A DNA stretch of 64,000 nt from Chthonomonadales bacterium. GTDB lineage: Bacteria > Armatimonadota > Chthonomonadetes > Chthonomonadales > CAJBBX01. Position 1 is the stretch's first letter. Each line of letters opens with the position of its first letter. Shown here piece by piece: positions 1 to 64,000 of this stretch. The notes under the pieces are model-generated. The model had not been told where the DNA came from, ran no database searches, and saw only the letters and a program-made list of their open reading frames with translations. The translations under genes were made by a program, and so were the position numbers. The stretch spans positions 66,837 to 130,836 of the forward strand of contig JBBIPC010000005.1 in the NCBI GenBank assembly GCA_037443035.1, written 5' to 3'.

Positions 1-469
1 CCACGAGACGCACGTTCAACGCATCGCGGAGGATGTAATTGGCTCCACGGCCGATGATGATCTTCTTGCCCTGTTGCGCGAGTGCCAGGACGACTTCTAC
101 AAGGCGATGCTTGTACCGGGTCTCGTCCATGCCGGTGCCCAGCATCGCCTCGAACATGGCTGTCAACCAGTGTCGCCTGTCCTCGTCCAGCGCCTCCACA
201 ACATGTCGTCGCACCGACTCCCTTTCCGCGATGAAGTCCACGATGTTGCGGTCCCAGACGGTCCAATCCGGGCCAAGCCTCGCCTGCACCATCTGCGCGA
301 TCGTGTGGCCGCCAGCACCATACTCACGTGAAATGGTGATGACGACGGGCCGCTGCGATGGACGCGCGACTGGTCCCTGGGTCTCCTTCTGGAGTGCCCG
401 CTGACGGACTTCGAACTCCTTCAACCGTTTTTCGACCAAATCACCGATATTCGATTGTGGTTCACGCAT
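1..469 (-). CDS. Cytidylate kinase-like family protein (N-terminal part; ORF runs off the left edge)
   Basis: My own minus-strand translation from ATG 469-467 gives MREPQSNIGDLVEKRLKEFE...RPVVITISREYGAGGHTIAQMV...KKIIIGRGANYILRDALNVRLV. The ISREYGxGG and GRGANYIL motifs are typical of the cytidylate-kinase-like family. It is absent from the ORF track because no stop lies inside the window. Confidence 0.6.
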   Translation of the reverse strand, partial: MREPQSNIGDLVEKRLKEFEVRQRALQKETQGPVARPSQRPVVITISREYGAGGHTIAQMVQARLGPDWTVWDRNIVDFIAERESVRRHVVEALDEDRRHWLTAMFEAMLGTGMDETRYKHRLVEVVLALAQQGKKIIIGRGANYILRDALNVRLV

Positions 470-622
470 TGGCGCATCCCTCCGTCGGTACCCGCGTTGT
501 GCCTATCCACGGTACGTATACGCCGCACTCGCTGCCGTTCCCTGTCTCATTGTCAGCGCGACATCGGCCGAAGCGTTGCGCACGGTGCCACACTGCTCCC
601 GGGTGCCAGCAACACCTTCCGC

Positions 623-958
623 ATGGTGAGGTACCATGCCCTCATGGATGTCGAGAAGACGCCAGAAGCTGGCAAGGAAGAATATCGCTGTCGAGTCCGC
701 ATTGTGGTAAGCGGAAGGGTCCAGGGCGTCTGGTTCCGGGAGAGCACCAGGGAAACCGCAGATGCTCTCGGTCTCGTAGGGACAGTGCGCAACCTCCTGA
801 GCGGCGAGGTGGAGATCATCGCAGAGGGCCCACGCCATAGGCTCGAAGCGCTTGCCGTGTGGGCCCGGCGTGGTCCCAGTGCCGCACGAGTGGACCACAT
901 CACAGAGGAGTACTCGCCAGCCACTGGCAGCTTCAGCGAGTTTCGGGTGATCCGTTGA
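623..958 (+). CDS. acyP: Acylphosphatase
   Basis: The C-terminal ~95 aa of ORF 455..958 read RVRIVVSGRVQGVWFRESTRETADALGLVGTVRNLLSGEVEIIAEGP...VDHI, with the acylphosphatase signature (V-x-G-x-V-Q-G-V-x-F-R). ATG 623 is chosen; ATG 644 is equally possible. Confidence 0.8.
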   Translation: MVRYHALMDVEKTPEAGKEEYRCRVRIVVSGRVQGVWFRESTRETADALGLVGTVRNLLSGEVEIIAEGPRHRLEALAVWARRGPSAARVDHITEEYSPATGSFSEFRVIR

Positions 959-1017
959 GGATGTGGATGGACGACCATGCCTCACGTCTTCGGCGGACGC
1001 CGGAGTAGGCAGGGCAC

Positions 1018-1614
1018 ATGCCGCCGCTTCCCATCCTGGACGACCGCTGGTTTCGATGCCTCAATGCTGGAGCCACCAACCGGGTGTTGGACGCCCTTTT
1101 CCCCATGATCACAAGCCTCCACCAACAGACCTGGTTGATGGCCACGGCAGCGCTTGCCGCAGTCGCTGCTCTTTGGAGAGGCGGTCGAGGGGCGCGACTC
1201 TGGGTTGTCACGCTTCTCCTATCTGTGGCACTCAGCGACGTTACCTGCAGCCGCATAGTGAAGGGGCTAGTACACCGGCAGCGTCCGTGCCAAGCAGTGG
1301 CGAGGGGGACACCGGCCCCCACCGGCTTCGCTGTACGCGTCGTGAACCCCGAACGCTGTCCCGGTTCAGGCTCGTTCCCCTCGAACCACGCGTCCAATAC
1401 GATGGCTGGCGCGACGGTCGCCTGGTACCTAACGCGTCGTCGCTGGCGGTGGATGTGGTTCCTCCTGCCGCTGGTCATAGGCTACACGCGCATCTACCTC
1501 GGATACCATTATCCTTCGGATGTGGTCGGTGGATGGATTCTGGGCGGAGCCGTTAGCACGGTCGTGATTCTGGTCGCGTCACGCTGGATGCGAGACCGCG
1601 TACTCCCTCGGTAG
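1018..1614 (+). CDS. PAP2-family (phosphatidic acid / undecaprenyl-diphosphate type) phosphatase, membrane protein
   Basis: The three PAP2 motifs are present: KGLVHRQRP, PSNH and TRIYLGYHYPSD. There are several hydrophobic helices. Confidence 0.8.
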   Translation: MPPLPILDDRWFRCLNAGATNRVLDALFPMITSLHQQTWLMATAALAAVAALWRGGRGARLWVVTLLLSVALSDVTCSRIVKGLVHRQRPCQAVARGTPAPTGFAVRVVNPERCPGSGSFPSNHASNTMAGATVAWYLTRRRWRWMWFLLPLVIGYTRIYLGYHYPSDVVGGWILGGAVSTVVILVASRWMRDRVLPR

Positions 1615-1622
1615 AGGGCCAG

Positions 1623-2633
1623 TTACGACTCGGATTCCGTCGAAGGAGGAGAAACGGGCGGTGCTACGGTCCACCGTCCCATCCTGCGGAATCGCCGGTA
1701 ACGCTCCTCGAGGCGCTCGTCCGGTGATAGCGCCTCGACTTCGCGAAGGTGGCGCAGAATGGCGTCTGAGAGGGTGCTTGCCATGACAGCCAAGTCTCGG
1801 TGAGCACCACCGAGGGGTTCGGGTACGACCTCCTCGATGACGCCCAGTTCCAGTGCGTCCTGCGCCGTCAGTTTCAGGGCTGCCGCCGCCTCTTCAGCGC
1901 GGCTCTTGTCGCGCCACAGTATCGCCGCACATCCCTCCGGCGGGATGACAGAGTAGATCGCATGCTCCAACATGAGCACCCGGTCTCCCACGGCAACCCC
2001 GATGGCGCCGCCGGAACCACCTTCGCCGATAACGACGGCGATGATCGGAACACGCAGGGCGGAGAACTCCGCCATGTTCCGGGCAATCGCCTCGCTGATG
2101 CCGTGTTCTTCCGCGCGTAGGTCGGCCGCCGCGGCCGCTGTGTCCACGAAAGAGATGATGGGGCGATCGAACTTCTCAGCCAGCCGCGCCAGGCGCAATG
2201 CCTTTCTGTAACCCTCTGCGCGAGCACTGCCGAAATTGCGACGTTGCCGCTCGCGCAGGTCCCGGCCCTTCTGATGTCCAATGACCATGATGGGCCGACC
2301 CCTGAGAAAAGCCGGCCCGCCCACGATCGCCTCGTCGTTATCTGCCAGGCGATCGCCTGACAACTCCAGGAAGTCGTCGAACATGACGCGGACGTAGTCG
2401 AACGTGTAGGGGCGTTCCTGGTGTCGGGAGAGGAGCGTCTGCTCCCAGGGGGTGAGACGAGCGAAAACCTCCTCGATGGCCTTTCTAAGCTCGGCCTCGA
2501 GCCGTGCGATCTCGGCATCCAGGTCAATGCCCTGCTGGCGTGCCTCGGCTTGCTTCTCAGGCTTCCGAAGCTCGTCGAGGAGGGCCTCCAGCTCCCGTAT
2601 GGGTCGCTCGAAGTCGAGGAAGCTACTGGCCAT
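1623..2633 (-). CDS. accA: Acetyl-CoA carboxylase carboxyltransferase subunit alpha
   Basis: 336 aa, starting MASSFLDFERPIRELEALLDELR and containing FVDTAAA and GEGGSGGA motifs. It overlaps the accD stop by 11 nt, indicating an operon. Confidence 0.95.
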   Translation of the reverse strand: MASSFLDFERPIRELEALLDELRKPEKQAEARQQGIDLDAEIARLEAELRKAIEEVFARLTPWEQTLLSRHQERPYTFDYVRVMFDDFLELSGDRLADNDEAIVGGPAFLRGRPIMVIGHQKGRDLRERQRRNFGSARAEGYRKALRLARLAEKFDRPIISFVDTAAAAADLRAEEHGISEAIARNMAEFSALRVPIIAVVIGEGGSGGAIGVAVGDRVLMLEHAIYSVIPPEGCAAILWRDKSRAEEAAAALKLTAQDALELGVIEEVVPEPLGGAHRDLAVMASTLSDAILRHLREVEALSPDERLEERYRRFRRMGRWTVAPPVSPPSTESES

Positions 2634-3483
2634 GTTGCGTGCCCTCGACGAAGAAACGAAGCAGGAAGGCTAGAGTGCGGCGCATTTCCTTGCGGCTCAC
2701 GATGCGGTCCACGAAGCCATGCTCATGCTGGAACTCGCTCGTCTGGAAATTGGCCGGCAACTGAACGCCCGCATCCTGTTGTCCCACACGCCGCCCGGCG
2801 AAGCCCACAATGGCACCCGGCTCGGCCAGTATGACATCGCCCAGGGACGCATAGCTAGCGAAGACGCCACCCGTAGTGGGGCTCGTCAGAACGCTGATGT
2901 AAGGAACCTTCGTGTCGGCCGCTCGGCGAACCGCCGCGGCTGTCTTGGCCATCTGCATGAGGGCCAGCAAGCCCTCCTGCATCCGCGCACCACCCGAAGC
3001 GCTGAAGAGGATGATGGGACGCCGTTTCTCTGCCGCTCGCTCCATGGACCGAGCGACTTTCTCGCCGTAGACAGAGCCCATGGACCCGCCCATGAAGCCG
3101 AAATCCGCCACCCCGATGACGATCGGCATGCCCTCGAGTGTGGCCTCTCCCGTGATGATGGCCTCGCGAAGACCTGTAGTCTCCTGTGCCTTCTGCAGCT
3201 TCTCCTGATAGTCGGGAAAGCCCAGAGGATCCACCGAGAGGAGGTCACCATCCATCTCGGCGAAGGATCCCTCGTCCACGGTAATCTCCAGACGCTCCTT
3301 CGCGGACAGGCGATGGTGATGTCCGCACTTGGGGCACACCTTCAGGTTCCGCTCTAGTTCCCGAGCGAAGATGATCTCGTCGCAACCTTCGCACTTCTGG
3401 GCGATGCCGTCGGGTACGCTGTCTTGGGAGCGAGCGCGTGCCCTGCGTCCGAACCATCCGCTGCTCATCGGCGTGGACCACAT
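2623..3483 (-). CDS. accD: Acetyl-CoA carboxylase carboxyltransferase subunit beta
   Basis: N-terminal zinc ribbon CEGCDEIIFARELERNLKVCPKCGHHHR followed by the carboxyltransferase domain (GGSMG, SGGARMQEG). The true start may be M6 at 3468. Confidence 0.95.
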   Translation of the reverse strand: MWSTPMSSGWFGRRARARSQDSVPDGIAQKCEGCDEIIFARELERNLKVCPKCGHHHRLSAKERLEITVDEGSFAEMDGDLLSVDPLGFPDYQEKLQKAQETTGLREAIITGEATLEGMPIVIGVADFGFMGGSMGSVYGEKVARSMERAAEKRRPIILFSASGGARMQEGLLALMQMAKTAAAVRRAADTKVPYISVLTSPTTGGVFASYASLGDVILAEPGAIVGFAGRRVGQQDAGVQLPANFQTSEFQHEHGFVDRIVSRKEMRRTLAFLLRFFVEGTQHGQ

Positions 3484-3537
3484 GGCCGAGGAGTACCGAT
3501 AGGCTCGCTCACCTCCAACAGGAAGGGAGCCCGCTCG

Positions 3538-4605
3538 GTGACGTCCGTCAGCGAACTGCGCAAGGAGATAGATAGCATTGATGATCGCATTGTCGAGCTA
3601 CTGAACCGTCGCGCCGAAATCGCCGTCGAAATCGGCACGCACAAAGCTCGCGCCAGGAGTCAGTATTTTACCCCCGAACGGGAGGACGCCATTCTCCGGC
3701 GGCTCGCGCAGCGAAGCCGAGGGCCCTTGCCTGCCCAAGCGCTGCGTGCCATCTACCGCGAAATCATGTCGGCCTGCCGGGTGCTGGAGAAACCGCTCAC
3801 GATCGCGTTTCTCGGCCCTCCCGGCACGTTCTCCCATCAGGCGGCCGTCATGAAGTTCGGCTCCTCGTCGGTGCTGGACCCGTGCGACGCCATCCCCGAA
3901 ATCTTCACGAGGGTGGAGCGAGGAGTATGCGACTACGGTGTCGTGCCTGTGGAGAACTCGCTGGCTGGCGTCATCCCTGAAACGCTTGACACGTTCCTCC
4001 AAACGAACGTACGGGTCGTCTCGGAGCTTTTCGTACCCATCGTCCACAACTTGGCGACCCGCTGCAAGAAGCTGGAAGATATCCAGGTCCTCTATACTCA
4101 TGCGCAGCCTCTCGCGCAGTCCAGGCAATGGCTCAGGGCGCATCTACCCAACGTCGAGATCGTCGAGGTCGGAAGCACTGTGCGCGCCGCTGAAGCAGCG
4201 AGAGATCAGGAGGACGCGGCGGCGCTCTGCCCCGCCATGGCAGCCGAGATCACAGGTCTGCCGATTCTGGTCGAACACACCGAGGACAACCCCAGTAATC
4301 GGACGCGCTTCCTCGTTCTCGGTTACAACGAGCCGGAGCCTACAGGGCGGGACAAGACCTCCCTCATGTTCTCTGTGCATCATCGAGCGGGCGCCCTGTT
4401 CCGGGCCATGGCGGCCTTCGAGAAGTACGACGTGAACCTGACGATGATCGAAAGCCGCCCGGCGCGGGTTGCCGTCTGGGAGTACGTGTTCTACGTGGAC
4501 GTCCAGGGTCATGTGAAGGACGACAACGTCGCCCGCGCCCTGCGCCAGCTCAAAGAGCACACGTTGTTCCTGACGGTGCTGGGGTCGTACCCGGCGGCGG
4601 AATAG
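3538..4605 (+). CDS. pheA: Bifunctional chorismate mutase / prephenate dehydratase (P-protein)
   Basis: Chorismate mutase helix (ELRKEIDSIDDRIVELLNRRAEIAVEIG), prephenate dehydratase domain (IAFLGPPGTFSHQAA ... TRFLVLG) and a C-terminal ACT domain. GTG 3538 is preceded by GGAAGGGAG at 3521-3529. The track start 3424 would overlap divergent accD. Confidence 0.9.
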   Translation: MTSVSELRKEIDSIDDRIVELLNRRAEIAVEIGTHKARARSQYFTPEREDAILRRLAQRSRGPLPAQALRAIYREIMSACRVLEKPLTIAFLGPPGTFSHQAAVMKFGSSSVLDPCDAIPEIFTRVERGVCDYGVVPVENSLAGVIPETLDTFLQTNVRVVSELFVPIVHNLATRCKKLEDIQVLYTHAQPLAQSRQWLRAHLPNVEIVEVGSTVRAAEAARDQEDAAALCPAMAAEITGLPILVEHTEDNPSNRTRFLVLGYNEPEPTGRDKTSLMFSVHHRAGALFRAMAAFEKYDVNLTMIESRPARVAVWEYVFYVDVQGHVKDDNVARALRQLKEHTLFLTVLGSYPAAE

Positions 4606-4608
4606 TGA

Positions 4609-4648
4609 CGCCGCCAGCCCCCCGGTAGCTGGGCGAGGGCTGGCGGCG
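4609..4648. terminator. Bidirectional stem-loop between convergent pheA and the NHL gene
   Basis: Perfect 12-bp inverted repeat cgccgccagccc (4609-4620) / gggctggcggcg (4637-4648) with a 16-nt loop. There is no clear U-tract. Confidence 0.5.
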
Positions 4649-4663
4649 CGAGCATGCCTCGTC

Positions 4664-7381
4664 TCAACGCCGTTCCCAAGCGTTGATGGAGTTATCTATG
4701 ACCCGTTGCAGCGTTCTTATCGCATGGTTGCCCGAGTCGGCAATGAGGATCGTCCCGCCTTCCTCCATGGCGAGATGCATGGGCGCATTCATCGTTCCCT
4801 GATGACCGTCGGAGAATCCCAGTCCGGCTATGAGCTGATGACGCGTGACATCCTGGGTGATCCTGCTGATCGCATGAAGCGTCGATTCGGCGACGTACGT
4901 ATGACCGGCCCTGTCGCGAGCCAGTCCGGTCGGCGAAGTCAGCGCCGGTGATGCGGTCGTCACGCTCATGGTCGTTGCCGTGCTGTCCACAAGCCGCCGA
5001 ATCCGATTGTTGCCTCTATCGGCAACGTAGGCGACCCCCAACTCATCCATCACGATCTGGTGTGGACTGCTGAATCGGGCCGCCGATCCCGTTGCGTCCA
5101 CGTAACCAGACGCTCCAGGGCTGCCGGCCACGGTCGTTACGGCGTAGGAAGAGGGTTTCCGCGGGTCGGCACCGGGGCGAAGGAGAATGCGCCGGATCGT
5201 GTGATTGCCGGTATCCGCCACGAGAACGACTCCGCCCATGGAGACAGCTACGCCGGTGGGAGCGCTGAACGTGGCGACCTGGCCGCTGCCATCCGAACTA
5301 CCCTCCGTGGAACCAGCGACTGTCGCCACAACACCGTTGGGCCACACGCGCCGGATCCGATGGTTGTTCGTATCGGCAATCAAGAGCGATCCATCGGGAG
5401 CGACGGCGATACCGGATGGCCCGTTGAACGATGTCGTACCAGCAGTTCCATCACTGGACCCAGAGCCTGCGAACCCGGCCAGCGTACCCACGTTCCCGCC
5501 ACGGTCTATGTAACAGACCCTATGCCTGTCGGTGAACACCGCACGGATCGGTTGACCGCTCATCGTGAGGAAGTTTCCCGCGAGCCGTGCGGGTATTGCC
5601 GCCACGCCGACAGGTGTATCCAACCTGGCAACCTGTCCCGGTCCATCCGAGCTTCCAGGCGTTCCGTTGCCGGCGAGAGTCGTCAACGCACAGGCACCGC
5701 CGGCGGGCAGATTCACCAAGTTGCTGTCGGTCTCGATACAGACATAGAACGAGAAACCTGACACTCCGTGCGGTACGTAGAACTGCAACTCTGCCTCATA
5801 GGCGTTCTCCTTAGGCTCCATGACCTTGCTGCAATCGCCCTGGGGATTCTCGCGGGCGTCCCAGTTGATCCAGCTCACTGTCTCCGAAGGGCTGCCCGCG
5901 GCTCCGCCGATGTGGAGAACGTCGGTGGGTACTACGACCTCACGGATACGGCAGTTGATCGCATCGGCCAGATAAGCCGTGGTAGCCGTTGCCTGCGTTC
6001 GTAGCATGGTCACGTCATACAGTTGGCTGAACCGTGCCGTGTAGCCGTCCCCGTCTGCATATCCCGAGGACGTCGAACCCGCCAAGGTAGTGACGAGGTA
6101 GTTGCCGGCCTGGGTCGGTTCCGACTCCGAGACTTGTGTGAGTGCCCTAAGCGTGAAAGCGTCGGTCACCAATGCGAACAGGCCTGGTTGTCCCTCTACC
6201 CATCCTGCACAGATCCCACTCAGGGTGGTAAAGGAGGCGGCCGACCCAGGACCATCCGCTGCACCGGCTCCATTGCCCCCTGCAATGGTTGTGACCACAG
6301 CTGCAGAGCCGTCCGCGGCGTCAATCCTGCGGATGGCGTAGTTCGACATGTCGGCTACCAGCAGTATGTCGGGCTGCCCGGTGCGCTCCAGCAGAGTGAG
6401 GTCGCGGGGTGAGCTGAATCGAGCTGTGGATCCAGGGCCGTCCACGAATCCGGACGCCAAGGCCAGTCCGGCGATGGTCTCCACGTAATATGAAGCGCTC
6501 TTGTCTCTTGGGCCCGCTCCAGTGTAAGTGATACGGCGGATCGTCTGTCCCATACGGTCGCAGACGTAGATGCGGTTTCCGTCTCGGCTAACGCAGATGC
6601 CACTGGGATTGGCGAAAAGTGCCGAGCTTCCTGGTCCATCCTGCTCCGCGGCTGCTCCGGCACCGGCAATCGTGGTGACCTGGCCAAGATCGGTAATGCG
6701 GCGGATCTTGTGGCCGTATTCGTCCGCTACGAATATAGTGCCACTTCCATCGGTGCAAAGATGGCAAGGCCCCGAGAACGACGCGGATGAGCCGGTGCCA
6801 TCAGCACTTCCCACTATGCCGGCGGCACCTGCCAGCGTCGCTACCATGTCGTCTGGCAGTATCCTGCGAATCGTCGGCCCGTTCAGATCCGACACGAATA
6901 GGTCCGTCGCGTTAGGTCCGTCGCCCATACTGACACCCGCGGGTGTGTCGAACGAGGCGTCTTTGCCGTGACCGTCCGATTCGCTCGAGCTCCCGTTTCC
7001 GGCTCTCGTCCTTACGCGAACTCTCATACGGACGTCCTTGCGATCGGAGTTTTCGAGATTGGACACAATGAGCTTGACCGGTGACGCAGGCCACGCATGT
7101 CCCGATTTGTTGGTGGCACGAACACGTATCAGACGCTGACCCGCGTCACCGTTGACGATCAGCAGGTCCGTGCTGGCGAAGGTGACGGCTGCCCCCTCGT
7201 AAAGGGCGCGGCCGGCCGGTTGGGTGATCGTAACCTTACCTGTGCGAACGTCCACATCGAATCTGGCGAGGCCAGAGGCAAGGCTGGAGGGGGTCGTTGG
7301 CGATGATGCGTGCTGCCCGCCGCCACATCCCACGAGGCCGAGCAAGACGGGCAGCAAACGAAGGACGCGTTGAGCTCTCAT
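4664..7381 (-). CDS. NHL-repeat lipoprotein (large secreted beta-propeller protein)
   Basis: Lipobox-type signal MRAQRVLRLLPVLLGLVGCGG. NHL-like units recur many times (ADTNNHRIRRV, ADTGNHTIRRI, ADRGNNRIRRL, ADSGNHAIRTL, DEYGHKIRRI). ATG 7381 has GGAGG 8 nt upstream; the track start is 7417. Confidence 0.8.
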   Translation of the reverse strand: MRAQRVLRLLPVLLGLVGCGGGQHASSPTTPSSLASGLARFDVDVRTGKVTITQPAGRALYEGAAVTFASTDLLIVNGDAGQRLIRVRATNKSGHAWPASPVKLIVSNLENSDRKDVRMRVRVRTRAGNGSSSESDGHGKDASFDTPAGVSMGDGPNATDLFVSDLNGPTIRRILPDDMVATLAGAAGIVGSADGTGSSASFSGPCHLCTDGSGTIFVADEYGHKIRRITDLGQVTTIAGAGAAAEQDGPGSSALFANPSGICVSRDGNRIYVCDRMGQTIRRITYTGAGPRDKSASYYVETIAGLALASGFVDGPGSTARFSSPRDLTLLERTGQPDILLVADMSNYAIRRIDAADGSAAVVTTIAGGNGAGAADGPGSAASFTTLSGICAGWVEGQPGLFALVTDAFTLRALTQVSESEPTQAGNYLVTTLAGSTSSGYADGDGYTARFSQLYDVTMLRTQATATTAYLADAINCRIREVVVPTDVLHIGGAAGSPSETVSWINWDARENPQGDCSKVMEPKENAYEAELQFYVPHGVSGFSFYVCIETDSNLVNLPAGGACALTTLAGNGTPGSSDGPGQVARLDTPVGVAAIPARLAGNFLTMSGQPIRAVFTDRHRVCYIDRGGNVGTLAGFAGSGSSDGTAGTTSFNGPSGIAVAPDGSLLIADTNNHRIRRVWPNGVVATVAGSTEGSSDGSGQVATFSAPTGVAVSMGGVVLVADTGNHTIRRILLRPGADPRKPSSYAVTTVAGSPGASGYVDATGSAARFSSPHQIVMDELGVAYVADRGNNRIRRLVDSTATTMSVTTASPALTSPTGLARDRAGHTYVAESTLHAISRITQDVTRHQLIAGLGFSDGHQGTMNAPMHLAMEEGGTILIADSGNHAIRTLQRVIDNSINAWERR

Positions 7382-7465
7382 GGCAGCCACCTCCCCGGGC
7401 TGGTCGAGTGTTGCCAAGACGCGCCTCGCGGCAGGTAGCCCTGCCGTTCAGTTGTCTACATAATC

Positions 7466-7493
7466 ATTATACGGATGCTAATGGAAATGGCAA
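7466..7493 (-). promoter_or_regulatory. Putative sigma70-type promoter of the NHL lipoprotein gene
   Basis: The minus strand reads TTGCCA (7493-7488) - 16 nt - TATAAT (7471-7466), in an AT-rich patch about 85 nt upstream of ATG 7381. Confidence 0.35.
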
Positions 7494-7717
7494 GGTCTGT
7501 CGGCCGATTGTCATGGCGATAGTGGCGGTCACGCGCACCCTCGTGACGCACGCTAGTGCGGGCAGTGGAGGGTCGAGGGATCTCCCAATGGCATTCGGTA
7601 CGGAGAACATCCGTGGGGCCACAGAAGGCGCCCGGAATGGTGGGCAGACTGTGGTCCCCAGGCGCTGGGGGGCCTGTGCCTGAGGACCGTGCGCCGCACC
7701 GTCTGCGCTGCCGACTT

Positions 7718-9076
7718 CTAAGCCCTTGCCAGCGCTCCCATGGGATCCCATGGGGGCAGTCGGACGGGTTCCATCCGCAGCACCTCGAGGAGCTCCGGCG
7801 AAAGGTACTTCTTTTCGACGGCCACCTCGTAGTTGTACTCGTCGAACCAGCGGTCCGTCATGACCATGAAACCCTTGTTGCCCGGCTTGTCACCCCAGCT
7901 ATTCTCGACTCGCCACTTGACCGGCTTGCCCTCGTCATCGAGATCCACACCGGTGAAGACCATGGCATGGTTCATGGCGCTCTGGCCGTAGTCGAGACGC
8001 TGAGCCTTGTCCAGACCGAACTCCACTCCGTAGATCGGCTCGAACTCGAAGAGATCCATGTCCATGAGCCCCAGGTCCCGGTCGAACATCTTCCCTACGT
8101 CGCAACCGAACCACACCGGCTTGCCGTCCTTGATCATCTCCACCGCCGCCCGCTTCATCACGTCCAACTCCACGTTCAGGTACCGGATGATATCGCCCTC
8201 CAGGACGTTCCCGAGGTACTCGATGGTGTACACGGTGTTGTACCTCTTGCTGGATTGCGGGCAGTGGATGAGGCACACCATGCTGTCCAGGTCCGGCTGG
8301 ACGTAACGCTCGGTGAACTCGTGGGGGGTCAGGACGCCGTCCCTGTGGAAGACCTTGTCCTTGTCGCGCCACTGCCAAACGAAGGAGGATGGAGGCACCC
8401 CCAGATGGATACAGAGCATCCGGTAGACCTCTTCAAGCATGGCATCCTTTCGCTTGCGGAGCTCAGCGACGGGCACTCCTTCGCGTGCCCAGTCTCGTAG
8501 CCTACAGGCGTACTCGCGCAGCTTCAGCGTGATGAGCGAGTTCATGACGCCGGTGTTGCTGCTGCTCTCGGTTTCCGGCATGACTTCCTTGGGCACGACA
8601 CCGTACTTGCGCACCAGGTTGGCGAACATGTCCCACTGGCCGCCGTCCTGGATGGGGTTCTGGACCAGCCACATGATAAGGCGGCTGTCAGTAGCCTCGT
8701 CGAGCGTCTCGAGGATGCTCTCGAGAAAGTAGTTCGCCTTCTCCAGCTTGTCCCAGAACATGAGGTAGTTCTGCGAAAGCTCGAAGTTCTCCAGGTTCAT
8801 CCGTTCGGCGGCTGCCATGCGCATGGTATTCAGACCGGCGAATAGCCAGCACCGGCCGCTGGCGTTCTGGCTGGTGGCCTCTCCGGCCTTCACGATGTGG
8901 GAAAACGTGTGGTTGCAGCGGACCACCGCCTGGCGGTTCATGGCGATGGAACGGACCGACGTCTTGGTGACAGCGTTCAGGGCCGCCCGGCGCACCGGGT
9001 CGGACTCGAAAGCTCTGCGGAAGCCATCTACCTGCTTCAGGGTGAGCGGGTTGGCTCCGCTGGATACTTCTGGCAT
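7718..9076 (-). CDS. pepC: Aminopeptidase C / bleomycin hydrolase family (C1B cysteine peptidase)
   Basis: Catalytic Cys context QNASGRCWLFAG, His context NHAMVFTGVD, Asn/Trp context VENSWG. The length of 452 aa is typical. Confidence 0.9.
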   Translation of the reverse strand: MPEVSSGANPLTLKQVDGFRRAFESDPVRRAALNAVTKTSVRSIAMNRQAVVRCNHTFSHIVKAGEATSQNASGRCWLFAGLNTMRMAAAERMNLENFELSQNYLMFWDKLEKANYFLESILETLDEATDSRLIMWLVQNPIQDGGQWDMFANLVRKYGVVPKEVMPETESSSNTGVMNSLITLKLREYACRLRDWAREGVPVAELRKRKDAMLEEVYRMLCIHLGVPPSSFVWQWRDKDKVFHRDGVLTPHEFTERYVQPDLDSMVCLIHCPQSSKRYNTVYTIEYLGNVLEGDIIRYLNVELDVMKRAAVEMIKDGKPVWFGCDVGKMFDRDLGLMDMDLFEFEPIYGVEFGLDKAQRLDYGQSAMNHAMVFTGVDLDDEGKPVKWRVENSWGDKPGNKGFMVMTDRWFDEYNYEVAVEKKYLSPELLEVLRMEPVRLPPWDPMGALARA

Positions 9077-9218
9077 TGGTGTATCTCCTCAGGCGGACAT
9101 CTCGGTCAGACGCCGAGATGCCCGTCGTTGTCTCAGTTGTCCGGTTGTTCGCTCGCGCGTATGGGACCAGGATATGCAGCCCCCGGCACCATGCACGCGT
9201 ACTGGGCTCGTGGTTCTG

Positions 9219-10100
9219 TCAGCGGTTCGGGCTCGCAGGACGAGGCGGCGCAAGCTTAGCTGCCGTCTCGCGGAACCACTGGACGCACTTTCGCACGTTC
9301 TCCACCAGCTCTGCGCCGGAGGTCCGCTCGAACTCGATGGAGATCGGTCCTCGGAAGCCCTGAGCCTGCAGCTCGCGAAGCTGTGCTTCAGCATGGCCGA
9401 CTCCCTGACCGAAGACCACGTCTTCCTTGTTCTCGTTCAGGTCCTTGAAGTGCAGCGAGACGACCCGTCCCTTGAGCTGCTTTAGACCCTCCACAGGATC
9501 GATCCCTGAACGGTACCAGTGGCCCGTGTCCGCGCAGGAACCGATCGACTCGCTGACACCGCTGACGGCCTTGAGTACTGTCTCGGGACTCCAGTAATGG
9601 GAGGGCTTGGGGTGGTTGTGAATACCGATCTTGATGCCGTACTCCTTGCACAGCTTGTCCAGCATCGGCATGGCCTCCTCGGGCGGTTCCGAGGTGATGA
9701 CGCGGATGCCCAGGGCTTTGGCGAAATCGAAGACCTTGCGCGCAGCCGCTTCGTCGTTTCCCAGGCCGACCACGCCATAGGCCACCGCCCGCACACGCGA
9801 CGCTTGCAGCTTGGCCTTCACGGACTCGATGACCTCAGGAGAGGCGTTGTGATCGAAGCCGATGGGGTTCTCCTTGGAAAGCTTCTGACCGGGGAAGAAC
9901 TCGACGAACCGGATCCCGAGCTGGTTCAGCATGTCCAGCGTCTCGAAGACAGTCAGCTCGCGAAACGTCCATGCCTGACAGGCCAGTTGCCATCCCAGGC
10001 GCTGCTCGGGCGTTCGCTGGCGACGCTGTCCTGGCTGCGCCTGGCCGTAGGCGGCAGGCACTAGCACTGCAACAAGGGTGAGAATGGCGAGTGTGCGCAT
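9219..10100 (-). CDS. Sugar phosphate isomerase/epimerase (xylose-isomerase-like TIM barrel) with N-terminal signal peptide
   Basis: MRTLAILTLVAVLVPAAYGQ signal followed by a TIM-barrel pattern (IRFVEFFPGQ..., GIHNHP, DTGHW, SLHFKD). ATG 10100 has GAAAGGAG 7 nt upstream; the track start 10139 is a TTG. Confidence 0.75.
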   Translation of the reverse strand: MRTLAILTLVAVLVPAAYGQAQPGQRRQRTPEQRLGWQLACQAWTFRELTVFETLDMLNQLGIRFVEFFPGQKLSKENPIGFDHNASPEVIESVKAKLQASRVRAVAYGVVGLGNDEAAARKVFDFAKALGIRVITSEPPEEAMPMLDKLCKEYGIKIGIHNHPKPSHYWSPETVLKAVSGVSESIGSCADTGHWYRSGIDPVEGLKQLKGRVVSLHFKDLNENKEDVVFGQGVGHAEAQLRELQAQGFRGPISIEFERTSGAELVENVRKCVQWFRETAAKLAPPRPASPNR

Positions 10101-10223
10101 TGCTTTGCTCCTTTCTGGAGAAAGAAGAGTACAGCACAAGCAACGCTTACGTCAACCGGGGAGGAGTTGGATGTTTCGTCCGCTAACAGCCCGACGTCTC
10201 CCTGGCAAACGGATGCTGAAGGG

Positions 10224-10625
10224 TCACCGGTCGGTCTCTCGGGCTGGTTCACGGGCTTCTTGCACGAATCTGGCGAGGGAACCAGCCAGCTTCTCGAGTA
10301 CGGCCAGCCAATCCTCGAGGTGTAGTCGTCCTGCGGGCGTGAGACGATACAAGTGCCGCGCAGGTCCTCTCCCCGTCACATCCCATTCGGAAGTCACAAA
10401 GCCGTTCGCCTCCAGCATGTGGAGCACACGGTAGAGAGCCGGCAAGTCCACGACCGAGTCGGTCAGAGCATGATCTTCCAGTGCTTTTCCGAGCTCGTAG
10501 CCGTGTGCCGCTCCCCGATCGCGCAGCAGTTGCAGCACTACCGGCTCGATGAACCGGTATAAGTTCCCCATGGCACAAGAACAGGGCTCTTCGCCACCGT
10601 GACGACGGCATCTCCTTCGCTGCAT
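10224..10625 (-). CDS. PadR-family transcriptional regulator with Cys/His-rich N-terminal extension
   Basis: Winged-helix PadR core FIEPVVLQLLRDRGAAHGYELGKALE...LYRVLHMLEANGFV...RHLYRLTPAG. The N-terminus is MQRRRCRRHGGEEPCSC. ATG 10625 has GGAGG 10 nt upstream. The track start 10748 lies inside the AT-rich promoter region and is rejected. Confidence 0.8.
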   Translation of the reverse strand: MQRRRCRRHGGEEPCSCAMGNLYRFIEPVVLQLLRDRGAAHGYELGKALEDHALTDSVVDLPALYRVLHMLEANGFVTSEWDVTGRGPARHLYRLTPAGRLHLEDWLAVLEKLAGSLARFVQEAREPARETDR

Positions 10626-10735
10626 CGGACCTGGACCTCCGGTAGTGTTGGCCGGCGGCGGCATAGCTAGCAGTGACGCCTCCGGAAAAAAAGCAAGAAA
10701 TCTCATGGAACATTGTAACATCTGCCAGCAGCTAT

Positions 10736-10748
10736 ATGTATAATACAT
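10736..10748. promoter_or_regulatory. Palindrome ATGTAT-a-ATACAT containing a TATAAT box, in the divergent PadR / NifX-like intergenic region
   Basis: atgtataatacat has 6-bp perfect arms, with TATAAT at 10739-10744. Two AACATTGT direct repeats flank it (about 10709-10716 and 10761-10768). ATGT/ACAT half-sites are the type reported for PadR operators. Confidence 0.3.
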
Positions 10749-10795
10749 GTAGACGCAACTAACATTGTCTAGGCGGTGCGTAAAAGGAGCATGTC

Positions 10796-11155
10796 ATGAA
10801 GATTGCAATCACGGCCAGCGGACATGAACCGACGAGTACTGTGGACGCCCGCTTTGGGAGAGCTGCCTACTTCATGGTGTACGACACCACGACGTCCACT
10901 TGGACCGCAGTGCCGAACGCGCAGAATGCCGGCGCTCCCCAGGGAGCCGGAGTGCAGGCGGCGCAGTTGTTGGCCAGGGAGAAGGTCTCCGTCGTCATCA
11001 GCGGTCACTGTGGGCCTAAGGCGTTCCGAGCCCTTCAGGCGGGCGCCATAGAAGTGTACAGCGGTGCCAACGGAACAGTGGCGGAGGCTCTGGAGGCGTA
11101 TCAGGCAGGGAAGCTGGTCCGACTGTCGGCACCAGATGTGCAAGGACATTGGTAG
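10796..11155 (+). CDS. NifB/NifX-family (COG1433-like) iron-molybdenum-cluster-binding-domain protein
   Basis: MKIAITASG...VDARFGRAAYFMVYD...GAGVQAAQLLAREKVSVVISGHCGPKAFRALQAGAIEVY matches the dinitrogenase FeMo-cofactor-binding-like fold pattern. RBS AAAAGGAG lies upstream. Confidence 0.85.
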   Translation: MKIAITASGHEPTSTVDARFGRAAYFMVYDTTTSTWTAVPNAQNAGAPQGAGVQAAQLLAREKVSVVISGHCGPKAFRALQAGAIEVYSGANGTVAEALEAYQAGKLVRLSAPDVQGHW

Positions 11156-11210
11156 ACGTTAGGCGCTACCGCGAGACAAGCACTCGACGAGGTAAGAGGA
11201 GGTCAAGAGA

Positions 11211-11522
11211 ATGCCAGGAATGGATGGTAAGGGTCCCGCGGGGCAGGGGCCGATGACAGGTCGAGGATTGGGTCCATGCGGGCGAGGTCTCGCCCGAGGC
11301 CGCGCTCCGGCACGGGGTCTGGGTCTCGGTCGCGGCTGGGGACGCGGGCTGGGTTTCGGACTGGGGCTCGCACTCGGGTGGTGCCGGCGCGCCGCCTGGT
11401 GGGCTGGGACACCTGCCGAGGAACGCGAGGTCTTGAAGGCGCGACAGGAAGTCCTCGAGCGGCAACTCGAGCTGGTCAAGCAACAGCTAGCCGAAACTGA
11501 GACCAAAGAAGAGCAGGCGTAA
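11211..11522 (+). CDS. DUF5320-family protein (Gly/Arg-rich N-terminal part, C-terminal coiled coil)
   Basis: MPGMDGKGPAGQGPMTGRGLGPCGRG... followed by EEREVLKARQEVLERQLELVKQQLAE. This is the same architecture I recall for DUF5320 (MPRGDGTGP..GPMTGRG.G.C). RBS AGAGGAGG. Confidence 0.7.
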   Translation: MPGMDGKGPAGQGPMTGRGLGPCGRGLARGRAPARGLGLGRGWGRGLGFGLGLALGWCRRAAWWAGTPAEEREVLKARQEVLERQLELVKQQLAETETKEEQA

Positions 11523-11528
11523 GCCCGC

Positions 11529-12383
11529 GTGAGGATCGGCGTCGCCAGTGGCAAAGGCGGAACGGGGAAGACGCTCCTTGCCACGAGCCTGGCCTACATC
11601 TTGGCCGAAGCCAGGCCGGTTCAGTACGTCGACTGCGACGTCGAAGAGCCGAACGGTCGGATTTTCCTGAAGCCGCGTATCACACGGTCTGAAGACGTCC
11701 GTGTGGACGTGCCGGTCATCGATGGAGAGGCATGTGCACTCTGCGGCGAGTGCGCCGAGTTCTGCCGGTTCGGAGCACTCGCCGCAATGGGCGAGAAGGT
11801 TCTGCTTTTCCCCGAGCTCTGCCACTCCTGCGGCGGGTGTGCGCTCGTCTGCCCGAACGATGCCATCCGAATGGGCCGTCGTAGTATCGGCAAGGTCGAG
11901 GTGGGACGATCGGGGAAGGTCGGTTTCGTCGAAGGGCGGCTGAACGTCGGCGAACCCATGGCGGCTCCGGTCATCTACGCGACGCTGGAGGCCGCGGACG
12001 AAGAGTCGCTCGTCATCGTGGATGCGCCGCCGGGTACATCCTGCGCGCTCATTGCCGCCATTCGAGCGTGTGACTACGTCTTGCTGGTCACGGAGCCCAC
12101 GCCATTCGGGCTACATGACCTGAGGCTGACGCTAGAGGTCGTCGCGGCTCTGGGGCTTCGCGCAGGGGTCGTGGTCAACCGAGAAGGGCTGGGCGACTTG
12201 GAGGTGGAGCCACTCTGCGCAGAGGCAGGCGTACCCATCCTGGCCAGGATCCCGTTCGACCGGCGGATCGCGGAAGTCTATGCAACGGGAGATAGCGTCA
12301 CCGATGCTCTGCCGGATGTTCGGTCCATCCTTAGCGACCTGGCCTGTGCGGTATTGCAGGAGAGCTCATGCCGGAACTCGTGA
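11529..12383 (+). CDS. MinD/ParA-superfamily P-loop ATPase with inserted 2x[4Fe-4S] ferredoxin domain (COG1149-like)
   Basis: Deviant Walker A GKGGTGKT. Two cluster motifs, CALCGECAEFC and CHSCGGCALVCP. GTG start. Confidence 0.85.
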   Translation: MRIGVASGKGGTGKTLLATSLAYILAEARPVQYVDCDVEEPNGRIFLKPRITRSEDVRVDVPVIDGEACALCGECAEFCRFGALAAMGEKVLLFPELCHSCGGCALVCPNDAIRMGRRSIGKVEVGRSGKVGFVEGRLNVGEPMAAPVIYATLEAADEESLVIVDAPPGTSCALIAAIRACDYVLLVTEPTPFGLHDLRLTLEVVAALGLRAGVVVNREGLGDLEVEPLCAEAGVPILARIPFDRRIAEVYATGDSVTDALPDVRSILSDLACAVLQESSCRNS

Positions 12384-13282
12384 TACTGAGCGGCAAGGGC
12401 GGCACGGGGAAGACCAGCGTCACTGCAGCATTCGCAGCGCTGGCCGTGCCTGTTACGTTGGCCGACTGCGATGTGGATGCCGCCGACTTGCACCTCGTGG
12501 CCGCGCCCGAGACAACCGAAACGCACGAGTTCCGATCGGGCTGGCACGCCGTCCTGGACCAGACTCTTTGTCGGCAATGTGGACGCTGCATCGCGTCGTG
12601 CCGGTTCGATGCAATCCACCGCGATAGGACGCGCTACCGCCAACTCCACATTGACCCGTTCGCCTGCGAAGGGTGCGGCGTGTGCGAGTTCGTCTGCCGC
12701 ATGGGCGCCATCTCCATGGAGGAGCCGATTCGGGGATTCTGGTACCGATCCGTGACCCGGTTCGGACCCATGTTCCATGCCCAACTACACCCGGGCGCAG
12801 AAAACTCCGGGAAGCTGGTGACCCTCCTGCGGCGGAAGGCCCGGCAAGCCGCCGAGCAGCCGAACGGTCTTCTCCTGACCGACGGGCCGCCGGGAGTGGG
12901 CTGCGCCGCCATCGCCACGCTTACGGGAGCGGATCACGTGCTCTTCGTTACGGAACCGACCGCAACCGGGCTACACGACCTGAAACGTGCGGAGAGATTG
13001 GCCGCTGGATTTCGTATCCCCGGCAGCGTCTTGATCAATAAAGCCGATCTCAGCCCGGAGATGAGCCGCTCCATTGCAGAGTATGCCGGCCAAGCGGGTC
13101 TTCATCTCCTGGGAGAGGTGCCGTTCGATGCCGCGTTCGCCCGGGCGCAGGCCGCCGGCCAGACGATATTGGAATACGGTCGGAGTCCTGGAGCCGACGC
13201 GCTACGAGTAGCATGGTCGCGGCTTCAGCGGCTGCTATCCGCCAAGACGCGCACACCGTTTCGAATTGTCAAGAATATGTAG
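12368..13282 (+). CDS. Second MinD/ParA-superfamily P-loop ATPase with inserted ferredoxin domain (COG1149-like)
   Basis: GKGGTGKT, CRQCGRCIASC and CEGCGVCEFVC motifs. It overlaps the previous gene by 16 nt. Confidence 0.85.
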   Translation: MPELVILSGKGGTGKTSVTAAFAALAVPVTLADCDVDAADLHLVAAPETTETHEFRSGWHAVLDQTLCRQCGRCIASCRFDAIHRDRTRYRQLHIDPFACEGCGVCEFVCRMGAISMEEPIRGFWYRSVTRFGPMFHAQLHPGAENSGKLVTLLRRKARQAAEQPNGLLLTDGPPGVGCAAIATLTGADHVLFVTEPTATGLHDLKRAERLAAGFRIPGSVLINKADLSPEMSRSIAEYAGQAGLHLLGEVPFDAAFARAQAAGQTILEYGRSPGADALRVAWSRLQRLLSAKTRTPFRIVKNM

Positions 13283-13298
13283 TTCGAGGGAGCCATCC

Positions 13299-13637
13299 AT
13301 GATCATCGCGATACCGCTCGTGGGAGACCGGTTGTCGGCCCACTTTGGTCATTGCGAGAAGTTCGCCCTCGTCCATGCCGATGGCGGCAAAGAGGGCGTT
13401 CTCAGGCTGGAGACTGTGACCCCACCGCCGCACGCACCGGGTGTCTTCCCGCAGTGGCTGGCCCAGTTGGGTGTACAGGTCGTGATCGTAGGCGGCATGG
13501 GCTCTCGGGCCCAGTCCCTCTTCGCCCAGCAAGGCATCACCGTCGTCACCGGTGCCCCCGTGGACACTCCGGAAGTTCTTGCGCAAGCCTACCTGAGCGG
13601 GTGTCTCCAGAGCGGAGAGAACGTCTGCGATCACTGA
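13299..13637 (+). CDS. NifB/NifX-family (COG1433-like) protein, second copy
   Basis: MIIAIPLVGDRLSAHFGHCEKFALV...PQWLAQLGVQVVIVGGMGSRAQSLFAQQGITVV. ATG 13299 is preceded by GAGGGA. Confidence 0.8.
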   Translation: MIIAIPLVGDRLSAHFGHCEKFALVHADGGKEGVLRLETVTPPPHAPGVFPQWLAQLGVQVVIVGGMGSRAQSLFAQQGITVVTGAPVDTPEVLAQAYLSGCLQSGENVCDH

Positions 13638-13684
13638 CGAGGTGAGGGCCGCCGTAGCTACCCACTAGTCCCCCCAGCCTTCTG

Positions 13685-13732
13685 GATGCCCCCTGATCTC
13701 GCAGACTCGGTCGCGATGCGAGAGGGGGCATC
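13685..13732 (+). terminator. Strong stem-loop after the NifX-like gene (terminator or processing site)
   Basis: GATGCCCCC (13685-13693) pairs with GGGGGCATC (13724-13732), and TCTCGCA (13697-13703) pairs with TGCGAGA (13717-13723). That is 16 bp in total, with a 3-nt bulge and a 13-nt loop. The following T-tract is weak (gtgtcgtgtg). Confidence 0.45.
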
Positions 13733-13797
13733 GTGTCGTGTGCCGACTAACAACAGAGGAGAAAGCAGTCCCCAGAGCAGCGAATGTGTGGATATAC

Positions 13798-13828
13798 TTG
13801 TATAGATATTCACAACGTGTGGTAATAT
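13798..13828 (+). promoter_or_regulatory. AT-rich putative promoter of the cytochrome block
   Basis: TTGTAT (13798-13803) - 19 nt - TAATAT (13823-13828) with TG at -15/-14. This is the only AT-rich patch between 13.6 and 13.9 kb. GTGTGG direct repeats sit at 13786 and 13817. Confidence 0.3.
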
Positions 13829-13907
13829 AGTGGACGATTGGTGGCGCCGGAGCAGTTGCTCCGCTTCGACGTCTGCCAGCTACATAGTGACGGAGGTAAC
13901 GAGCACG

Positions 13908-14255
13908 GTGCAAGGACTATGGAAGCCTGCCATCAGCGTCGTCGTCCTGGTTCTCGGTGCGACAGCACTCGCCATGCCTGCGTACAAGGCGGTGTTGCAC
14001 TCCACCTACAAAGTGAAACCGGGCAGCGTCATCGCCAAGGCCGACTGCGCACTCTGCCACGCGACGAAGTCCAACTTCAAGAAGCTGAACGTGTTTGGCG
14101 CCGACCTTGACAAGGCGCTCAAAGTGGCGAAGTCGAAGGCAATGACCGCGGAGATCCTCAAGAAAGTCGAGACACTTGACTCCGACAAGGACGGGGTGAA
14201 AAACGTGGATGAAATACAGAAGGACACCCTGCCGGGAGATCCGAAGAGCAAGTAG
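13908..14255 (+). CDS. Small monoheme c-type cytochrome with signal/anchor helix and a DxDxDG-type loop
   Basis: It has a single CALCH motif, hydrophobic N-terminus AISVVVLVLGATALA and LDSDKDGVKNVDE near the C-terminus. GTG 13908 has GGAGG 11 nt upstream; the track start is 13830. Confidence 0.7.
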   Translation: MQGLWKPAISVVVLVLGATALAMPAYKAVLHSTYKVKPGSVIAKADCALCHATKSNFKKLNVFGADLDKALKVAKSKAMTAEILKKVETLDSDKDGVKNVDEIQKDTLPGDPKSK

Positions 14256-14367
14256 CGAGCGGTAGCGGATGCCGTGCGAACCCTGACTACCTCGGCTTCC
14301 GCCGCCTACAGGCTGGAAGACCCAACACCCATGCGCTCGTTGCACGAGCGCAAGAAAGGACAAGAGC

Positions 14368-15570
14368 ATGCGGAGAACGCATAAGGCAATCGTCGCAGTC
14401 GCCATTCTGTGTGGCTTCGTGGCCGCCGCGTCCAGCGCCTTGGCAGTACCCGCTTTCGGGCGCAAGACCGGCCTAGACTGCACTTCGTGCCACTTCGGTG
14501 GTTCGAATCGACTCACGAGAATGGGCCTGGATTTCCTCGTTCGCGGACATCGTATGAAGGATGATCAGGGCATTGCCAAGGGTGACAAGAGCCTGAACGT
14601 TCTGGACTACATGTCGTTCTCGTCCAAGGTTCGCTACACCGCGAACAACTCGTCACCGTACACGGCTTTCGACGTGGAGTCCTTCTCTATCTACACGGGC
14701 GGACCTCTTTCCGGGGGTTTCAGCTACTTCGTGGAGTACTACCTCCATGAGCGGGGCAAGGCGGCGTCCTCGACTGGTGGTCAGGTGGACACAGCTACGA
14801 GGTCGAAGCTTGCGGACGCGTATCTCCAATGGAACAGCGCCCCTCAGGGAGATGCGTATTACTACGTTCGAGCGGGCCAGATCTACCCGTACGCCGTCTA
14901 CGTCAATGGTTCTGGCGGTCGCCTGAGTATCAGTCGCCCGACAGTGATCGATGGTGATCTCGGGGGTGGCAACTTGTATACACCACGCGACCGTGCCTAT
15001 GGCCTGTCGGCCGGCTACGCGAACGGTAATGGGTACCGTATGGAAGCAGGGATCGTCAACAGCGGCGGAACCAACAAGCGCGCCAACCTCGCGGAGCAGA
15101 ATACTTTCAAGGATCTTTTCCTCACCGTGGAGAAGGACCTGACGTCTGAGCTAACGTTCGGACTGTACGGCTACAACGGACGCATCAACATCCCGGCGGC
15201 GGGAAGCATCCCCCAGTGGGAGGATCGCTTCACTCGGTATGGCGTCTTCAGCCGTTACGAGACCGAGAGTCTCGCCTTGAGCGCCGCGTACTTCGGAGGC
15301 CAGAACCAGGTCTACGGCGGCGGACACAGGAATCCTGACGGGTACTATCTCGAAGCGGGATACAACGTCCAGCCAACCTTGACGGGATTCGCACGCTACG
15401 ACCACGTCTACAACGACCTGGGCGCCTCATCGCGGCGAACGGATGTCACGTTCGGCGTGTCCCAGAGGCTGACGGATGTGGGGCGACTGGTGCTGCAGTT
15501 CAGCACTACGACAGTACCAGGATCACCATACAAGCGACAGTTGCAGGCGGAGCTGAACTGGCTCTTCTAG
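14368..15570 (+). CDS. Fused monoheme cytochrome c - outer-membrane beta-barrel (Cyc2-like porin-cytochrome)
   Basis: Signal peptide MRRTHKAIVAVAILCGFVAAASSALA, then VPAFGRKTGLDCTSCH (CxxCH at 14479-14493). About 355 aa of alternating-hydrophobic, Gly/Tyr/Asn-rich sequence follow, ending ...AELNWLF with the C-terminal aromatic typical of OM barrels. That it is a gene is near certain; the Cyc2 assignment rests on architecture only. Confidence 0.65.
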   Translation: MRRTHKAIVAVAILCGFVAAASSALAVPAFGRKTGLDCTSCHFGGSNRLTRMGLDFLVRGHRMKDDQGIAKGDKSLNVLDYMSFSSKVRYTANNSSPYTAFDVESFSIYTGGPLSGGFSYFVEYYLHERGKAASSTGGQVDTATRSKLADAYLQWNSAPQGDAYYYVRAGQIYPYAVYVNGSGGRLSISRPTVIDGDLGGGNLYTPRDRAYGLSAGYANGNGYRMEAGIVNSGGTNKRANLAEQNTFKDLFLTVEKDLTSELTFGLYGYNGRINIPAAGSIPQWEDRFTRYGVFSRYETESLALSAAYFGGQNQVYGGGHRNPDGYYLEAGYNVQPTLTGFARYDHVYNDLGASSRRTDVTFGVSQRLTDVGRLVLQFSTTTVPGSPYKRQLQAELNWLF

Positions 15571-15588
15571 GCACCGTACCGTTGTCTC

Positions 15589-15628
15589 GCTGCGGTGCTC
15601 CTCCCACGCCTAGGTGGAGCACCGCAGC
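15589..15628 (+). terminator. Perfect 13-bp stem-loop between the porin-cytochrome and heptaheme genes
   Basis: gctgcggtgctcc (15589-15601) / ggagcaccgcagc (15616-15628) with a 14-nt loop and no U-tract. It is an attenuator, partial terminator or mRNA-stabilising hairpin. Confidence 0.5.
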
Positions 15629-15811
15629 CTCATACGCAACAAGGGAAAGCACGATACAACGTCGCGAGACGATAGCTGCCAACCTCTGTGGCTACGACCT
15701 CCGTTGCCAGGCTGGGGACGTCGGATGCTTGGTGACCCGGGCGCGCCACCGAATGGCCCGTAGGCCCTGGGTACTGGCCACATCCATCGGCCAGCGGACC
15801 ACGATCTGAGG

Positions 15812-17305
15812 ATGAAGCTCCCACGTTCGTTCTACAACGTCACGACCTTCGTGGGAGCCCTCTTTGCGTTCCTGTTCCTCCTCGTTACGTTGTTCCTCTT
15901 CGCGGTGGAGCTGACCGCTCCGCAGTCCCATCCGTACATGGGGCTCGTCGCGTTCATCGTCCTTCCGACTCTTTTCGTCCTGAGTCTGCTTGTCGCGCTC
16001 TTCGGCATCTTCCGGACGTGGCGCCGGCTCCGAAAGCCGACAGCCACTCCCATCCCGCCGTTCCATTTCGATCTCAGTGTCCCGGCCCAACGTAACGCCG
16101 CTCTGCTCGTCATGGGAGGATCGGGGTTCTTCCTGCTGTTCGCCTCGTTCACGAGCTACCAAGCTTACGAGTACACCGATTCCGTCGAGTTCTGCGGAAG
16201 AGCCTGTCACGCGGTGATGAAGCCCGAATACACCGCCTACAAGGCTTCTCCCCACGCGAGGGTGGCCTGCGTGGCATGTCACATCGGCCCTGGAGCGACC
16301 TGGTTCGTCAAGTCCAAACTGAGTGGTACGTACCAGGTCTACTCCACACTCTTCCACAAGTACCACAAGCCCATCGAGACACCCATCGCCAACCTGCGTC
16401 CTGCTCGAGAGACCTGCGAGCAGTGCCACTGGCCCCAGCATTTCTACTCGGCCAAACTTCGCACGCAGGCCTACTTCCTGTCCGACGAGAAGAACACGCG
16501 CTCCAGCACGACGCTGCTGATGAAGATCGGCGGGGGTGATGTCAATCACGGAGCGGCGGCTGGCATCCATTTCCACATGTACCTGAACGCCACCATCTCC
16601 TACGTAGCCCTGGACAAGAAGCGTCTGGTGATCCCCTACGTGGAGGTCCGGTACCCTGACGGTACTTTCAGATCGTATCGAAGCACAGAGAATCCCGTAC
16701 CTGAAGACAAGCTGCGTAAGTCACCTCGCTACGTCGTAGACTGCATCGAGTGTCACAATCGACCGACCCACCGGTTCCGCCATCCGGCGCAGACCGTGAA
16801 CCTGGCCATGTCTTTGAACAAGATCAAGCCGGACCTGCCAGAGATCAAGAAGGTAGCCGTGGAAGCCCTGGAACAGCCATACAAGACGGAGCCGGAGGCC
16901 CTCCGAGGCATTCGCAAGGCTGTACTGGACGCTTTCCGAGCGAACCATCCGGACGTGGCGGCCTCGCGTGGTGCCGACATCGAAGCGGCCATCGAGGAGC
17001 TGCAACGTATCTACCGCACGAATTACTTTCCGGAGATGAAGGTAAGCTGGAAGGAGTTCCCGGATCATATCGGCCATCTGTACTCTCCGGGCTGCTTCCG
17101 ATGCCATGACGACAAGCATGTCAGCCCGGACGGCAAGGTCTTGTCACGCGCGTGCAATCAGTGCCACACGATACTGGCACAGACGGACGGCCAGGGCAAG
17201 ATGTCCGAATCGCTCGAGGGGCTGGCCTTCAAGCACCCAGGCGATGTGGGAGATGCCTGGATGCAGATGAACTGCACAGACTGCCACGCGCAACCAGCAC
17301 AATAG
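15812..17305 (+). CDS. Membrane-anchored heptaheme c-type cytochrome (NapC/NirT- / ImcH-like putative quinone-interacting cytochrome)
   Basis: Two N-terminal TM helices (FVGALFAFLFLLVTLFLFAV; GLVAFIVLPTLFVLSLLVALFGIF). Seven CxxCH motifs: CGRACH, CVACH, CEQCH, CIECH, CFRCH, CNQCH, CTDCH. The first pair, CGRACHAVM...CVACH, resembles NapC/NirT/NrfH spacing. Confidence 0.8.
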   Translation: MKLPRSFYNVTTFVGALFAFLFLLVTLFLFAVELTAPQSHPYMGLVAFIVLPTLFVLSLLVALFGIFRTWRRLRKPTATPIPPFHFDLSVPAQRNAALLVMGGSGFFLLFASFTSYQAYEYTDSVEFCGRACHAVMKPEYTAYKASPHARVACVACHIGPGATWFVKSKLSGTYQVYSTLFHKYHKPIETPIANLRPARETCEQCHWPQHFYSAKLRTQAYFLSDEKNTRSSTTLLMKIGGGDVNHGAAAGIHFHMYLNATISYVALDKKRLVIPYVEVRYPDGTFRSYRSTENPVPEDKLRKSPRYVVDCIECHNRPTHRFRHPAQTVNLAMSLNKIKPDLPEIKKVAVEALEQPYKTEPEALRGIRKAVLDAFRANHPDVAASRGADIEAAIEELQRIYRTNYFPEMKVSWKEFPDHIGHLYSPGCFRCHDDKHVSPDGKVLSRACNQCHTILAQTDGQGKMSESLEGLAFKHPGDVGDAWMQMNCTDCHAQPAQ

Positions 17306-17440
17306 CCACAGAGCGGGAGATCCAGCTCCCGCCACAAACAGGTGGACTGCGCAGTCGCGAAGCCGGACGAGGTCCCGGCCGCGACCTTGTAAGGCAATGT
17401 CCGCACGTGGATGCGGATTCACCGCGGGAGGTGAACAAGT

Positions 17441-17950
17441 ATGCCTGCACAGTCTACGAGGCCGCTGGACGACGAGAGGTCTGACGTTTCCGCAGCGGCC
17501 ACGCAAGCCGGTCGCCGAAGCTTTCTCGAGTGGCTGCTGGCCACCTTGCTAGTCGTGACCGGCGCTACCTTTGTTCGTCCTGTGCTGTCCTATCTCAGTC
17601 CCCGAAAGAGCGGCAAGGGTGCCCACGTTCTGCTCGGTACTGACGGCCGCTCCATTCCGTATGCACGGCTAGCCACGGAGCCGACACTCGTCGGCATGGG
17701 CGTGGACGGGGAGCCTACGATTGTCGTGAGGTACGCCGGAGAAACAAGGGCATTCTCGGCGGTCTGCACACATCTGGGCTGCCTCGTCAAGTGGGAGGCG
17801 GCCAAGGCCGAGTTCATCTGCCCGTGCCACAACGGCCACTTCGACGCGAACGGTGTCAACGTTGCCGGGCCACCACCCAAACCGCTGAAACGCTTCAAGG
17901 TCTACGCAACGGACAGGGGCGAAATCGGTCTCGAGGAGGTATCGGCATGA
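17441..17950 (+). CDS. Rieske [2Fe-2S] subunit of a cytochrome bc-type complex
   Basis: Tat-like RRSFLEWLL followed by a TM helix. Cluster boxes CTHLGC and CPCHNGHF. Its stop overlaps the cytochrome b start (ATGA at 17947). Confidence 0.9.
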   Translation: MPAQSTRPLDDERSDVSAAATQAGRRSFLEWLLATLLVVTGATFVRPVLSYLSPRKSGKGAHVLLGTDGRSIPYARLATEPTLVGMGVDGEPTIVVRYAGETRAFSAVCTHLGCLVKWEAAKAEFICPCHNGHFDANGVNVAGPPPKPLKRFKVYATDRGEIGLEEVSA

Positions 17951-19011
17951 AGCGCCTCGTTACCTCGGTGTGGCGATGGATAGATACACGCCTGAAGCTC
18001 AGCGATATCTTGCGGGCTACCCTAACCGAGTACATGGTGCCGGCGAACCTCAACTTCTGGCACACACTGGGCTTCGTTCTGGTGACCTGCTTCGTCATCC
18101 AGGTGGTCACCGGCATGCTCCTCCTGATGTACTACGTTCCGGACACCAGCCGAGCTTTCGAATCCGTCCAATACCTCAGCAATGAGGTGCCTTACGGGTG
18201 GCTCGTGCGGAACATCCACGCGATGACATCCCACCTGTTCGTGCTGGCGCTATTCCTCCATATCGCCTCCACCGTCTGGATGCGGGCCTACCGCAATCCG
18301 CGGGAGCTCCAGTGGCTTTCGGGGATGATCCTCCTGGGTCTAGTGCTAGCTGCCGGTCTGTCTGGCTACCTACTGCCGTGGAGCCAGCTCTCGTACTGGG
18401 CGACAACCGTGGCGACCAACGCCGCAGGGAGCATTCCTGTCGTTGGTGATGATCTCGTGCTCTGGATTCGCGGAACGCCGAAGGTGACGCAGTTCACTCT
18501 CGGACGATTCTTCGCGGCGCACGTCTCCATCATTCCGTTCAGCATTCTGGTCCTGATCGGCATCCACCTGCTGTTCCTTCGACTGACAGGTATCTCTGTC
18601 CCAGGGGGTGAGGAGAGGGGTCCGGTCCGCAGAGTGCCATTCTTCCCTCACATGGTGGTGAAGGAGATCGGTTCGGTCTTCGGATTCCTGATCCTTCTGA
18701 ATGTCCTGATCTTCTACTTCCCGCAGATCAACTTCCCCGCGGACGCCCTCATTCCCGCTAATCCGCTCGAAACTCCCGCTCATATCAAACCGCACTGGTA
18801 CTTCCTGGCTAACTACCAGTTCCTGAAGCTCGTGCCCAGCGAGTTTCTCGGTGTTATCCTCCAAGTCGTTGGAGGGATTATCCTTTTCTTCCTGCCATTC
18901 CTCGACACAGGTAAGCGACGGTCCCCGCTCTACAACCGGCTGTTCTACGCGGTGGTCGGTCTCAGCATCCTCGGTTACATCGGCCTGATGGTCTGGGGCT
19001 ACTACTCATGA
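17947..19011 (+). CDS. Cytochrome b (fused b6 + subunit-IV-like, 354 aa)
   Basis: FWHTLG, RNIHAMTSHLFVLALFLH (H-x13-H), GYLLPWSQLSYWATTVATN, AHVSIIPFSILVLIGIH (H-x14-H) and the Qo motif region IKPHWYFL. ATG 17947 is coupled to the Rieske stop; the track start 17791 is a 5-prime shadow. Confidence 0.9.
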   Translation: MKRLVTSVWRWIDTRLKLSDILRATLTEYMVPANLNFWHTLGFVLVTCFVIQVVTGMLLLMYYVPDTSRAFESVQYLSNEVPYGWLVRNIHAMTSHLFVLALFLHIASTVWMRAYRNPRELQWLSGMILLGLVLAAGLSGYLLPWSQLSYWATTVATNAAGSIPVVGDDLVLWIRGTPKVTQFTLGRFFAAHVSIIPFSILVLIGIHLLFLRLTGISVPGGEERGPVRRVPFFPHMVVKEIGSVFGFLILLNVLIFYFPQINFPADALIPANPLETPAHIKPHWYFLANYQFLKLVPSEFLGVILQVVGGIILFFLPFLDTGKRRSPLYNRLFYAVVGLSILGYIGLMVWGYYS

Positions 19012-19829
19012 GGAGGTACGGGTTGATGATGCGCATTCTCGTTACAGCCCTGGCACTATCGGTGGTCGGGGGGGCGGCCCGGGGGCAGAACTCGTGTCTC
19101 GCCTGCCACCGACAGCAAGAGGGTGATCGTGGCGGTCCAGCCCATGACTGGCCGACAAGCGTGCACTTCGTGAACGGGATTGGTTGCCAGGATTGCCACG
19201 GCGGCGACGCCCGTTCCGACGACCCTCAGATCGCCATGAACCCCAAGAACGGCTTCGTCGGTCGGCCAGCTCCAAGGGACGTTCCCAACTTCTGTGGCAA
19301 GTGTCACGAAGCTGTTCGCGACAACTACCTGCAGAGCGCTCATGCAGCCATGCTCCAGGCTGACCCGGCAGCCGCGCCCAACTGCGTCACGTGCCACACC
19401 GCCCATAAACAGCAGAAGGTTACGCTGGACCTCATCAACGAGCGAACGTGCGGCCGGTGTCACGATTACGCACGGGCAGCGAGGCTCAAGGAAGCCATGC
19501 GCGGTATCGAGAACGATGTGCAAGCGGTGACTGCTCGCGAACGTCACGTGTTCCTCCACGGCATCGCCACAGACGACGAACAGAAGGCTATCTTTGCCGT
19601 CCGTAATCAGGCACACAGGCTTACCCACGTCCTGGAGATCCAGAGAATCCTCGGTGCATTGGACAAGGTACGGCCCGACCTGGATCGCGTAGAGGCGCGG
19701 ATTTCGGTCAAGGAGAAGGTCCTGGAGGATAGACGGCGAGAAGGGAACGCTCTCCTCGTGCTCTTCTTCATCGGCATGATCGTCGCCTACGCTACGCACA
19801 AGAGGCTCATGCATACCGCCAGCGGTTGA
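19008..19829 (+). CDS. Pentaheme c-type cytochrome with C-terminal membrane anchor (cytochrome c subunit of the bc-type complex)
   Basis: Signal peptide, then five CxxCH motifs (CLACH, CQDCH, CGKCH, CVTCH, CGRCH) and C-terminal helix LLVLFFIGMIVAYATH. ATGA overlap with the cytochrome b stop. Confidence 0.85.
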   Translation: MRRYGLMMRILVTALALSVVGGAARGQNSCLACHRQQEGDRGGPAHDWPTSVHFVNGIGCQDCHGGDARSDDPQIAMNPKNGFVGRPAPRDVPNFCGKCHEAVRDNYLQSAHAAMLQADPAAAPNCVTCHTAHKQQKVTLDLINERTCGRCHDYARAARLKEAMRGIENDVQAVTARERHVFLHGIATDDEQKAIFAVRNQAHRLTHVLEIQRILGALDKVRPDLDRVEARISVKEKVLEDRRREGNALLVLFFIGMIVAYATHKRLMHTASG

Positions 19830-19870
19830 GGCACGAGTTGGACTGGGGGCGTACGGATTCGAACCAACTC

Positions 19871-19900
19871 TTGACAGGCACTCCTTAGCCGTGCTATATA
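19871..19900 (+). promoter_or_regulatory. Near-consensus sigma70-type promoter
   Basis: TTGACA (19871-19876) - 18 nt - TATATA (19895-19900), 30 nt upstream of GTG 19930. Confidence 0.45.
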
Positions 19901-19929
19901 TTTGTCACGTTCGTGGCAAGGGGAGTGCG

Positions 19930-20631
19930 GTGCATTCGATACGCGTGACATTGGCGGCAGCCCCGCTGGTGGCGCTTCTGCTATGGCCGTCGGCCGCCGC
20001 GGCCGATGTGCGTCACTTCCCCTACACCTACTCCTGGCACCAGCCGTACCGCAACGAGAAGGAGATCGCTTATCACCTGCGGTATCTAGATCGAGACAAC
20101 ACCTTCACCCATCGCTTCGAGTTCGAGTACGGCCTCACAGATCACCTGTCCGTAGCACCCTACGTCGTCTTCACTGGGAATACCGGCGGCGGCTGGACAT
20201 ACGACGCAACGTTGCTAGAGACACGCTGGAACTTCGGAAGTCGCAAGGACGACGTCTGGTTGCCCGCAGTCTACATGGAGTGGAAGAAGGCCAGATCCGA
20301 GCCCTGGGAAGTGGAGGGCAAAATCATCATCACGCGCTATGGCACAGGCGAATCGGATCTCTCGCTCAACTACATTGTCGAGCAACTCCTGGAGACGGGA
20401 GCCAGTGCGCATCATGCGCTGTCTCTGGCGTACAGCAGAACCATCGGTGGCGGCATGCGGGCGGGATTCGAGTGGATTCAGGGTCTCACGTCTCGCAGGA
20501 TCAATGCGGGGCCTGTGTTCTCAAGCTACGTGGGACCAGTGTGGCTCACGGGAGGGCTGGCTCTGCCGCTGAACGGCGTTTCTGGCAATCGCCCCGAGTT
20601 CCGACTCATCGCCTCCCACCACTGGTTCTGA
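19930..20631 (+). CDS. Small outer-membrane beta-barrel protein, function unknown
   Basis: Signal VHSIRVTLAAAPLVALLLWPSAAAA, alternating amphipathic strands and C-terminal ...RLIASHHWF. GTG 19930 has AAGGGGAG 5 nt upstream. Confidence 0.6.
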   Translation: MHSIRVTLAAAPLVALLLWPSAAAADVRHFPYTYSWHQPYRNEKEIAYHLRYLDRDNTFTHRFEFEYGLTDHLSVAPYVVFTGNTGGGWTYDATLLETRWNFGSRKDDVWLPAVYMEWKKARSEPWEVEGKIIITRYGTGESDLSLNYIVEQLLETGASAHHALSLAYSRTIGGGMRAGFEWIQGLTSRRINAGPVFSSYVGPVWLTGGLALPLNGVSGNRPEFRLIASHHWF

Positions 20632-20661
20632 GCTGTCGGCAGGCACACGGTCAACGATGCC

Positions 20662-21300
20662 ATGACAGCAGTGGCGTCCGCTACAGGAGACGTACGGGCC
20701 GCTCGGCGGCTGGCCCTGTTCACCGTCGCCTGGAACCTGACCGAGGCGTTCGTGGCCTTGTTGAGCGGAATACTGGCTGGCAGCATCGCATTGGTCGGAT
20801 TTGGCGCCGACTCCATAGTGGAGAGTCTATCCGGTGCGGTGATGCTCTGGCGTTTCGGGGCGACCGACCACGACGGCCGTCGAGAGAAGCTGGCCTTACG
20901 GTTGGTGGGAGCCACCTTGCTCATCCTCGCTGTGTACGTCGCAGGCGACGCAGCTCAGAGCCTCGCTCGCCGTGAGCCACCCGAGAAGAGCATCCCTGGC
21001 ATCATTCTCGCGATGCTATCGCTGGCCGTAATGCCTCTGCTCGCACGTGCCAAGCGAAGAGTGGCCGGCAGGCTACAGAGCGCCTCGTTACATGCCGACT
21101 CGCGGCAGACCGACATCTGCGCCGTGCTATCCGCCATCTTGCTTGTTGGACTGGCCCTAAATGCCATAGCTGGGTGGTGGTGGGCCGATCCTATGGCTGC
21201 GATCGCTATGACGCCGCTCATCGCGCGTGAGGGAGTGAATGCCGTGCGCGGAGAAGCGTGCGGCTGTGCCGTGCAACATCCTACAGCGAAGTCAGACTGA
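20662..21300 (+). CDS. Cation diffusion facilitator-type cation efflux transporter (short form, membrane domain only)
   Basis: Six predicted helices. CDF-like motifs GSIALVGFGADSIVESLSG and LHADSRQTDICAV. Lies 30 nt after the barrel gene on the same strand. Confidence 0.7.
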   Translation: MTAVASATGDVRAARRLALFTVAWNLTEAFVALLSGILAGSIALVGFGADSIVESLSGAVMLWRFGATDHDGRREKLALRLVGATLLILAVYVAGDAAQSLARREPPEKSIPGIILAMLSLAVMPLLARAKRRVAGRLQSASLHADSRQTDICAVLSAILLVGLALNAIAGWWWADPMAAIAMTPLIAREGVNAVRGEACGCAVQHPTAKSD

Positions 21301-22674
21301 CTCTCCTTGGTTCTCCATGGCGTCGCGGGCCATTCTCACTAGGTCCCGGGCTTCCGGCTCAGTCGGTGCTTCGGCAATGACGCGGATGATAGGCTCCGTG
21401 TTGGACGCCCGGGCCTGCAGCCACCGGTCGGGCCAGATCGCTTTGACGCCGTCGGTGAAGTCGAGCGTCGCGCCAACACAGGCAGCCTGAAGGCGACGCA
21501 GTGCAACGGGTACATCACGCGGACGCGCTGGCATCCGTTCCTTCAACATGGCGTACGCTGGAATCGCAGAACGCAGGTCACGGATCGTCGCGCGCTCCGT
21601 GGCCATGGCCTCCAGGATGTACCCCATGGCTACGAAACTGTCGCGGCACGGATTGATGTGGGGTGCTATGACGCCGCCGTTACCTTCACCACCGATACGC
21701 GCTCCTACCTCCAGCATCTTCTCTACGACATTGATCTCTCCAACCTTCGTGCGGTACAGCGTACAGCCTGTTTCTGAACAGACGTCGTCTATCATGCGGC
21801 TCGTGGAAACGTTGACCACAACCGGTCCAGGACTCCGCCGTGTCGCGTGCCGCACCGCCAGTGCCACGGTCACCTCCTCACCGAGCGGGATGCCGTTCTG
21901 GTCGGCGATGGCCAAGCGATCGGCGTCGGCATCCTGTACAAAGCCAACATCGGCTCCCGATTCCCGAACGGCCATGCCGAGATCCGTCATGTTCTCCGGT
22001 ACGGGCTCTGGACTGTGGGGGAACGGCCTATCGGGGTCCGTGTGGATGGCCACAACCTTGCAGCCCAGACCTTCCAGGAAGGTTGGCGTTGCCCTGGACG
22101 CCGCTCCGTTGCAGCAGTCCACCGCAACGCGAATGCCGGCGCGACGAATGCTCTCCACATCCAGAGCCTGCCGGACGGCTTCCAGGTGACGCGGAATGGC
22201 CGAGCTATCGTGACGCACTTGCGGAACGGCCGCACCGCCGACGCGGGGATAGATACCCTGATGGTAGAGATCCGTGAGCTCGGCGGCTTCGTGAGGGCGG
22301 AGAAGGATGCCGTCCGGACCGAAGAACTTCAGAGCATTCCACTCGATAGGATTGTGACTGGCCGTGAGACAAATGCCGCCGAACGCCCCCATGCGCCGTA
22401 CATGTAGCTGCAACGCCGGCACGGGTAGGATGCCGACGTCCACCGGCGTACATCCCACGCTCTGAAGCCCGGCTATGACCGCGTACTCCACCATCTCCCG
22501 GGATGGTCGGGTGTCCGTTCCCACAAGGATCGGCCCAGCGCCCGCATAGGCACCGAAAGCTGCGGCAAATGACGTCACGAGCTGTGGCGTCAGCGCATCG
22601 CCCACGATGCCCCGCACACCAGAGATGCTGATCTTGAGTGCGAGCTGCTTGCGACGCAACAGGTTCGCAGCCAT
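21292..22674 (-). CDS. Phosphohexomutase (phosphoglucosamine / phosphomannomutase family)
   Basis: Canonical loops: phosphoserine TASHNP, metal DADADR, sugar GEGNGG, phosphate RASNTEP. Confidence 0.85.
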   Translation of the reverse strand: MAANLLRRKQLALKISISGVRGIVGDALTPQLVTSFAAAFGAYAGAGPILVGTDTRPSREMVEYAVIAGLQSVGCTPVDVGILPVPALQLHVRRMGAFGGICLTASHNPIEWNALKFFGPDGILLRPHEAAELTDLYHQGIYPRVGGAAVPQVRHDSSAIPRHLEAVRQALDVESIRRAGIRVAVDCCNGAASRATPTFLEGLGCKVVAIHTDPDRPFPHSPEPVPENMTDLGMAVRESGADVGFVQDADADRLAIADQNGIPLGEEVTVALAVRHATRRSPGPVVVNVSTSRMIDDVCSETGCTLYRTKVGEINVVEKMLEVGARIGGEGNGGVIAPHINPCRDSFVAMGYILEAMATERATIRDLRSAIPAYAMLKERMPARPRDVPVALRRLQAACVGATLDFTDGVKAIWPDRWLQARASNTEPIIRVIAEAPTEPEARDLVRMARDAMENQGESV

Positions 22675-22675
22675 C

Positions 22676-24052
22676 TCAGCGACCTCCGTGCCCCCAGGCA
22701 GCCCGCCGGGCGATCGTCACACACTCGTCGAAGAGCCGGTCGGCATCATCCGCGCTGGATGCTTCCAATATGATCCGCACCAGAGGCTCGGTGTTGGACG
22801 CGCGAACGTGCAACCATGCCTCGGGCCAATCGAATCGAACACCATCTGTAAGGTCGGGCCGGTCCTCGCGGAATCGTTCGCAGAAGCTGTCGAGGATTCG
22901 ACGGACGCTAGTGGGCGGGCAGGGCAGCTCGGCCTTGCGCATATGGTACGCGGGCAGGTCCGCGGCCAGATCCGCAAGCGACCGTCCGCTCACCGATATG
23001 GCCTCCAGCACCGTGGCCAGAGAGAGCAGCGCATCGAATGTAGTCGTGTGCGGTAACGCAGCGACGCCTCCGTTTCCTTCTCCAGCCAGAGCGGCCGACT
23101 CCGTCAGAGCACGGTCCATGACATGGCCTTCGCCAACGCTCGTGCGAATGCATTCGCGGCCGTATTGTCGAGCAACGGCCTCCACCATGCGTGAGGTGGA
23201 TAAGTTCGTGACGACCGGCCCCTCGCGCCGGGCCAGCACGTGCCGCGCCACAATCGGCAGGACACACTCTTCGGAAAGAGCCTCGCCGGCGTGTGTAACG
23301 AGACCCAACCGGTCTCCATCCACGTTGATGGCGGCCCCAAGGTCGGCCTGCACGCTCCGAAGCAGGGCCGCGAGTTGCCGCATGTTCGCTGGTGAGGGAG
23401 CGGGCAAGTGGGCAAAGGAACCGTCCGCATCGTCGTTCAGTGGTATCACTTGGCAGCCAAGGGCGTCGAGGAATCGCTTGCCAAGTTCCGTCGCCGCCCC
23501 GTTGCAGAAGTCCACGGCGATACGAAGTCCTTTGCTGCGGATGGTAGCCGCGTCCACTGCGTCCAGTATGGATGCAACATACGCGTTCGAGGCCTCGGCG
23601 GTGACATGGCGCTTGCCCAGGGCCTGCCATGGCGCCAGCGTAAACGCTGAGGCATGGTAGATGTCCAGCAGCTCCTCGGTGTTGGCAGCGTTGAGAAGCG
23701 CCCCATCCGGTCCTACGAACTTCAGGGCGTTCCAGCGTACGTCGTTATGGCTGCCTGTAATGGAGATGCCACCTGCGGCGCTCCGTGAGCGCACTGCGTG
23801 GCTTACGGCCGGAGTCGTGCACACACCCAGGTCCAGGACATCCGTACCGGTGCTGATGAGCGCCGAAAGAACCGCGGCATGGAGCATGCTCGAGCTGAGA
23901 CGCGTGTCTCGCCCGATCACGACCTCACCGCCGCCGCAATACGTGCCGAAAGCGCTGGCGAAGTCCACCACCAGCTCGGGGGTCATCGCCTCGCCCACGA
24001 CGCCTCGAACGCCCGAGACGCCGATCTTGAGTTGACGAAGTGCGAGATCCAT
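22676..24052 (-). CDS. Phosphohexomutase paralog with divergent active-site loops
   Basis: Same four-domain layout, but TGSHND replaces TASHNP and NVDGDR replaces DxDxDR. GEGNGG and RASNTEP are conserved. Its stop lies 1 nt from the start of the downstream paralog. Confidence 0.8.
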   Translation of the reverse strand: MDLALRQLKIGVSGVRGVVGEAMTPELVVDFASAFGTYCGGGEVVIGRDTRLSSSMLHAAVLSALISTGTDVLDLGVCTTPAVSHAVRSRSAAGGISITGSHNDVRWNALKFVGPDGALLNAANTEELLDIYHASAFTLAPWQALGKRHVTAEASNAYVASILDAVDAATIRSKGLRIAVDFCNGAATELGKRFLDALGCQVIPLNDDADGSFAHLPAPSPANMRQLAALLRSVQADLGAAINVDGDRLGLVTHAGEALSEECVLPIVARHVLARREGPVVTNLSTSRMVEAVARQYGRECIRTSVGEGHVMDRALTESAALAGEGNGGVAALPHTTTFDALLSLATVLEAISVSGRSLADLAADLPAYHMRKAELPCPPTSVRRILDSFCERFREDRPDLTDGVRFDWPEAWLHVRASNTEPLVRIILEASSADDADRLFDECVTIARRAAWGHGGR

Positions 24053-24200
24053 GGGTCTTCTCCGTTAGGGCCATTCTACCGCACGTACCTCGGAGTGTAT
24101 GGAGCGCGTGCACTGAGAGCGGATGCCGCAACCCGAACGATGTCGGGTACGTAGTGTGAATGTGCGGCGGACACGCAGGTCCACCGCCGAGGAGGATCAC

Positions 24201-24899
24201 ATGAAATTCGTCAGTCTCCTTGTATTGGCAGGCCTTGCCGCATCGCCTATTCTCGCCCAGACAACCGACCTCGCTCGGCCGCTCTCGGGCACAGAGCATC
24301 CGCACTCCATGAAACTGAAGCAACTCGACTCGACGTGGCTTCGCCTCGTGATCAAGGGTTCTACCGCGGACAGCGGTTCCTCCGACTTGCTGGGGAACTT
24401 GGCCCGCATCGGCCTCATGTCCCAGGGATCCACGAAGGGTCAGGAAGCGCTCGGTCTTCTCGGTCTGCTGGGCGGTCTTGGCGGCGAGAAACCCGCGGTT
24501 TACTTCACCAAGGGTGCGACGACAACCATCGGGACGGAGACATTCCTCATCGCCTATACCGTCGAAAGGAAAGGGCCCGACCTTCTACAGATGATTGCCG
24601 AAGCCGAGAAGACCGGCAAAGCGCCGCAGCTCAGCGACATTCTTGCATCAGGCAAGTGGTCGGAAGACACCGAAGCCAGCTTGGCTCTTGTCAATGTGCG
24701 GGCCATCGCTCAGATCACGGGCGTCCGTCCCTTCGAGCTGGCCCGTGAGATCGCCGAGAGCGAGAAGGGCACGCTGAGCCTCATGGAGATGATGATGCTT
24801 GGTGCAGTGTCCGAGTCGAAGGAGCCACCACCCGCTGTGGCACCGGCTCCAGCCGCCCCTACCAAGCCCGTGAAGAAGCCGGCCACGAAACCGAAGTAG
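24201..24899 (+). CDS. Secreted hypothetical protein with Pro/Ala/Lys-rich C-terminal tail
   Basis: Strong RBS GAGGAGGA upstream of ATG 24201, signal MKFVSLLVLAGLAASPILAQ and tail PPPAVAPAPAAPTKPVKKPATKPK. I recognise no family. Confidence 0.6.
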   Translation: MKFVSLLVLAGLAASPILAQTTDLARPLSGTEHPHSMKLKQLDSTWLRLVIKGSTADSGSSDLLGNLARIGLMSQGSTKGQEALGLLGLLGGLGGEKPAVYFTKGATTTIGTETFLIAYTVERKGPDLLQMIAEAEKTGKAPQLSDILASGKWSEDTEASLALVNVRAIAQITGVRPFELAREIAESEKGTLSLMEMMMLGAVSESKEPPPAVAPAPAAPTKPVKKPATKPK

Positions 24900-25006
24900 G
24901 GAGATGCACTGACGTCTGCAGCATGAGTTTGGACAGCGGGAGCTTTCCTCCAGCGCCGTGCGTATCGGAACGCATGAGACCATGTCCCAGTGGAGGTAGC
25001 TCCCGC

Positions 25007-25600
25007 ATGAACAACTCGCACTGTCTCCTGCCACTAGCCCTATGGGCGGCGGCGATGACATTTCTTCCTGCAACAGCCTTCTCGTCCGACGGATCGAAGA
25101 CACCAGCCTCGGTGCATGACTTCACTGTCAAGGATATGCGCGGGAAGGACGTCAAACTGAGCCGTTTCAAGGGGAAGGTCCTGCTCATTGTGAACGTCGC
25201 CTCACGCTGCGGCCTGACCCCGCAATACGCTGGGTTGCAGGCGCTTTACGAAAAGTACCGCAAGTCCGGCTTCGTTATCCTCGCGTTCCCTGCCAATGAC
25301 TTCAACAATCAGGAGCCTGGGAGCAATGCCGAGATCGAGCAGTTCTGCAAGACGAAGTATGGTGTGACCTTTCCGGTATTCGCCAAGATCTCCGTGAAGG
25401 GAGAGGCCATGCACCCGCTCTACCGGTACCTCACTTCCAAAGAGACGAACCCGGAGCATAGTGGAGAGATCGAGTGGAACTTCGCGAAGTTCGTCATCGG
25501 CCGGGATGGACGCATCGCGGCTCGGTTCGCGCCGCAGGTGCGGCCTGAGGATCCTGCGGTTGCCAGGGCCATCGAAGGGCTTCTCGAACAGAAACGCTAA
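25007..25600 (+). CDS. Glutathione peroxidase (Cys-type) with signal peptide
   Basis: VLLIVNVASRCGLTPQY, LAFPANDFNNQEP and WNFAKFVIGRDG signatures. The catalytic residue is Cys (TGC 25208-25210). Confidence 0.9.
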   Translation: MNNSHCLLPLALWAAAMTFLPATAFSSDGSKTPASVHDFTVKDMRGKDVKLSRFKGKVLLIVNVASRCGLTPQYAGLQALYEKYRKSGFVILAFPANDFNNQEPGSNAEIEQFCKTKYGVTFPVFAKISVKGEAMHPLYRYLTSKETNPEHSGEIEWNFAKFVIGRDGRIAARFAPQVRPEDPAVARAIEGLLEQKR

Positions 25601-25603
25601 ACG

Positions 25604-26308
25604 CTACACTCGCTCCAACCGTCCCGCGCACCAGCGGATGGCACGACCAACAACCTCGCGGTAGGACGGATGCTCCCACGCACGGCGATCATGACCACAC
25701 TGCAGACAGAAGATGGGCGTCTCTCCAACCTGTCGGATCCAAGCGAGGGGCCGCATGCTTAGAGGATGGCTCGTGGTCAGCAGGACCGTGCTTTCGGCAT
25801 CGGGTTCGGCCATGATGTATGTCTCCTCCGGCATGCTCCACGATTGAACTTCCCTAACGATAGGGTGTTCTGGTAGGGCGACGTCCACCTGCAACGTCTG
25901 TTCCGGGTGATAGCTGAAGGACCTGTCCTGTATGCCGACGATCCTGGACCATGTCTCGAGCTGAGGCCATGCCAGGAGGGCGTGGTGGAGGACGAACACG
26001 CCACGACTGCGCTGGATCAGTTCCTCGATGGCGTCGCGGAACGCACCATCGGGCTGATCCATGTGCATATTGTAGAAAAGTGTTACGTCGTAGGACCGCC
26101 GAGCGCGACCCCAGTCGTGGACCCAGTTCTCGAAGTCCTGCGGATAGGAATCTATGTCGTCGTGCCCTCGGAAGAGAGCATGGAACCCGGGCACGTCGAA
26201 GGGGTGTGCGCCTGTTACCACAGCGAGGCGGATGGGCGATCTATCTGGCACGGCGGAGACCTCCTTCCCGGACCACGCATAAGGGGCGCGGCTTCGAGTG
26301 GCCAACAA
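25604..26308 (-). CDS. ThuA-like domain protein
   Basis: The pattern IRLAVVTGAHPFD...VFVLHHALLAWP...PIFCLQCGHD resembles ThuA (trehalose-utilisation, class-I glutamine-amidotransferase-like fold). The start is uncertain. Confidence 0.6.
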   Translation of the reverse strand: MLATRSRAPYAWSGKEVSAVPDRSPIRLAVVTGAHPFDVPGFHALFRGHDDIDSYPQDFENWVHDWGRARRSYDVTLFYNMHMDQPDGAFRDAIEELIQRSRGVFVLHHALLAWPQLETWSRIVGIQDRSFSYHPEQTLQVDVALPEHPIVREVQSWSMPEETYIMAEPDAESTVLLTTSHPLSMRPLAWIRQVGETPIFCLQCGHDRRAWEHPSYREVVGRAIRWCAGRLERV

Positions 26309-26427
26309 CGTTGGGTACGACCGCTATTATAGCGGCGTGGGCCCGTCGCAGCATATGACCGAGAGCACGCGCGTTCCGGTTGGTCACGGCTGCGACGGGC
26401 AGCTTGGGAGGTGCCGAAAGCTGGACG

Positions 26428-27111
26428 TTACTGCTCGTCGGTCGGTTCGGGGCGCCGCATCCGTTCCTGCTCCGCTTCTTGGAGCGACCGATCTTCGTCG
26501 CTGAACTCCAACTTCTCCCGCACGTGTTGGCGAACTTCGTCCAGCCGGCGCGCCAGCGATCCGAAGGCATGGCGGACGCCAGGTGCGCTTCGGTCGAAGG
26601 CAAGGCTTGCGCCATACGAGACGCCCAGGCCGGTTGCGTCCTGGATGGCATCGAGATCCGCACTCAGAAAGACGAACTGCCAGCCGCGCTGCTTTCGTTC
26701 CTCCATCATCCGCACGATATCGGACCGCCGATACTCGCGACTGGCGTTCTCAAGCCCGTCAGTGATGACGACGAAGAGGACGTGCTCAGGGCGCGAGTCT
26801 TCTTCGGAAGCTTCCAGCACGCGGTCCAGGTCCGTCATGCCCCGGCCGAGCGCGTCCAGCAGCGGAGTGGCGGCTCGCGGAATGTAATCCTGGCTTGTCA
26901 GCTTCGGTGCTCTGTTGACGTCTTCGCAGGCGCACAGGACCTCGAAGGGGTCCTGAGAGTCGAACTGTACGAGGGTGATGGTCGCCCGCCCGGGCTTGTT
27001 GCGCTGTTCATCGAGGAACGCATTGAACCCGCCGATGACGTCGTCTTTGATGCTCTGCATGGAACCCGTGCGATCCAGGATGACCATGACATGCGTGTAG
27101 TTCGCTTCCAT
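26428..27111 (-). CDS. von Willebrand factor type A (vWA) domain protein
   Basis: MIDAS motif DRTGSM, plus TPLLDAL and VVITDGLEN. 227 aa with an acidic C-terminal tail. Confidence 0.8.
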   Translation of the reverse strand: MEANYTHVMVILDRTGSMQSIKDDVIGGFNAFLDEQRNKPGRATITLVQFDSQDPFEVLCACEDVNRAPKLTSQDYIPRAATPLLDALGRGMTDLDRVLEASEEDSRPEHVLFVVITDGLENASREYRRSDIVRMMEERKQRGWQFVFLSADLDAIQDATGLGVSYGASLAFDRSAPGVRHAFGSLARRLDEVRQHVREKLEFSDEDRSLQEAEQERMRRPEPTDEQ

Positions 27112-27259
27112 GTTGTTCCTCCTTGGCTTTGCGCCATGTTACGATGTGGTACAAGAAGACACTCGGTCGAACGCGTCGATTCCGGCAAGCCCACGCGGCA
27201 GGAAGTCGAGAGGCTCGGCGCCGAAGATAACGACACAAGCCGCAAGGTGGAGGAAAGGC

Positions 27260-28495
27260 ATGCCAAACAAGAGAGACGTCGCTATCATTCGCGGGCTCGC
27301 TGACGAAGTAGCTCGGATCGCTGCCATGCCCGTCCAGGAGGAGAAGCGGGCTCTCTGGCGCCGGCTCAACGGCCTCGATCCCGTCCGCCCCATGGTGATG
27401 ATCGACCAGGTTTGCTGGAACGAGATGAACATCGGCGATGAGCTCGTTCTCCAGTGCGAAGACCCGGAATGCCGCAACTACGAGGTCCTCCTACGCCGCA
27501 CCCTCTTCCAATGGCGACACTTCCCCGTTGACATGGTGGTGGAGCCCTTCATTCGCGTGCCTAAGGCAATCCATGGTCTCGGTGTTGGAGTGGCCGTCCA
27601 GGAGGAGATCGCCGTCCTGGATGCCACCAACTCCGTGGTCGGGCACCGCTTCATCAACCAATTCGAGACGGAGGAGGATCTCCAGAAGATCCGAATGCCT
27701 GTCATCTCCCACGACCGTGCCGAGACGGAACGGCGTATGTCGGTCGCCCACCAGCTTTTCGATGGTCTCCTCGACGTGCGAGCCGACGGAGCAGACCTGA
27801 ATCTATCCCTCTGGGATCCGATCAGCTCGTGGATGGGGGTGGAGGCGGCGCTCTATGCACTGGCCGACAAACCAGACTACATGCACCGTCTGGTGGGAAG
27901 GCTCACCGACGCCTATATCTCGATGCTCGACCAGCTCGAGGAACAAGGTCTCCTGTGTGGCGTTCAGAGCCTCATTCACTGTACTGGCGCATGGACCGAT
28001 GATCTGCCCGCGCCGGGTTACGATCCGGATAAGCCTCGGCGTAAGGACCTCTGGGCCATGGGATTGGCGCAGATGTTCTCCACCGTCTCTCCAGCGATGT
28101 TCGAGGAGTACGAGGTGCAGTATGTCCAGCGCCTTTTCGAGCCTTTCGGCCTGGTCTACTACGGCTGCTGCGATCCGCTGGACCAGAAGATGGCCCAGGT
28201 CCGCAAGATTCCCCATGTCCGCAAAGTCTCGATGAGCCCCTGGGTCGATCAGGAGAGGGGTGCCAGGGAGATCCGCGGCGACTTCGTCTTCTCACGCAAG
28301 CCCAATCCAGCCTTTCTCGCATGGGACAAGTTCGACGTCGCAGCGGTGAAGGCCGATCTGGAACAGACCCGGGACATCTGCTGCCAGTATGGTTGCCCCA
28401 TGGAGCTCATCCTCAAAGACATCAGCACAGTGCGCTACGAGCCACAACGGCTTACCCAGTGGGCAGAGGTCGCCATGGAGGTCGTCGGCGCCTGA
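27260..28495 (+). CDS. Uroporphyrinogen-decarboxylase (URO-D)-like family protein, function unknown
   Basis: RBS GGAGGAAAGG before ATG 27260. The N-terminal pattern ...RPMVMIDQVCWNEMNIGDELVLQCEDPECRNYEVLLRRTLFQWRHFPVDMVV and the C-terminal CCDPLD resemble URO-D/MtaA-like proteins as I recall them. This is a weak assignment. Confidence 0.45.
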   Translation: MPNKRDVAIIRGLADEVARIAAMPVQEEKRALWRRLNGLDPVRPMVMIDQVCWNEMNIGDELVLQCEDPECRNYEVLLRRTLFQWRHFPVDMVVEPFIRVPKAIHGLGVGVAVQEEIAVLDATNSVVGHRFINQFETEEDLQKIRMPVISHDRAETERRMSVAHQLFDGLLDVRADGADLNLSLWDPISSWMGVEAALYALADKPDYMHRLVGRLTDAYISMLDQLEEQGLLCGVQSLIHCTGAWTDDLPAPGYDPDKPRRKDLWAMGLAQMFSTVSPAMFEEYEVQYVQRLFEPFGLVYYGCCDPLDQKMAQVRKIPHVRKVSMSPWVDQERGAREIRGDFVFSRKPNPAFLAWDKFDVAAVKADLEQTRDICCQYGCPMELILKDISTVRYEPQRLTQWAEVAMEVVGA

Positions 28496-28540
28496 GCCCG
28501 GCCCGAAAGCCGAACTGCACCGGAGAGTCGAACTGTGGGT

Positions 28541-29071
28541 CTACAAGTGGCGCAGAATGACGCCGAGACTTTCGGGGTCTAGTTCGTTGATGTTCGGGAA
28601 CTCGTAGCGATTGCCTTCGATGTCGGTGACGAAGACGCGCACAGCAGATACCTCCTGCAGGTTGTCGCGCAGGTTCCGCACGACAATGTCGCGAGGACCA
28701 CGTGTCGTCTCCAAACTCCAGTACACAGTGCCGAACTCCACCTTCACCTTGCGAACCTTGGTGACGACAGGCACGAAATAGCGCAGCTCCAGCTCCTCGG
28801 CGAGGATCTGTTTCGACTCTTCATCCAGCCCCGAGGGGTCCTTGATCATGCCGATGTCCTTGCCGGCTGCATCCAGAAAGCCTATGTAGTGCTCCGGGTC
28901 CGATATGGGGAACGCCCTGGCCGGTTGCGCCCTCGTCCAGGAGCGATCGCCCTCGACGGTGAGCCGAACCATACCGCCATGACGCCGCAACCGCACCTTA
29001 GAGGGATCCAGCCAACGAATCTGGTGGTAGTCGCTCGAGTCCGTCCAGCCATCGTCATGTTCTTCGGTCAT
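28541..29071 (-). CDS. DUF1854-like protein
   Basis: 176 aa from ATG 29071 (GAGGAA 7 nt upstream). The pattern ...RAFPISDPEHYIGFLDAAGKDIGMI...ELELRYFVPVVTKV...YEFPNINELD matches my recollection of DUF1854, which normally accompanies ABC exporters. Confidence 0.5.
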   Translation of the reverse strand: MTEEHDDGWTDSSDYHQIRWLDPSKVRLRRHGGMVRLTVEGDRSWTRAQPARAFPISDPEHYIGFLDAAGKDIGMIKDPSGLDEESKQILAEELELRYFVPVVTKVRKVKVEFGTVYWSLETTRGPRDIVVRNLRDNLQEVSAVRVFVTDIEGNRYEFPNINELDPESLGVILRHL

Positions 29072-29141
29072 TCCCAATTCCTCAGATCGCCCTTGTACTC
29101 GTCTGAGAGTCACTGTACCCGCGACTGGCCCCGGCATGACT

Positions 29142-30779
29142 TCAGTATTCCCACTCCAACCACGTCAGGCGCTCGATGCCTAGTTGGAGAGGGACAACCA
29201 CGACTGCGAGTGTGAGGATAAGGAAGAAGCCCACTCCGGCCGCTGTTACGGGCGTCTGGTACTGGGGCCATTGTATGGCGCCGTACCATGTCGCGCCGAG
29301 CGTGCCCCATGACAGCCCGGAATATGCAACACCCGCACCGAAGCCAATAATCATGGCGAGAGGACTGACCCGGTGGGCCGGATTCTCGAACGTGAACCTG
29401 GGAAGGGCCGATGATACGCCTACTCCGATGGCGCAGAGACCAGCAGCGCTCCCCAAAACGGCCAGCCACAGGATGGCGACCGTTGGCAAGTCGCTACCGA
29501 ACGCGACTGCCGCCAGCCCGATGAGACCGCAGGCGGCGCCTCCGGTCAGGAACCAGCTCGTGAGCCACTTGCTCATGACCAAAGTCCGCGCCTGATTGGG
29601 TGAGACGAGATAGACCCAGAACGCGCGTCCTTCGAGTCCCACGGAAGAAGCCGAGATGATGGACGACTGCATATAGAGCACGGCAAGCACCATGAGAACG
29701 GCGAAGGCGAAGAGCTCATCGCCCGGCGCACGAACCCGGAAGCCAGGGTTCGCCGCCATGACGAACGGGACAAGGAAGAGGATCATGGGCATGCCGGCCT
29801 GCGAGAGCAGCAGCGGGTCCCGAAACACGTACCGGGCTTCCTTAGCCATCACCGCGGCCATGGGCATGGGAAGAAGCCGTCTCAGGCAAGCGCGCGAGGT
29901 CGTCACGGCTGACGATGTATGCACCGCGTTTCCGGTACCTTCCGCGAACGAACCGGCATGCCATACGCGCTCGCCTAGCACGATGGCAAGCGAGCCCAGA
30001 GTCACGGTCGCAAGTACCGCAAGAGACGTTCCCCTGCCGAACGAAACGAAGTCGCCGCTCGCGAGGGCATGGAGGGCCTCCCCGAACCAGCTCCACGGAG
30101 GCAGATAGGCGATTCGGCCGGATGGATTCGCCGTACTCGAGACAAGCGCGTGGAATCCTTCCTGCAGGCGGAGACCGGTAATCTGGCTCACGACAACGAC
30201 GCATACTACGGCGCCGAGGAGCACGTTGACTGCCGCAATCGCCGAACGCACGCGGCCATATCCCAGCCAGTGCACAGCCAGGAGCAGCACTACAGCCGTC
30301 ATGCATGCGGGCAGGAGCACAATGAGAGTACCTGGGATCAGTAGGAGAGGAAGACGTAGCGGCGGTGTTCCCATACCCACCACACTCGCGAGTACCGCAG
30401 GCGCTCCGATGGGCAAGAACTGGACGGCACCTGCCAGTGCGCCCTCGAGCAATCGTACGGCGACTACGTGACGCACGCGGACCGGCATGGTGCCCAGCAG
30501 TTCTACATCTCCCGGATGGAGCAGCGTGGCTGCTAGGAAAGGCACGGATCCGGCCAGCATGAACAGGAAGACCGACAACGCGATTTCGTGGGTGAGGGCC
30601 ACCCCTGCGTCACCCACGCCACGGAGCATGGTGACGACAAGGAAGCCGACGTAGACACCGGCCGCCAGCAGAAGCGCGAGAGCCCATAGCACCACCCCAA
30701 GCACGCGCTGGCGCGGCGTCGAGAAGCGAACGCTGTTCCACAAGGCACGAAATCGGTATCGCAGGAGCACGTGAAACAT
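29142..30779 (-). CDS. Polytopic membrane protein, ABC-2 / putative-ABC-exporter-type permease (two 6-TM halves)
   Basis: About 12 hydrophobic helices. It starts MFHVLLRYRFRALWNSVRF, and the second half starts KEARYVFRDPLLL; both are typical ABC-2 permease openings. The start is uncertain (the track ORF extends to 30986). Confidence 0.55.
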   Translation of the reverse strand: MFHVLLRYRFRALWNSVRFSTPRQRVLGVVLWALALLLAAGVYVGFLVVTMLRGVGDAGVALTHEIALSVFLFMLAGSVPFLAATLLHPGDVELLGTMPVRVRHVVAVRLLEGALAGAVQFLPIGAPAVLASVVGMGTPPLRLPLLLIPGTLIVLLPACMTAVVLLLAVHWLGYGRVRSAIAAVNVLLGAVVCVVVVSQITGLRLQEGFHALVSSTANPSGRIAYLPPWSWFGEALHALASGDFVSFGRGTSLAVLATVTLGSLAIVLGERVWHAGSFAEGTGNAVHTSSAVTTSRACLRRLLPMPMAAVMAKEARYVFRDPLLLSQAGMPMILFLVPFVMAANPGFRVRAPGDELFAFAVLMVLAVLYMQSSIISASSVGLEGRAFWVYLVSPNQARTLVMSKWLTSWFLTGGAACGLIGLAAVAFGSDLPTVAILWLAVLGSAAGLCAIGVGVSSALPRFTFENPAHRVSPLAMIIGFGAGVAYSGLSWGTLGATWYGAIQWPQYQTPVTAAGVGFFLILTLAVVVVPLQLGIERLTWLEWEY

Positions 30780-30971
30780 GCGTCGTTCAGCATACCTGAC
30801 CCCCTGAAACCACAGAAGCCGGGCGGGCGTATAGATTCGCAGGACATCGGGGCGCGCAGCGCTCGAGTCCTTCCTCCTATTGCGTCCGAATGTGGCTCCG
30901 AGCGCTCCGCGTGTCCAGGAGTGCCAAGTATGAGCGGACTCCATCGCATTCCGAACCAGCGAGGTGATCGT

Positions 30972-31265
30972 ATGCGTGTCGTCCAAGCTCTGAAGTCCTG
31001 GTGGGAGCGATCGCGGCGCAGCATCATCATCTTCAGCGTCGCAATCCTACTGTTTGCCGGCGTCTTCGGTGTCTTGTTCAGCCGCGCCACACGGGTGCCG
31101 GACGATACCCATGTGGACCAGCGCCTTGCTCAGATGCGACATCGAATGGAGGCCAAGAGGCGCCAACGTGAGCCAGGTATGGCAGAGATCGCCGAACGGA
31201 TCGCCACAGCACCCATCGGGCGTCGCGCTCAGGAGGAATGGCTCAGGGAGACGGATGAGCCATAG
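30972..31265 (+). CDS. Small single-pass membrane protein, hypothetical
   Basis: ATG 30972 follows GAGGTGA. MRVVQALKSWWERSRRSIIIFSVAILLFAGVFGVLF is followed by a charged tail. No family recognised. Confidence 0.35.
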   Translation: MRVVQALKSWWERSRRSIIIFSVAILLFAGVFGVLFSRATRVPDDTHVDQRLAQMRHRMEAKRRQREPGMAEIAERIATAPIGRRAQEEWLRETDEP

Positions 31266-31441
31266 GCGGCAGCAACCCGAACCGCCGCACTCGAGGAATG
31301 TGCGACTCACGCGCTAATGCGTGGGAGGGAGGACTTGGCGCACGTGGCCGCATCCGTACCTACGAGCAGGAGTGACGGCTGCGGATGGGGAATCCAGCTT
31401 GTGGCAGCCTGGTAGGCGTGCTCATGGGAGCGGAATTAGCA

Positions 31442-32053
31442 ATGGCGCAAACGGAGAACCTCACCGCGAACGAGAAGCGGACCCTCCTGCGATTGGCCCG
31501 GCAGACTGTGGAGGCTGCAGTGAGGGGCATGCCAATGCCCTCGGTGCCGGATCATGAGTTGACGGAGGCCCTGCGGCGACCTGCCGACACCTTCGTAACT
31601 CTCTACCGCCTAGGCGAGCTTCGCGGATGCATAGGTAGTCGCACGGGGAAGGAACCCCTTTACCGATCCGTCATGGACAGTGCCCAGGCTTCGGCCACGC
31701 GCGATCCACGCTTCCCGCCGGTGTCGGGCCACGAACTCCGCGACATCACAATCAACATTTCTATACTGACACCCCCGCGACCCCTGCAAGCTTCGAGCGT
31801 TGAGGAGCTACGTCATGCACTGGAACCGGGCGTCCATGGGGTGATTCTCCACAATGGCGGCCGCCGCGCCCTCTACCTCCCCCAAGTGTGGGACCACTTC
31901 GTGGACGCGCCTGACATGGTGGCCGCTTTCTTGAGCAGCCTCAGCCGCAAGGCGGGCGACATGACGGGCACACTCTGGAAGGATCCCAGCACCCGCTACG
32001 AAGTGTTCGAGGCCGAGAGCTTCAGCGAAGAGGATCTCGAAGCCGCCGAGTAG
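31442..32053 (+). CDS. AMMECR1 domain protein
   Basis: LRGCIGS, ATRDPRFPP and HGVIL...ALYLPQVW motifs. Confidence 0.85.
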   Translation: MAQTENLTANEKRTLLRLARQTVEAAVRGMPMPSVPDHELTEALRRPADTFVTLYRLGELRGCIGSRTGKEPLYRSVMDSAQASATRDPRFPPVSGHELRDITINISILTPPRPLQASSVEELRHALEPGVHGVILHNGGRRALYLPQVWDHFVDAPDMVAAFLSSLSRKAGDMTGTLWKDPSTRYEVFEAESFSEEDLEAAE

Positions 32054-32068
32054 GGATTGTCAGCACAC

Positions 32069-34030
32069 CTACAACCGATAGACTCCAACTTCGTAGGGCG
32101 ACATGGCCACTGTGCCACCTGCCACGGGTCCCAAGAGGGTCTCTTGGACCGGTGGCAGGGGGACGTACTGCTCGTCGCCGGTCTGGTTCACCACGAAGAG
32201 GAAACGACTCTCCTCCTTGGCCCGTACGCGAACATCCACGCCGTGCGGTATGCCATCGTAGGGGATTATGTCGGTCTCATCCACCACACGCTCGACAAGA
32301 GTATCGTAGGCTTCCGCACCCCCAAGAGTACCCAGATAGAAGCACACACCTCTGCCAAAGGCATGACGTGTGGCTGCCGGTTCACCCGGGAATAGCGACC
32401 GCTCCCAGGTGGCGATCACCTCGGCACCCTTCGATACGAGATACTCCGCCCAACCTCGAGCGACAAAATCCCTGCCATCCAGCCACAGCACCTGATGGTC
32501 GTCACCATAGATCGGTGAGTAGTCGTCCACTTCCACTCCGGCCACCTCCGACAGCAGCGACGGCAGAGGCTCGATGCGGCATCGGTTCAGCTCGTCTTTG
32601 ACACCCGTCCTGGGGTTCAAGACAAGCATGCCACCGTCCCTCACGTATGCTATCAGTTTCTCGGCATGCCGCTCGGAAAGGAGAAACCACGAGGGGACGA
32701 AGACAGCCTTGTACTGCTGGAGATTCGCAGTGATCGGCACCATGTCCACGCCGATTCCCCGTCGCGTGAGGGCGCTATGGAAACGTCGAGTTTGGTCCCA
32801 CCAGCCCAGTCCATCCGCCTGTGGCTGGATCTGGAGCGCCCAGTTCTGCTCATAGGAATTCAGGATGGCGACGTCGTTCCGTGGTTGGGTGCCGTCCAGA
32901 AGAGGCCCGATCCTGGCAACTTCCTCGGCGAAGGCCTGTATCTCCCTGTAGCGTCGCCTAGGAATGCCGTCATGGTTGAGGATGCCATGCCAGAATTGCT
33001 CCGTGCCGTAGCGACAGGACCGCCACCGGAAGAAGACCACCGCATCAGCACCATGAGCGATGGCCTGCCAGGCCCACATACGTATCTGCCCGGGTTCGGG
33101 GCGGGGCCCCATGCGTTCCCAGCCCGGGATTCCGCTCTGTTCCTCCATGACCCAGAAGTTCTTCTGCTTGATCCCTCGCATGACATCATGGGCCATGCCG
33201 GGGTCTCGGTCACTGTGCCAGGCGCCTCCCGGATAGTTGTCCCAAGAGACAAAGTCCAGGTCGGCCGCCAGCGCGTAGTAGTCCACGCTGTCGTGGAGGC
33301 CCATGAAGTTGTGGGTGATAAACTGATGAGGTGCCAGACGCCGGATAATCTCCACCTGATCACGCTGGAATGCGACCGTCGTCTCCGAGGCAAAGCGTCG
33401 GTAGTCGAGCCACAAAGAGGGGTTATGAGAGGTCCCGCACCGCGCGTGCCACGGCAGCGGTATCTGTGACCAGGCACTGTATTCCTGACTCCAGAAGACG
33501 GTTCCCCAGGCCGCGTTCAGCGCCTCCAGCGTGCCGTACCGCTGCCGGAGCCAATCGCGAAAACGCCTGGCGCAGTCGGGGCAGTAGCAGAGGTTCGCCT
33601 CGAACTCGTTGTCCGTCTGCCATCCGATGACGGCTTCGTTGCTGGCGAATCGGCTGACCATGGCCTCGGTGATCTTCCGCGAATAGGCTCGCATGATCTC
33701 GTTGCCGAGGCATCGCTGGAGCCGCGTGCCAAAGCCGAGACGGTACCCACGCTGATCGGCAGGGTAGAGCTCCGGATAGCGCTCGTGAAGCCACGCAGGG
33801 GGTGTGGCGGTTGGCGTACCGAGCACGACCTGGATTCCCTCGTTGTGCAGTATGTTGATGGCCCGTTCGAGCCAGTCGAAGTCGTATTGTCCCTCGATCG
33901 GTTCCATGCGGCACCAGGCGAACTCCGCCAGGCGCACCACGCTCAGGCCCGCTTCGCGCATGAGGCGTGCATCTACAGGCCATCGCTCCTCCGGCCAGTG
34001 CTCTGGGTAGTAATCTACGCCGACTCGCAT
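32069..34030 (-). CDS. Beta-galactosidase, glycoside hydrolase family 42
   Basis: MRVGVDYYPEHWPEERW...VVRLAEFAWCRMEP...TDNEF...FWVMEEQSG. The length of 653 aa and three-domain layout are typical of GH42. Confidence 0.9.
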   Translation of the reverse strand: MRVGVDYYPEHWPEERWPVDARLMREAGLSVVRLAEFAWCRMEPIEGQYDFDWLERAINILHNEGIQVVLGTPTATPPAWLHERYPELYPADQRGYRLGFGTRLQRCLGNEIMRAYSRKITEAMVSRFASNEAVIGWQTDNEFEANLCYCPDCARRFRDWLRQRYGTLEALNAAWGTVFWSQEYSAWSQIPLPWHARCGTSHNPSLWLDYRRFASETTVAFQRDQVEIIRRLAPHQFITHNFMGLHDSVDYYALAADLDFVSWDNYPGGAWHSDRDPGMAHDVMRGIKQKNFWVMEEQSGIPGWERMGPRPEPGQIRMWAWQAIAHGADAVVFFRWRSCRYGTEQFWHGILNHDGIPRRRYREIQAFAEEVARIGPLLDGTQPRNDVAILNSYEQNWALQIQPQADGLGWWDQTRRFHSALTRRGIGVDMVPITANLQQYKAVFVPSWFLLSERHAEKLIAYVRDGGMLVLNPRTGVKDELNRCRIEPLPSLLSEVAGVEVDDYSPIYGDDHQVLWLDGRDFVARGWAEYLVSKGAEVIATWERSLFPGEPAATRHAFGRGVCFYLGTLGGAEAYDTLVERVVDETDIIPYDGIPHGVDVRVRAKEESRFLFVVNQTGDEQYVPLPPVQETLLGPVAGGTVAMSPYEVGVYRL

Positions 34031-34141
34031 ATCCTCACCTCCCGGATGCCGTGCTCAGATTGTCGAAGCCGCGGTGCAAGGCGTCACGGTTTTTCACTTT
34101 CCCGCTGCGGCGGCTGAATCCTGCAGGGCAGTGTCCTCAAC

Positions 34142-35185
34142 TCACTCGCTGATGTTGTCCTTGACGATGTGACCGTCGGCCATATCGAACACGACGGCCG
34201 CACCGACGTTATGGCGCAGGATGTTGTCTTTCACGATCCAGTGAGCGCACCCCCGATGGAGTACCAGACTGTGCTGGTGGAGAATGGAAGCACTGTCCCA
34301 ACTGAACACCTGGTTGGATGTGAAGGTGCCATCGGATGCGCCGTAGACCTCCACGGCTGGCCACTTGCCGGACTGCTCCTGAGAGTTGGTGTGAAAGGTG
34401 TTGCCCGTGAAGATGTTCAGATAACACGCCCCAGCCCCCGGAGCGCCGATGAGAACTCCCTGTCGTCGACTCTCCTCGAATCGGTTGTTCTCGAACCGGT
34501 TGAAATGGCTCCCCGGTCCCATGCGCAACGCGACCTGGTTGCCCCAGTGGTAGTTCATGGCGTAGGTGCCGGCCGAGGACGGCCACAGGGCCACCCCCGA
34601 CCGCGGAGCTCGCTCCTTAGTGCGCTGATGAGCACCGAACTGGTTCTGGACGATATAGAAGTCGTTGTTGGCCACGCTGCGGAGTTGGTCGCCAGCATTG
34701 TCAATGAAGTGGCAGCGGCTCACCGTATTGCTCGACTGAGGACGCTGGGGGGCACCATCGAACAGAACGCCGGACTCGGCGAAGTTGCTAATGCGACAGA
34801 AATCCACGGTATTGGAGCTGCACTGGCCGCGAAACACAATGCCACTCCCCTTCGTAGCGGAAGTATCACCGTTGACGAGCAGATCTCGAACCGTGCAGAA
34901 CGACACATCCTCGAAGACGAGGGCGTCCCCCTCTCCCACACGCTGGAGAACCGTATTCCATCCGCTGCCGCGGAGGTTGGTATGGTGGTGCCGGACCCGC
35001 AGAGGCTGTTCCAGCCGGTACGTACCGGGCCGCAGCACGATGGTGCCGCCAGCCGCCGTGAGCCTCGCCAGCGCCTGCAGTAGCCCTTTCCCATCCTCGA
35101 CCTCCGTGTACACCGGCTTGTCCGCCGCGGTCAGAGAATAGGACAGGAATGCGATCGGGACTAGGAAAAGGATGTTTGGAGTCAT
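34142..35185 (-). CDS. Secreted right-handed parallel beta-helix repeat protein (pectate-lyase-fold)
   Basis: Signal/anchor MTPNILFLVPIAFLSYSLTA, then GGTIVLRPGTYRL and repeated N-x-F / G-x-x-I beta-helix rungs. Confidence 0.7.
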   Translation of the reverse strand: MTPNILFLVPIAFLSYSLTAADKPVYTEVEDGKGLLQALARLTAAGGTIVLRPGTYRLEQPLRVRHHHTNLRGSGWNTVLQRVGEGDALVFEDVSFCTVRDLLVNGDTSATKGSGIVFRGQCSSNTVDFCRISNFAESGVLFDGAPQRPQSSNTVSRCHFIDNAGDQLRSVANNDFYIVQNQFGAHQRTKERAPRSGVALWPSSAGTYAMNYHWGNQVALRMGPGSHFNRFENNRFEESRRQGVLIGAPGAGACYLNIFTGNTFHTNSQEQSGKWPAVEVYGASDGTFTSNQVFSWDSASILHQHSLVLHRGCAHWIVKDNILRHNVGAAVVFDMADGHIVKDNISE

Positions 35186-35623
35186 GCTGTCATCCTCGTC
35201 GGCGCCACGCGCGTGCCTGCCGACAAGTCCCACTCGGACCAGCCGAAAGCCATGGGTCGCACACCCGGACGTCGACTCCCGCTCATCTGCAGGTGATAGA
35301 AAGCGCGCTCCGAGCCCGCTGGGTGCCCTCCGTGGAGGAAACGCCGCGCAATCGCCATCTCGTCCTAGCCCTCCAATGCCACATGGTAGCAGCGCACCGT
35401 TCCAATCCTTTGCAAGGATACCATTCGAAAGCAGCGACGGACTGTGTCAGCAGTCACGTCCCCTTCACTATGTAGGGTATCGGGTCCAGCAACGGCAGTG
35501 ACATCCGCGAGACCCAGCTCCGGCTCTGTTGCCAAGAGGACCGGAAAGATCTCGCACACTCTCTGTCAGGCTCGAGCATCGCACGGTGGGCGAAGGTCCA
35601 GGTCTTCCAGCGCAAGGGTCTGC

Positions 35624-35629
35624 TATAAT
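35624..35629 (+). promoter_or_regulatory. Consensus -10 box (TATAAT) upstream of the CelD-like acetyltransferase gene
   Basis: TATAAT at 35624-35629, 19 nt before TTG 35648. There is no good -35. Confidence 0.25.
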
Positions 35630-35647
35630 CGGCATGGAGCAGGACGG

Positions 35648-36793
35648 TTGACACTGACGGAAATCACAGACGGCAATGCGCTCATCGAGTTGCGCGAGGC
35701 GTGGCGAGCTCTCGTCGAGCGTGCCGAGAACGCTACAATCTACCAGACCTGGGAGTGGAACGAAGCCTGGTGGAGGACGTTCCGGAGAGGCAAGACGCTG
35801 CGGCTCCTCCTTGTCCGGAACGGCGAGGACTTGGTCGGTATCGCTCCGTTCTACGTCAGCCGACACCTGGGCACGCCTCTGCGCCGTCTGGCATTCCTGG
35901 GCACTGGTTGCTCGGACTACCTGGATATCATCGCAGCTCGGGACGCCGAAGCGGGCGTCTTCGCTGCAGTCCGGGATCACCTCGACCGCGCCAGCGGCTT
36001 CGACCTAGCAGATCTTCAGCAGCTCCCTCAGGGCTCCCGGTTCGCGGAGTATCTTCGTCTGGCTGGCTATGCCAATGACGGCGCGAGCGGCAACGGTGCG
36101 CACGCTGCTGTGCGTATTCTCGTGAAGCCTATGGAGCGCTGTCCCTACGTTCGTTTGCCCGATACCTGGGAGGAGTTTCGGCGCGGTCTGAGCAAGAGCA
36201 TGCGCCAAAACATAGGTTATTATGAGCGCTTGGTACGGCGAGAACTGCCGGACGTCGCCTTCGAGATCCGTGGTGGAACGGACATCCCGGAGGCGATGGC
36301 GGCGCTGTTCCGTCTTCATCAGAGACGCTGGCGCGCGCAGATGCTTCCGGGCGTTCTGGGTTCGCCAGCAGTGCGCCGTTTCCACCTCGATGTCGCCAAC
36401 CGCTTCCAGGACCGCGGCTGGCTTCGACTTCATGTCATCAGAAGCAACGACACCATCATCGCCGCACTCTACTGCTTTCGCTACCGAAATCGCTATTACT
36501 ACTACCTGGGCGGGTTCGAACCCAAGCTCGCACGCTATAGCCTTGGCACGACACTCACCTCTGCAGCCATACGTCAGGCCATCGAGGAGGGCTGCGTGGA
36601 GTTCGATTTCCTGCGTGGCGAGGAGGCTTACAAGGAGCGCTGGAGACCAGAGCAGCGCACCAACCTCCAGTGCCTCATTCCCGGACCTTCGGCCTGGCGG
36701 TCTGAAGCCATGTTCGCTCTGAACCGTATAGAACGGTATATCGAACATCGAGCCAAGGCCTTTTCGGACCGGGGCAAGGGAGTGCGAACATGA
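35648..36793 (+). CDS. GNAT-fold acetyltransferase, CelD/BcsL (FemAB-like) family
   Basis: IYQTWEWNEAWWRTF...LLLVRNGEDLVGIAPFY...LAFLGTGCSDYLDII...FDFLRGEEAYKERW. TTG 35648 is preceded by GGAGCAGGA. Confidence 0.7.
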   Translation: MTLTEITDGNALIELREAWRALVERAENATIYQTWEWNEAWWRTFRRGKTLRLLLVRNGEDLVGIAPFYVSRHLGTPLRRLAFLGTGCSDYLDIIAARDAEAGVFAAVRDHLDRASGFDLADLQQLPQGSRFAEYLRLAGYANDGASGNGAHAAVRILVKPMERCPYVRLPDTWEEFRRGLSKSMRQNIGYYERLVRRELPDVAFEIRGGTDIPEAMAALFRLHQRRWRAQMLPGVLGSPAVRRFHLDVANRFQDRGWLRLHVIRSNDTIIAALYCFRYRNRYYYYLGGFEPKLARYSLGTTLTSAAIRQAIEEGCVEFDFLRGEEAYKERWRPEQRTNLQCLIPGPSAWRSEAMFALNRIERYIEHRAKAFSDRGKGVRT

Positions 36794-37134
36794 AGAACTG
36801 CGGTCAGGGGGTCGTGCTGCTTGCACTGCTGGCACTGAGCGTCTACAATCTCTGGATGAGCCATTCGCTCCAGGCGGAGGTCCGCAGCCTCCGCGAGGAA
36901 ATCCGCAGCCAGCGCCAGACGACGAACCTCATGGCCCAGGCCATGCAGGCTCTGCAACAAGCGCGGGAAGCCGTTGGCAGAACCGACACGGCGAAGGCCA
37001 AGGACGCACTCGAGACGGCGCGGGGTGCAGTGGCAGGCTTGGCCAGGAGTGCGGAGCCTGCTGCTCATTGGCTGCAGGAACAGGTTCGGGCATTGACAAA
37101 GCAATTGGAGAGCCAGCGAGGCAACGCACCATGA
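36790..37134 (+). CDS. Small membrane-anchored coiled-coil protein, hypothetical
   Basis: ATGA overlaps with both the upstream and downstream genes. One TM helix (VVLLALLALSVYNLW), then heptad-like Q/A/R-rich sequence. Confidence 0.5.
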   Translation: MKNCGQGVVLLALLALSVYNLWMSHSLQAEVRSLREEIRSQRQTTNLMAQAMQALQQAREAVGRTDTAKAKDALETARGAVAGLARSAEPAAHWLQEQVRALTKQLESQRGNAP

Positions 37135-37901
37135 GGAGTTCTCGTAGTCACGGAGCCGCTCTGCGCGGTCTGCGTAACGCGCTCTGTGTGCTGCTTGGTG
37201 GCGCTGTGCTGATCTTTACGGGCGCGGGAGCGTGCAGGAACACCAACTTCCTGAGCACGAAGGATGAAGTGCGCATCGGCAAAGACGCCGCCGCAGAGGT
37301 GGAGAAGCGATACAAAGTCATCCAGGGCACGGCGGACGCGCGCCGAGTTGGGGTGATCGGGGCGCGCATCCTGGAACACTGTGATCGGCGGGAAGGCGTA
37401 CCCTACTTCGTCAAGCTTCTGGATGTGAAGGACGTGAACGCCGTGTCACTGCCCGGCGGACCCATTTACGTGTACAGAGGGCTGCTCGAGTTCCTCCAGG
37501 GGGACGATGATGCGCTCGCATGCGTTATCGCGCATGAGGTGGGACACGTGGACGCACGGCACAGCGCCAAGCAGATGAGCCAGCAGATGGTGGCGAATCT
37601 CGGCGTACTGCTAGTCCTCCGCGGCAAGACGGCGCAGGATATCGGCGCTCTCACCACTGACTTGCTAAACCTCAGCTACAGTCGCGAAGACGAGTACGAG
37701 GCAGACCACAGGGGTGTGTCCTATGCCCACAAGGCGGGCTTCAAGGCAACGGGCATGGTCGCCTTCTTCAAGAAGCTGCAGGAGCTGGAGAAGGGCAAGG
37801 CACGGGACCCCGAGATACTGCGATCGCATCCCTACACAACCGCGAGGCTGGCCCGTGTAGAGCGGATCATCGAGAGGCAGGATTACCGCTATGGCCGCTG
37901 A
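37131..37901 (+). CDS. M48-family zinc metallopeptidase (lipoprotein-type signal)
   Basis: HEVGHVDARH (HExxH), downstream EYEADHRG, and signal ending GAGAC. Confidence 0.85.
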   Translation: MRSSRSHGAALRGLRNALCVLLGGAVLIFTGAGACRNTNFLSTKDEVRIGKDAAAEVEKRYKVIQGTADARRVGVIGARILEHCDRREGVPYFVKLLDVKDVNAVSLPGGPIYVYRGLLEFLQGDDDALACVIAHEVGHVDARHSAKQMSQQMVANLGVLLVLRGKTAQDIGALTTDLLNLSYSREDEYEADHRGVSYAHKAGFKATGMVAFFKKLQELEKGKARDPEILRSHPYTTARLARVERIIERQDYRYGR

Positions 37902-37928
37902 CCGCACGCATCCTGGAATGGAGTTATC

Positions 37929-38753
37929 GTGAACGCCCCCTCCCGGTCAGGCAATGGCAAGACGGCTATGCGCGTGGCTGCCATCCTGCCGGCCTACAAT
38001 GAGGCAGATAGGGTCCGGCACGTTCTGACCGCTGTTTCCAAGGCGCCCTCCGTGGATCAGGTCGTCGTGGTCAACGACGGGTCCACCGACGACACGGCGG
38101 CGCGTGTCTTGGAGGTGCCAGGCGTCTACCTGCTCAGCCTGCCGCAGAACGTCGGGAAGGGCGGCGCCATGGCGGCTGGTGCCCGGTTTGCCGACGCCGA
38201 TGTTCTCCTGTTCCTCGATGCGGACCTGATCGGCCTGACGCCGGAGCATGTGGAGAACCTCTTGCAGCCCGTGCTCGACGGCAAGGCTGAGATGGCTGTC
38301 GGCAAGTTCAGCGGCGGTCGCTATCTGACAGACCTGTCCCAGCGTATCGTGCCGAGCGTCAGCGGTCAGCGTGCCATCGCCCGCCGCGTCTTCGATGCCA
38401 TCCCGTGTGTCGAGGATGCTCGCTATGGCGTGGAGATGCTGATCACGCGATTCTGCCGGCATTATCGCGTTCGGACAGCCACAGTTCCTCTCCGAGGGGT
38501 AACCCACCCCATGAAGGAGGAGAAGCTGGGGCTCTTGCGAGGATGGGCGGCGCGCGGTCGGATGTACTTCCAGATCATGCGGATCTTGCTGAACCCACGG
38601 GTACCGACGGCTCTGGAGAAACGGTCTGGGCGTGTCATGCGACATTCATTGCCTAGACTCCGATCCTTCAGCGGCTACGATGGTTTGGTCAGCCGTCTCC
38701 GACAGAAGCCTCTGGGCACCGTCGGCTCCCGGGCGCGGCGTCACCGGCGCTAG
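37929..38753 (+). CDS. Family 2 glycosyltransferase
   Basis: ILPAYNEADRV, VVVVNDGSTDDT and LFLDADL (DxD) motifs. GTG 37929 follows GGAG; ATG 37968 is an alternative. Confidence 0.8.
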   Translation: MNAPSRSGNGKTAMRVAAILPAYNEADRVRHVLTAVSKAPSVDQVVVVNDGSTDDTAARVLEVPGVYLLSLPQNVGKGGAMAAGARFADADVLLFLDADLIGLTPEHVENLLQPVLDGKAEMAVGKFSGGRYLTDLSQRIVPSVSGQRAIARRVFDAIPCVEDARYGVEMLITRFCRHYRVRTATVPLRGVTHPMKEEKLGLLRGWAARGRMYFQIMRILLNPRVPTALEKRSGRVMRHSLPRLRSFSGYDGLVSRLRQKPLGTVGSRARRHRR

Positions 38754-38909
38754 ACGGTGTCCATGCTCCAGCAAGCCACTGCAGTAAACGCGAATGATCC
38801 TGCGGTAACAAAGAAGGAACTAGACGGCGAGCAGTCGAATCCAACAATTGGTAGGCTGGGACACGCACGGTGAGGAGATCGGGCGTCCCCAGTCGAAGAG
38901 GAGGAAGGA

Positions 38910-39158
38910 ATGGCAATAAGCAAAGGACCCGAGATCCCGCCTTGGGTCGCCGTCCTTGTCATCGTGCTTGTGGTAGTTGTCGCAGGCGCGATGATCTGGC
39001 GGGCAACGGGCAAGAAAACCATGAGCGTGGATCAGCAGGCCAAGATGCGTGAGATCATGCAGCAACGCGGTTTCACGCTCAAGGGCCAGCAGCCACCGCC
39101 GGTTGGCCGCCCGGGCATGTCCAGCCAGGCAACTACACCGCAGCAGGCACCGCGATAA
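38910..39158 (+). CDS. Small single-pass membrane protein, hypothetical
   Basis: Strong RBS GAGGAGGAAGGA directly upstream, with TM helix WVAVLVIVLVVVVAGAMIW. Confidence 0.5.
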   Translation: MAISKGPEIPPWVAVLVIVLVVVVAGAMIWRATGKKTMSVDQQAKMREIMQQRGFTLKGQQPPPVGRPGMSSQATTPQQAPR

Positions 39159-39210
39159 CGGGCCTGCCATCAACCATCCACCACCATAAGAAGGGGAGGT
39201 ACGCAAACCA

Positions 39211-39975
39211 ATGTCACGTCGTGGTTTCACCCTCATCGAGTTGCTCGTCGTGATCGCGATCATCGCGATCCTCGCCGCGATCCTGTTCCCTGTCTTCGCA
39301 CAGGCACGGGAGAAGGCCCGCTCGATCTCCTGTCTGTCCAACGTCAAGCAGCTGACTCTGGCGCAGCTCATGTATGTTCAGGACAACGACGAGAAGTTCA
39401 CCGGATGGAACTGGGGCCAGCGCTTCGAGATGGACTCCGCATCCTACTGGTCCGTGTGCGCCCTGCCGTACATCAAGAGCATCAAGCTGTATCAGTGCCC
39501 CAGCGACGCCCTCGAGTGGCCGACGGTCAACGACTGGACCGGTCAGGGACCTGACGCCGGCGCCCACGATCCGTTCGCTAGCTGGCAAGATAGGTACTGG
39601 TGGGAGAAGCCGAACAACCCGAACTTCATCTCCTACGGAATCAACGAATCGCTCATGGGCGGGCGCAAGCTCGCAGCCGTCAAGAGCCCGGCGAACTACT
39701 CCATGATCATGGACTCGTCCATCGGTCTGGTGAACGCGTGGGAAGGCTGGGGGCAGGACTACATCGCCTGCCGCGCCGCGTTCTCCAACCAGGGCTGCTG
39801 CTTGATCTGGCAGGACGGCCATAACGCTGCGTGGTTCAAGGCCAACTACAGCGCCGAGGAACTCGAGTCAGCCACTCGTCATACGGGCGGCCAGAACGTC
39901 AGCTTTGTCGACGGCCATGCCAAGTGGATGAAGTGGGAGAACATGACCGTCGCGAACCTGTCGCCGAGCAACTGA
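39211..39975 (+). CDS. Prepilin-type N-terminal cleavage/methylation domain protein, DUF1559 / H-X9-DG family
   Basis: [27 protein letters not shown] plus C-terminal [13 protein letters not shown] (H-x9-DG). Confidence 0.9.
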
Positions 39976-40000
39976 TCCCCAGACGGTACTCAGACGACGA

Positions 40001-40028
40001 GGCCCCGTCCTGCAAGGCGGGGCCTTTT
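40001..40028 (+). terminator. Rho-independent terminator of the prepilin-like gene
   Basis: GGCCCCG (40001-40007) / CGGGGCC (40018-40024), followed by TTTT (40025-40028). Confidence 0.7.
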
Positions 40029-40041
40029 CCGTCGGGTGGAC

Positions 40042-41094
40042 CTAAATGCTGTCTATGGCCGGATCATCCAGGAGGACACGGCGTCCTTCTTTGCTCGAGA
40101 TGTAGCATGCCAGTGTCATCCGCAGACTGATGCGGCCTTCCTCCGCTGTGGATATGGGAGGCCGCCGTCCGTGTAGCCACTCCGCCAGGGGTTCGGCAAG
40201 GGCATGGATTCGGTGACCATGACCAGCGGGAGAAAGAATACCTGAGTTCGTCCACGCGCGCGTGTCGGCTTTCCACCACTTGAGCCCTTCGGCGCCGTGC
40301 GTGTGCGGCCACTCATTGCTAGGGCCATCCCCGTAGTTCTGAATGATCGTACCCTTCTCGCAGACGATCTCGGTCGTATTCTCATGCGCTCCGCAGGTGA
40401 AGGAGCACACCACCTCGGCAAGGGGGCCGCCTAGGTACCGATAGATGGCGATTCCGTTGTCATTCGGCACCCGCGGATCCAAGAGGGTCTCTATCTCGGC
40501 CGTGACGGTCTCGGGAACTCCCAGCAGCCAGTGGAGAAAGTCTATGGGATGGGCGGCATCATCGGCCCAGATATCCCGATTGAACTCGGGCTTGTTATGC
40601 CACAGGTCCACGAACGTCGGCCACAGGTGCGTGGCCAGCGCATGCCGGCGGCGCACCATGAGAACCTTGCCGAACTCGCCGCTGGCCAGCAGCTCCTTCA
40701 TGCGGATGTTCTGGGGATCCACTCTCATCTGCCAGGCCATGGTGAACGGCACCCCTGTACGCTCCACCGCCGAGACGATCCTATCGGCCTCCGACATGGT
40801 CAGCGCCATGGGCTTTTGCAGGACTATCGCCTTGCCAGCACTCGCTGCTTCCTCCACGAGATCGGCATGCAGAGAAGTCTCCGAGGCGATGACTACCCCG
40901 TGGATACTTTCGTCGAGGAACTCGTCAAGGCTTGTGCAAGCTTTCAAGCCGTAGTTCGATGCATTGCTCTGCAGTCGTTGCTGGTCATGGTCCCAGGCGG
41001 CAACGACCTCGACACCAAGCTCCGGCCTGTCACGCCAAACATTGCAGTAGGCATTCACATGGCCATGGGCGAAGCCCATGATCCCGACTTTCAC
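40042..41094 (-). CDS. Gfo/Idh/MocA-family NAD(P)-dependent oxidoreductase
   Basis: MKVGIMGFAHGHVNAY... Rossmann N-terminus, with an EKP-like LQKPMAL motif. 350 aa. Confidence 0.85.
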   Translation of the reverse strand: MKVGIMGFAHGHVNAYCNVWRDRPELGVEVVAAWDHDQQRLQSNASNYGLKACTSLDEFLDESIHGVVIASETSLHADLVEEAASAGKAIVLQKPMALTMSEADRIVSAVERTGVPFTMAWQMRVDPQNIRMKELLASGEFGKVLMVRRRHALATHLWPTFVDLWHNKPEFNRDIWADDAAHPIDFLHWLLGVPETVTAEIETLLDPRVPNDNGIAIYRYLGGPLAEVVCSFTCGAHENTTEIVCEKGTIIQNYGDGPSNEWPHTHGAEGLKWWKADTRAWTNSGILSPAGHGHRIHALAEPLAEWLHGRRPPISTAEEGRISLRMTLACYISSKEGRRVLLDDPAIDSI

Positions 41095-41149
41095 GAACCG
41101 TTGTCTCCTTTTCTTCTATCGCTTCCGGCGGATGGACCGCCGTCGTTTC

Positions 41150-42373
41150 TCACTGGTTTCGCAGGTGCAGGAGCATCCCCTGACCCGGTGCCAGCCAGTT
41201 GTTCTCGCCAACCCACACTTCCTCGGCGCCGCTATACGGGTTGATGAGATGGACGCGTCCAGGCGCCTTGAATCGAACGGAAAACGGTGTCGAGCGGTGG
41301 AGGTCCTTGTTCACCACCAGCGCCCACGCGCTCCCGTCGGGCCCTTCGAACTCACCTACCACCAGGTCGCGACCAGAAACCTCGGCAACGTGCTTGGCGC
41401 TGTCCATGCCGTGGCAACCGTTGGGCACGCTAGGGTGATGGAAGACATTCACGCTCCTCAGCTTCAGATAGGCAGGACCGAGGCGATGGATCTGCAGATT
41501 CACGTTCCTGAGCATGTCCCAAGTTGGCGTGCGATGCCCAAACTGATCCACAGGGGCCAGCCGGTAGTTGCCGATGGCAGGTGCGAAGTAGGTGAAGTAG
41601 GCGATGCCTCTGGCACCGTAGGCAAGAGTCGTGAACGCCTGGAACCTCAGACCAGCAGGCGATGGCTCGGCGTAGGTGAAATGGGCGTTGGCGAGCACGA
41701 CATTCCAGAACGGGACATTGTGCTTCAGCGCAGCAGCTCGGACAGCCTCCAGGTTCTGGAAGTACCCGTCTCGCAGGGTGCCATCCTCCATGAGCGCGTA
41801 ATGGTCGTAGCACAGGACTGCCGGTCTGACGAGAGTCAGGTACCGTTCCAGATGCTCTTCGTAGGTCTGCGTTCCGAGCTGGGCTGGACTAGCGTAGTTC
41901 GGGAACAGGTTGATGTAACCAGGCGTTGTGGGCGCGAGCTTGCGAAAAGCTGCCACCCACCGGCCAAGCGAGGGAAACAGCGAGGCGTTCGGTTCGTCCC
42001 GTAGGTAGTAACCGAACACGGCGGGATGACCATTGACCTTCGCCAGCACATTCTTGACGCGCCGCTCGATCTCAGCTTCGTCCAGCCCGGCCTCCGCATC
42101 CACAACGTGGATCGTGGGATCGAAGACGAAGCCCTTCAGACCGAACTCGTGGAGGAGATTCAGGCGTTCCAGCGGTACGATCCCTGCGAGATTGATCCCG
42201 CAATCCCGCATGCCCTTGACCTGGTCACGATCCGCGGGCACGTCGCCCCACGCCAGTACAGCGAACTCCTCAGGCTTCAGCATGGAGACCTCTTGACCTG
42301 CCGAACGCTCCGCAATGTTAGTAGTGAGCAAACACGCAGACAAGAGCACAAGCAGCACGGTGTACGATTGCAT
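41150..42373 (-). CDS. Secreted TIM-barrel glycoside-hydrolase-like protein, hypothetical
   Basis: Signal MQSYTVLLVLLSACLL. The patterns GYYLRDEPN and INLFPNY resemble GH42/GH-A clan strand-4 NEP-type motifs. No specific family recognised. Confidence 0.5.
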   Translation of the reverse strand: MQSYTVLLVLLSACLLTTNIAERSAGQEVSMLKPEEFAVLAWGDVPADRDQVKGMRDCGINLAGIVPLERLNLLHEFGLKGFVFDPTIHVVDAEAGLDEAEIERRVKNVLAKVNGHPAVFGYYLRDEPNASLFPSLGRWVAAFRKLAPTTPGYINLFPNYASPAQLGTQTYEEHLERYLTLVRPAVLCYDHYALMEDGTLRDGYFQNLEAVRAAALKHNVPFWNVVLANAHFTYAEPSPAGLRFQAFTTLAYGARGIAYFTYFAPAIGNYRLAPVDQFGHRTPTWDMLRNVNLQIHRLGPAYLKLRSVNVFHHPSVPNGCHGMDSAKHVAEVSGRDLVVGEFEGPDGSAWALVVNKDLHRSTPFSVRFKAPGRVHLINPYSGAEEVWVGENNWLAPGQGMLLHLRNQ

Positions 42374-42399
42374 AGGACGGGCCCCCGTTTCTGTTGACT

Positions 42400-43302
42400 C
42401 TACATCTTCTCCAACAACGCCTCGATCCGCTGGATGCACGATTCCTCGAGATCTCGAGCCCAAGCAAGATGCTCGACCTTGTCCTGCACGGGCACCTCGG
42501 ATGGCGCGCAGCGGCGCAGTAGCTCACCGATTTCCTTGTAACCGGCGCTCAGGGTGCGGGCCTGGCTGGCCGAAGGAAGCATTTCCTCGATTTCGCGGAA
42601 GTAAGCCCCCGCCTGTGATCGGCATTCCGACCAGACCATGGCGTTCCACCACGCGCCGTGGTGCGCTCCATGCCCGTTCTGAACCGCCTCGATCCACCAG
42701 TCATAGGCTGCCGACCCCATGGCATAGGCGTCGTCCGCACCGGGCAGCGCACGCCAGACCTCCACTGCATATCGGAGGCTACCGAGGACGGCTTCGGTCC
42801 GGTCGGCGGGCTGGCACTCGTCGAGGATCGTAAGCTCCATGTGGATCTCGCTGCCGAGCTCCTGCCACGCTCCGTACGTGAGCCGCGCCGGCGGGTAGTC
42901 CATCTCCGGCCACGGCTGGGCTGTGAACAACCCCTCGTCGTCGTAGCCAGTTATGAGCTGGTGCTCCATATTGAGCAGACTGCAGGGTGTACCTTCGTCA
43001 AGCGCGCTGCGGATCGCCTGTTCTGCGGATGCGCGCTCCGCCGTGCTACTGCCTGCATGGAAAAAACCGAGCGAGACAGGGCGGATACCCAGGTTCGCGA
43101 GGAGCTGTTCCACGCGCCGCCGGTCCCAGACGTACGGCCCACTGGGACACAGCTCCTTGTGAATGTTGAGGACGAACGCATGTCCGCTCGCCCCGAAGAG
43201 GAACGCGTCAGAAACGTTGGCGCCGTAGTAGTTCAGCGCGCCTCTCATGACGCCCATCATCGTCGTGCAGAATGGGGCCTGCACGAGCCCCTCGATATGC
43301 AC
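42400..43302 (-). CDS. BtrH-N-like (papain-fold) domain protein, hypothetical
   Basis: GTG 43302 is preceded by GGAGGAAGGGAG. The N-terminus VHIEGLVQAPFCTTMMGVMRGALNYYGANVSDAFLFGASGHAFVL resembles the BtrH N-terminal domain / DUF4872 pattern. This is a weak assignment. Confidence 0.4.
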   Translation of the reverse strand: MHIEGLVQAPFCTTMMGVMRGALNYYGANVSDAFLFGASGHAFVLNIHKELCPSGPYVWDRRRVEQLLANLGIRPVSLGFFHAGSSTAERASAEQAIRSALDEGTPCSLLNMEHQLITGYDDEGLFTAQPWPEMDYPPARLTYGAWQELGSEIHMELTILDECQPADRTEAVLGSLRYAVEVWRALPGADDAYAMGSAAYDWWIEAVQNGHGAHHGAWWNAMVWSECRSQAGAYFREIEEMLPSASQARTLSAGYKEIGELLRRCAPSEVPVQDKVEHLAWARDLEESCIQRIEALLEKM

Positions 43303-43450
43303 ACTAGACTCCCTTCCTCCGCGTCCGGCGGAGACATGCCGTATCTTCTTGACAGGCGACCTCTTGTCCTGCGAAGACCCGCTTCGCGTGTCGGATGTGT
43401 CGTCGGGAGGTGCCTGGCCGCCTAGACGTGAAGGTACTATCTGCATACCC

Positions 43451-44713
43451 GTGAAGCCCCTGACCCGTTTCGGACTCTTTGGCATCAGCGTCTACTGGCT
43501 CGCAGTGAACCTGCATTGGAGTGCACTGCTGGTCGCCATCGTTCCACACCAAGTGGCGGTCATGCATCCCACGGGCCATGGTCTGATTCTGAGCTTCATT
43601 CTGGGCGCTGGCGCCCTAGTCGCGCTGGTCATGCCGCCGGTCGTGGGGGCGTACTCGGACCACTGCGCCCATCCCATGGGACGACGACGGCCCTACATGC
43701 TCGCCGGTACGGCGTCGAACCTGCTAGGGTTGGCCCTGTTGTGTTGGGCAGGCGAAAACCACATGCTCGGCCTCTATCTCGCTGGCTACATGGTAGTGCA
43801 GTTCGGCAGCAACCTTGCAACCGCAGCCTACAGCGGCGTGATACCAGACATCGTCCCCCCTGACCAGCGCGGAGCCGCCAGTGGATGGATGGCAGCCATG
43901 ACGCAGATGGGGAACATCCTCGGAGCGCTGGGTGGCGGCGTGCTCATCCAGCGCGGCCATGCTCTCGCCGCCTATGGCATTATCGGTGGAATGCTCGTGC
44001 TCCTCCTTACGATCACGGTGGTGACAACACGGGAAACGGCCCTCAGTAAGCCCACGGAGAAGCCCACCCTCGGCGCGATTATCAAGAGCTTGTGGATAGA
44101 CCCGCGCCACTATCCAGACTTCGCGTGGGTGTGGTTCACGCGATTCCTGTTCACGGCCGGAATGTGGATGGTCCAGCCATTCATCCAGTATTACCTGCGA
44201 GACGTCATCGGCTCGCCGAAGCCAGCGGAAGATGCCGGGCGGATCATCGGAGTGGCGCTAGTAGGCGCTACGGTGACGGGCCTTATCGGTGGAAGCGTCT
44301 CCGATCGGCTGGGACGCAAGCGTGTGGTGTATGCCGCCAATGGTCTTATGGCGGTCGTCGCACTCGCTTTCATGGTAGTCCGCTCCATGGAGGCCGTCTA
44401 CGTGACAGCTGTGGTCTACGGCCTGGCGTTCGGCGCCTATTACAGTGTGGACTGGGCGCTTGGATGCGATGTACTACCGCGCAAAGAGGAAGCCGGGAAG
44501 GATATGGGAGTTTGGCACATCTCCATGGTGCTCCCCCAATCGCTGGCGCCATTCTTGAGCGGCTTGCTCCTTACCCTAGGAGGCTCCAGCACGAGTCCAG
44601 CGTGGCCCGAACCGCACTATGCCTTGCAGGGTTACGTGTATCTCTTTGTGGCGGCCTCCTTCTTGCTGGCGCTGAGCGCCGTGCTGCTGAAAAACGTGAG
44701 AGGCGTGCGGTAG
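43451..44713 (+). CDS. MFS transporter (glycoside/cation-symporter-like)
   Basis: About 12 TM helices. GAYSDHCAHPMGRRRPYML resembles the GPH/MFS loop 2-3 motif. The GTG 43451 start is uncertain. Confidence 0.75.
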   Translation: MKPLTRFGLFGISVYWLAVNLHWSALLVAIVPHQVAVMHPTGHGLILSFILGAGALVALVMPPVVGAYSDHCAHPMGRRRPYMLAGTASNLLGLALLCWAGENHMLGLYLAGYMVVQFGSNLATAAYSGVIPDIVPPDQRGAASGWMAAMTQMGNILGALGGGVLIQRGHALAAYGIIGGMLVLLLTITVVTTRETALSKPTEKPTLGAIIKSLWIDPRHYPDFAWVWFTRFLFTAGMWMVQPFIQYYLRDVIGSPKPAEDAGRIIGVALVGATVTGLIGGSVSDRLGRKRVVYAANGLMAVVALAFMVVRSMEAVYVTAVVYGLAFGAYYSVDWALGCDVLPRKEEAGKDMGVWHISMVLPQSLAPFLSGLLLTLGGSSTSPAWPEPHYALQGYVYLFVAASFLLALSAVLLKNVRGVR

Positions 44714-44799
44714 ATCGCGGGAGGACGGCGACACCCGCGGCGAGAAGTCAATCAGTGCAGTATCGCACCCATGCGAATGCAGGAGGTCGTCCCTGCGCA

Positions 44800-47700
44800 A
44801 TGTATGTTCTCCCGCTCCTCTATGTCCTTATCCAGCTTCCGGCATCTTGCTCGGCCCAGGGCGCGCTACCGCCAGAGAAGATTCGCATCGTAGGGGGAAG
44901 TGTCGCTGCAGCCATAGGTACGGCGACTGGCACCGTTCGGACGCTGGCCGACTCCCACTACGGAGTGACGCTGACTGCGGCCAGCAGCGGTGAAGCGTTC
45001 CGGCTCATCCTGAGGGATTCTGAACGCGCGATCCACATCATTCGCAGCAGCGGTCAGGCCCCACCGTCGTGGGCGACAACCTCCACGCAGGCCACGGCGA
45101 GCTGGGCCGGCCCTCTGCGCGATGATCATGGCAACCTGCACGACATCGGTGTGAGGGTGACGTACGCCGTGGTTCGCACTCTCACTGGGGGTAGCGAGTT
45201 GCGGATCTGGCTCTCGCTGAACAATCGTTCGCAGTGCACCGTCCTCGAGGTGTGGATGCCGACGGTCGGGGGGTTAGCGGATCTCGGTGGCGAGGTAGTA
45301 GGCTCCAATCCTGCCAACCGCCGCGCTCTCCGGTTGCCCTTTGGCGACTGGGCGCCCCACTATCCTGGTGCCATCCCCATGGGATTCGTGGACATTGGCG
45401 GCCCTACCGGCCTGTACTTCGGGGCGCAGGAGACGCTGGCTCGCATCAAGCTCCTGCGAGTCATGGAGTTGGACGGAGACATCGCTGCCCGCATTACGCA
45501 CTTGCCCTTCCTGCAGCCTCGCGGACGGTTCCGGAGCTGTGCGGCCGTATGTCGGTTCCACCGTGGTGGCTTCGAGGAGGCCGGGCGGATCTATCGCCGA
45601 TGGTTCCTCCGCACGTTCGGCATGAAGGACCCACGCAAGGACTGGCTGCGGAGGCAGTCGTTTTTCCAGATGACGATGATCATGCTGCCGGAGGGCAACA
45701 TCCGGTACCGCATTCGCGACATTCCTCGCCTGGCGGCCGATGCAAAGAAGTATGGCGTCACCGCCATCCAGATCGCCGGCTGGCAACGGGGCGGCCATGA
45801 CAACGGTTACCCCTACTACGAGCCAGATCCCAGGCTGGGCACATGGGAGGACTTGCGCAAAGCCATCGCCGAGTGCCATCGGATGGGCGTTCGTGTCTTC
45901 TTCTTCGTGAACCTGCAGGTGGCCATGCTGGACCTGAACTGGTACAAGCGGGAACTGCGAGGTTACGAGATGGAGAGCGAGAACGGTGATCCCTTCTGGG
46001 TTGCCGGATGGGGTATGGGTACGCTGGCCTCGCGCATGGGGCTCACGACTCCAATGATGGCCTTCCTCGATCCTGCCTTCCCACGCTACTCAGAGGCCTT
46101 GCTTCACTATTATCGCAAGCTCGCCAGCATCGGTGCCGATGGTGTCCACGTCGACAAGATGTTTCCCCAGGCTGTTACGGCGAATCCCATGGCCCCCATG
46201 CCGGCCGACACGAGCACCTGGGAAGGCGCCATACGCTTCCTGAAGCGCATGGACAGAGAGTGCCGAGCCATCAACCCCCAGTGGCGCGTCTCCAACGAAT
46301 GCGCGTGGGACCGCGTGCTCCAGGTAGGCACCACCACGTGGTGGGCAGGGAACATGACGGCGGTGAAGGCCGTTTTCCCTGAGACTGCCGAGACGGTAGG
46401 TCTATACCAGCCCTACGACTTCGCCGGCGTGAACGATGCCGTCCGGGAAGGCTGGGCTGTCATGGTCGCCCCCTATCACTTCCAGCGCTCCATGGATGAA
46501 CCAGCCTGGAGAGGACTGGCACGTTACATCCGGGATGTCAAAGCAATACGGGACAGGCTCGCTGACGCCGTGTTTCTCGGAGAGCGCGCCCGCACCGAGG
46601 AAGTCACGCTGCAGGCGACCGGCGGTCGGGCACAATGGTCCGTCTTCCGGAATCCTGCAAGCGGCAGGCGCGTCTGTGTTGTCACGAACAACAGCATCGA
46701 GCGGGCGACCTGCGTGCTGTCCGGATGGTCGGGTAGTCGTGCCGGTGCCGTGAGGGTTCACATCCCTGGCAAGTCACCCGTACTTCTCGCACTACCTGCC
46801 ACCGTCGAGGTTGCAGAGGAGCGGCTGATCTTCTTCGAGGAACTCCCTGCCAGCGTGCCCGCACCGAAGGTGCATGTCATACGTTTGCCACGCGACAAGG
46901 ACCCGTTGCCGGGCGTGCGCCGTCCCTTTGCCAACGCCGACTTCGAAGGTGGCACGTTGGACGGTTGGAAAGCTGATGCGAACTGGACGGTGGATGACAA
47001 CAGCGCGGGTGGGTGGTACAGCGGGTGGCAGGGTCGGAAGTTCGCCTGGAGCGGCAGAGGTGGTGAACCGCGGACAGGCAGACTCCGCTCGCCAATCTTC
47101 GCCCTCGACGCCGAGGGTGTTCAGGTGAGCATCGCCGGATGGGCTGACATCAGCGGCCGCACGCCCAATCGGTGGAACTATGTGACGCTGAACCTGGAGA
47201 CTGGGCAAGAGCTGGACCGGGCCTATGCGCCCAACACAACACAGTTCCAACCGGTCATTCTCATGGGTCCGGGTCACCGCGGGAAACGGGTCTATCTCGA
47301 AGCAGTGGACGACGGCACGGAGGAGACCTACTCCATGATCTGCATTGACGATGTCCGGCTCTGGGATCCTCCAAGAGAACAAAGCCCCAAAGTGGCACCG
47401 GCCCCGAACACCATCGTGCTCGAGAACGGCCGCTACCGGCTCGAGATAGGGCGTGCCAACGGCACCATTGTCCGGCTCCGGGACAAAGTCAACGGCGAGG
47501 AGGTCATTCGCGAGCCTCGCCTGGCCGACAACTGGCGCATCAGCCTGCCGATGCGGGACGCGGTATCCCGTGGTACACAGCCACGAAAGAGCGCATGGGA
47601 GCGTCGCTGGCCAGAAGCATGGCGGAATCATGACGGCAACTACGTCCAGGGGAGGATCCAGAGGCTCACGCACGTCAGCCGGACGGCCGACGGGCTACGT

Positions 47701-49014
47701 CTGCGATGGGGCCCACCTCTCCGTGCAGAGGACGGAGCCAAGTATCCGGTCACAGTCACAATGCATATTCGCCTGGTCGGCGACACGCTGCGGTTCGAGA
47801 CTACGGTAACGAACAAGAGCACCTACGAGCTGGGCGAGGTGTATGCACCCATTCTTGGCGGTCTTCAGGGGCTTGGTGCTTACGCTGAGCTGCGAAAGAA
47901 CACCGAAGTCGTGTTGCCCCAGAATGGCGGCCTGACCAGCTCGCGTCCGTTCCACTCCTTCGCTAGCCAATCGTGGCTGGGTATCTTCGGGCCCGAGCGT
48001 TACGCGGTCTATCCCTCGTCGCTCGATGCACCGTGGATTGCGCTGAGCCAACGTCAGGGGCGACGCCTTCTCTACTTCGGAGCGCATGACCCTGTAGCAC
48101 GGCTGAAGGTCTTTCACCTAGAGCAAGTGCCAGGTGTCTCCGGTGCACGGCCGTCCGGCAACTGGCCTCGGCCCGAGGAGCTGCGAGGCCGCCCAGCGGG
48201 CGTTCGCATGGCCTGGGTCCACATTCCTTACGAGTCTCCGGGCAAGACCTTCCAGGCCGGTCCGGTCATCGTGCAGGCGATGACAGGAGAGCCGAGCGAC
48301 GCTGCACGCGTCTACACTAGCTGGTTTCGATCCAGGGTCCGTGCACCCGTAGCCACGCTGCCAGGGACCTCGCGTCAGGTTGGTCGTAGCTCGTTCAGAG
48401 AGATAGAGTCCCTGGCTCAGGAGGCAGCGAGAACGGGAGAGGGCGCATTGACGCTAACGGCATGGAAACGGGGATCGCCCGGCGATGGCGTGCCGCTGCT
48501 GGAGCCAGATCCAGGTCTTGGAGGCTGGGCAGGGTTACGCAGTGCAGCGAACATCTGCCGTCGGAGGAGAGTGCGGCTGATCCTCCAGGTCACGATGAAC
48601 CCCGTCTCGCGGCGCTCGGAGCTCTTCCGGACCACGCTCTATCGTTTCCAATGCGTGGATCGGTGGGGCGTGCCCCAGACAGTCATGGGATGGTCCGAGC
48701 CACGCTGTACTGCCGAGGTGTTCTCTGGTGGTGAGCGTCGTGGCTATGTCAACACTGGCCATCCGGGATTTCGCGCGTGGTTCGTTCGACAGGTCGAACG
48801 ACTCGCCGAAGCGGGAATCTCAGGCATTCACCTGCAGGGGTTCTTCCCCACGCTGCTGGATTTCAATCCCACGGTGGGTTCCACACCCGACAAATCCCTT
48901 TGGGAAGGTGCGTTGGCGACCATCGAAGCGGCCGGCCGAGCGGCTCGGAGGCATGTGCCCGACTTCAGCATAACGGTTGAAGAACGCCGGGATTACACCA
49001 TGCCCTTGGAGTAG
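44800..49014 (+). CDS. Giant secreted protein (1404 aa): two glycoside-hydrolase-like beta-sandwich + TIM-barrel modules flanking a lectin/CBM-like domain
   Basis: Signal MYVLPLLYVLIQLPASCSAQG. Module 1 has IQIAGWQRGGHDNGYPYYEPDPRLGTWEDL..GVRVFFFVN. The middle has FANADFEGGTLDGWKAD...IDDVRLWD. Module 2 has LTLTAWKRGSPGDGVPLLEPDPGLGGWAGL..RVRLILQVTMN. The track start 44092 overlaps the MFS gene and is rejected. Confidence 0.6.
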   Translation: MYVLPLLYVLIQLPASCSAQGALPPEKIRIVGGSVAAAIGTATGTVRTLADSHYGVTLTAASSGEAFRLILRDSERAIHIIRSSGQAPPSWATTSTQATASWAGPLRDDHGNLHDIGVRVTYAVVRTLTGGSELRIWLSLNNRSQCTVLEVWMPTVGGLADLGGEVVGSNPANRRALRLPFGDWAPHYPGAIPMGFVDIGGPTGLYFGAQETLARIKLLRVMELDGDIAARITHLPFLQPRGRFRSCAAVCRFHRGGFEEAGRIYRRWFLRTFGMKDPRKDWLRRQSFFQMTMIMLPEGNIRYRIRDIPRLAADAKKYGVTAIQIAGWQRGGHDNGYPYYEPDPRLGTWEDLRKAIAECHRMGVRVFFFVNLQVAMLDLNWYKRELRGYEMESENGDPFWVAGWGMGTLASRMGLTTPMMAFLDPAFPRYSEALLHYYRKLASIGADGVHVDKMFPQAVTANPMAPMPADTSTWEGAIRFLKRMDRECRAINPQWRVSNECAWDRVLQVGTTTWWAGNMTAVKAVFPETAETVGLYQPYDFAGVNDAVREGWAVMVAPYHFQRSMDEPAWRGLARYIRDVKAIRDRLADAVFLGERARTEEVTLQATGGRAQWSVFRNPASGRRVCVVTNNSIERATCVLSGWSGSRAGAVRVHIPGKSPVLLALPATVEVAEERLIFFEELPASVPAPKVHVIRLPRDKDPLPGVRRPFANADFEGGTLDGWKADANWTVDDNSAGGWYSGWQGRKFAWSGRGGEPRTGRLRSPIFALDAEGVQVSIAGWADISGRTPNRWNYVTLNLETGQELDRAYAPNTTQFQPVILMGPGHRGKRVYLEAVDDGTEETYSMICIDDVRLWDPPREQSPKVAPAPNTIVLENGRYRLEIGRANGTIVRLRDKVNGEEVIREPRLADNWRISLPMRDAVSRGTQPRKSAWERRWPEAWRNHDGNYVQGRIQRLTHVSRTADGLRLRWGPPLRAEDGAKYPVTVTMHIRLVGDTLRFETTVTNKSTYELGEVYAPILGGLQGLGAYAELRKNTEVVLPQNGGLTSSRPFHSFASQSWLGIFGPERYAVYPSSLDAPWIALSQRQGRRLLYFGAHDPVARLKVFHLEQVPGVSGARPSGNWPRPEELRGRPAGVRMAWVHIPYESPGKTFQAGPVIVQAMTGEPSDAARVYTSWFRSRVRAPVATLPGTSRQVGRSSFREIESLAQEAARTGEGALTLTAWKRGSPGDGVPLLEPDPGLGGWAGLRSAANICRRRRVRLILQVTMNPVSRRSELFRTTLYRFQCVDRWGVPQTVMGWSEPRCTAEVFSGGERRGYVNTGHPGFRAWFVRQVERLAEAGISGIHLQGFFPTLLDFNPTVGSTPDKSLWEGALATIEAAGRAARRHVPDFSITVEERRDYTMPLE

Positions 49015-49079
49015 ACTGCGCTACAACCTTCAGCCTGCGCTCCCTCATTCTTTACAGTAGCGGCACGGCAGGGAACTGT

Positions 49080-51401
49080 CTACCCACCGGCCAGAAGAGC
49101 TGACGCCCGGTCCCGGAGGGAAGCCTCCGTGGCGAGGACTTGGACTCGGGCGAGGATGTCTTTGATCCGCGCAGAGCCTCGCTTCTCCGCTGGCAGTTTT
49201 TCGGCAATGGTCAGGATGGCCTCGGACGCCTCGCTCGCGACTTCAGGAGTATCCAAGAACGCGGATGCCATTTCCAGAGCCTCCGGCAAGGTGATGCTGG
49301 ACAGCGAACCTAGAAGGATGCGCTCCTCGTCGCGTCGCGTAACGAGCGGGAGGACGTCGCGACATATCCGCAGACGCTGATCGGCAGGGATATCGGCATT
49401 GCCTGCGATGCGGAGCGCGCCACGAAGAGATCGCAGGCGCACCGAGGTGTTCGCATCCTCCCGTGCAAGCCGGATCAGGTCGGGTACAGCGTCGAGCGTC
49501 GTCCACTCGCAGAGAAGATCTATGGCAAGCGCATGCAATGTCTCATCGAGTGCGGCAATGGCCTCGCGAACGACAGCGAGCGCCTTGGGGCCACCTGCAA
49601 CCGCAAGCGCACGTAGCAGCGTACCTCTCCTGTCTCCGGTCGCGCCCGCAAAGGCTCGAGCTAGCATGTCGGCCGTATGCTCCGCGTCTTTCGATCGCGT
49701 GACCGCAGCCGTCAGCGACGCTTCGAGAGCGGCCAGGTCCTCGCGACTGTCGCATGTCGGGAGGAGCGTGATAAGGCCAGGCAGGTCTCGACCGTCCACC
49801 AGTCCCTGAAGCGCTTTGAGAGCCGCCACCCGTGCGGTTGCTTCCCCAGATCGAGCCATCTCCAAGAGGCGAGGCTTGAGGCGAATGATCCCCCTCCGCG
49901 CGACGATCTCCATCCCTATCAGGCGGGCGGCCATGTCGCCAGTGTTCATCAGCGACACTGCAGCGGCCTCGGCATCCATCAACGCCAGGTCGGACAGTGC
50001 CTCGCTCGCCGCCGCGGCTGTCTCTGGCGCTCCGCTACGAACGAGACTGACCAGCACCGCCACAGCCGAAGGATGACGGAGCCTCGCAAGTGCTCTTGTC
50101 GCGGCCTGACGGAGAGCCGGAGAACCAGTCTCGGCAGCGGTCCGCAAGCTTTCCAGAGCGGCGAGGTCTCCCCTATGTCCAAGTGCCTCGGCAAGCAGGG
50201 CTGCGCGGTCCTCTGGAAGGTGAGATAGCTCCGAAGCAAGTAGCCTGGTCACTTCGGAACGTCCCTTCAGCTCATGGGCGGCCGTCCAGAGCGCGGCTCG
50301 AAGGACGCGAGTGGAGCCGTCACGGAGCGACCGTACCAGTAACGGCAGGTCTGGCATAGAGTCGGCGAGGAAGATGCCCTGGAGGGCAGCAGCACGAATG
50401 TGCTCGGGGATGTCGGCCTTGTAGACGGCCCTGTAGAGAGAACCTGCACGAACTCGCTCTTTGCGCGCGATGAGCAGCCGCGCGCATTCGAGGGATGCTT
50501 CGGCCAACTCCGCCCGAGCTTCGGAACGGGCTGTGGCCATTGCCGTCGCCAATACGTCAGCGGCGGCACGCGTGCCGATGCGTCCCAGCGCAGCCGCCGT
50601 AGCACTACGCACCTGCGGGTCCTGGGACATCAGACGGCGTGCCAGCAGCGGTACCGCCCGGGCATCGCGTCGAACACCGATGCTGTTGATGACCCCCACG
50701 AGCAAAGCACCTTCGAGGTGCTCCAATGCCTCACGGAAGACCGTGTCCACCTCTGGGAAGGGCATAGGCTCCAGCGCATGCCGTGCCATGTGGGCCAGGG
50801 CAGGATCTGCCAGCAGGCTGGCCAGGACGTCCACAGATTTCCTATCCCCGACGACGGCAAGCTCGCGGCATGCCTGAGACTTCTCCGCCACCGATGCGTT
50901 CGACCGGAGGACCGTGACAAGTTCCGCGCTCGTTCTGGCTCCGATGTTCGTCTCCGCGTATCCAGCTACGTAGACGAAGACCCGGCGCCGATCCGGCTTA
51001 CCGTCGAAGTACGCGCAGTCGTCGGTCTCGTTCGGGATAGGGTCAGCGTACAGACCTACGCGGGTTGTGCCAGTACGCTCAGAGACTTCCCAGTAGTAGG
51101 TGCCAGGTTTGAGGGGTCGCGGCAGTCGCAGTTCCACATTGGCATTATCGGGGATGTTCGCGTAGCTCTGACGAGCCAACTGGCGACGTCTGGCCGGGGA
51201 GTCCCACAGGGTGAGCGTCAGCCCGCCATCATTGTCCAACCAGCTCGGGACCGTTACCCTGAGGCGATCCAACGGTCTCTCCACGGTAAACCGCTGACCC
51301 AGGCGCACGTAATCATTCAGAGGCACACCTGTGCGCTGAGCCTCGGCTCTCCCAGAGGCTAGGCTGGCCGACAGGACTATCCCCAGCAAGACGATACGCA
51401 T
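49080..51401 (-). CDS. Secreted HEAT-repeat protein with N-terminal beta-sandwich-like domain
   Basis: Signal MRIVLLGIVLSASLASGRAEA, then many A/L/R-rich about 30-aa helical repeats (..AALGRIG..AVPLL...). ATG 51401 has GGAG 6 nt upstream. Confidence 0.75.
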   Translation of the reverse strand: MRIVLLGIVLSASLASGRAEAQRTGVPLNDYVRLGQRFTVERPLDRLRVTVPSWLDNDGGLTLTLWDSPARRRQLARQSYANIPDNANVELRLPRPLKPGTYYWEVSERTGTTRVGLYADPIPNETDDCAYFDGKPDRRRVFVYVAGYAETNIGARTSAELVTVLRSNASVAEKSQACRELAVVGDRKSVDVLASLLADPALAHMARHALEPMPFPEVDTVFREALEHLEGALLVGVINSIGVRRDARAVPLLARRLMSQDPQVRSATAAALGRIGTRAAADVLATAMATARSEARAELAEASLECARLLIARKERVRAGSLYRAVYKADIPEHIRAAALQGIFLADSMPDLPLLVRSLRDGSTRVLRAALWTAAHELKGRSEVTRLLASELSHLPEDRAALLAEALGHRGDLAALESLRTAAETGSPALRQAATRALARLRHPSAVAVLVSLVRSGAPETAAAASEALSDLALMDAEAAAVSLMNTGDMAARLIGMEIVARRGIIRLKPRLLEMARSGEATARVAALKALQGLVDGRDLPGLITLLPTCDSREDLAALEASLTAAVTRSKDAEHTADMLARAFAGATGDRRGTLLRALAVAGGPKALAVVREAIAALDETLHALAIDLLCEWTTLDAVPDLIRLAREDANTSVRLRSLRGALRIAGNADIPADQRLRICRDVLPLVTRRDEERILLGSLSSITLPEALEMASAFLDTPEVASEASEAILTIAEKLPAEKRGSARIKDILARVQVLATEASLRDRASALLAGG

Positions 51402-51444
51402 GTACACTCCGTTACTCCCTGGCTTTCCACGAGACACGCGTGGA

Positions 51445-51981
51445 TCACTTGCCCCCCGACGGCGAGCCCTTTCCATCGCGCATTGGCCGCAGCAGCGGAT
51501 CCAGCAGCGGTTCGTCTTCCATCTTCTCGACCGTGAGAACTTCCACCACGAAGGTCAGCGTTGTGTTCGGCGGGATCTTGCCATCTTCCGATCCCCTCGC
51601 GCCATAGCCCAACGACGGCGGTACGACGATCCTCCGTATGCTCCCCACACGAGCACCGGCAATACCCTTGTCCCACCCTTTCACCGAGAGGCCACCGCCC
51701 AGCAGGAAACGATAGGGTTTCTTCTTATCTCGACTGCTCTCCACCTTCTTGCCGTCCGGCAGGAACAGCTCGAAGTGAACCGTCACCATGTCACCAGGCT
51801 CCGCGATGCGGCCCTTGCCGGGCCGGAGCTCGGTGACTGTGGGCATTTCCTTGTCCTCGTTGGTCTGCGTCGCAGGGGGTGTTGTCTCGTGCGCTTCTTC
51901 CTTGGGCTTGGGCAGCATCATCCCGATCCCCAGAGCGAGCACGACAATGCACGCGACAGTCAAGATGCTCCGAATGGTCAT
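51445..51981 (-). CDS. FKBP-type peptidyl-prolyl cis-trans isomerase, membrane-anchored
   Basis: GDMVTVHFELFLPDGKKVESS...FLLGGGLSVKGWDKGIAGARVGSIRRIVVPPSLGYG. ATG 51981 follows GGAGG. Confidence 0.85.
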   Translation of the reverse strand: MTIRSILTVACIVVLALGIGMMLPKPKEEAHETTPPATQTNEDKEMPTVTELRPGKGRIAEPGDMVTVHFELFLPDGKKVESSRDKKKPYRFLLGGGLSVKGWDKGIAGARVGSIRRIVVPPSLGYGARGSEDGKIPPNTTLTFVVEVLTVEKMEDEPLLDPLLRPMRDGKGSPSGGK

Positions 51982-52156
51982 GGTGCCTCCACTCGATACG
52001 CATGGTCTCCGGCACGATCGTCGAGCCGGAACAGCATACTGTACCGCACGCGGCAGCACTCGATTACCAGTTGCACGAAGATCCCATGCGCTGATGGCAG
52101 ACTCCACACCCGTGGAATGCCATTGCTCCGTCTTCGGCTGCGCATGCCGATGCCAA

Positions 52157-52346
52157 CTGGTGGTTGAGTGACCCCGACAGTCGCGGGGGCGTATCCAAAC
52201 TACGCTACCCCCGTTGTGGATTCGCCCCGGTGGTTTCGGTGCGGCCGGTCTGTCAGTCTCCACAGTTCCTGCGGCGTGGCACTCGCTGGGGATTCGCCCC
52301 GGTGGTTTCGATACGTCCCGATATCTCGGGACTACTCAACCACCAG
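52157..52346. repeat. Composite intergenic repeat: 21-nt direct repeat (x2) nested in a 13-nt inverted repeat
   Basis: ggattcgccccggtggtttcg occurs at 52218-52238 and 52290-52310 (period 72). ctggtggttgagt at 52157-52169 has its exact reverse complement at 52334-52346. About 30 nt next to each inverted-repeat arm are also related (cccga..tcg.ggg.cgtatc.aaac). Confidence 0.7.
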
Positions 52347-52366
52347 ATATGGTCGTACCGCTAGAT

Positions 52367-53233
52367 CTAGGCGGTGCCAGCAACGCGAGCGGCTACCCGT
52401 TGCGCATACTCCAGGTTGTCGCGTACACGCTCGCCGAGGGGCATGTCCGTGGAGAAGTCCTCGAAGGAGATCCATCCGTTGTAGCCGACGCAGTGCAACG
52501 CTGTAAAGAGTGCTTCCACATCCACGACACCATCTCGCAGCGCCGCAAACGAAGGCTGCCAGCGTGCGCTGCCGTCCTCGCGAAGCCCCAAACAGTCCCA
52601 GCGTGCGTTCTTGAGGTGAACATGGGCGAGGAATGGGCCGAGCGCTTCCATGCCAAGCCGGTAGTTCTCGAATCCCTCGTACACCATGTTGCCGGCGTCG
52701 TGAATCACACCCACGTAATCCGGATCGAATCCTTCGAGGAACCAAGCGGCCGCGCTGGCACTTGGGAGTATGTTGCCCATGTGCAGCTCGATGAGTGCCT
52801 TGACGCCGAATCGCCGTGCCATCGCCTCGACCTCCCGATACCGGTCACGAGCCGCCTCCCGTAGCTGCCTATAGCTGGACTTGCCGTCGTAACCCGGCAC
52901 GTTCACGCGCAGGCACGATGCTCCAGCAGCCACGGCTCCCTGCATGGCAATCTCGACGGACTCGAGATCTGTACAAGTAACATAGGTACCCAAGCAGGCT
53001 ATCTCCAAACCGGCCTCCCTGGTCAGCTGCCGCATTCTCGGAGCGTCATCGAGAAGGGTGCGCAACGGCCAAGTGCAGAGATTTCCGGACCAGAACCCAG
53101 CTTTGCCGTCGGATGAAGGCTGCTGATCCGTGACGCGCCATTCCACGCCGTCGTAGCCCAGCGCCGCCAGCTTCTGGACCGCCGTCGGCGGATCCCACTC
53201 CGGTGTGCTCACGGTAAAGACGCTGTAACGCAT
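52367..53233 (-). CDS. Sugar phosphate isomerase/epimerase (xylose-isomerase-like TIM barrel)
   Basis: MRYSVFTVSTPEW...LGYDGVEWRV...ALIELHMGN...IHDAGNM..HVHLKN. ATG 53233 follows GGAGGTGG. Confidence 0.8.
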   Translation of the reverse strand: MRYSVFTVSTPEWDPPTAVQKLAALGYDGVEWRVTDQQPSSDGKAGFWSGNLCTWPLRTLLDDAPRMRQLTREAGLEIACLGTYVTCTDLESVEIAMQGAVAAGASCLRVNVPGYDGKSSYRQLREAARDRYREVEAMARRFGVKALIELHMGNILPSASAAAWFLEGFDPDYVGVIHDAGNMVYEGFENYRLGMEALGPFLAHVHLKNARWDCLGLREDGSARWQPSFAALRDGVVDVEALFTALHCVGYNGWISFEDFSTDMPLGERVRDNLEYAQRVAARVAGTA

Positions 53234-53351
53234 GTTTCCACCTCCCAACGGTGCTCAGTTCTCCGCCATTCGCTTGGACACCTGCGCCAGGCTCGCCATA
53301 GAAAGAACCAGGAAGGTTCAGGTCGTGTACAATGACGGCGAGGAGAGATCC

Positions 53352-54026
53352 ATGTCCTACGTGCGTGTCCAGAACGTGGTCAAGTCGTTCGGCGAACGGA
53401 CCGTGCTCGCCGGTGTCAGTCTGGAGGCCGAGCGAGGCGACACGGTAGCGGTGCTTGGGCCGTCCGGCAGTGGGAAGAGCACTCTACTCAACATCCTTGG
53501 GGCACTCATTCGTCCCGACGAAGGTGAAGTCGTAGTCGGCGACGTGAACGTCACGGACCTGGCCGCGCATGGCCTGGCGCAGTACCGCTCCCGATGCGTC
53601 GGTTTCGTGTTTCAGGACCATCACCTTCTTCCACAGCTCACCATCCTCGAGAACGTCCTTCTACCGACCCTGGCCGCCGGCACGCGTGCGGATCGGGATC
53701 GTGCAGTAGTACTGCTAGGGCGCGTGGGCATCCAGCATCGCATGAACGCGTACCCGTGGCAGGTGTCCGGTGGCGAACGCCAGAGGGCTGCGCTGGCACG
53801 GGCATTGATGAACGAGCCAGGACTGCTTCTGTGTGACGAGCCGACGGGCAATCTGGATCATGCGACAGGAGCCGAGGTCATGGATCTGCTCCTGGACCTG
53901 GCATCGGACCGCTCATCCAGTCACGCACCGCTGACTGTCATCATGGTAACGCACAACCTGGACCACGCAGCGAGGCTTTCGCGACGGTATAAGCTAGAGG
54001 CTGGCGTATTGAAGGAGGCAACATGA
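53352..54026 (+). CDS. ABC transporter ATP-binding protein (MacB/LolD/FtsE-like)
   Basis: Walker A GPSGSGKST, Q-loop FQDHHLLP, signature VSGGERQR and Walker B LLLCDEPTGNLD. Confidence 0.9.
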   Translation: MSYVRVQNVVKSFGERTVLAGVSLEAERGDTVAVLGPSGSGKSTLLNILGALIRPDEGEVVVGDVNVTDLAAHGLAQYRSRCVGFVFQDHHLLPQLTILENVLLPTLAAGTRADRDRAVVLLGRVGIQHRMNAYPWQVSGGERQRAALARALMNEPGLLLCDEPTGNLDHATGAEVMDLLLDLASDRSSSHAPLTVIMVTHNLDHAARLSRRYKLEAGVLKEAT

Positions 54027-54057
54027 CACCCTCCACATTCGCCAGGGGAGCCGCGGT

Positions 54058-57000
54058 GTGACGCTCGTAGGACTGGCTGCCAAGGGCTTGCGCTACTATT
54101 GGCGGGAGGCGCTGGCTTCAGGAGCGGGTGTGGCGGTCGCCGCAGCTGTCATCTGCGGCAGTCTGATCGCTGGCGGTTCCGTCCAGGCGACCGTGCGCCG
54201 CAGCCTCACTGCACGGCTGGGCAGTGTCACGCACGTCGTGGTTGGCCCAAGGGCGATGACGTTGCGGTTGGCTCGGGACCTGGAGCAGTCGAGAGCGTGT
54301 CGGCACGTCGTTCCCATACTCCTTCTGGAAGGTACGGCCGCCAATCCCGATACAGGCGATGCAGTCCCGCGTGTCCAAGTTCTTGGCGTGCCAGGCGGGT
54401 TCTTCGCCTTCTACGGTGGACAGCGTCCGGCCGCTCTCTTCGATCGGAACGTGCTTCTCAGTCCTGCCCTGGCTTCGGATCTCCACGTGCGGGTCGGCGA
54501 CGGCCTCATCTTGCATGTGGCGCGTCCAGACATAATCCCCATGGACTCCCTCTTCGCTCGTCGAAGGATCGCGGAGCGTATGCGCAGCTTTCGCCTAGAG
54601 TGCGCGGGTATTGCACCGCAGGACGGACCAGGCGGGTTCGCTCTCGACGTGGAGACCGGAGCGCGTCGGACGGTCCTCGTTTCGTACGAGTGGCTAGCGC
54701 AGCAGATGGAGCTTGACGGCAGGTGCCACGCCATCCTGCTCGACGTCCTGCCTGGGCACAAGCGAGATGCAGTCGAGAAGCTCGTGCATTCTGTAAGCGA
54801 GCCTCGCGACCTGGGATTGACGCTCGATGCAGCATCCCAAGGGCGTGTCGTCATGCGTAGCGACTCGGTCACGCTCTCCTCGGACGCAGCGGCTGGCCTA
54901 TCCGACCTGAGCACGCTGCTGGGCGCCCGGATGGAGGCCGGCTCTATCATGCTGGCTACGTCGCTCAGGGCGCACGGTCGCGCAACAGCTGCCCACTACG
55001 TCATCGTTGGCTATTCCCCTTCCATAACGGTGCCTGACGGCAGGATCGTTCTGAGCCAGTGGCTCGCCGAGGACCTCGATGCGCGGGTCGGCACACCGAT
55101 CATCCTCGAGTGGATGCAGCCTTCCAGTGACGGAACCTACCCTCTACGGCAGACGCTCGTCCGTATAGACCGCATTGTCGCTACCGACGAGGCCGTGCGC
55201 GAACGATGGCTTGTGCCAGTGTTCGCGGGCATCACCGACGCTAGGCGCGTTTCTGACTGGGATCCTCCGTTCCCCGTGGACCTGAGGCTTGTGAGGCAGC
55301 GTGACGAGCGGTTTTGGGAAAGATACCGCGCTGCACCACGGGCGTTCGCCTCGGCTAGTCTTCTCCAGCGCATGTGGGGTGCCGGCTCTGGGACTGATAG
55401 CTGGATCACCGCGGTTCGGCTGACGTTCCCTGCGCCACAATCGGCAGGTCTATCGCAACTGTCAGCGGCCATACGCGAGACGCCCAGACTTCTTCAGGCT
55501 GGGCCCAGAGTCCGCGACATGCGAGCCGAAGCCGAGACGGCAAGCCAGGGCTCCAGCGACTTCAAGGGCCTCATGCTCGGCATGAGCATATTCCTCGTGG
55601 CATCAGCGGTCGGATTGGCAGCATCCATGATGCGTCTGTCGGCCGAGCGGCGTGCTTCCCAGGTGGGGCTGATGCTTGCCGTAGGTTTCCGATCCCGTCT
55701 CGCTGCCGTGCCTATTGGCATGGAAGGGGCCCTTGCGTCGCTGGTGGGCGCTATGGTCGGGGCATTCTCGGGAGTGCTCGTAGCCCAGGCGCTCGTGCTC
55801 GCCCTGAATACGTGGTGGAGCGGCGCCGTCGCGAGGGAGACGATTCACCTTGTCGTGTCACCGACGGATCTTGTGCAGGGGTTCGTGCTCGCCAGCGTGC
55901 TGGGTGCTGCAGCAGCGTGGAGGACGGCTTTCACCCTCACGGGCGGAGACGTCTGGGCCAAGCTGGCTGGCTGGCGCGCTGTGCAGATCCACAGTGCCGT
56001 CGCGGCGAACGCGGCGGTCGTTCCGTGGCTCGTGCTAGGGCTAGCGGCCGTGGCAGCGGTAACGGTCGGCCACGCCTCCGCAGAAGTGTTCCTCGGGAGC
56101 GGCGCCTGCCTGCTTGTTAGCGGATTAGGTCTGCTCCATTCTGGGCTTCGGCGTGCCCTGGTAGCTTCCGGCGGACCTCCCACATTCTGGCGCATGGCGA
56201 TCCGTAATGCCAGCCTCCATCGTGCTCACAGTACACTCGTGGCGGGCATGGTGGCGGCAGCCTCCTTCATTGTCGTGACGGTAGCCGCCAACGTGAGGTC
56301 CATAGCAGCGGTGGACGTTCGCAGTTCGAGCTCCGGCGCCGGCGGCTTTGACCTGATCGTTCGGTCCTCAACACCGTTGCCGGTCAGCATGGAGACGCCG
56401 GAGGGCCGAAGGAACCTCGGCTTCCGCGGTGAGGATGAGCATTTGTTCGAAGGTGCCGAGATCGTCCCGCTTTGGGTGAGCGATGGTGTCAACACCGGAT
56501 GCCTGAACCTCGCTCGGCCAACGGAGCCCCGCATCATCGGAGTCACCGATGCTTTCATCCGACGTGGAGGCTTCACCGTCGAGACACGGGGCAGGACGCG
56601 CGGCAATCCATGGAAGCTGCTCCTCAGCATGTCGGAAGATGGCACGGTACCTACGTTCGGCGATGCCGAGAGCGTGCGCTGGATACTGCGTAAGGGATTG
56701 GGCCAGACCGTTGTGCGTTCTACGGGCCGTGGCCACGTGCGACTGCGTTTCGATGGTCTCATCGCGTTCTCGATCTTCGCTGGCGAACTGCTTGTCTCCG
56801 AGACGCAGTTCCGTCGCATGTTCCCGGAAGTTACCGGCCCCTCGATGTGCCTCGTTCGTGCTGCTACGCCGGATCTGGTCGGTCCTATTGCAGAGTCCGT
56901 CCGGCGAACCCTTGGCGAGACAGGCGTCGAGGTGCGAACCACCCGGGAAACGCTCAATGAACTGCTGGCGGTGCAGAATGCTTACCTGGCGGCCTTCCTG

Positions 57001-57360
57001 GTGCTTGGGGGTCTGGGGGTCATACTGGGGATGGCGGGACTCGGTGCAGTCGTCCTCCGCACTGCTGCAGAACGCCGCTCGGAGTTCGCTATCCTGACAG
57101 CCATGGGTTTCCGAAGGAGCGTCCTTGCGAGTATGCTGATGCAGGAGAGTGCGGGCCTGCTCCTATACGGATGGGTACTCGGCACGGGTACGGCCCTTGT
57201 GGCCTCGGTGCCTCGAGTAGCTTCCGGCGATGCGGCTGTGAACTGGCTCGTCCTCGGAGTTACGCTGTTGGGAGCAGTGACGGCAGGTCTTCTCTCCTGT
57301 GTGGTAGCCGCGGCTGCTGCGCTTCGGGGCGATGTGCTCGCAGGATTGCGCTGGGAGTAG
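54058..57360 (+). CDS. Large FtsX-like ABC permease (1100 aa, two FtsX modules with large extracytoplasmic domains)
   Basis: An N-terminal TM helix and long soluble loops, with two 3-4-TM clusters at about residues 510-680 and about 990-1095 that have FtsX-like spacing. GTG 54058 follows AGGGGAG. Confidence 0.75.
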   Translation: MTLVGLAAKGLRYYWREALASGAGVAVAAAVICGSLIAGGSVQATVRRSLTARLGSVTHVVVGPRAMTLRLARDLEQSRACRHVVPILLLEGTAANPDTGDAVPRVQVLGVPGGFFAFYGGQRPAALFDRNVLLSPALASDLHVRVGDGLILHVARPDIIPMDSLFARRRIAERMRSFRLECAGIAPQDGPGGFALDVETGARRTVLVSYEWLAQQMELDGRCHAILLDVLPGHKRDAVEKLVHSVSEPRDLGLTLDAASQGRVVMRSDSVTLSSDAAAGLSDLSTLLGARMEAGSIMLATSLRAHGRATAAHYVIVGYSPSITVPDGRIVLSQWLAEDLDARVGTPIILEWMQPSSDGTYPLRQTLVRIDRIVATDEAVRERWLVPVFAGITDARRVSDWDPPFPVDLRLVRQRDERFWERYRAAPRAFASASLLQRMWGAGSGTDSWITAVRLTFPAPQSAGLSQLSAAIRETPRLLQAGPRVRDMRAEAETASQGSSDFKGLMLGMSIFLVASAVGLAASMMRLSAERRASQVGLMLAVGFRSRLAAVPIGMEGALASLVGAMVGAFSGVLVAQALVLALNTWWSGAVARETIHLVVSPTDLVQGFVLASVLGAAAAWRTAFTLTGGDVWAKLAGWRAVQIHSAVAANAAVVPWLVLGLAAVAAVTVGHASAEVFLGSGACLLVSGLGLLHSGLRRALVASGGPPTFWRMAIRNASLHRAHSTLVAGMVAAASFIVVTVAANVRSIAAVDVRSSSSGAGGFDLIVRSSTPLPVSMETPEGRRNLGFRGEDEHLFEGAEIVPLWVSDGVNTGCLNLARPTEPRIIGVTDAFIRRGGFTVETRGRTRGNPWKLLLSMSEDGTVPTFGDAESVRWILRKGLGQTVVRSTGRGHVRLRFDGLIAFSIFAGELLVSETQFRRMFPEVTGPSMCLVRAATPDLVGPIAESVRRTLGETGVEVRTTRETLNELLAVQNAYLAAFLVLGGLGVILGMAGLGAVVLRTAAERRSEFAILTAMGFRRSVLASMLMQESAGLLLYGWVLGTGTALVASVPRVASGDAAVNWLVLGVTLLGAVTAGLLSCVVAAAAALRGDVLAGLRWE

Positions 57361-57378
57361 GAGGAAAGAAGATAGACC

Positions 57379-58506
57379 ATGCGAAGCTGCGTGAGATGCC
57401 CTGTCCTTGTCCTTCTGGGTCTTGCGGTATCCCTTGGTGTGTCTCGTGGCGCTGACTGGCCGATGATGCGGGGATCGCCGGACAACCGCGGAGTCGCAGC
57501 GGATGTACTAACGCCGCCATTGCGTCGGCTCTGGGTATTCGAGGCGGGCGGTCCGATAGAAGGTACAGCCGCCATCGTCAGAGGAGTGGTCTATGTACCC
57601 ACCATGCGTGGGAAGCTCCACGCTCTCCGCCTCGGCGACGGAAAACGTTTGTGGACGTTCTCATCCTCCAATGCATTCAGCGCCTCGCCATGTGTGCTCG
57701 ATGGGGTCGTCTACATCGGCGACGAAGGCGGAGTCTTCTATGCGCTGGACGCAGCTACCGGTAGAGTGCGTTGGAAGCGCGCTACGGAAGACAGGATCAT
57801 CTCCTCAGCAGTGCCGGGTCCGGGTTGTATCCTCGTGGGAAGCTACGATAACCATCTGTACTGCTTCCGGAGGAACGGCGGCAGGATTCTGTGGACGTTC
57901 AAGGCTGAGGCACAAGTCCACGCAACGCCCTGTGTGATCGGATCCACCGTCGTCATCGCCGGCTGCGATGGATACGTCCGATGCATAGATCTGACCTCAG
58001 GTAAGCAGAGGAGCCGCACGCACGTCGAGGCGAACTTCGGTGCTCCACCAGCCGGAGTTGCAGGTACCGTCCTCGTTGGATCCCTCTCTGGTGTGTACCT
58101 CCGCATGCGCGTAGCGGACGGCAGGGTGCTCTGGAAGCAGCAGGAAAAGGAGGAAGGCGCAGCGGTCTATGCGGGCGCTGCTGTACAGGGGACGACGGCT
58201 ATCTTCGCTTCACGAAGCTCGCGTGTTCTGCGCTTGAACGCTACGACGGGCAAGGTGCTGTGGACTTTCCAGACCAAGTCGCAGGTGAACTCTTCGCCGG
58301 TCATCTCAGGTACCACCGTATACGTTGGCTCCGACGAAGGCATGCTATATGGGCTCGACATTGCGACGGGCAGTCTACGATGGCGATTCGCCTGTGGAGC
58401 TGAGGTCAAGGCGTCGCCAGCCATCGGTGGCAACAGGTTGGTTGTTGGAACCACCGACGGTGCGTTGTACTGCTTCGGGCCATCTGCCACGACTACGCGT
58501 CGCTAG
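57379..58506 (+). CDS. PQQ-like (BamB-type) beta-propeller repeat protein, secreted
   Basis: Signal peptide, then DWPMMRGSPDNRG and repeated G-x-V/L-Y-a-l-D-x-x-T-G-x-x-x-W blades (VYVPTMRGKLHALRLGDGKRLW, VFYALDAATGRVRW, MLYGLDIATGSLRW, ALYCF). Confidence 0.8.
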   Translation: MRSCVRCPVLVLLGLAVSLGVSRGADWPMMRGSPDNRGVAADVLTPPLRRLWVFEAGGPIEGTAAIVRGVVYVPTMRGKLHALRLGDGKRLWTFSSSNAFSASPCVLDGVVYIGDEGGVFYALDAATGRVRWKRATEDRIISSAVPGPGCILVGSYDNHLYCFRRNGGRILWTFKAEAQVHATPCVIGSTVVIAGCDGYVRCIDLTSGKQRSRTHVEANFGAPPAGVAGTVLVGSLSGVYLRMRVADGRVLWKQQEKEEGAAVYAGAAVQGTTAIFASRSSRVLRLNATTGKVLWTFQTKSQVNSSPVISGTTVYVGSDEGMLYGLDIATGSLRWRFACGAEVKASPAIGGNRLVVGTTDGALYCFGPSATTTRR

Positions 58507-58537
58507 CGGGCGCACCGTTAAGGAGGATTGCAGGGCC

Positions 58538-61500
58538 ATGGGCGCACTCCACGCTCTTGTCGCCGCGGTACTCATCCCCATCGTCATACTCGCTGCATGT
58601 CCCGCACCGTCGTTCGGTCAGTCGCCCCAGGAGGAGTCGGTCGGTGTACGACCGTACGAGCTCGAGTGGGCTGGCAGAACGCAGGATGACCATCCCCCAC
58701 TCGTAGATTTCGAGAATCTCGACGGCTGGACCGTCGTCACGAAGAACGCCGCGGCCACGTTCGTGCGCACCCGGGAGCAGCGGATCTGGGGTAGGTACGT
58801 GGGCAAGCTAACGTACCGAGGCGACGGGTCCGGCCCCAACGAAGTCCGCATTGTCCCGCCCCAACCCATTCCCATCTCCCAACCATTCGACGCGGTCACG
58901 CTGTGGTGCTACGGGAATAACTGGGGATGGGCGCCAGACCCAGGCACGCCGCAGGTACGTATTTCCGTGCTATTCGAGGACAGCGACGGACAAGAGTTCG
59001 CTGTCTACCTCTACCATGTGGACTGGACGGAATGGTATCTGCTTCACAGACGGCTGACCCCCGAACAAGCTCGGAGGGTGCAGAAAGGCGCGAGGTTCGC
59101 TGGCATCCTGGTCGCCGGTGGACGACAGAAGGACGACCGCATTCTTTATTTCGACAATCTCGCGGTTTTCACGGAGGAGTTTCCACCGCTGACGTTCGCG
59201 CCACGCCCCGAGCGTGGCATCTCCATGTTCCCTGGCCAGACCGCAGGTACGAACACAGGTCCGGGCAAGCTACCATTTCCCACGTCGGAGCGTACGATTG
59301 TCCCGCCCGTGCTCGACCCAAGACCAGTGGTAGAGACTCTTCCGGAAGGACAGGGAGCGCGATTTCGCTGCAAGGACCGCACTGGAGTCGTGGAGTATAT
59401 CGTCCGACCTGAGACCGGGAGATGGGACGACATTGCGGTTACGTATCGGAAGGCTCGCAACGCTGTTAGTGGCGTGCGTTTCCAGCCCTGCGTGGATGGT
59501 GGCGTGTGGCTGCGCGGACCATCGGGGGCTGTGCGCCCGGAGCGCGGTGAACTGCTCAGTTCGCAGTTCGACCAGGACGTGCTCGAAACTCAATGGAATC
59601 TGGTTGCGGGCGATGTGTCCGCGAAGGTGACGTATCGCTTCCGACTCTGGGGAAAGTCCCTCGTCGTGGATGTCCTTGCGCCGGGCGGCAACATAGCAGA
59701 AGTTCGGTACGGACGCGCCGTCGGCCTGGAGAATCCGCGGCTCGTAACGCACCCCTTCTACCCGGCGGAAGGCGGCCGTCCCGCCACTGTGGTCGCTTCT
59801 ACGCCGTCGGGTCCCCTGTTCCTCATGGGTAATACCGACTGGTACCGGACGAATGCCTCTATCATGTGGGCACAGAATGCTGTGGATGCGAGCGGTGTCA
59901 CCTACAACGGAGGTACTCGTTACATTCCGCTCACCAACGGGCGCGTCAACGACTGCTTCGAACGCTTCTTCATCACGGTGTCGCCGGTGTTCGAAGAAAC
60001 GCTCCCCACGATCGCCAATCCCGTGTCGCCATGGAAGCATATTACCGGTACCCACGTATGGCGCGCCCACGGTGCAGGCAACCGTGAAGCCGACAAGAAG
60101 CTCTGGGCCGAAGTCCGCAGATATGGGATTCGGAATGTAGTCGTCACGGATCACGAGACCATGTGGCGCGATGGTGGTGAGAGCTTCACGTTCCGTACCC
60201 GGGCTGCTCCCGGCAAGGGAGGTGACGATGGCGCCCGGGACTACTCGCGCTACATGCAGGACACGCTCGGTTTCGTCTATGGCCCCTACAACAATTTCAC
60301 GGATTTCGCGCCCGTCAACGAGTACTGGAGCACCGACATGGTGTCACGGGACCCGGAGAATCAGCTTCAGCATGCCTGGATGCGCTGCTACGCCCCCAAG
60401 CCCGCACGAGCCGTAGAGTACTGCGAGCGTCTCTCACCCGTGAATCAGGCCAAGTTCGGGTTCAGCACCGCCTACTGCGATGTGCATACCGCTGTGGCAC
60501 CGTGGCACCGCGTGGACTACGATCCAAGGGTTCCAGGCGCAGGTACGATGGCCGCTGTCTTCTACGCCTACGGCGAGATCATGCTCTTGCAGAAGAAAGC
60601 ATGGAGCGGACCGGTCTATTCGGAAGGCAACTATCATGCGTTCTACTGTGGCCTGACGGATGGCAACTACGGCCAGGATCAGGCCTACAGACCTGCGGAG
60701 AATGCGTGGCTCGTAGATTTCGATCTATGGCGTATGCACGATCTTTGCTGTAACTTCGGCATGGGCAACCCGGACATGTTCTATGCCAACGCGCCTCAGC
60801 CCCAGAACACTCAGGCCGAGCGTGACGCCTGGTTGGATCGGTTCCTTGCAGCGACTGTCGCCTTCGGACATCCAGGGTTTCTCGTCATGGAAGGCGGCAT
60901 GGCCAATGCCATGAAGAGCTACTTCATGCTGCAGCAGCTTCACTCCCGGTACTGTCTCGCTTCCGCCGTTGCCATTCGGTACGTGGATCCACGCGGCCGT
61001 CTCCTCAGCAGTTCCGAGGCCGTTGCCTCGGGCGACTATCGCCGGTCGCAGGTCGTTGTGCGGTACAGCGACGGAACAGTCGTCGTTGCTAACGGGAGCA
61101 AGACCGAAAGGCTCGAGACGGCCGTCGATGGTCGGAAGGTCGTCTTACCACCCAACGGCTACTGCGGCTGGACGGCCGACGGAAAGATCGAAGTCACGAA
61201 CTGGCATCCCGAAGGCCGGTATGCCGACTACGCCGTCACCCCGGAGTACCTCTTCATAGACGGCCGCGGTCGGTTCACCCGTTTCCCTATGGCGGCCGCC
61301 AGCGGGATGGGAGTGCTGCGGCGCGTCAAAGCAGGCGAGTGGGAACTCATTCCCTACCAGGGTGCTGAGTGCGGGTTTGCCGTCACGGCGAGCTCCGCTG
61401 TTGCACTGGATCGCGAGGGGAAGGATATGGGGCCGGCATCGCTTCGGACTGCGCGAGGTCTAACCTATGTCCTGCCGGTGGAAGGTGCGTTCAGTTACCT

Positions 61501-63010
61501 ACTCCGGGGCGTCAGGCTCATCGCGCCGTCGAGGCAGGATCGTGCTACTCAATCTGCCCTGGCGGAGGCGACAACGGACTCGCGACAAGATGGCGAGGAT
61601 CTCCGCGCGAGCCGATGGACCGTGACCCCGGGGGAACAGGTGGCGGTCGCCCGAGGAGGGCGTTCACGTCGTCGCTGGACAGTGACGATCCCTGCAGATG
61701 CAAAGCCCGGGGACCATCTGTGGCGCAAGCTTGGCGATCGGTGGTTGGACTTCGTCGTGGTGGAACCATTCGCTACCTCGCTCAGCCTGGTCGGGGATGA
61801 TCTCTGCGTGACCCTGACCTCGCATCTGCCGAAGACGGAGGCTGTGACCTTGACCGCCCTTGGCAGGACGGTGGCGGTTCGAGCCGAACCCAACCGACCC
61901 GTTCTGGCACGTGTGCCGCTAGGTCCTCCGGCCAAAGAGACTGCCGATCTTGTGCGTATTACGGTACAAGCAGGATCAGCGTGTTCCACGATGGAAGCCG
62001 GTCTGCGCGTCACGCTCGGCCACCGCGTCCTGGTGGGCATGCGGGAACGCTTCGTTGGGGGGGTGGGGCTGCGTGGTCAACCCGATACGCCGGGGTTTGG
62101 CGCAACCGGTGCTCACGCGAACGTGGATCGGGGGGAATGCGGTGGTGTGAGCAAGGTCTGTCTGAAGATGCATCCGCCGTGGCTAGGTGGTGCCGTGGGC
62201 CGGACGTTCGCCCTCTACGATCTCCTCACGCTGCCGGCGCATCCACCGGCCGCGTTCCGCGCCGAGGTCGGCAAGTTGGACGGGAGTGACCCAGGCGACG
62301 GCATTCTGTATAGGGTGGCGGTTGTGGATCGATATGGCAACGAAGCTGTCGCAGCGGAGCACCTCGTGAAGGAGCATCGCTGGGAGGCGATCGAAGCCGA
62401 TCTCTCACGATGGGCGGGCCAGCCCATTCGTGTCAAGCTGATTGCCGACCCAGGCCCGGTGGATGACACGTCCGGCGACTGGGCGTGCTGGGCCAGCATG
62501 CGAATCGAGACACGCGACGCCATTCTGCACCGGACCCTCGACGCCCAGGCGGAGCGCTATCGTCGTCTGCCGGCCCCGTACCGAGCCCAAGGTCTGACAA
62601 CGGAGATTCTGCGAACCGCTCGGCGTGGCTGGCTGCGGTTCGATGGGAAGGGCATGAACGCTGGAAAGTATGTTTGCTACGGCCGTCTCAATGGCGTAGA
62701 TCTCGGACCCATGCCGGCCGCAAGTGGTGACGAGACGAGTGGCATCTACGCGGAGAAGGTTGCGGTGGAGCTACCACCTTCCGCCATTGCGAGCCTTGGG
62801 ATCTGGAATCGCTTTGTCCTCCTGAATCCGAACCACGATTACTTCAGCGTGCGGCGCTTCTGGATCGAACTGGAGCTCGAAGATGGGAGGAGGTGTTCGT
62901 CGGACATTGCCGACGTGACCTTCACGCAACCTTCTGACTGGCCGTATGCCGAAGGGATCCGCCTTCCGTTTGGCGAGGACATCACCGTGGACATCTGGTT
63001 CAGCAGGTAG
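58538..63010 (+). CDS. Giant secreted protein (1490 aa), no family recognised
   Basis: RBS AGGAGGA lies 10 nt before ATG 58538, with signal MGALHALVAAVLIPIVILAACPAPSFGQ. The long uninterrupted frame shows protein-like composition. The track start 58325 overlaps the PQQ gene. Confidence 0.7.
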   Translation: MGALHALVAAVLIPIVILAACPAPSFGQSPQEESVGVRPYELEWAGRTQDDHPPLVDFENLDGWTVVTKNAAATFVRTREQRIWGRYVGKLTYRGDGSGPNEVRIVPPQPIPISQPFDAVTLWCYGNNWGWAPDPGTPQVRISVLFEDSDGQEFAVYLYHVDWTEWYLLHRRLTPEQARRVQKGARFAGILVAGGRQKDDRILYFDNLAVFTEEFPPLTFAPRPERGISMFPGQTAGTNTGPGKLPFPTSERTIVPPVLDPRPVVETLPEGQGARFRCKDRTGVVEYIVRPETGRWDDIAVTYRKARNAVSGVRFQPCVDGGVWLRGPSGAVRPERGELLSSQFDQDVLETQWNLVAGDVSAKVTYRFRLWGKSLVVDVLAPGGNIAEVRYGRAVGLENPRLVTHPFYPAEGGRPATVVASTPSGPLFLMGNTDWYRTNASIMWAQNAVDASGVTYNGGTRYIPLTNGRVNDCFERFFITVSPVFEETLPTIANPVSPWKHITGTHVWRAHGAGNREADKKLWAEVRRYGIRNVVVTDHETMWRDGGESFTFRTRAAPGKGGDDGARDYSRYMQDTLGFVYGPYNNFTDFAPVNEYWSTDMVSRDPENQLQHAWMRCYAPKPARAVEYCERLSPVNQAKFGFSTAYCDVHTAVAPWHRVDYDPRVPGAGTMAAVFYAYGEIMLLQKKAWSGPVYSEGNYHAFYCGLTDGNYGQDQAYRPAENAWLVDFDLWRMHDLCCNFGMGNPDMFYANAPQPQNTQAERDAWLDRFLAATVAFGHPGFLVMEGGMANAMKSYFMLQQLHSRYCLASAVAIRYVDPRGRLLSSSEAVASGDYRRSQVVVRYSDGTVVVANGSKTERLETAVDGRKVVLPPNGYCGWTADGKIEVTNWHPEGRYADYAVTPEYLFIDGRGRFTRFPMAAASGMGVLRRVKAGEWELIPYQGAECGFAVTASSAVALDREGKDMGPASLRTARGLTYVLPVEGAFSYLLRGVRLIAPSRQDRATQSALAEATTDSRQDGEDLRASRWTVTPGEQVAVARGGRSRRRWTVTIPADAKPGDHLWRKLGDRWLDFVVVEPFATSLSLVGDDLCVTLTSHLPKTEAVTLTALGRTVAVRAEPNRPVLARVPLGPPAKETADLVRITVQAGSACSTMEAGLRVTLGHRVLVGMRERFVGGVGLRGQPDTPGFGATGAHANVDRGECGGVSKVCLKMHPPWLGGAVGRTFALYDLLTLPAHPPAAFRAEVGKLDGSDPGDGILYRVAVVDRYGNEAVAAEHLVKEHRWEAIEADLSRWAGQPIRVKLIADPGPVDDTSGDWACWASMRIETRDAILHRTLDAQAERYRRLPAPYRAQGLTTEILRTARRGWLRFDGKGMNAGKYVCYGRLNGVDLGPMPAASGDETSGIYAEKVAVELPPSAIASLGIWNRFVLLNPNHDYFSVRRFWIELELEDGRRCSSDIADVTFTQPSDWPYAEGIRLPFGEDITVDIWFSR

Positions 63011-63095
63011 AAAACAGCATCCACGGCGCCCAATGTCGTCCTGGAAGATCGCAGCGCCGGCGGCGGACCGCGGTGGCACGGTCATGAAGAATGAA

Positions 63096-63122
63096 ACGAC
63101 CCCGCTTGGACAGCGGGGTCGT
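63096..63122. terminator. Bidirectional terminator between convergent genes
   Basis: Perfect 11-bp stem acgaccccgct / agcggggtcgt with a 5-nt loop. On the minus strand it is followed by TTTCATTCTT. Confidence 0.65.
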
Positions 63123-63150
63123 CGTCCTCACGAAGTCCGTGAGCTAGCCA

Positions 63151-63957
63151 CTAGCTCTGTGCGAACCGGCGGCGCAGGAACAAGCCACCCATGCTCAGGA
63201 AGCTGCCCAGCGCAACCATGGTTCCCGCCTCTGGAACGGGATCGCAATCCTGCTGGTTCTGGCAGACCTTGAAGTAGTCGTAGGTGTAGTGACCGGAGCT
63301 GTATAGCTGAATGTTGTTGCTCACGCCTGTCCAGGAACCATAGCCGCTCGACACGGATGCGTCCGGCCCGCTGTTCGTGGACCACACGTACGCCGTAATC
63401 TGCGCCTGGCCCAGATTGTCGACCTCGAGCTTGCCCTGGACCAGATAGGTCTGGCCAACCTGATAGTTGTAAGGAACCCGCTGGGGCGTTCCCAGGTTGC
63501 CACGCTGGACGAGGAGGTAGTTGCCCGTTTGGTCGCTTTGCAGGCCGAACTGCAGCGCCGTCGGGGTACCAAAACCACCACCTACCACCATCACTCCGGA
63601 CTGGCCGTATCCGACCTCGGGCCGGATGAGATACTCGAACCAGGTGGTGGTGTTGTTGCCACCGTAGCTACTTGTCATGTTCCGATTTGCGTAGCTGATA
63701 GACGTCCCCGAGTAGTTGGCGGTGGTGGCGTACGGAACAGTCACCAGACCGGGGAACGTCAGCCCATAGCTCGTGATGACAAACGAACCTGGGCTGTACT
63801 CACTCCAAGGACCAGACCAGCCGATTCCTCCGTTCTGACCGTGGAGATTACTGCCCGGTACATAGGCGAAATCGTCTTGCGCCTGGGCCAACACGGCGAT
63901 TGGTACGATTGCGATCGCCAAGACGGCGATCAATGCGAACAAAGTCTTAACTCTCAC
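63151..63957 (-). CDS. PEP-CTERM sorting-domain protein
   Basis: Signal MRVKTLFALIAVLAIAIVPIAVLAQA. The C-terminus PVPEAGTMVALGSFLSMGGLFLRRRF has the PEP-CTERM architecture: motif, TM helix, then an Arg cluster. Confidence 0.8.
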   Translation of the reverse strand: MRVKTLFALIAVLAIAIVPIAVLAQAQDDFAYVPGSNLHGQNGGIGWSGPWSEYSPGSFVITSYGLTFPGLVTVPYATTANYSGTSISYANRNMTSSYGGNNTTTWFEYLIRPEVGYGQSGVMVVGGGFGTPTALQFGLQSDQTGNYLLVQRGNLGTPQRVPYNYQVGQTYLVQGKLEVDNLGQAQITAYVWSTNSGPDASVSSGYGSWTGVSNNIQLYSSGHYTYDYFKVCQNQQDCDPVPEAGTMVALGSFLSMGGLFLRRRFAQS

Positions 63958-64000
63958 AGGCGTTACCTACCTTTCCTTTCCACTCTTTCCGACTGCGAAG

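Follow-up and report, generated by a model that had tools for sequence, protein, structure and literature searches.

The window analysed here is a 64-kb stretch of contig JBBIPC010000005.1 from a Chthonomonadales bacterium, an uncultured and apparently heterotrophic member of the Armatimonadota. The same-strand gene block at 13908–20631 delimited by a first-pass annotation was confirmed in the sequence. The genes (g1–g8) and adjacent features, all on the forward strand, are:

13803–13831, forward: sigma-70-like promoter motif (TAGATA-17-TATAGT) within the 270 nt that precede g1; a lead only
13908–14255, forward: g1, secreted monoheme cytochrome c of 115 aa with a signal peptide and one CALCH
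14368–15570, forward: g2, 400 aa, with a signal peptide, CTSCH at residues 38–42 and a 16-strand barrel in the AF2 model
15589–15628, forward: GC-rich hairpin 19 nt past the g2 stop codon, without a T-run
15812–17305, forward: g3, 497 aa, with seven heme sites, three transmembrane (TM) segments and a NapC/NirT-like quinol-dehydrogenase region
17441–17950, forward: g4, Rieske 2Fe-2S subunit with the Tat-like motif GRRSFLEW and the boxes CTHLGC and CPCHNG
17947–19011, forward: g5, cytochrome b with seven TM helices, fused b6 and subunit IV
19008–19829, forward: g6, periplasmic pentaheme cytochrome c of 273 aa with five CX2CH, a signal peptide and a C-terminal TM helix (246–264)
19871–19900, forward: promoter-like motif (TTGACA-18 nt-TATATA) in the g6–g7 gap, read by eye from the DNA, a lead only
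19930–20631, forward: g7, secreted beta-rich protein of 233 aa, family unassigned, with the C-terminal end ...HHWF
20662–21300, forward: g8, short CDF-family divalent-metal efflux protein consisting of the transmembrane domain only

The earlier descriptions of the eight products were broadly borne out, with small corrections to the barrel length of g2, the TM count of g3 and the fold of g7. The count of 14 c-type hemes is right provided that the CX3CH site of g3 is included. Two ATGA start/stop overlaps, g4/g5 at 17947 and g5/g6 at 19008, were confirmed in the DNA, but the close spacing claimed for the whole block does not extend upstream, where gaps of 112 nt (g1–g2), 241 nt (g2–g3) and 135 nt (g3–g4) occur. 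The hairpin downstream of g2 had a folding energy of −36 kcal/mol (z = −4.1, none of 200 shuffles as stable), and its stem is identical in the closely related locus L024. It is a candidate terminator, attenuator or mRNA-stabilising element between g1–g2 and g3 onwards. In a consensus scan, sigma-70-like motifs were no more frequent in the region than in shuffled sequence; the scan missed the motif in the g6–g7 gap because its −10 hexamer lacks the final T. Together with this promoter-like motif, the hairpin points to transcription in two or three units. Among all ORFs of the window that carry a Pfam annotation, none encodes an oxidase or a soluble-substrate reductase, and neither a terminal oxidase nor a carbon-fixation gene nor an iron-specific regulator was seen in the 64 kb. 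The remainder of the window is heterotrophic in appearance. In line with the first-pass annotation, which saw no such enzyme within the block, no soluble-substrate enzyme adjoins it, and the same holds for the homologous loci L019, L023 and L024.

The first gene, g1, starts with GTG preceded by a GGAGG ribosome-binding site. Its family alignment contains a conserved DSDKDGxKNxxE loop, which by eye resembles a Ca-binding EF-hand, and a conserved LPGDPKSK tail; the protein weakly matches the N-terminal part of diheme_GEGP. A g1 homologue lies within 600 nt of a Cyc2-like gene in 12 fetched loci. The two genes are thus a recurrent pair, with g1 the partner cytochrome of the Cyc2-like porin.

The AF2 model of g2 (pLDDT 80.8, pTM 0.81) has 16 beta-strands across residues 82–399. 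The proposed architecture of signal peptide, CTSCH and barrel therefore stands, although the barrel spans about 320 aa rather than about 355. A Foldseek search with the model gave matches among 16-strand porins, OprO included. The 45 homologues of g2 are all unnamed and mostly from Armatimonadota; C38, C41 and H42 are invariant in their alignment. Measured against the published Cyc2 definition, AXPXFAR[Q/K][T/Y]...CXXCH, the g2 sequence AVPAFGRKT-GLD-CTSCH is one residue off (FGR for FAR), and it has NRL at the PXL position of Cyc2 and hence lacks that proline. Across the clade, FGR or PAW replaces FAR and NRL replaces PXL. A profile built solely from the Armatimonadota clade nevertheless matched 43 of 43 strict-motif Cyc2 proteins (E-values 5.5e-44 to 1.7e-4, Z = 1.84e9). 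Homology and predicted fold make g2 a divergent relative of the fused cytochrome-porin Cyc2, in agreement with the earlier proposal of a heme-bearing barrel that would reside in the outer membrane.

The seven hemes previously assigned to g3 are present, a CX3CH site (CGRACH at residue 128) followed by six CX2CH sites, but a hydropathy scan gave three TM segments instead of two. The protein matched PF03264 (1.1e-8), NrfH (4e-12) and the NrfH structure 2j7a_C (7.9e-6). Its family comprises more than 8000 proteins, about 497 aa in length, and g3 homologues also occur as stand-alone genes. Since g3 has every published architectural feature of ImcH, its sequence identifies it as an ImcH-type, probably inner-membrane cytochrome, as had been suspected from its ImcH/NapC-like appearance. 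ImcH is a quinol oxidase required for the reduction of high-potential extracellular acceptors and has so far been linked to Fe(III) reducers only.

The next three genes encode a putative bc complex. The Rieske subunit g4 matched PF00355 and PetC-like proteins (7e-25), and the lack of a Ser after CPCHG suggests a low-potential, menaquinol type. Cytochrome b (g5) matched PF00033 (1.6e-56), PF00032 and the Aquifex bc1 subunit 6kls_B (4.5e-73). Its heme-ligand histidines are H91/H105, with 13 residues between them, and H192/H207 in helix D, where the 14 intervening residues confirm the b6-type spacing noted before. A Cys for heme ci is absent from the g5 sequence, and the Qo motif is PHWY where PEWY is expected. 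Through the ATGA overlap, g6 is translationally coupled to cytochrome b, consistent with its earlier reading as a membrane-anchored pentaheme subunit, and it probably stands in the place of cytochrome c1/f. A g6 homologue occupies the matching position in L019 (69% identity), L024 (97%) and L023 (N-terminal part, E = 5.6e-15). Rieske/cytochrome b complexes with multiheme c subunits are known from several anaerobic or early-branching lineages (Dibrova 2013).

The last two genes are local additions outside the core of the block, as they adjoin it solely in the window and in L024. The start of g7 is more probably at 19930 than at 19891; it has only two homologues, of which P0316 begins at the equivalent of 19930. 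Its description as a second small barrel could not be verified (AF2 pLDDT 32, no Pfam match), and a comparison with the Cyc2-like barrel found no relation. A 29% tblastn match lies near a Cyc2-like gene in the Saganbacteria locus L012, and g7 is possibly a small outer-membrane protein. The metal exporter g8 was recovered as PF01545 (1.6e-12), with a CDF superfamily match and weak MamB/FieF-like matches.

The notion of seven genes forming one conserved unit did not survive comparison with relatives, since the full block, with g7 and the CDF gene, recurs solely in L024, a relative about 96% identical. Synteny is modular instead: the g1–g2 pair and the g3–Rieske–cytochrome b–multiheme set recur separately. 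Locus L019 retains g1 and g3–g6 (g3 80% identical), but between them the porin gene is reduced to a stump of 136 aa; this remnant indicates that the inner-membrane modules work without the porin. In the distant lineage of L023, g3–Rieske–cytochrome b–multiheme occurs without any Cyc2-like gene. Other loci, from several Armatimonadota lineages, join the pair to different modules: L017, L018, L025/L026 and L028 have g1, Cyc2-like and CbcL-like genes in a row, L033 has an ImcH-like gene followed by g1 and a Cyc2-like gene, and L004 has, on a single strand, CbcL-like and ImcH-like genes and a multiheme/FeS/NrfD module, then g1 and a Cyc2-like gene. In total, the pair lies beside quinone modules (bc, CbcL-like, ImcH-like, sometimes NrfD-type) in at least five lineages, at g2 identities of 48–96%. 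Such repeated proximity supports a functional tie of the pair to quinone-pool cytochromes. In the clade as a whole, about half of the Cyc2-like genes stand alone, including those of one very abundant lineage; regulators of several kinds (PadR, a sigma-70 factor, a two-component system) lie beside stand-alone copies.

We tentatively interpret the locus as a composite respiratory cluster that links the external side of the outer membrane with the menaquinone pool, with electrons flowing inward from dissolved Fe(II). We infer from the genes where the proteins sit, which of them touch, what the substrate is and which way electrons flow; as the first-pass annotation had cautioned, sequence alone cannot tell Fe(II) oxidation from metal reduction. 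Three modules would cooperate: g1 and g2 in the outer membrane and periplasm, and the ImcH-type g3 and the g4–g6 bc complex, both in the inner membrane. Dissolved Fe(II) would be oxidised at the g2 heme, and the electron would pass via g1 to a periplasmic c-heme pool formed by g6 and the heme domains of g3. Its further route would lead either to a terminal oxidase whose genes lie elsewhere or, at the expense of the proton-motive force, to menaquinone through either the ImcH-type protein or the bc complex. Inward flow is the most likely direction because the porin heme would meet only small soluble species and because the Cyc2 proteins tested to date are reported to be Fe(II) oxidases (PMC8406198). 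Several observations weigh against this reading: the stand-alone Cyc2-like genes, the porin stump in L019, the arrangement in L023, the lone g3 homologues, the hairpin as a sign of separate transcription or of differential expression, the deviating g2 motif, and the lack, within the window, of genes for a terminal oxidase, for carbon fixation and for an iron-specific regulator.

Electrons might instead leave the cell, from menaquinol through the ImcH-type protein and/or Rieske/cytochrome b to the pentaheme cytochrome and g1, and on through the porin to a soluble oxidant. Candidates are chelated Fe(III), humic or quinone shuttles and other metals, whether extracellular or accessible from the periplasm; their reduction would serve the anaerobic respiration of a heterotroph, in keeping with the look of the remaining window. 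Outward flow is favoured by the fact that ImcH is so far known only from reducers and by the forward operation of the bc complex, which naturally oxidises quinol, the thermodynamic default. The CbcL-like and NrfD-type quinol modules beside the pair in relatives point the same way, as does the Geobacter ext cluster, but iron oxidisers also carry the CbcL/MtoC family. Minerals would be out of reach for a single heme within a 16-strand barrel, Fe(III) without a chelator does not dissolve at neutral pH, and no exception to Fe(II) oxidation is known among tested Cyc2 proteins, of which that from strain PV-1 has a redox potential near +208 mV. We consider outward transfer rather unlikely.

We also doubt that the modules are merely neighbours, with g4–g6, with or without g3, an ordinary complex III equivalent feeding an oxidase elsewhere, and g1–g2 a separately regulated accessory for, e.g., Fe(II) detoxification or opportunistic oxidation, without dedicated coupling. 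The hairpin and 241-nt gap between g2 and g3, the survival of g3–g6 beside the truncated porin gene of L019, the L023 set, the many solitary Cyc2-like genes and the precedent for multiheme subunits in Rieske/cytochrome b complexes (Dibrova 2013) would all fit such independence. Chance, however, poorly explains why the pair lies beside three kinds of quinone-interacting multiheme modules across those lineages, and the window and L019 share the order g1, g2, g3–g6 even though their g3 proteins have diverged. A porin substrate other than iron (Mn(II), reduced sulfur species, iodide or organic redox shuttles), or a role mainly as a redox sensor, is very improbable: the motif deviations, hosts not known as iron oxidisers and the varied regulators beside stand-alone copies would allow it, but homology to the iron-oxidising family is clear, the gene has no linked substrate-specific enzyme, and the CDF-type divalent-metal exporter nearby weakly points to metal.

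The cluster has known analogues. The Geobacter cluster extHIJKLMNOPQS joins a porin-like protein, multihemes and Rieske/cytochrome b, and its host is a metal or metalloid reducer. The mto clusters (mtoAB-mtoD-cymA/mtoC) of known iron oxidisers combine an outer-membrane conduit and a monoheme cytochrome with CymA or the CbcL-like MtoC, a logic parallel to the inward reading. A Cyc2 call by FeGenie in a MAG of the Armatimonadota also predates this work. The suggestion that the gene combination was undescribed holds in that we found no description of it, but these precedents narrow the novelty: the types of parts are known, and what we did not find described is the combination of a Cyc2-like pair with ImcH-type and bc modules.

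Eight consecutive genes on the plus strand of the window (g1–g8, 13908–21300) made up the block:

g1, 13908–14255, plus strand: monoheme cytochrome c of 115 aa, secreted, with one CALCH; GTG start with GGAGG upstream
g2, 14368–15570, plus strand: Cyc2-like heme-porin of 400 aa; signal peptide, one CTSCH (residues 38–42)
g3, 15812–17305, plus strand: ImcH-type heptaheme cytochrome of 497 aa, with three hydrophobic N-terminal segments, one CX3CH and six CX2CH
g4, 17441–17950, plus strand: Rieske protein with an RRSFL Tat-type motif and CTHLGC/CPCHNG boxes
g5, 17947–19011, plus strand: cytochrome b with N- and C-terminal Pfam domains and seven transmembrane (TM) segments
g6, 19008–19829, plus strand: pentaheme cytochrome with a signal peptide, five CX2CH and a C-terminal TM helix
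g7, start most probably at GTG 19930, plus strand: secreted beta-rich protein; GGGGAG precedes the start, and in the 96% identical homologue P0316 the annotated start lies at the corresponding position
g8, 20662–21300, plus strand: short CDF transporter

The first-pass annotation had claimed fourteen c-type hemes for the block, a count that holds provided that the CX3CH site of g3 is included. ATGA overlaps were present at both the g4/g5 and g5/g6 junctions, and the intergenic gaps in the block measured 112, 241, 135, about 100 and 30 nt. A hairpin without a T-run was located at 15589–15628, 19 nt past the g2 stop, with 16-nt arms that were 94% complementary. Its folding energy was −36 kcal/mol (z = −4.1), and none of 200 shuffled sequences folded as well. 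In direct alignment with L024, one of the fetched loci from other genomes and metagenomes (prefix L), the stem was identical, with 11 nt between 13-nt arms in both. The gap between g6 and g7 carried a TTGACA-18-TATATA motif, and a weaker promoter-like motif preceded g1. The hairpin and the promoter-like motifs are leads rather than proof, and they speak against one obligatory operon. Rfam and tRNA scans of the window found nothing.

Minus-strand ORFs inside the block (e.g. 15692–16576 and 19056–19814) were rejected as high-GC shadow ORFs of well-supported plus-strand genes. A phage or mobile-element origin was also rejected, as there was no compositional break and no integrase or transposase among the annotated ORFs; the GC content of 2-kb windows was 0.596–0.606 across the block and 0.60–0.645 elsewhere in the window.

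Across the whole 64-kb window, the annotated ORFs included neither an oxidase nor a reductase for soluble substrates. The remaining genes would fit a heterotroph feeding on carbohydrates, among them those for a GH42 glycosidase, acetyl-CoA carboxylase subunits, a DUF1559 prepilin-type protein and two phosphoglucomutase/phosphomannomutase paralogues. The latter (460 and 458 aa) lay in tandem on the minus strand immediately downstream of the block (21292–24052) and were conserved in L024. The H-X9-DG prepilin marker, from which the host lineage had initially been judged, agrees with the protein at 39211–39975, which has a prepilin-type N-terminal methylation motif and a DUF1559 domain; this protein also agrees with the Armatimonadota assignment inferred from homologues. 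In the region 10224–13637, a PadR-family regulator gene (10224–10748, minus strand) faced a same-strand cluster directly upstream of g1, encoding a NifX/Nitro_FeMo-Co-like protein, a DUF5320 protein, two MinD/ParA-type ATPases with 4Fe-4S domains and a second NifX-like protein. The two ATPase genes were largely deleted in L024, the relative with ~96% identity. Other PadR genes were located near the ImcH-like gene of L021 and, in L001, directly upstream of the solitary Cyc2-like gene. Three ORFs in the window were very large (44092–49014, 54058–57360 and 58325–63010): one of 1640 aa had only a weak DUF6259 match, one of 1100 aa had a C-terminal FtsX-like permease domain and followed an ABC ATPase gene, and one of 1561 aa had no Pfam match.

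The g2 protein matched no Pfam or NCBIfam family even at E = 1, and an exact look-up found no record of it. Among the 5.8 billion proteins searched, only 45 were homologous to g2; all were unnamed, and most came from Armatimonadota, Fimbriimonadia or Chthonomonadaceae metagenome-assembled genomes (MAGs), with distant ones in Saganbacteria/WOR-1, Elusimicrobia and Bdellovibrio-like MAGs. Cyc2 has been defined by a signal peptide, one CXXCH, the motif AXPXFAR[Q/K][T/Y] just upstream, PXL downstream, a 16-strand porin and no fewer than 365 aa in all (Keffer et al. 2021, PMC8406198). The g2 protein had a hydrophobic N-terminus at residues 7–25 and CTSCH as its sole heme motif, and read AVPAFGRKT-GLD-CTSCH-FGGS-NRL. 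The upstream motif thus matched at eight of nine positions, with G replacing the A of FAR, and four residues after CXXCH the PXL motif was replaced by NRL (N for P, with L49 invariant). Residues P28, A29, C38, C41 and H42 were invariant in an alignment of 20 homologues. Where Cyc2 has FAR, clade members mostly had PAW-x-R; P0255, a truncated g2 homologue in locus L019, read AVPAFARKT, the strict Cyc2 motif. The AF2 model of g2 had exactly 16 strands (pLDDT 80.8, pTM 0.81), in line with the published fold, as is the length of 400 aa. The top Foldseek matches were 16-strand general porins, with OprO at rank 21.

The strict filter of Keffer et al. would discard g2. A profile of the g2 family nevertheless matched 5213 cluster representatives at E ≤ 1e-3, and 41 of the best 146 matches carried the strict motif, many also with PKL. 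To control for circularity, the profile was rebuilt from ten Armatimonadota sequences that all lack the strict motif. This clade-only profile matched 43 of 43 strict-motif proteins (E 5.5e-44 to 1.7e-4 at Z = 1.84e9), and for most alignments inspected the matched stretches spanned the N-terminal part and the barrel. Searched alone against 5.8 billion sequences, g2 matched two strict-motif proteins (E 5e-4 and 7e-4). No named reference Cyc2 was among the strict-motif matches, the cluster look-up of distant matches giving no informative names. From the profile matches we conclude that g2 is a putative homologue of Cyc2-type fused cytochrome-porins in a divergent clade; because it fails the strict motif test, the name used here is Cyc2-like, not Cyc2. 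The divergent motif of g2 also shows that filtering by the strict motif overlooks an entire clade of such proteins. An MtrAB/Pcc-type conduit, a barrel of at least 20 strands around a separate multiheme cytochrome, was rejected: the g2 barrel is too small at 16 strands, its one heme is fused, and the MtrC/MtrF and DmsE models gave matches only below their cut-offs.

The small partner g1 contained a strictly conserved DSDKDGxKNxxE loop, followed by LPGDPKSK, at residues 90–115 (window 14160–14255). This family-wide loop resembles an EF-hand or dockerin Ca-binding loop and is unusual for a small c-type cytochrome. A weak NCBIfam link connected g1 to the 'GEGP motif-containing diheme protein'.

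ImcH is described as having seven heme motifs, the first of them a CXXXCH beside the membrane, as well as three TM helices, NapC/NirT homology and a length of 495–519 aa (PMC4251993; PMC6295460). In g3, a Kyte-Doolittle plot, which is a crude predictor, placed three TM segments at residues 14–32, 45–63 and 96–114. CGRACH at residue 128 directly followed this domain and was itself followed by CVACH, CEQCH, CIECH, CFRCH, CNQCH and CTDCH. The NapC/NirT region was recognized by PF03264 (1.1e-8), and the 497 aa fall within the ImcH range. Every published ImcH feature is hence present in g3, which is likened to ImcH by its architecture. The only solved relative was the quinol dehydrogenase NrfH (TIGR03153 of NCBIfam, 4e-12; PDB 2j7a_C, 7.9e-6). 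The family is very large (more than 8000 proteins) and conserved to an unusual degree, with ~53% identity across Armatimonadota, Bacteroidota and Ignavibacteria, and its nearest named members are annotated as 'NapC/NirT family cytochrome c' in these same groups. A nitrite or hydroxylamine module was rejected, as neither NrfA nor Hao was present and the NrfH/NrfB matches reflect only NapC/NirT-type and multiheme folds.

The Rieske boxes CxHxGC and CxCH were found in g4 as CTHLGC and CPCH (PF00355 at 4.7e-12). A serine in the Rieske box is associated with high-potential clusters, and the CPCHNG box of g4 has none. Armatimonadota isolates use menaquinones. Because of the missing serine and the menaquinones of the phylum, we infer that the g4–g6 chain would be of the menaquinol type. 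The four heme-ligand histidines of cytochrome b, on helices B and D, were present in g5 as the pairs H91/H105 (13 residues apart) and H192/H207 (14 apart, which is the b6 spacing), and the protein lacked a cysteine at the heme-ci position. Its Qo motif, PHWY (residues 282–285, window 18790–18801), has His for the usual Glu or Asp. PHWY was shared by the window, L024 and L019, and the distant L023 homologue had the canonical PEWY. The gene overlapping g5 encoded neither a monoheme cytochrome c1 nor a cytochrome f but the C-terminally anchored pentaheme g6. The predicted g4–g6 complex is thus a multiheme variant that strictly belongs to neither the bc1 nor the b6f type.

The g7 protein (233 aa) had a signal peptide, ended in an aromatic residue and matched no Pfam or NCBIfam family even at E = 1. 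It was beta-rich in a poor AF2 model built from a three-sequence alignment (pLDDT 32). In profile-profile comparison with the Cyc2-like barrel only the signal peptides aligned, showing that g7 is unrelated to the g2 barrel, and it is too small for an Mtr/Pcc-type barrel. Only two homologues were found. A further match, the sole distant homologue (L012:7725–8387, minus strand; tblastn, 29% identity, E = 4e-13), was encoded in a Candidatus Saganbacteria MAG at a distance of 1.6 kb from its Cyc2-like gene, which hints at a possible association with the heme-porin after all. The CDF gene g8 adjoined the block only in the window and L024. Neither g7 nor g8 appears to be a core component.

The entire g1–g8 block was found in L024 (Logan SRR12999147, ~96% nucleotide identity). 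The closest non-conspecific relative, L019 (JGI 3300045276; g3 80% identical), contained g1, a g2 stump, g3, g4, g5 and g6, and lacked g7 and g8. The stump (L019:8524–8934, 136 aa) covers residues 8–116 only, i.e. the heme domain and first strands, lies between intact g1 and g3–g6, and may be either a barrel deletion or a soluble derivative. L023 (g3 54%, cytochrome b 41% identical), presumably from another phylum, encoded g3, the Rieske protein, cytochrome b, a 492-aa multiheme cytochrome and CcmF; a CbcL-like gene lay upstream, and a Cyc2-like gene was absent. Homologues of g3 also occurred alone. The g1+g2 pair was present in 12 fetched loci, some with a second g1 copy on the other side. 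In L017, L018, L025/L026 and L028, the Cyc2-like gene was followed by one whose product joins a multiheme cytochrome to a membrane domain of the cytochrome b561/HydC type, which is the CbcL/MtoC architecture. L033 combined an ImcH-like gene, g1 and the Cyc2-like gene. One strand of L004 (3476–11125; Fimbriimonadales AMX-MBFR-61, a MAG from an anammox/MBfR reactor) carried CbcL-like and ImcH-like genes, a multiheme/4Fe-4S/NrfD module, a g1-like and a Cyc2-like gene. L004 shows the theme in richer form and is probably a better study target. No terminal oxidase or substrate-specific reductase was seen beside any of the homologous loci.

Judged from gene order, there are two conserved units, g1+g2 and g3+g4+g5+g6. 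The Cyc2-like pair repeatedly adjoined a quinone-interacting multiheme module (bc complex, CbcL-like, ImcH-like or NrfD-type), in lineages with 48–96% g2 identity to the window. This repeated adjacency argues for a functional connection of the pair to quinone modules, which would run via the periplasmic c-heme pool. Coupling is not obligatory, as is evident from the L019 stump and the many solitary Cyc2-like copies (L001/L003, L007, L010, L027, L030, L032/L034, L035, L042/L043 and L044, with L042/L043 representing a very abundant lineage). Mere juxtaposition of the modules, with which the stump and the solitary copies would agree and against which the recurring adjacency speaks, seems unlikely to us.

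In the proposed path, electrons would move from the Cyc2-like pair through the periplasmic c-heme pool to the quinone-interacting multiheme modules. We tentatively favor a coupled Fe(II)-oxidizing path, although we would stop short of calling it probable. Two points were counted for oxidation: only soluble species would be reachable, because a single heme sits within the 16-strand pore, and the Cyc2 proteins tested all oxidize Fe(II) (about +208 mV for PV-1 Cyc2; PMC8406198). The same points weigh against outward electron transfer to soluble acceptors, a direction favored by the occurrence of ImcH only in known reducers, by the normal role of a bc complex in oxidizing quinol and by the apparently heterotrophic host; on balance, we consider it improbable. 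That the Cyc2-like porin handles another substrate seems very improbable. As for the wider claim that Cyc2-type heme-porins of heterotrophic Armatimonadota are hard-wired to ImcH, CbcL and a multiheme bc complex, we regard it as conceivable but doubtful.

If the modules were hard-wired in this way, one of two consequences would follow. Either ImcH-type proteins could run as quinone reductases in Fe(II) oxidation, and ImcH would for the first time be tied to an iron oxidase, or a Cyc2-type porin could work reductively, as a minimal one-heme outer-membrane exit for respiratory electrons. Zhong and Shi found ImcH homologues only in Fe(III) reducers and left open their occurrence with metal oxidation (PMC6295460), a question on which this locus bears. 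The partners of ImcH were named an open question at its discovery (PMC4251993), and the locus offers candidates: the Rieske/cytochrome b/pentaheme complex, the monoheme cytochrome c and the heme-porin. Cyc2 is the main metagenomic marker for iron oxidation (FeGenie), and ImcH and CbcL are markers for iron reduction. At this locus, as in a number of related lineages of Armatimonadota, which is held to be a heterotrophic phylum, markers of both kinds share one cluster. If the modules cooperate, 'oxidizer' and 'reducer' calls from marker genes need caution, and the cluster would form a compact link between the outer membrane and the quinone pool that lends itself to experiments.

Each part of the block belongs to a known kind, and Cyc2 in an Armatimonadota MAG has already been reported by FeGenie-based work (PMC9671151). 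In the literature searched, of which coverage was incomplete, neither the clustering of a Cyc2-like gene with genes of the ImcH and Rieske/cytochrome b types nor the four-gene ImcH-Rieske-cytochrome b-multiheme module was described. A small periplasmic cytochrome c gene adjoins g2, as cyc1 does in the case of Cyc2. With the Cyc2 of Acidithiobacillus ferrooxidans and Mariprofundus ferrooxydans PV-1 (PMC8406198), g2 shares a signal peptide, a single N-terminal CXXCH, the motif A-x-P-x-F-x-R-K-T three residues before the heme site, a predicted 16-strand porin, a length of about 400 aa and profile homology over the N-terminus and barrel. It differs in having FGR for FAR (PAW in most of the clade) and NRL for PXL, and its activity is predicted only. 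Its clade is mainly from Armatimonadota, with distant members in the Saganbacteria/WOR-1, Elusimicrobia and Bdellovibrio-like MAGs, and adjoins ImcH, bc-complex or CbcL-type genes, not an oxidase or rusticyanin. ImcH itself (GSU3259, Geobacter sulfurreducens) is monocistronic in Geobacter, whereas here and in L019, L023 and L024 its counterpart lies directly upstream of a Rieske/cytochrome b/multiheme operon.

The Geobacter cluster extHIJKLMNOPQS (PMC5877670), implicated in selenite and tellurite reduction, likewise encodes, together with several c-type cytochromes, the Rieske protein ExtO and the b-type cytochrome ExtP, an outer-membrane protein that is porin-like and shows weak similarity to phosphate porins. 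The ExtP model matched g5 at 1.6e-56. In contrast to the block, ExtI carries no fused heme, ExtP (23 kDa) is b6-like but split, with ExtQ encoded separately, and the cluster also contains 10- and 12-heme cytochromes, a rhodanese and a selenoprotein. The Fe(II)-oxidation clusters mtoA-mtoB-mtoD-cymA of Sideroxydans ES-1 and mtoAB-mtoC of Gallionella ES-2 follow the same logic of an outer-membrane conduit, a periplasmic monoheme cytochrome and a NapC/NirT or CbcL-type quinone-pool cytochrome; the relatives L017, L025, L028 and L004 have a CbcL/MtoC-like gene near the Cyc2-like gene. The conduit here is, however, a monoheme fused porin rather than decaheme MtoA in an MtoB barrel, and a Rieske/cytochrome b complex is encoded in the same cluster.

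The uphill chain of A. ferrooxidans (rus/petI; Cyc2, rusticyanin, CycA1, bc1) has the same order as the one proposed, from outer-membrane Cyc2 over a periplasmic carrier to Rieske/cytochrome b against the redox gradient. There, rus and petI are separate operons and the c subunit is a monoheme c1, whereas the cluster here lacks rusticyanin and an aa3 oxidase, and its cytochrome b is b6-type and probably menaquinol-type. Rieske/cytochrome b complexes of anammox and deltaproteobacterial organisms have multiheme c subunits. Multiheme complexes of this kind (Dibrova et al. 2013, as cited in PMC5317091) resemble g4–g6 in combining a 7-TM or split b6-like cytochrome b with a multiheme c in place of c1 or f. 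The complex predicted here is set apart from them by a pentaheme with a C-terminal anchor, the PHWY Qo motif of this clade and the linkage to ImcH-type and Cyc2-like genes.

Follow-up and report, generated by a model that had tools for sequence, protein, structure and literature searches.

We found that an uncultured Armatimonadota bacterium of sediment origin (order Chthonomonadales) codes for a Rieske/cytochrome b complex, of the type of respiratory complex III, in which the nearly universal Glu of the Qo motif PEWY is replaced by His. The sequence suggests, with a probability of about 0.62, that this is a functional accessory complex (a menaquinol:cytochrome c oxidoreductase) in which His283 would do the job of the PEWY Glu. 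We regard its Qo site as a natural variant that is new, in an enzyme of a known kind; what we infer is its mechanism, namely what the His does, which way the electrons flow, and which partner stands at the end. The His variant itself is real, selected, very rare, and apparently undescribed. The genes are located in a window of 64,000 nucleotides (the whole stretch of DNA analyzed), and their coordinates are given in Table 1.

Table 1. Rieske/cytochrome b complex and neighboring cytochrome genes, with positions counted from the first nucleotide of the window.
Feature	Position	Strand	Size	Domains, motifs, or residues
Small one-haem cytochrome c (first gene of the block)	13830..14255	+		One CxxCH
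Secreted protein	14368..15570	+	400 aa	One CxxCH near the N-terminus; no Pfam match
Seven-haem NapC/NirT-type membrane cytochrome	15812..17305	+	497 aa	PF03264; NrfH model
Rieske 2Fe-2S subunit	17441..17950	+	169 aa	PF00355 (4.7e-12); NCBIfam PetC-like models
Cytochrome b (P0001)	17947..19011	+	354 aa	PF00033 and PF00032 in one chain
Helix B haem ligands	18217..18261	+		H91, H105 (H-x13-H)
Helix D haem ligands	18520..18567	+		H192, H207 (H-x14-H)
Qo motif	18790..18801	+		P282-H283-W284-Y285; CCG CAC TGG TAC
Five-haem cytochrome c	19008..19829	+	273 aa	Five CxxCH; cytochrome c3/c7-type Pfam matches

The cytochrome b gene, whose ATG overlaps the stop codon of the Rieske gene (4 nt), joins a b6-like and a subunit-IV-like half into one protein with seven transmembrane helices and without helix H. 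Its AlphaFold2 model (pLDDT 89) has seven long helices, and Foldseek aligned this model with bc1 cytochrome b at TM-scores of at most 0.90. In the protein, helix B and helix D carry one His pair each, and these four haem ligands are invariant in 96 homologues. A preliminary description of this DNA had already pointed out the spacing of both pairs and the fused chain of 354 aa, all of which we reproduced, but it considered the helix D spacing and the fusion atypical, and there the wider comparison departs from it. Of the 120 closest homologues, 119 have H-x14-H (the lone exception is a truncated entry), as does the bc1 complex of Aquifex, and the seven-helix fusion is also present in a sister genome that codes for PEWY (G194).

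The adjoining Rieske protein is anchored in the membrane, with a twin-arginine motif and a single N-terminal helix, and shows both of the expected boxes, CTHLGC (CxH) and CPCHNGHF (CxxH). In the orthologue alignment, box II lacks Ser/Tyr in PHWY and PEWY relatives alike and is unchanged between them; hence, there is no coupled change in the Rieske protein. The third subunit, translationally coupled to cytochrome b, is the five-haem cytochrome c, which has a signal-like N-terminal helix and a C-terminal hydrophobic helix (residues 246-264) that serves as membrane anchor, and which stands in place of cytochrome c1 or f. Among the gene neighborhoods compared (loci L006, L030, L070, L007, and L008), it adjoins cytochrome b in the first three, with 49-62% identity. 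The five haems and the C-terminal anchor had been recognized before and are confirmed here, but not their supposed atypical character, given that G194, with PEWY, also has a five-haem c and that multihaem c partners are found in Geobacter (PMC2825233).

Directly upstream of the Rieske gene there is a membrane cytochrome with seven haem motifs and two or three N-terminal helices. In L006 and L030, which have PHWY, this gene also lies ahead of the Rieske gene (59-60% identity), and L070, with PEWY, lacks it. Going by these three related loci, the His could go together with a particular partner or direction, and not be a like-for-like replacement. The block begins with the small one-haem cytochrome c, which has a weak match to a GEGP-type dihaem model and a 51% identical copy in L006. 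In this same locus, the position of the gene for the 400-aa secreted protein is occupied by a multihaem::cytochrome b561 fusion. The cytochrome block around the complex looks like extracellular electron transfer.

The codon of His283 is CAC (18793-18795). In the phmmer alignments with the cytochromes b of Aquifex, pig, and mouse, His283 falls under the Glu of PEWY without any gap, and the flanks agree (HIKP-H-WYFL here and HIKP-E-WYFL in the aligned cytochromes b). The 96 aligned homologues all have P282, W284, and Y285; at position 283, there are 88 with E and 8 with H. When the protein was aligned with solved structures of bc1 and b6f, the original observation of a His at the Glu position was upheld, and no register shift was found. 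The complex therefore has His283 where an acidic residue (PEWY or PDWY) would be expected, which does not exclude it from the family, since members without a carboxylate are already accepted (PMC4122944).

The chance of CAC being an error from sequencing or assembly, or of the gene being a decaying copy, is practically negligible. PHWY is found in eight protein clusters with sequences from JGI, ENA, Logan, and NCBI, as well as in a second genome and a metagenome contig, and the same CAC codon is used in both a Chthonomonadales metagenome-assembled genome and a JGI contig with PHWY. These independent occurrences and the conservation of the codon in orthologues answer the earlier concern about the assembly. 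The open frame is full length and under strong purifying selection, and a 120-kb contig from an independent sediment run, belonging to a strain of 96.6% identity, spans the genes, a match that holds at the level of the operon.

Among the 120 closest protein clusters, 112 carry PEWY and 8 carry PHWY; the latter are independent clusters at 90% and together hold about 17 sequences. A scan of metagenomic DNA that matched only the context H-[IV]-K-P-H-W-Y-F-L recovered it in 4 contigs out of 241 million records. It was found in none of 141 diverse representatives; judging by these and by the literature, D, A, V, P, L, and Q are all accepted by nature at position 2 of the motif (PMC4122944). The complex itself is present in 3 of 401 Armatimonadota genomes, a patchy distribution. 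In the phylogenetic tree, the eight PHWY clusters are located inside one clade (SH-aLRT 100) together with three PEWY members; thus, Glu and His interchange within one type of enzyme. The Glu-bearing sister enzymes are 64-70% identical to the PHWY enzyme. CAC is kept in three diverged orthologues whose synonymous sites are saturated, with dN/dS of about 0.05-0.07. As judged from these substitutions, purifying selection is acting on the gene and the His is being maintained.

This retention of both the residue and its codon speaks against a near-neutral change at a tolerant position, with other residues or water carrying the proton away, a route suggested for the PVWY, PAWY, and PPWF enzymes. 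We consider this reading unlikely. It would fit with the many natural replacements of the Glu (PMC4122944) and with the at least two E/H changes required within this small clade. However, E to H takes two nucleotide changes (GAA to CAC) and yet has arisen in two distant lineages, and the lack of His in the 141 representatives argues that this state is not freely sampled.

The second lineage is the unrelated Nitrospinota. The survey of PHWY suggested in the preliminary description thus far shows a rare motif in two unrelated groups. The Nitrospinota genes code for a split b6 and for a fusion of CBS domains with subunit IV (OGV96718.1; L007 and L008). Their subunit IV shows the identical E-to-H change in a matching local context, and downstream of it lies a multihaem c that is related (33% identity) and likewise anchored at its C-terminus. 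On the other hand, this complex is split, with a CBS pair joined to subunit IV, and its b6-like partner retains the haem-ci Cys, unlike the fused cytochrome b of the Armatimonadota. Considering that the Nitrospinota subunit IV is only 39-44% identical and that its closest relatives carry PEWY, the His is of independent origin in this group.

Two independent origins, together with the extra seven-haem membrane cytochrome in the PHWY loci and not in the PEWY sister locus, would be in line with an adaptation that alters the operation of the Qo site, instead of a plain stand-in for Glu. Such an adaptation might involve reverse (uphill) flow from a donor such as Fe(II) into menaquinone, or proton-coupled electron transfer tuned to a given pH or potential. 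The bc1 complex of Acidithiobacillus ferrooxidans runs in reverse. Carboxylate-free Qo motifs are known from iron oxidisers, PPWY in A. ferrooxidans and PAWY in Leptospirillum (PMC4122944). Nevertheless, we regard an adaptation of this kind as quite unlikely. RuBisCO was not found in genomes G000 or G022, which weakens the case for lithoautotrophy, and the need for uphill flow is not evident, since the genome codes for an ordinary ACIII-caa3 chain. The alternation of Glu and His in one tight clade fits with near-equivalence, and a co-variation search found no residue exclusive to PHWY; R69 and H96 were tried as specific partners and rejected, as both are present in PEWY sequences too (R69 in five). 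Similarly doubtful is a distinct Qo chemistry that has evolved at least twice, in the fused Armatimonadota type and in the CBS-linked Nitrospinota type, by which an imidazole close to haem bL, positive once protonated, would gate or reverse quinol/quinone turnover. If true, this chemistry would suit complexes wired to multihaem conduits rather than to soluble cytochrome c.

Returning to His283 as a functional substitute for the Glu, the genomic background gives the complex an accessory place. ACIII and a caa3 oxidase are already encoded at other sites of the host genome (100% complete), so the complex is an extra module. Its cytochrome b is the only one of this genome. The quinone is indicated to be menaquinone rather than ubiquinone by the genes of the futalosine pathway, a check that had been proposed along with the first description. 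Haem bL is bound by H91/H192 and haem bH by H105/H207. In the mechanism we propose, menaquinol would sit in the Qo pocket between the histidine of the Rieske cluster and His283. The neutral imidazole of His283 would form a hydrogen bond to the quinol, accept the second proton, and pass it outward. The two electrons would bifurcate, one to the Rieske centre and on to the five-haem c, the other to haem bL, and the five-haem c would deliver to the cytochromes next to it in the block, in the periplasm and the outer membrane. That the His would alter the chemistry of proton exit, as was first claimed, is plausible.

Whether the PEWY glutamate binds the quinol directly and accepts its proton, or is a dispensable bystander, has been debated for two decades. 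Natural His enzymes with close Glu sisters would provide a test case for its role. His has another pKa and an opposite charge change when protonated; hence, a comparison of His and Glu enzymes (pH dependence, rate, and by-pass reactions) would bear directly on the mechanism of proton exit. Apart from this, PHWY adds modestly to the Qo variants already known, the remainder of the complex being ordinary for its clade: the helix D spacing, the seven fused helices, and the multihaem c are common to all of the clade that carries PEWY.

The Qo motifs described thus far are PEWY, PDWY, PVWY, PPWF, APWY, PPWY, and PAWY (Kao & Hunte 2014, PMC4122944). PHWY is absent from them, as the preliminary description stated from a list that was incomplete (APWY, PPWY, and PAWY were missing). 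The carboxylate-free motifs are similar to PHWY in that the PEWY Glu has been lost in specific clades from an otherwise intact enzyme, but among the described variants Asp is the only other protonatable side chain and His is not listed (PMC4122944). Our literature search found no paper that pairs PHWY with cytochrome b and no E-to-H mutant (E272H, E295H, E271H, or E78H) in a bc complex.

The complex shares with b6f the H-x14-H of helix D and a total of seven helices, and the N-terminal half of its cytochrome b scores 181 bits against b6, and also 181 against the cytochrome b of Aquifex. However, H-x14-H is not specific to b6f, since the bc1 of Aquifex has it too. In b6f structures, Cys35 of b6 binds haem ci; the corresponding column of the Armatimonadota protein, aligned to spinach and cyanobacterial b6, is Thr40. 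Furthermore, b6f has separate b6 and subunit IV chains instead of one, and cytochrome f instead of a five-haem c. The label "b6-type" used at first cannot be kept in its strict sense, and we rejected a b6-type identity for this fused protein without an equivalent of Cys35. Neither does it belong with the proteobacterial and mitochondrial bc1, which have eight helices and H-x13-H in helix D, in contrast to its seven-helix model and H-x14-H; mitochondrial sequences align to helix D with a gap of one residue.

The c subunit of the Aquifex aeolicus bc1 is a one-haem c1, compared with the five haems of the Armatimonadota complex. The cytochrome b of this bc1 (6KLS/6KLV) is the best solved relative, with residues 4-350 aligned to 6kls_B (E 4.5e-73). 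Both are single fused chains with H-x14-H in helix D and a matching Qo-loop context, but the Aquifex protein has PEWY and 410 aa, and the alignment ends about 45 residues before its C-terminus. The Geobacteraceae also have fused cytochromes b (367 aa, 46-50% identity to the Armatimonadota query). They differ in that all of their homologues among the matches listed carry PEWY, and the Armatimonadota host has ACIII-caa3. Rieske/cytochrome b complexes with a multihaem c exist in Geobacter and in other anaerobes. The Geobacter cluster GSU2930-2937 places a b-type cytochrome and a Rieske protein among multihaem c-type cytochromes, one of them with five haems (Butler et al. 2010, PMC2825233), and this cluster has been proposed as a quinol oxidation site for the export of electrons from the cell (PMC2825233).

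The central claim of the preliminary description, a His at the position of the PEWY Glu in the Qo motif of cytochrome b, is borne out by the alignments. The DNA at 18790-18801 of the window reads CCG CAC TGG TAC, and phmmer alignments of the encoded protein (P0001) with the cytochromes b of Aquifex aeolicus, pig and mouse are gapless here, with identical flanks, which rules out a register shift. An assembly error at CAC is ruled out by independent PHWY sequences and by the same codon in orthologues. Among the best 120 protein clusters, 8 have PHWY (66-100% identity to P0001) and 112 PEWY; leaving aside the window's own, the 7 remaining PHWY clusters comprise 16 sequences, contributed by JGI, ENA, Logan and NCBI. 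Both the operon and the CAC codon recur in two related loci, L006 (a Chthonomonadales MAG, 79% identity) and L030 (a JGI contig), while the sister gene with PEWY in locus L070 (67% identity) has GAA, two nucleotide changes away. Pairwise comparison of the PHWY orthologues gave saturated pS values (0.62-0.69) together with a dN/dS of about 0.05-0.07, indicating that the His is maintained by selection. An intact Rieske/cytochrome b/c core, the His at the Glu position and selection on this residue are shown.

Coordinates of the core operon and of related loci (window positions unless a locus is named)
Feature	Location	Strand	Characteristics
Rieske protein	17441-17950	+	169 aa; Pfam Rieske domain
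Cytochrome b P0001	17947-19011	+	354 aa; PF00033 and PF00032 in a single chain
Cytochrome c	19008-19829	+	273 aa; five CxxCH; Pfam c3/c7-type multihaem domains
CBS pair fused to subunit IV with PHWY	L007:8924-9736	-	
CBS pair fused to subunit IV with PHWY	L008:6608-7387	+	
Multihaem-cytochrome b561 (PF01292) fusion	L006:2405-4723	+	772 aa
Alternative complex III (ACIII) and oxidase region	L075 (G000 contig C3:60000-77000) 3029-14666		ActB-like, ActC/NrfD, ActD, one-haem ActE; complete-looking

The three core genes are translationally coupled on the same strand, the ATG of P0001 overlapping the stop of the Rieske gene. P0001 matches Cytochrome_B at 1.6e-56 and Cytochrom_B_C at 9.9e-21, but all matches to the NCBIfam b6, PetC and subunit IV models fall below the model cut-offs, so it is a relative rather than an equivalog of the named types. 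Its AlphaFold2 model, built from 96 homologues (mean pLDDT 89, pTM 0.87), has seven long membrane helices and, following the long E-F loop, a short helix that begins with the PHWY residues, and gives Foldseek TM-scores of 0.83-0.90 against bc1 cytochrome b chains. The cytochrome c begins with a signal-like segment and has a hydrophobic helix at its C-terminus. Box II of the Rieske protein (CPCH-N-G-H-F) has neither the Ser nor the Tyr that mark high-potential Rieske proteins, as is also the case in the PEWY relatives; judged from published Rieske work, this would be compatible with a menaquinol enzyme.

PHWY is rare. It was absent from 141 diverse 50%-identity representatives covering the motif (109 PEWY, 6 PDWY, 5 PAWY, 5 PEWF, 3 PVWY, 2 PPWY, 2 PLWY, 1 PQWY and a few others), and HIKPHWYF, one of six patterns scanned among 185,579 species (one genome each), was found only in the window's own genome and three relatives. 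The DNA pattern for H-[IV]-K-P-H-W-Y-F-L was present in 4 contigs of the JGI metagenome collection. The literature searched contained no mention of PHWY in cytochrome b and no E-to-H mutant of the PEWY Glu; a systematic study lists PEWY, PDWY, PVWY, PPWF, APWY, PPWY and PAWY (PMC4122944). In a maximum likelihood tree of the fused clade (72 homologues, quick search), all eight PHWY sequences fell within one clade of eleven (SH-aLRT 100), alongside three PEWY sequences, and the strongly supported branches require at least two E/H changes. The pattern scans also uncovered a second lineage in two Nitrospinota MAGs (L007 and L008), where the complex is split and PHWY lies in a subunit IV with a CBS pair fused to its N-terminus. 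Among 120 Nitrospinota genomes, the closest relatives of this protein lack the fusion, share 49-53% identity with it and all have PEWY. Since the Nitrospinota proteins (39-44% identical to P0001) are more distant from it than are the 112 homologues with PEWY, the change to His there is independent. PHWY is a new natural Qo variant of a known enzyme type, both rare and convergent.

In both Nitrospinota loci subunit IV is followed by a C-terminally anchored multihaem c of about 420-430 aa. Rieske and b6 genes are convergent to the PHWY unit in L007; neither is near it in L008. Each of these small genomes (G069, 2.9 Mb, for L007; G068, 1.6 Mb, for L008) has six or seven separate PF00033 matches, the PHWY unit being one among many bc-type modules.

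The core genes are the last three of a block of co-directional cytochrome genes (13830-19829); before them come a small c with one haem, a secreted protein of 400 aa (one haem, no Pfam match) and a NapC/NirT-type membrane cytochrome with seven haems. L006 and L030 retain the first and third of these genes, and in them a fusion of c7/c3-type multihaem domains and a cytochrome b561 membrane domain, an architecture resembling that of Geobacter CbcL, replaces the 400-aa gene; L070 has the three core genes alone. Directly upstream of the block (11529-13637) are two P-loop proteins of the MinD/ParA type, both of which have two 4Fe-4S motifs, and then a small NifX/FeMo-cofactor-fold protein; the neighbouring genes scanned included no nitrogenase genes. 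Past the five-haem gene (19891-21300) lie a secreted protein of 246 aa, which has no Pfam match, and a short CDF-type cation-efflux protein, both of which are missing downstream of the L006 and L070 operons. On the minus strand, 21292-24052 holds two phosphoglucomutase/phosphomannomutase-family genes in tandem (460 and 458 aa) with one base between them.

In the mechanism that we propose, menaquinol would be oxidised at the Qo site, with His283 (position 2 of PHWY) as a neutral imidazole that hydrogen-bonds the quinol, accepts its second proton and hands it on toward the outer face, a role reportedly proposed for Glu272 of yeast. The Rieske-side electron would pass to the five-haem c and from there to the other cytochromes of the block. 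A carboxylate is not essential at this position, because the Glu is often naturally replaced (PMC4122944 and the 141 representatives), and the switching between E and H inside a single clade suggests that both do a similar job. Conceivably the Qo site acts in a tuned manner, or even in reverse, since a protonated His, unlike Glu, would be cationic beside haem bL; analogy with the non-carboxylate Qo motifs of iron oxidisers and the extra seven-haem cytochrome in three related PHWY loci point that way, but we consider it unlikely. Mechanistically, the variant is suggestive.

Marker genes put the completeness of the host genome (3.76 Mb) at 100%; going by its closest named relative, it belongs to the order Chthonomonadales of the Armatimonadota. 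P0001 is its only cytochrome b, and its two VitK2_biosynth (MqnA/MqnD-type) genes indicate menaquinone synthesis by the futalosine route. ACIII is encoded elsewhere (ActD at 1.7e-65, ActC of the NrfD type and an ActB-like Fe-S protein); SCO1 and a caa3-type oxidase (COX1, COX3 and a COX2 fused to cytochrome c) follow immediately downstream, so the Rieske/cytochrome b complex is an extra rather than the housekeeping link to oxygen. RuBisCO was not found in this genome (G000) or in G022. A PHWY orthologue occurs in 2 of 68 Chthonomonadales genomes, the orthologue class with any Qo motif in 3 of 401 from Armatimonadota, and other cytochromes b of the order have PEWY or PDWY. This patchy distribution, together with the labels of the closest homologues (Hydrothermae, Nitrospirae, Ignavibacteriales and Geobacteraceae), suggests that the module moves laterally. 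Respiratory gene content differs sharply inside the genus: G016 (96% complete) gave no cytochrome b or COX1 match and retains an NrfD-family gene.

The preliminary description was right on the His and wrong in counting the other traits as atypical. In helix D, 119 of 120 homologues have H-x14-H (the remaining entry is truncated), as do Aquifex bc1 and b6; a gap is needed here only for the mitochondrial sequences. Both the fused seven-helix cytochrome b and the five-haem c are shared by the PEWY sister in genome G194, and Rieske/cytochrome b pairs with a multihaem c as partner have been described for Geobacter (PMC2825233). Strictly, P0001 is not a b6-type protein: it is one polypeptide and has Thr40 in the column of b6 Cys35, the haem-ci attachment site, a Cys that the b6-like partner in Nitrospinota, unlike P0001, keeps.
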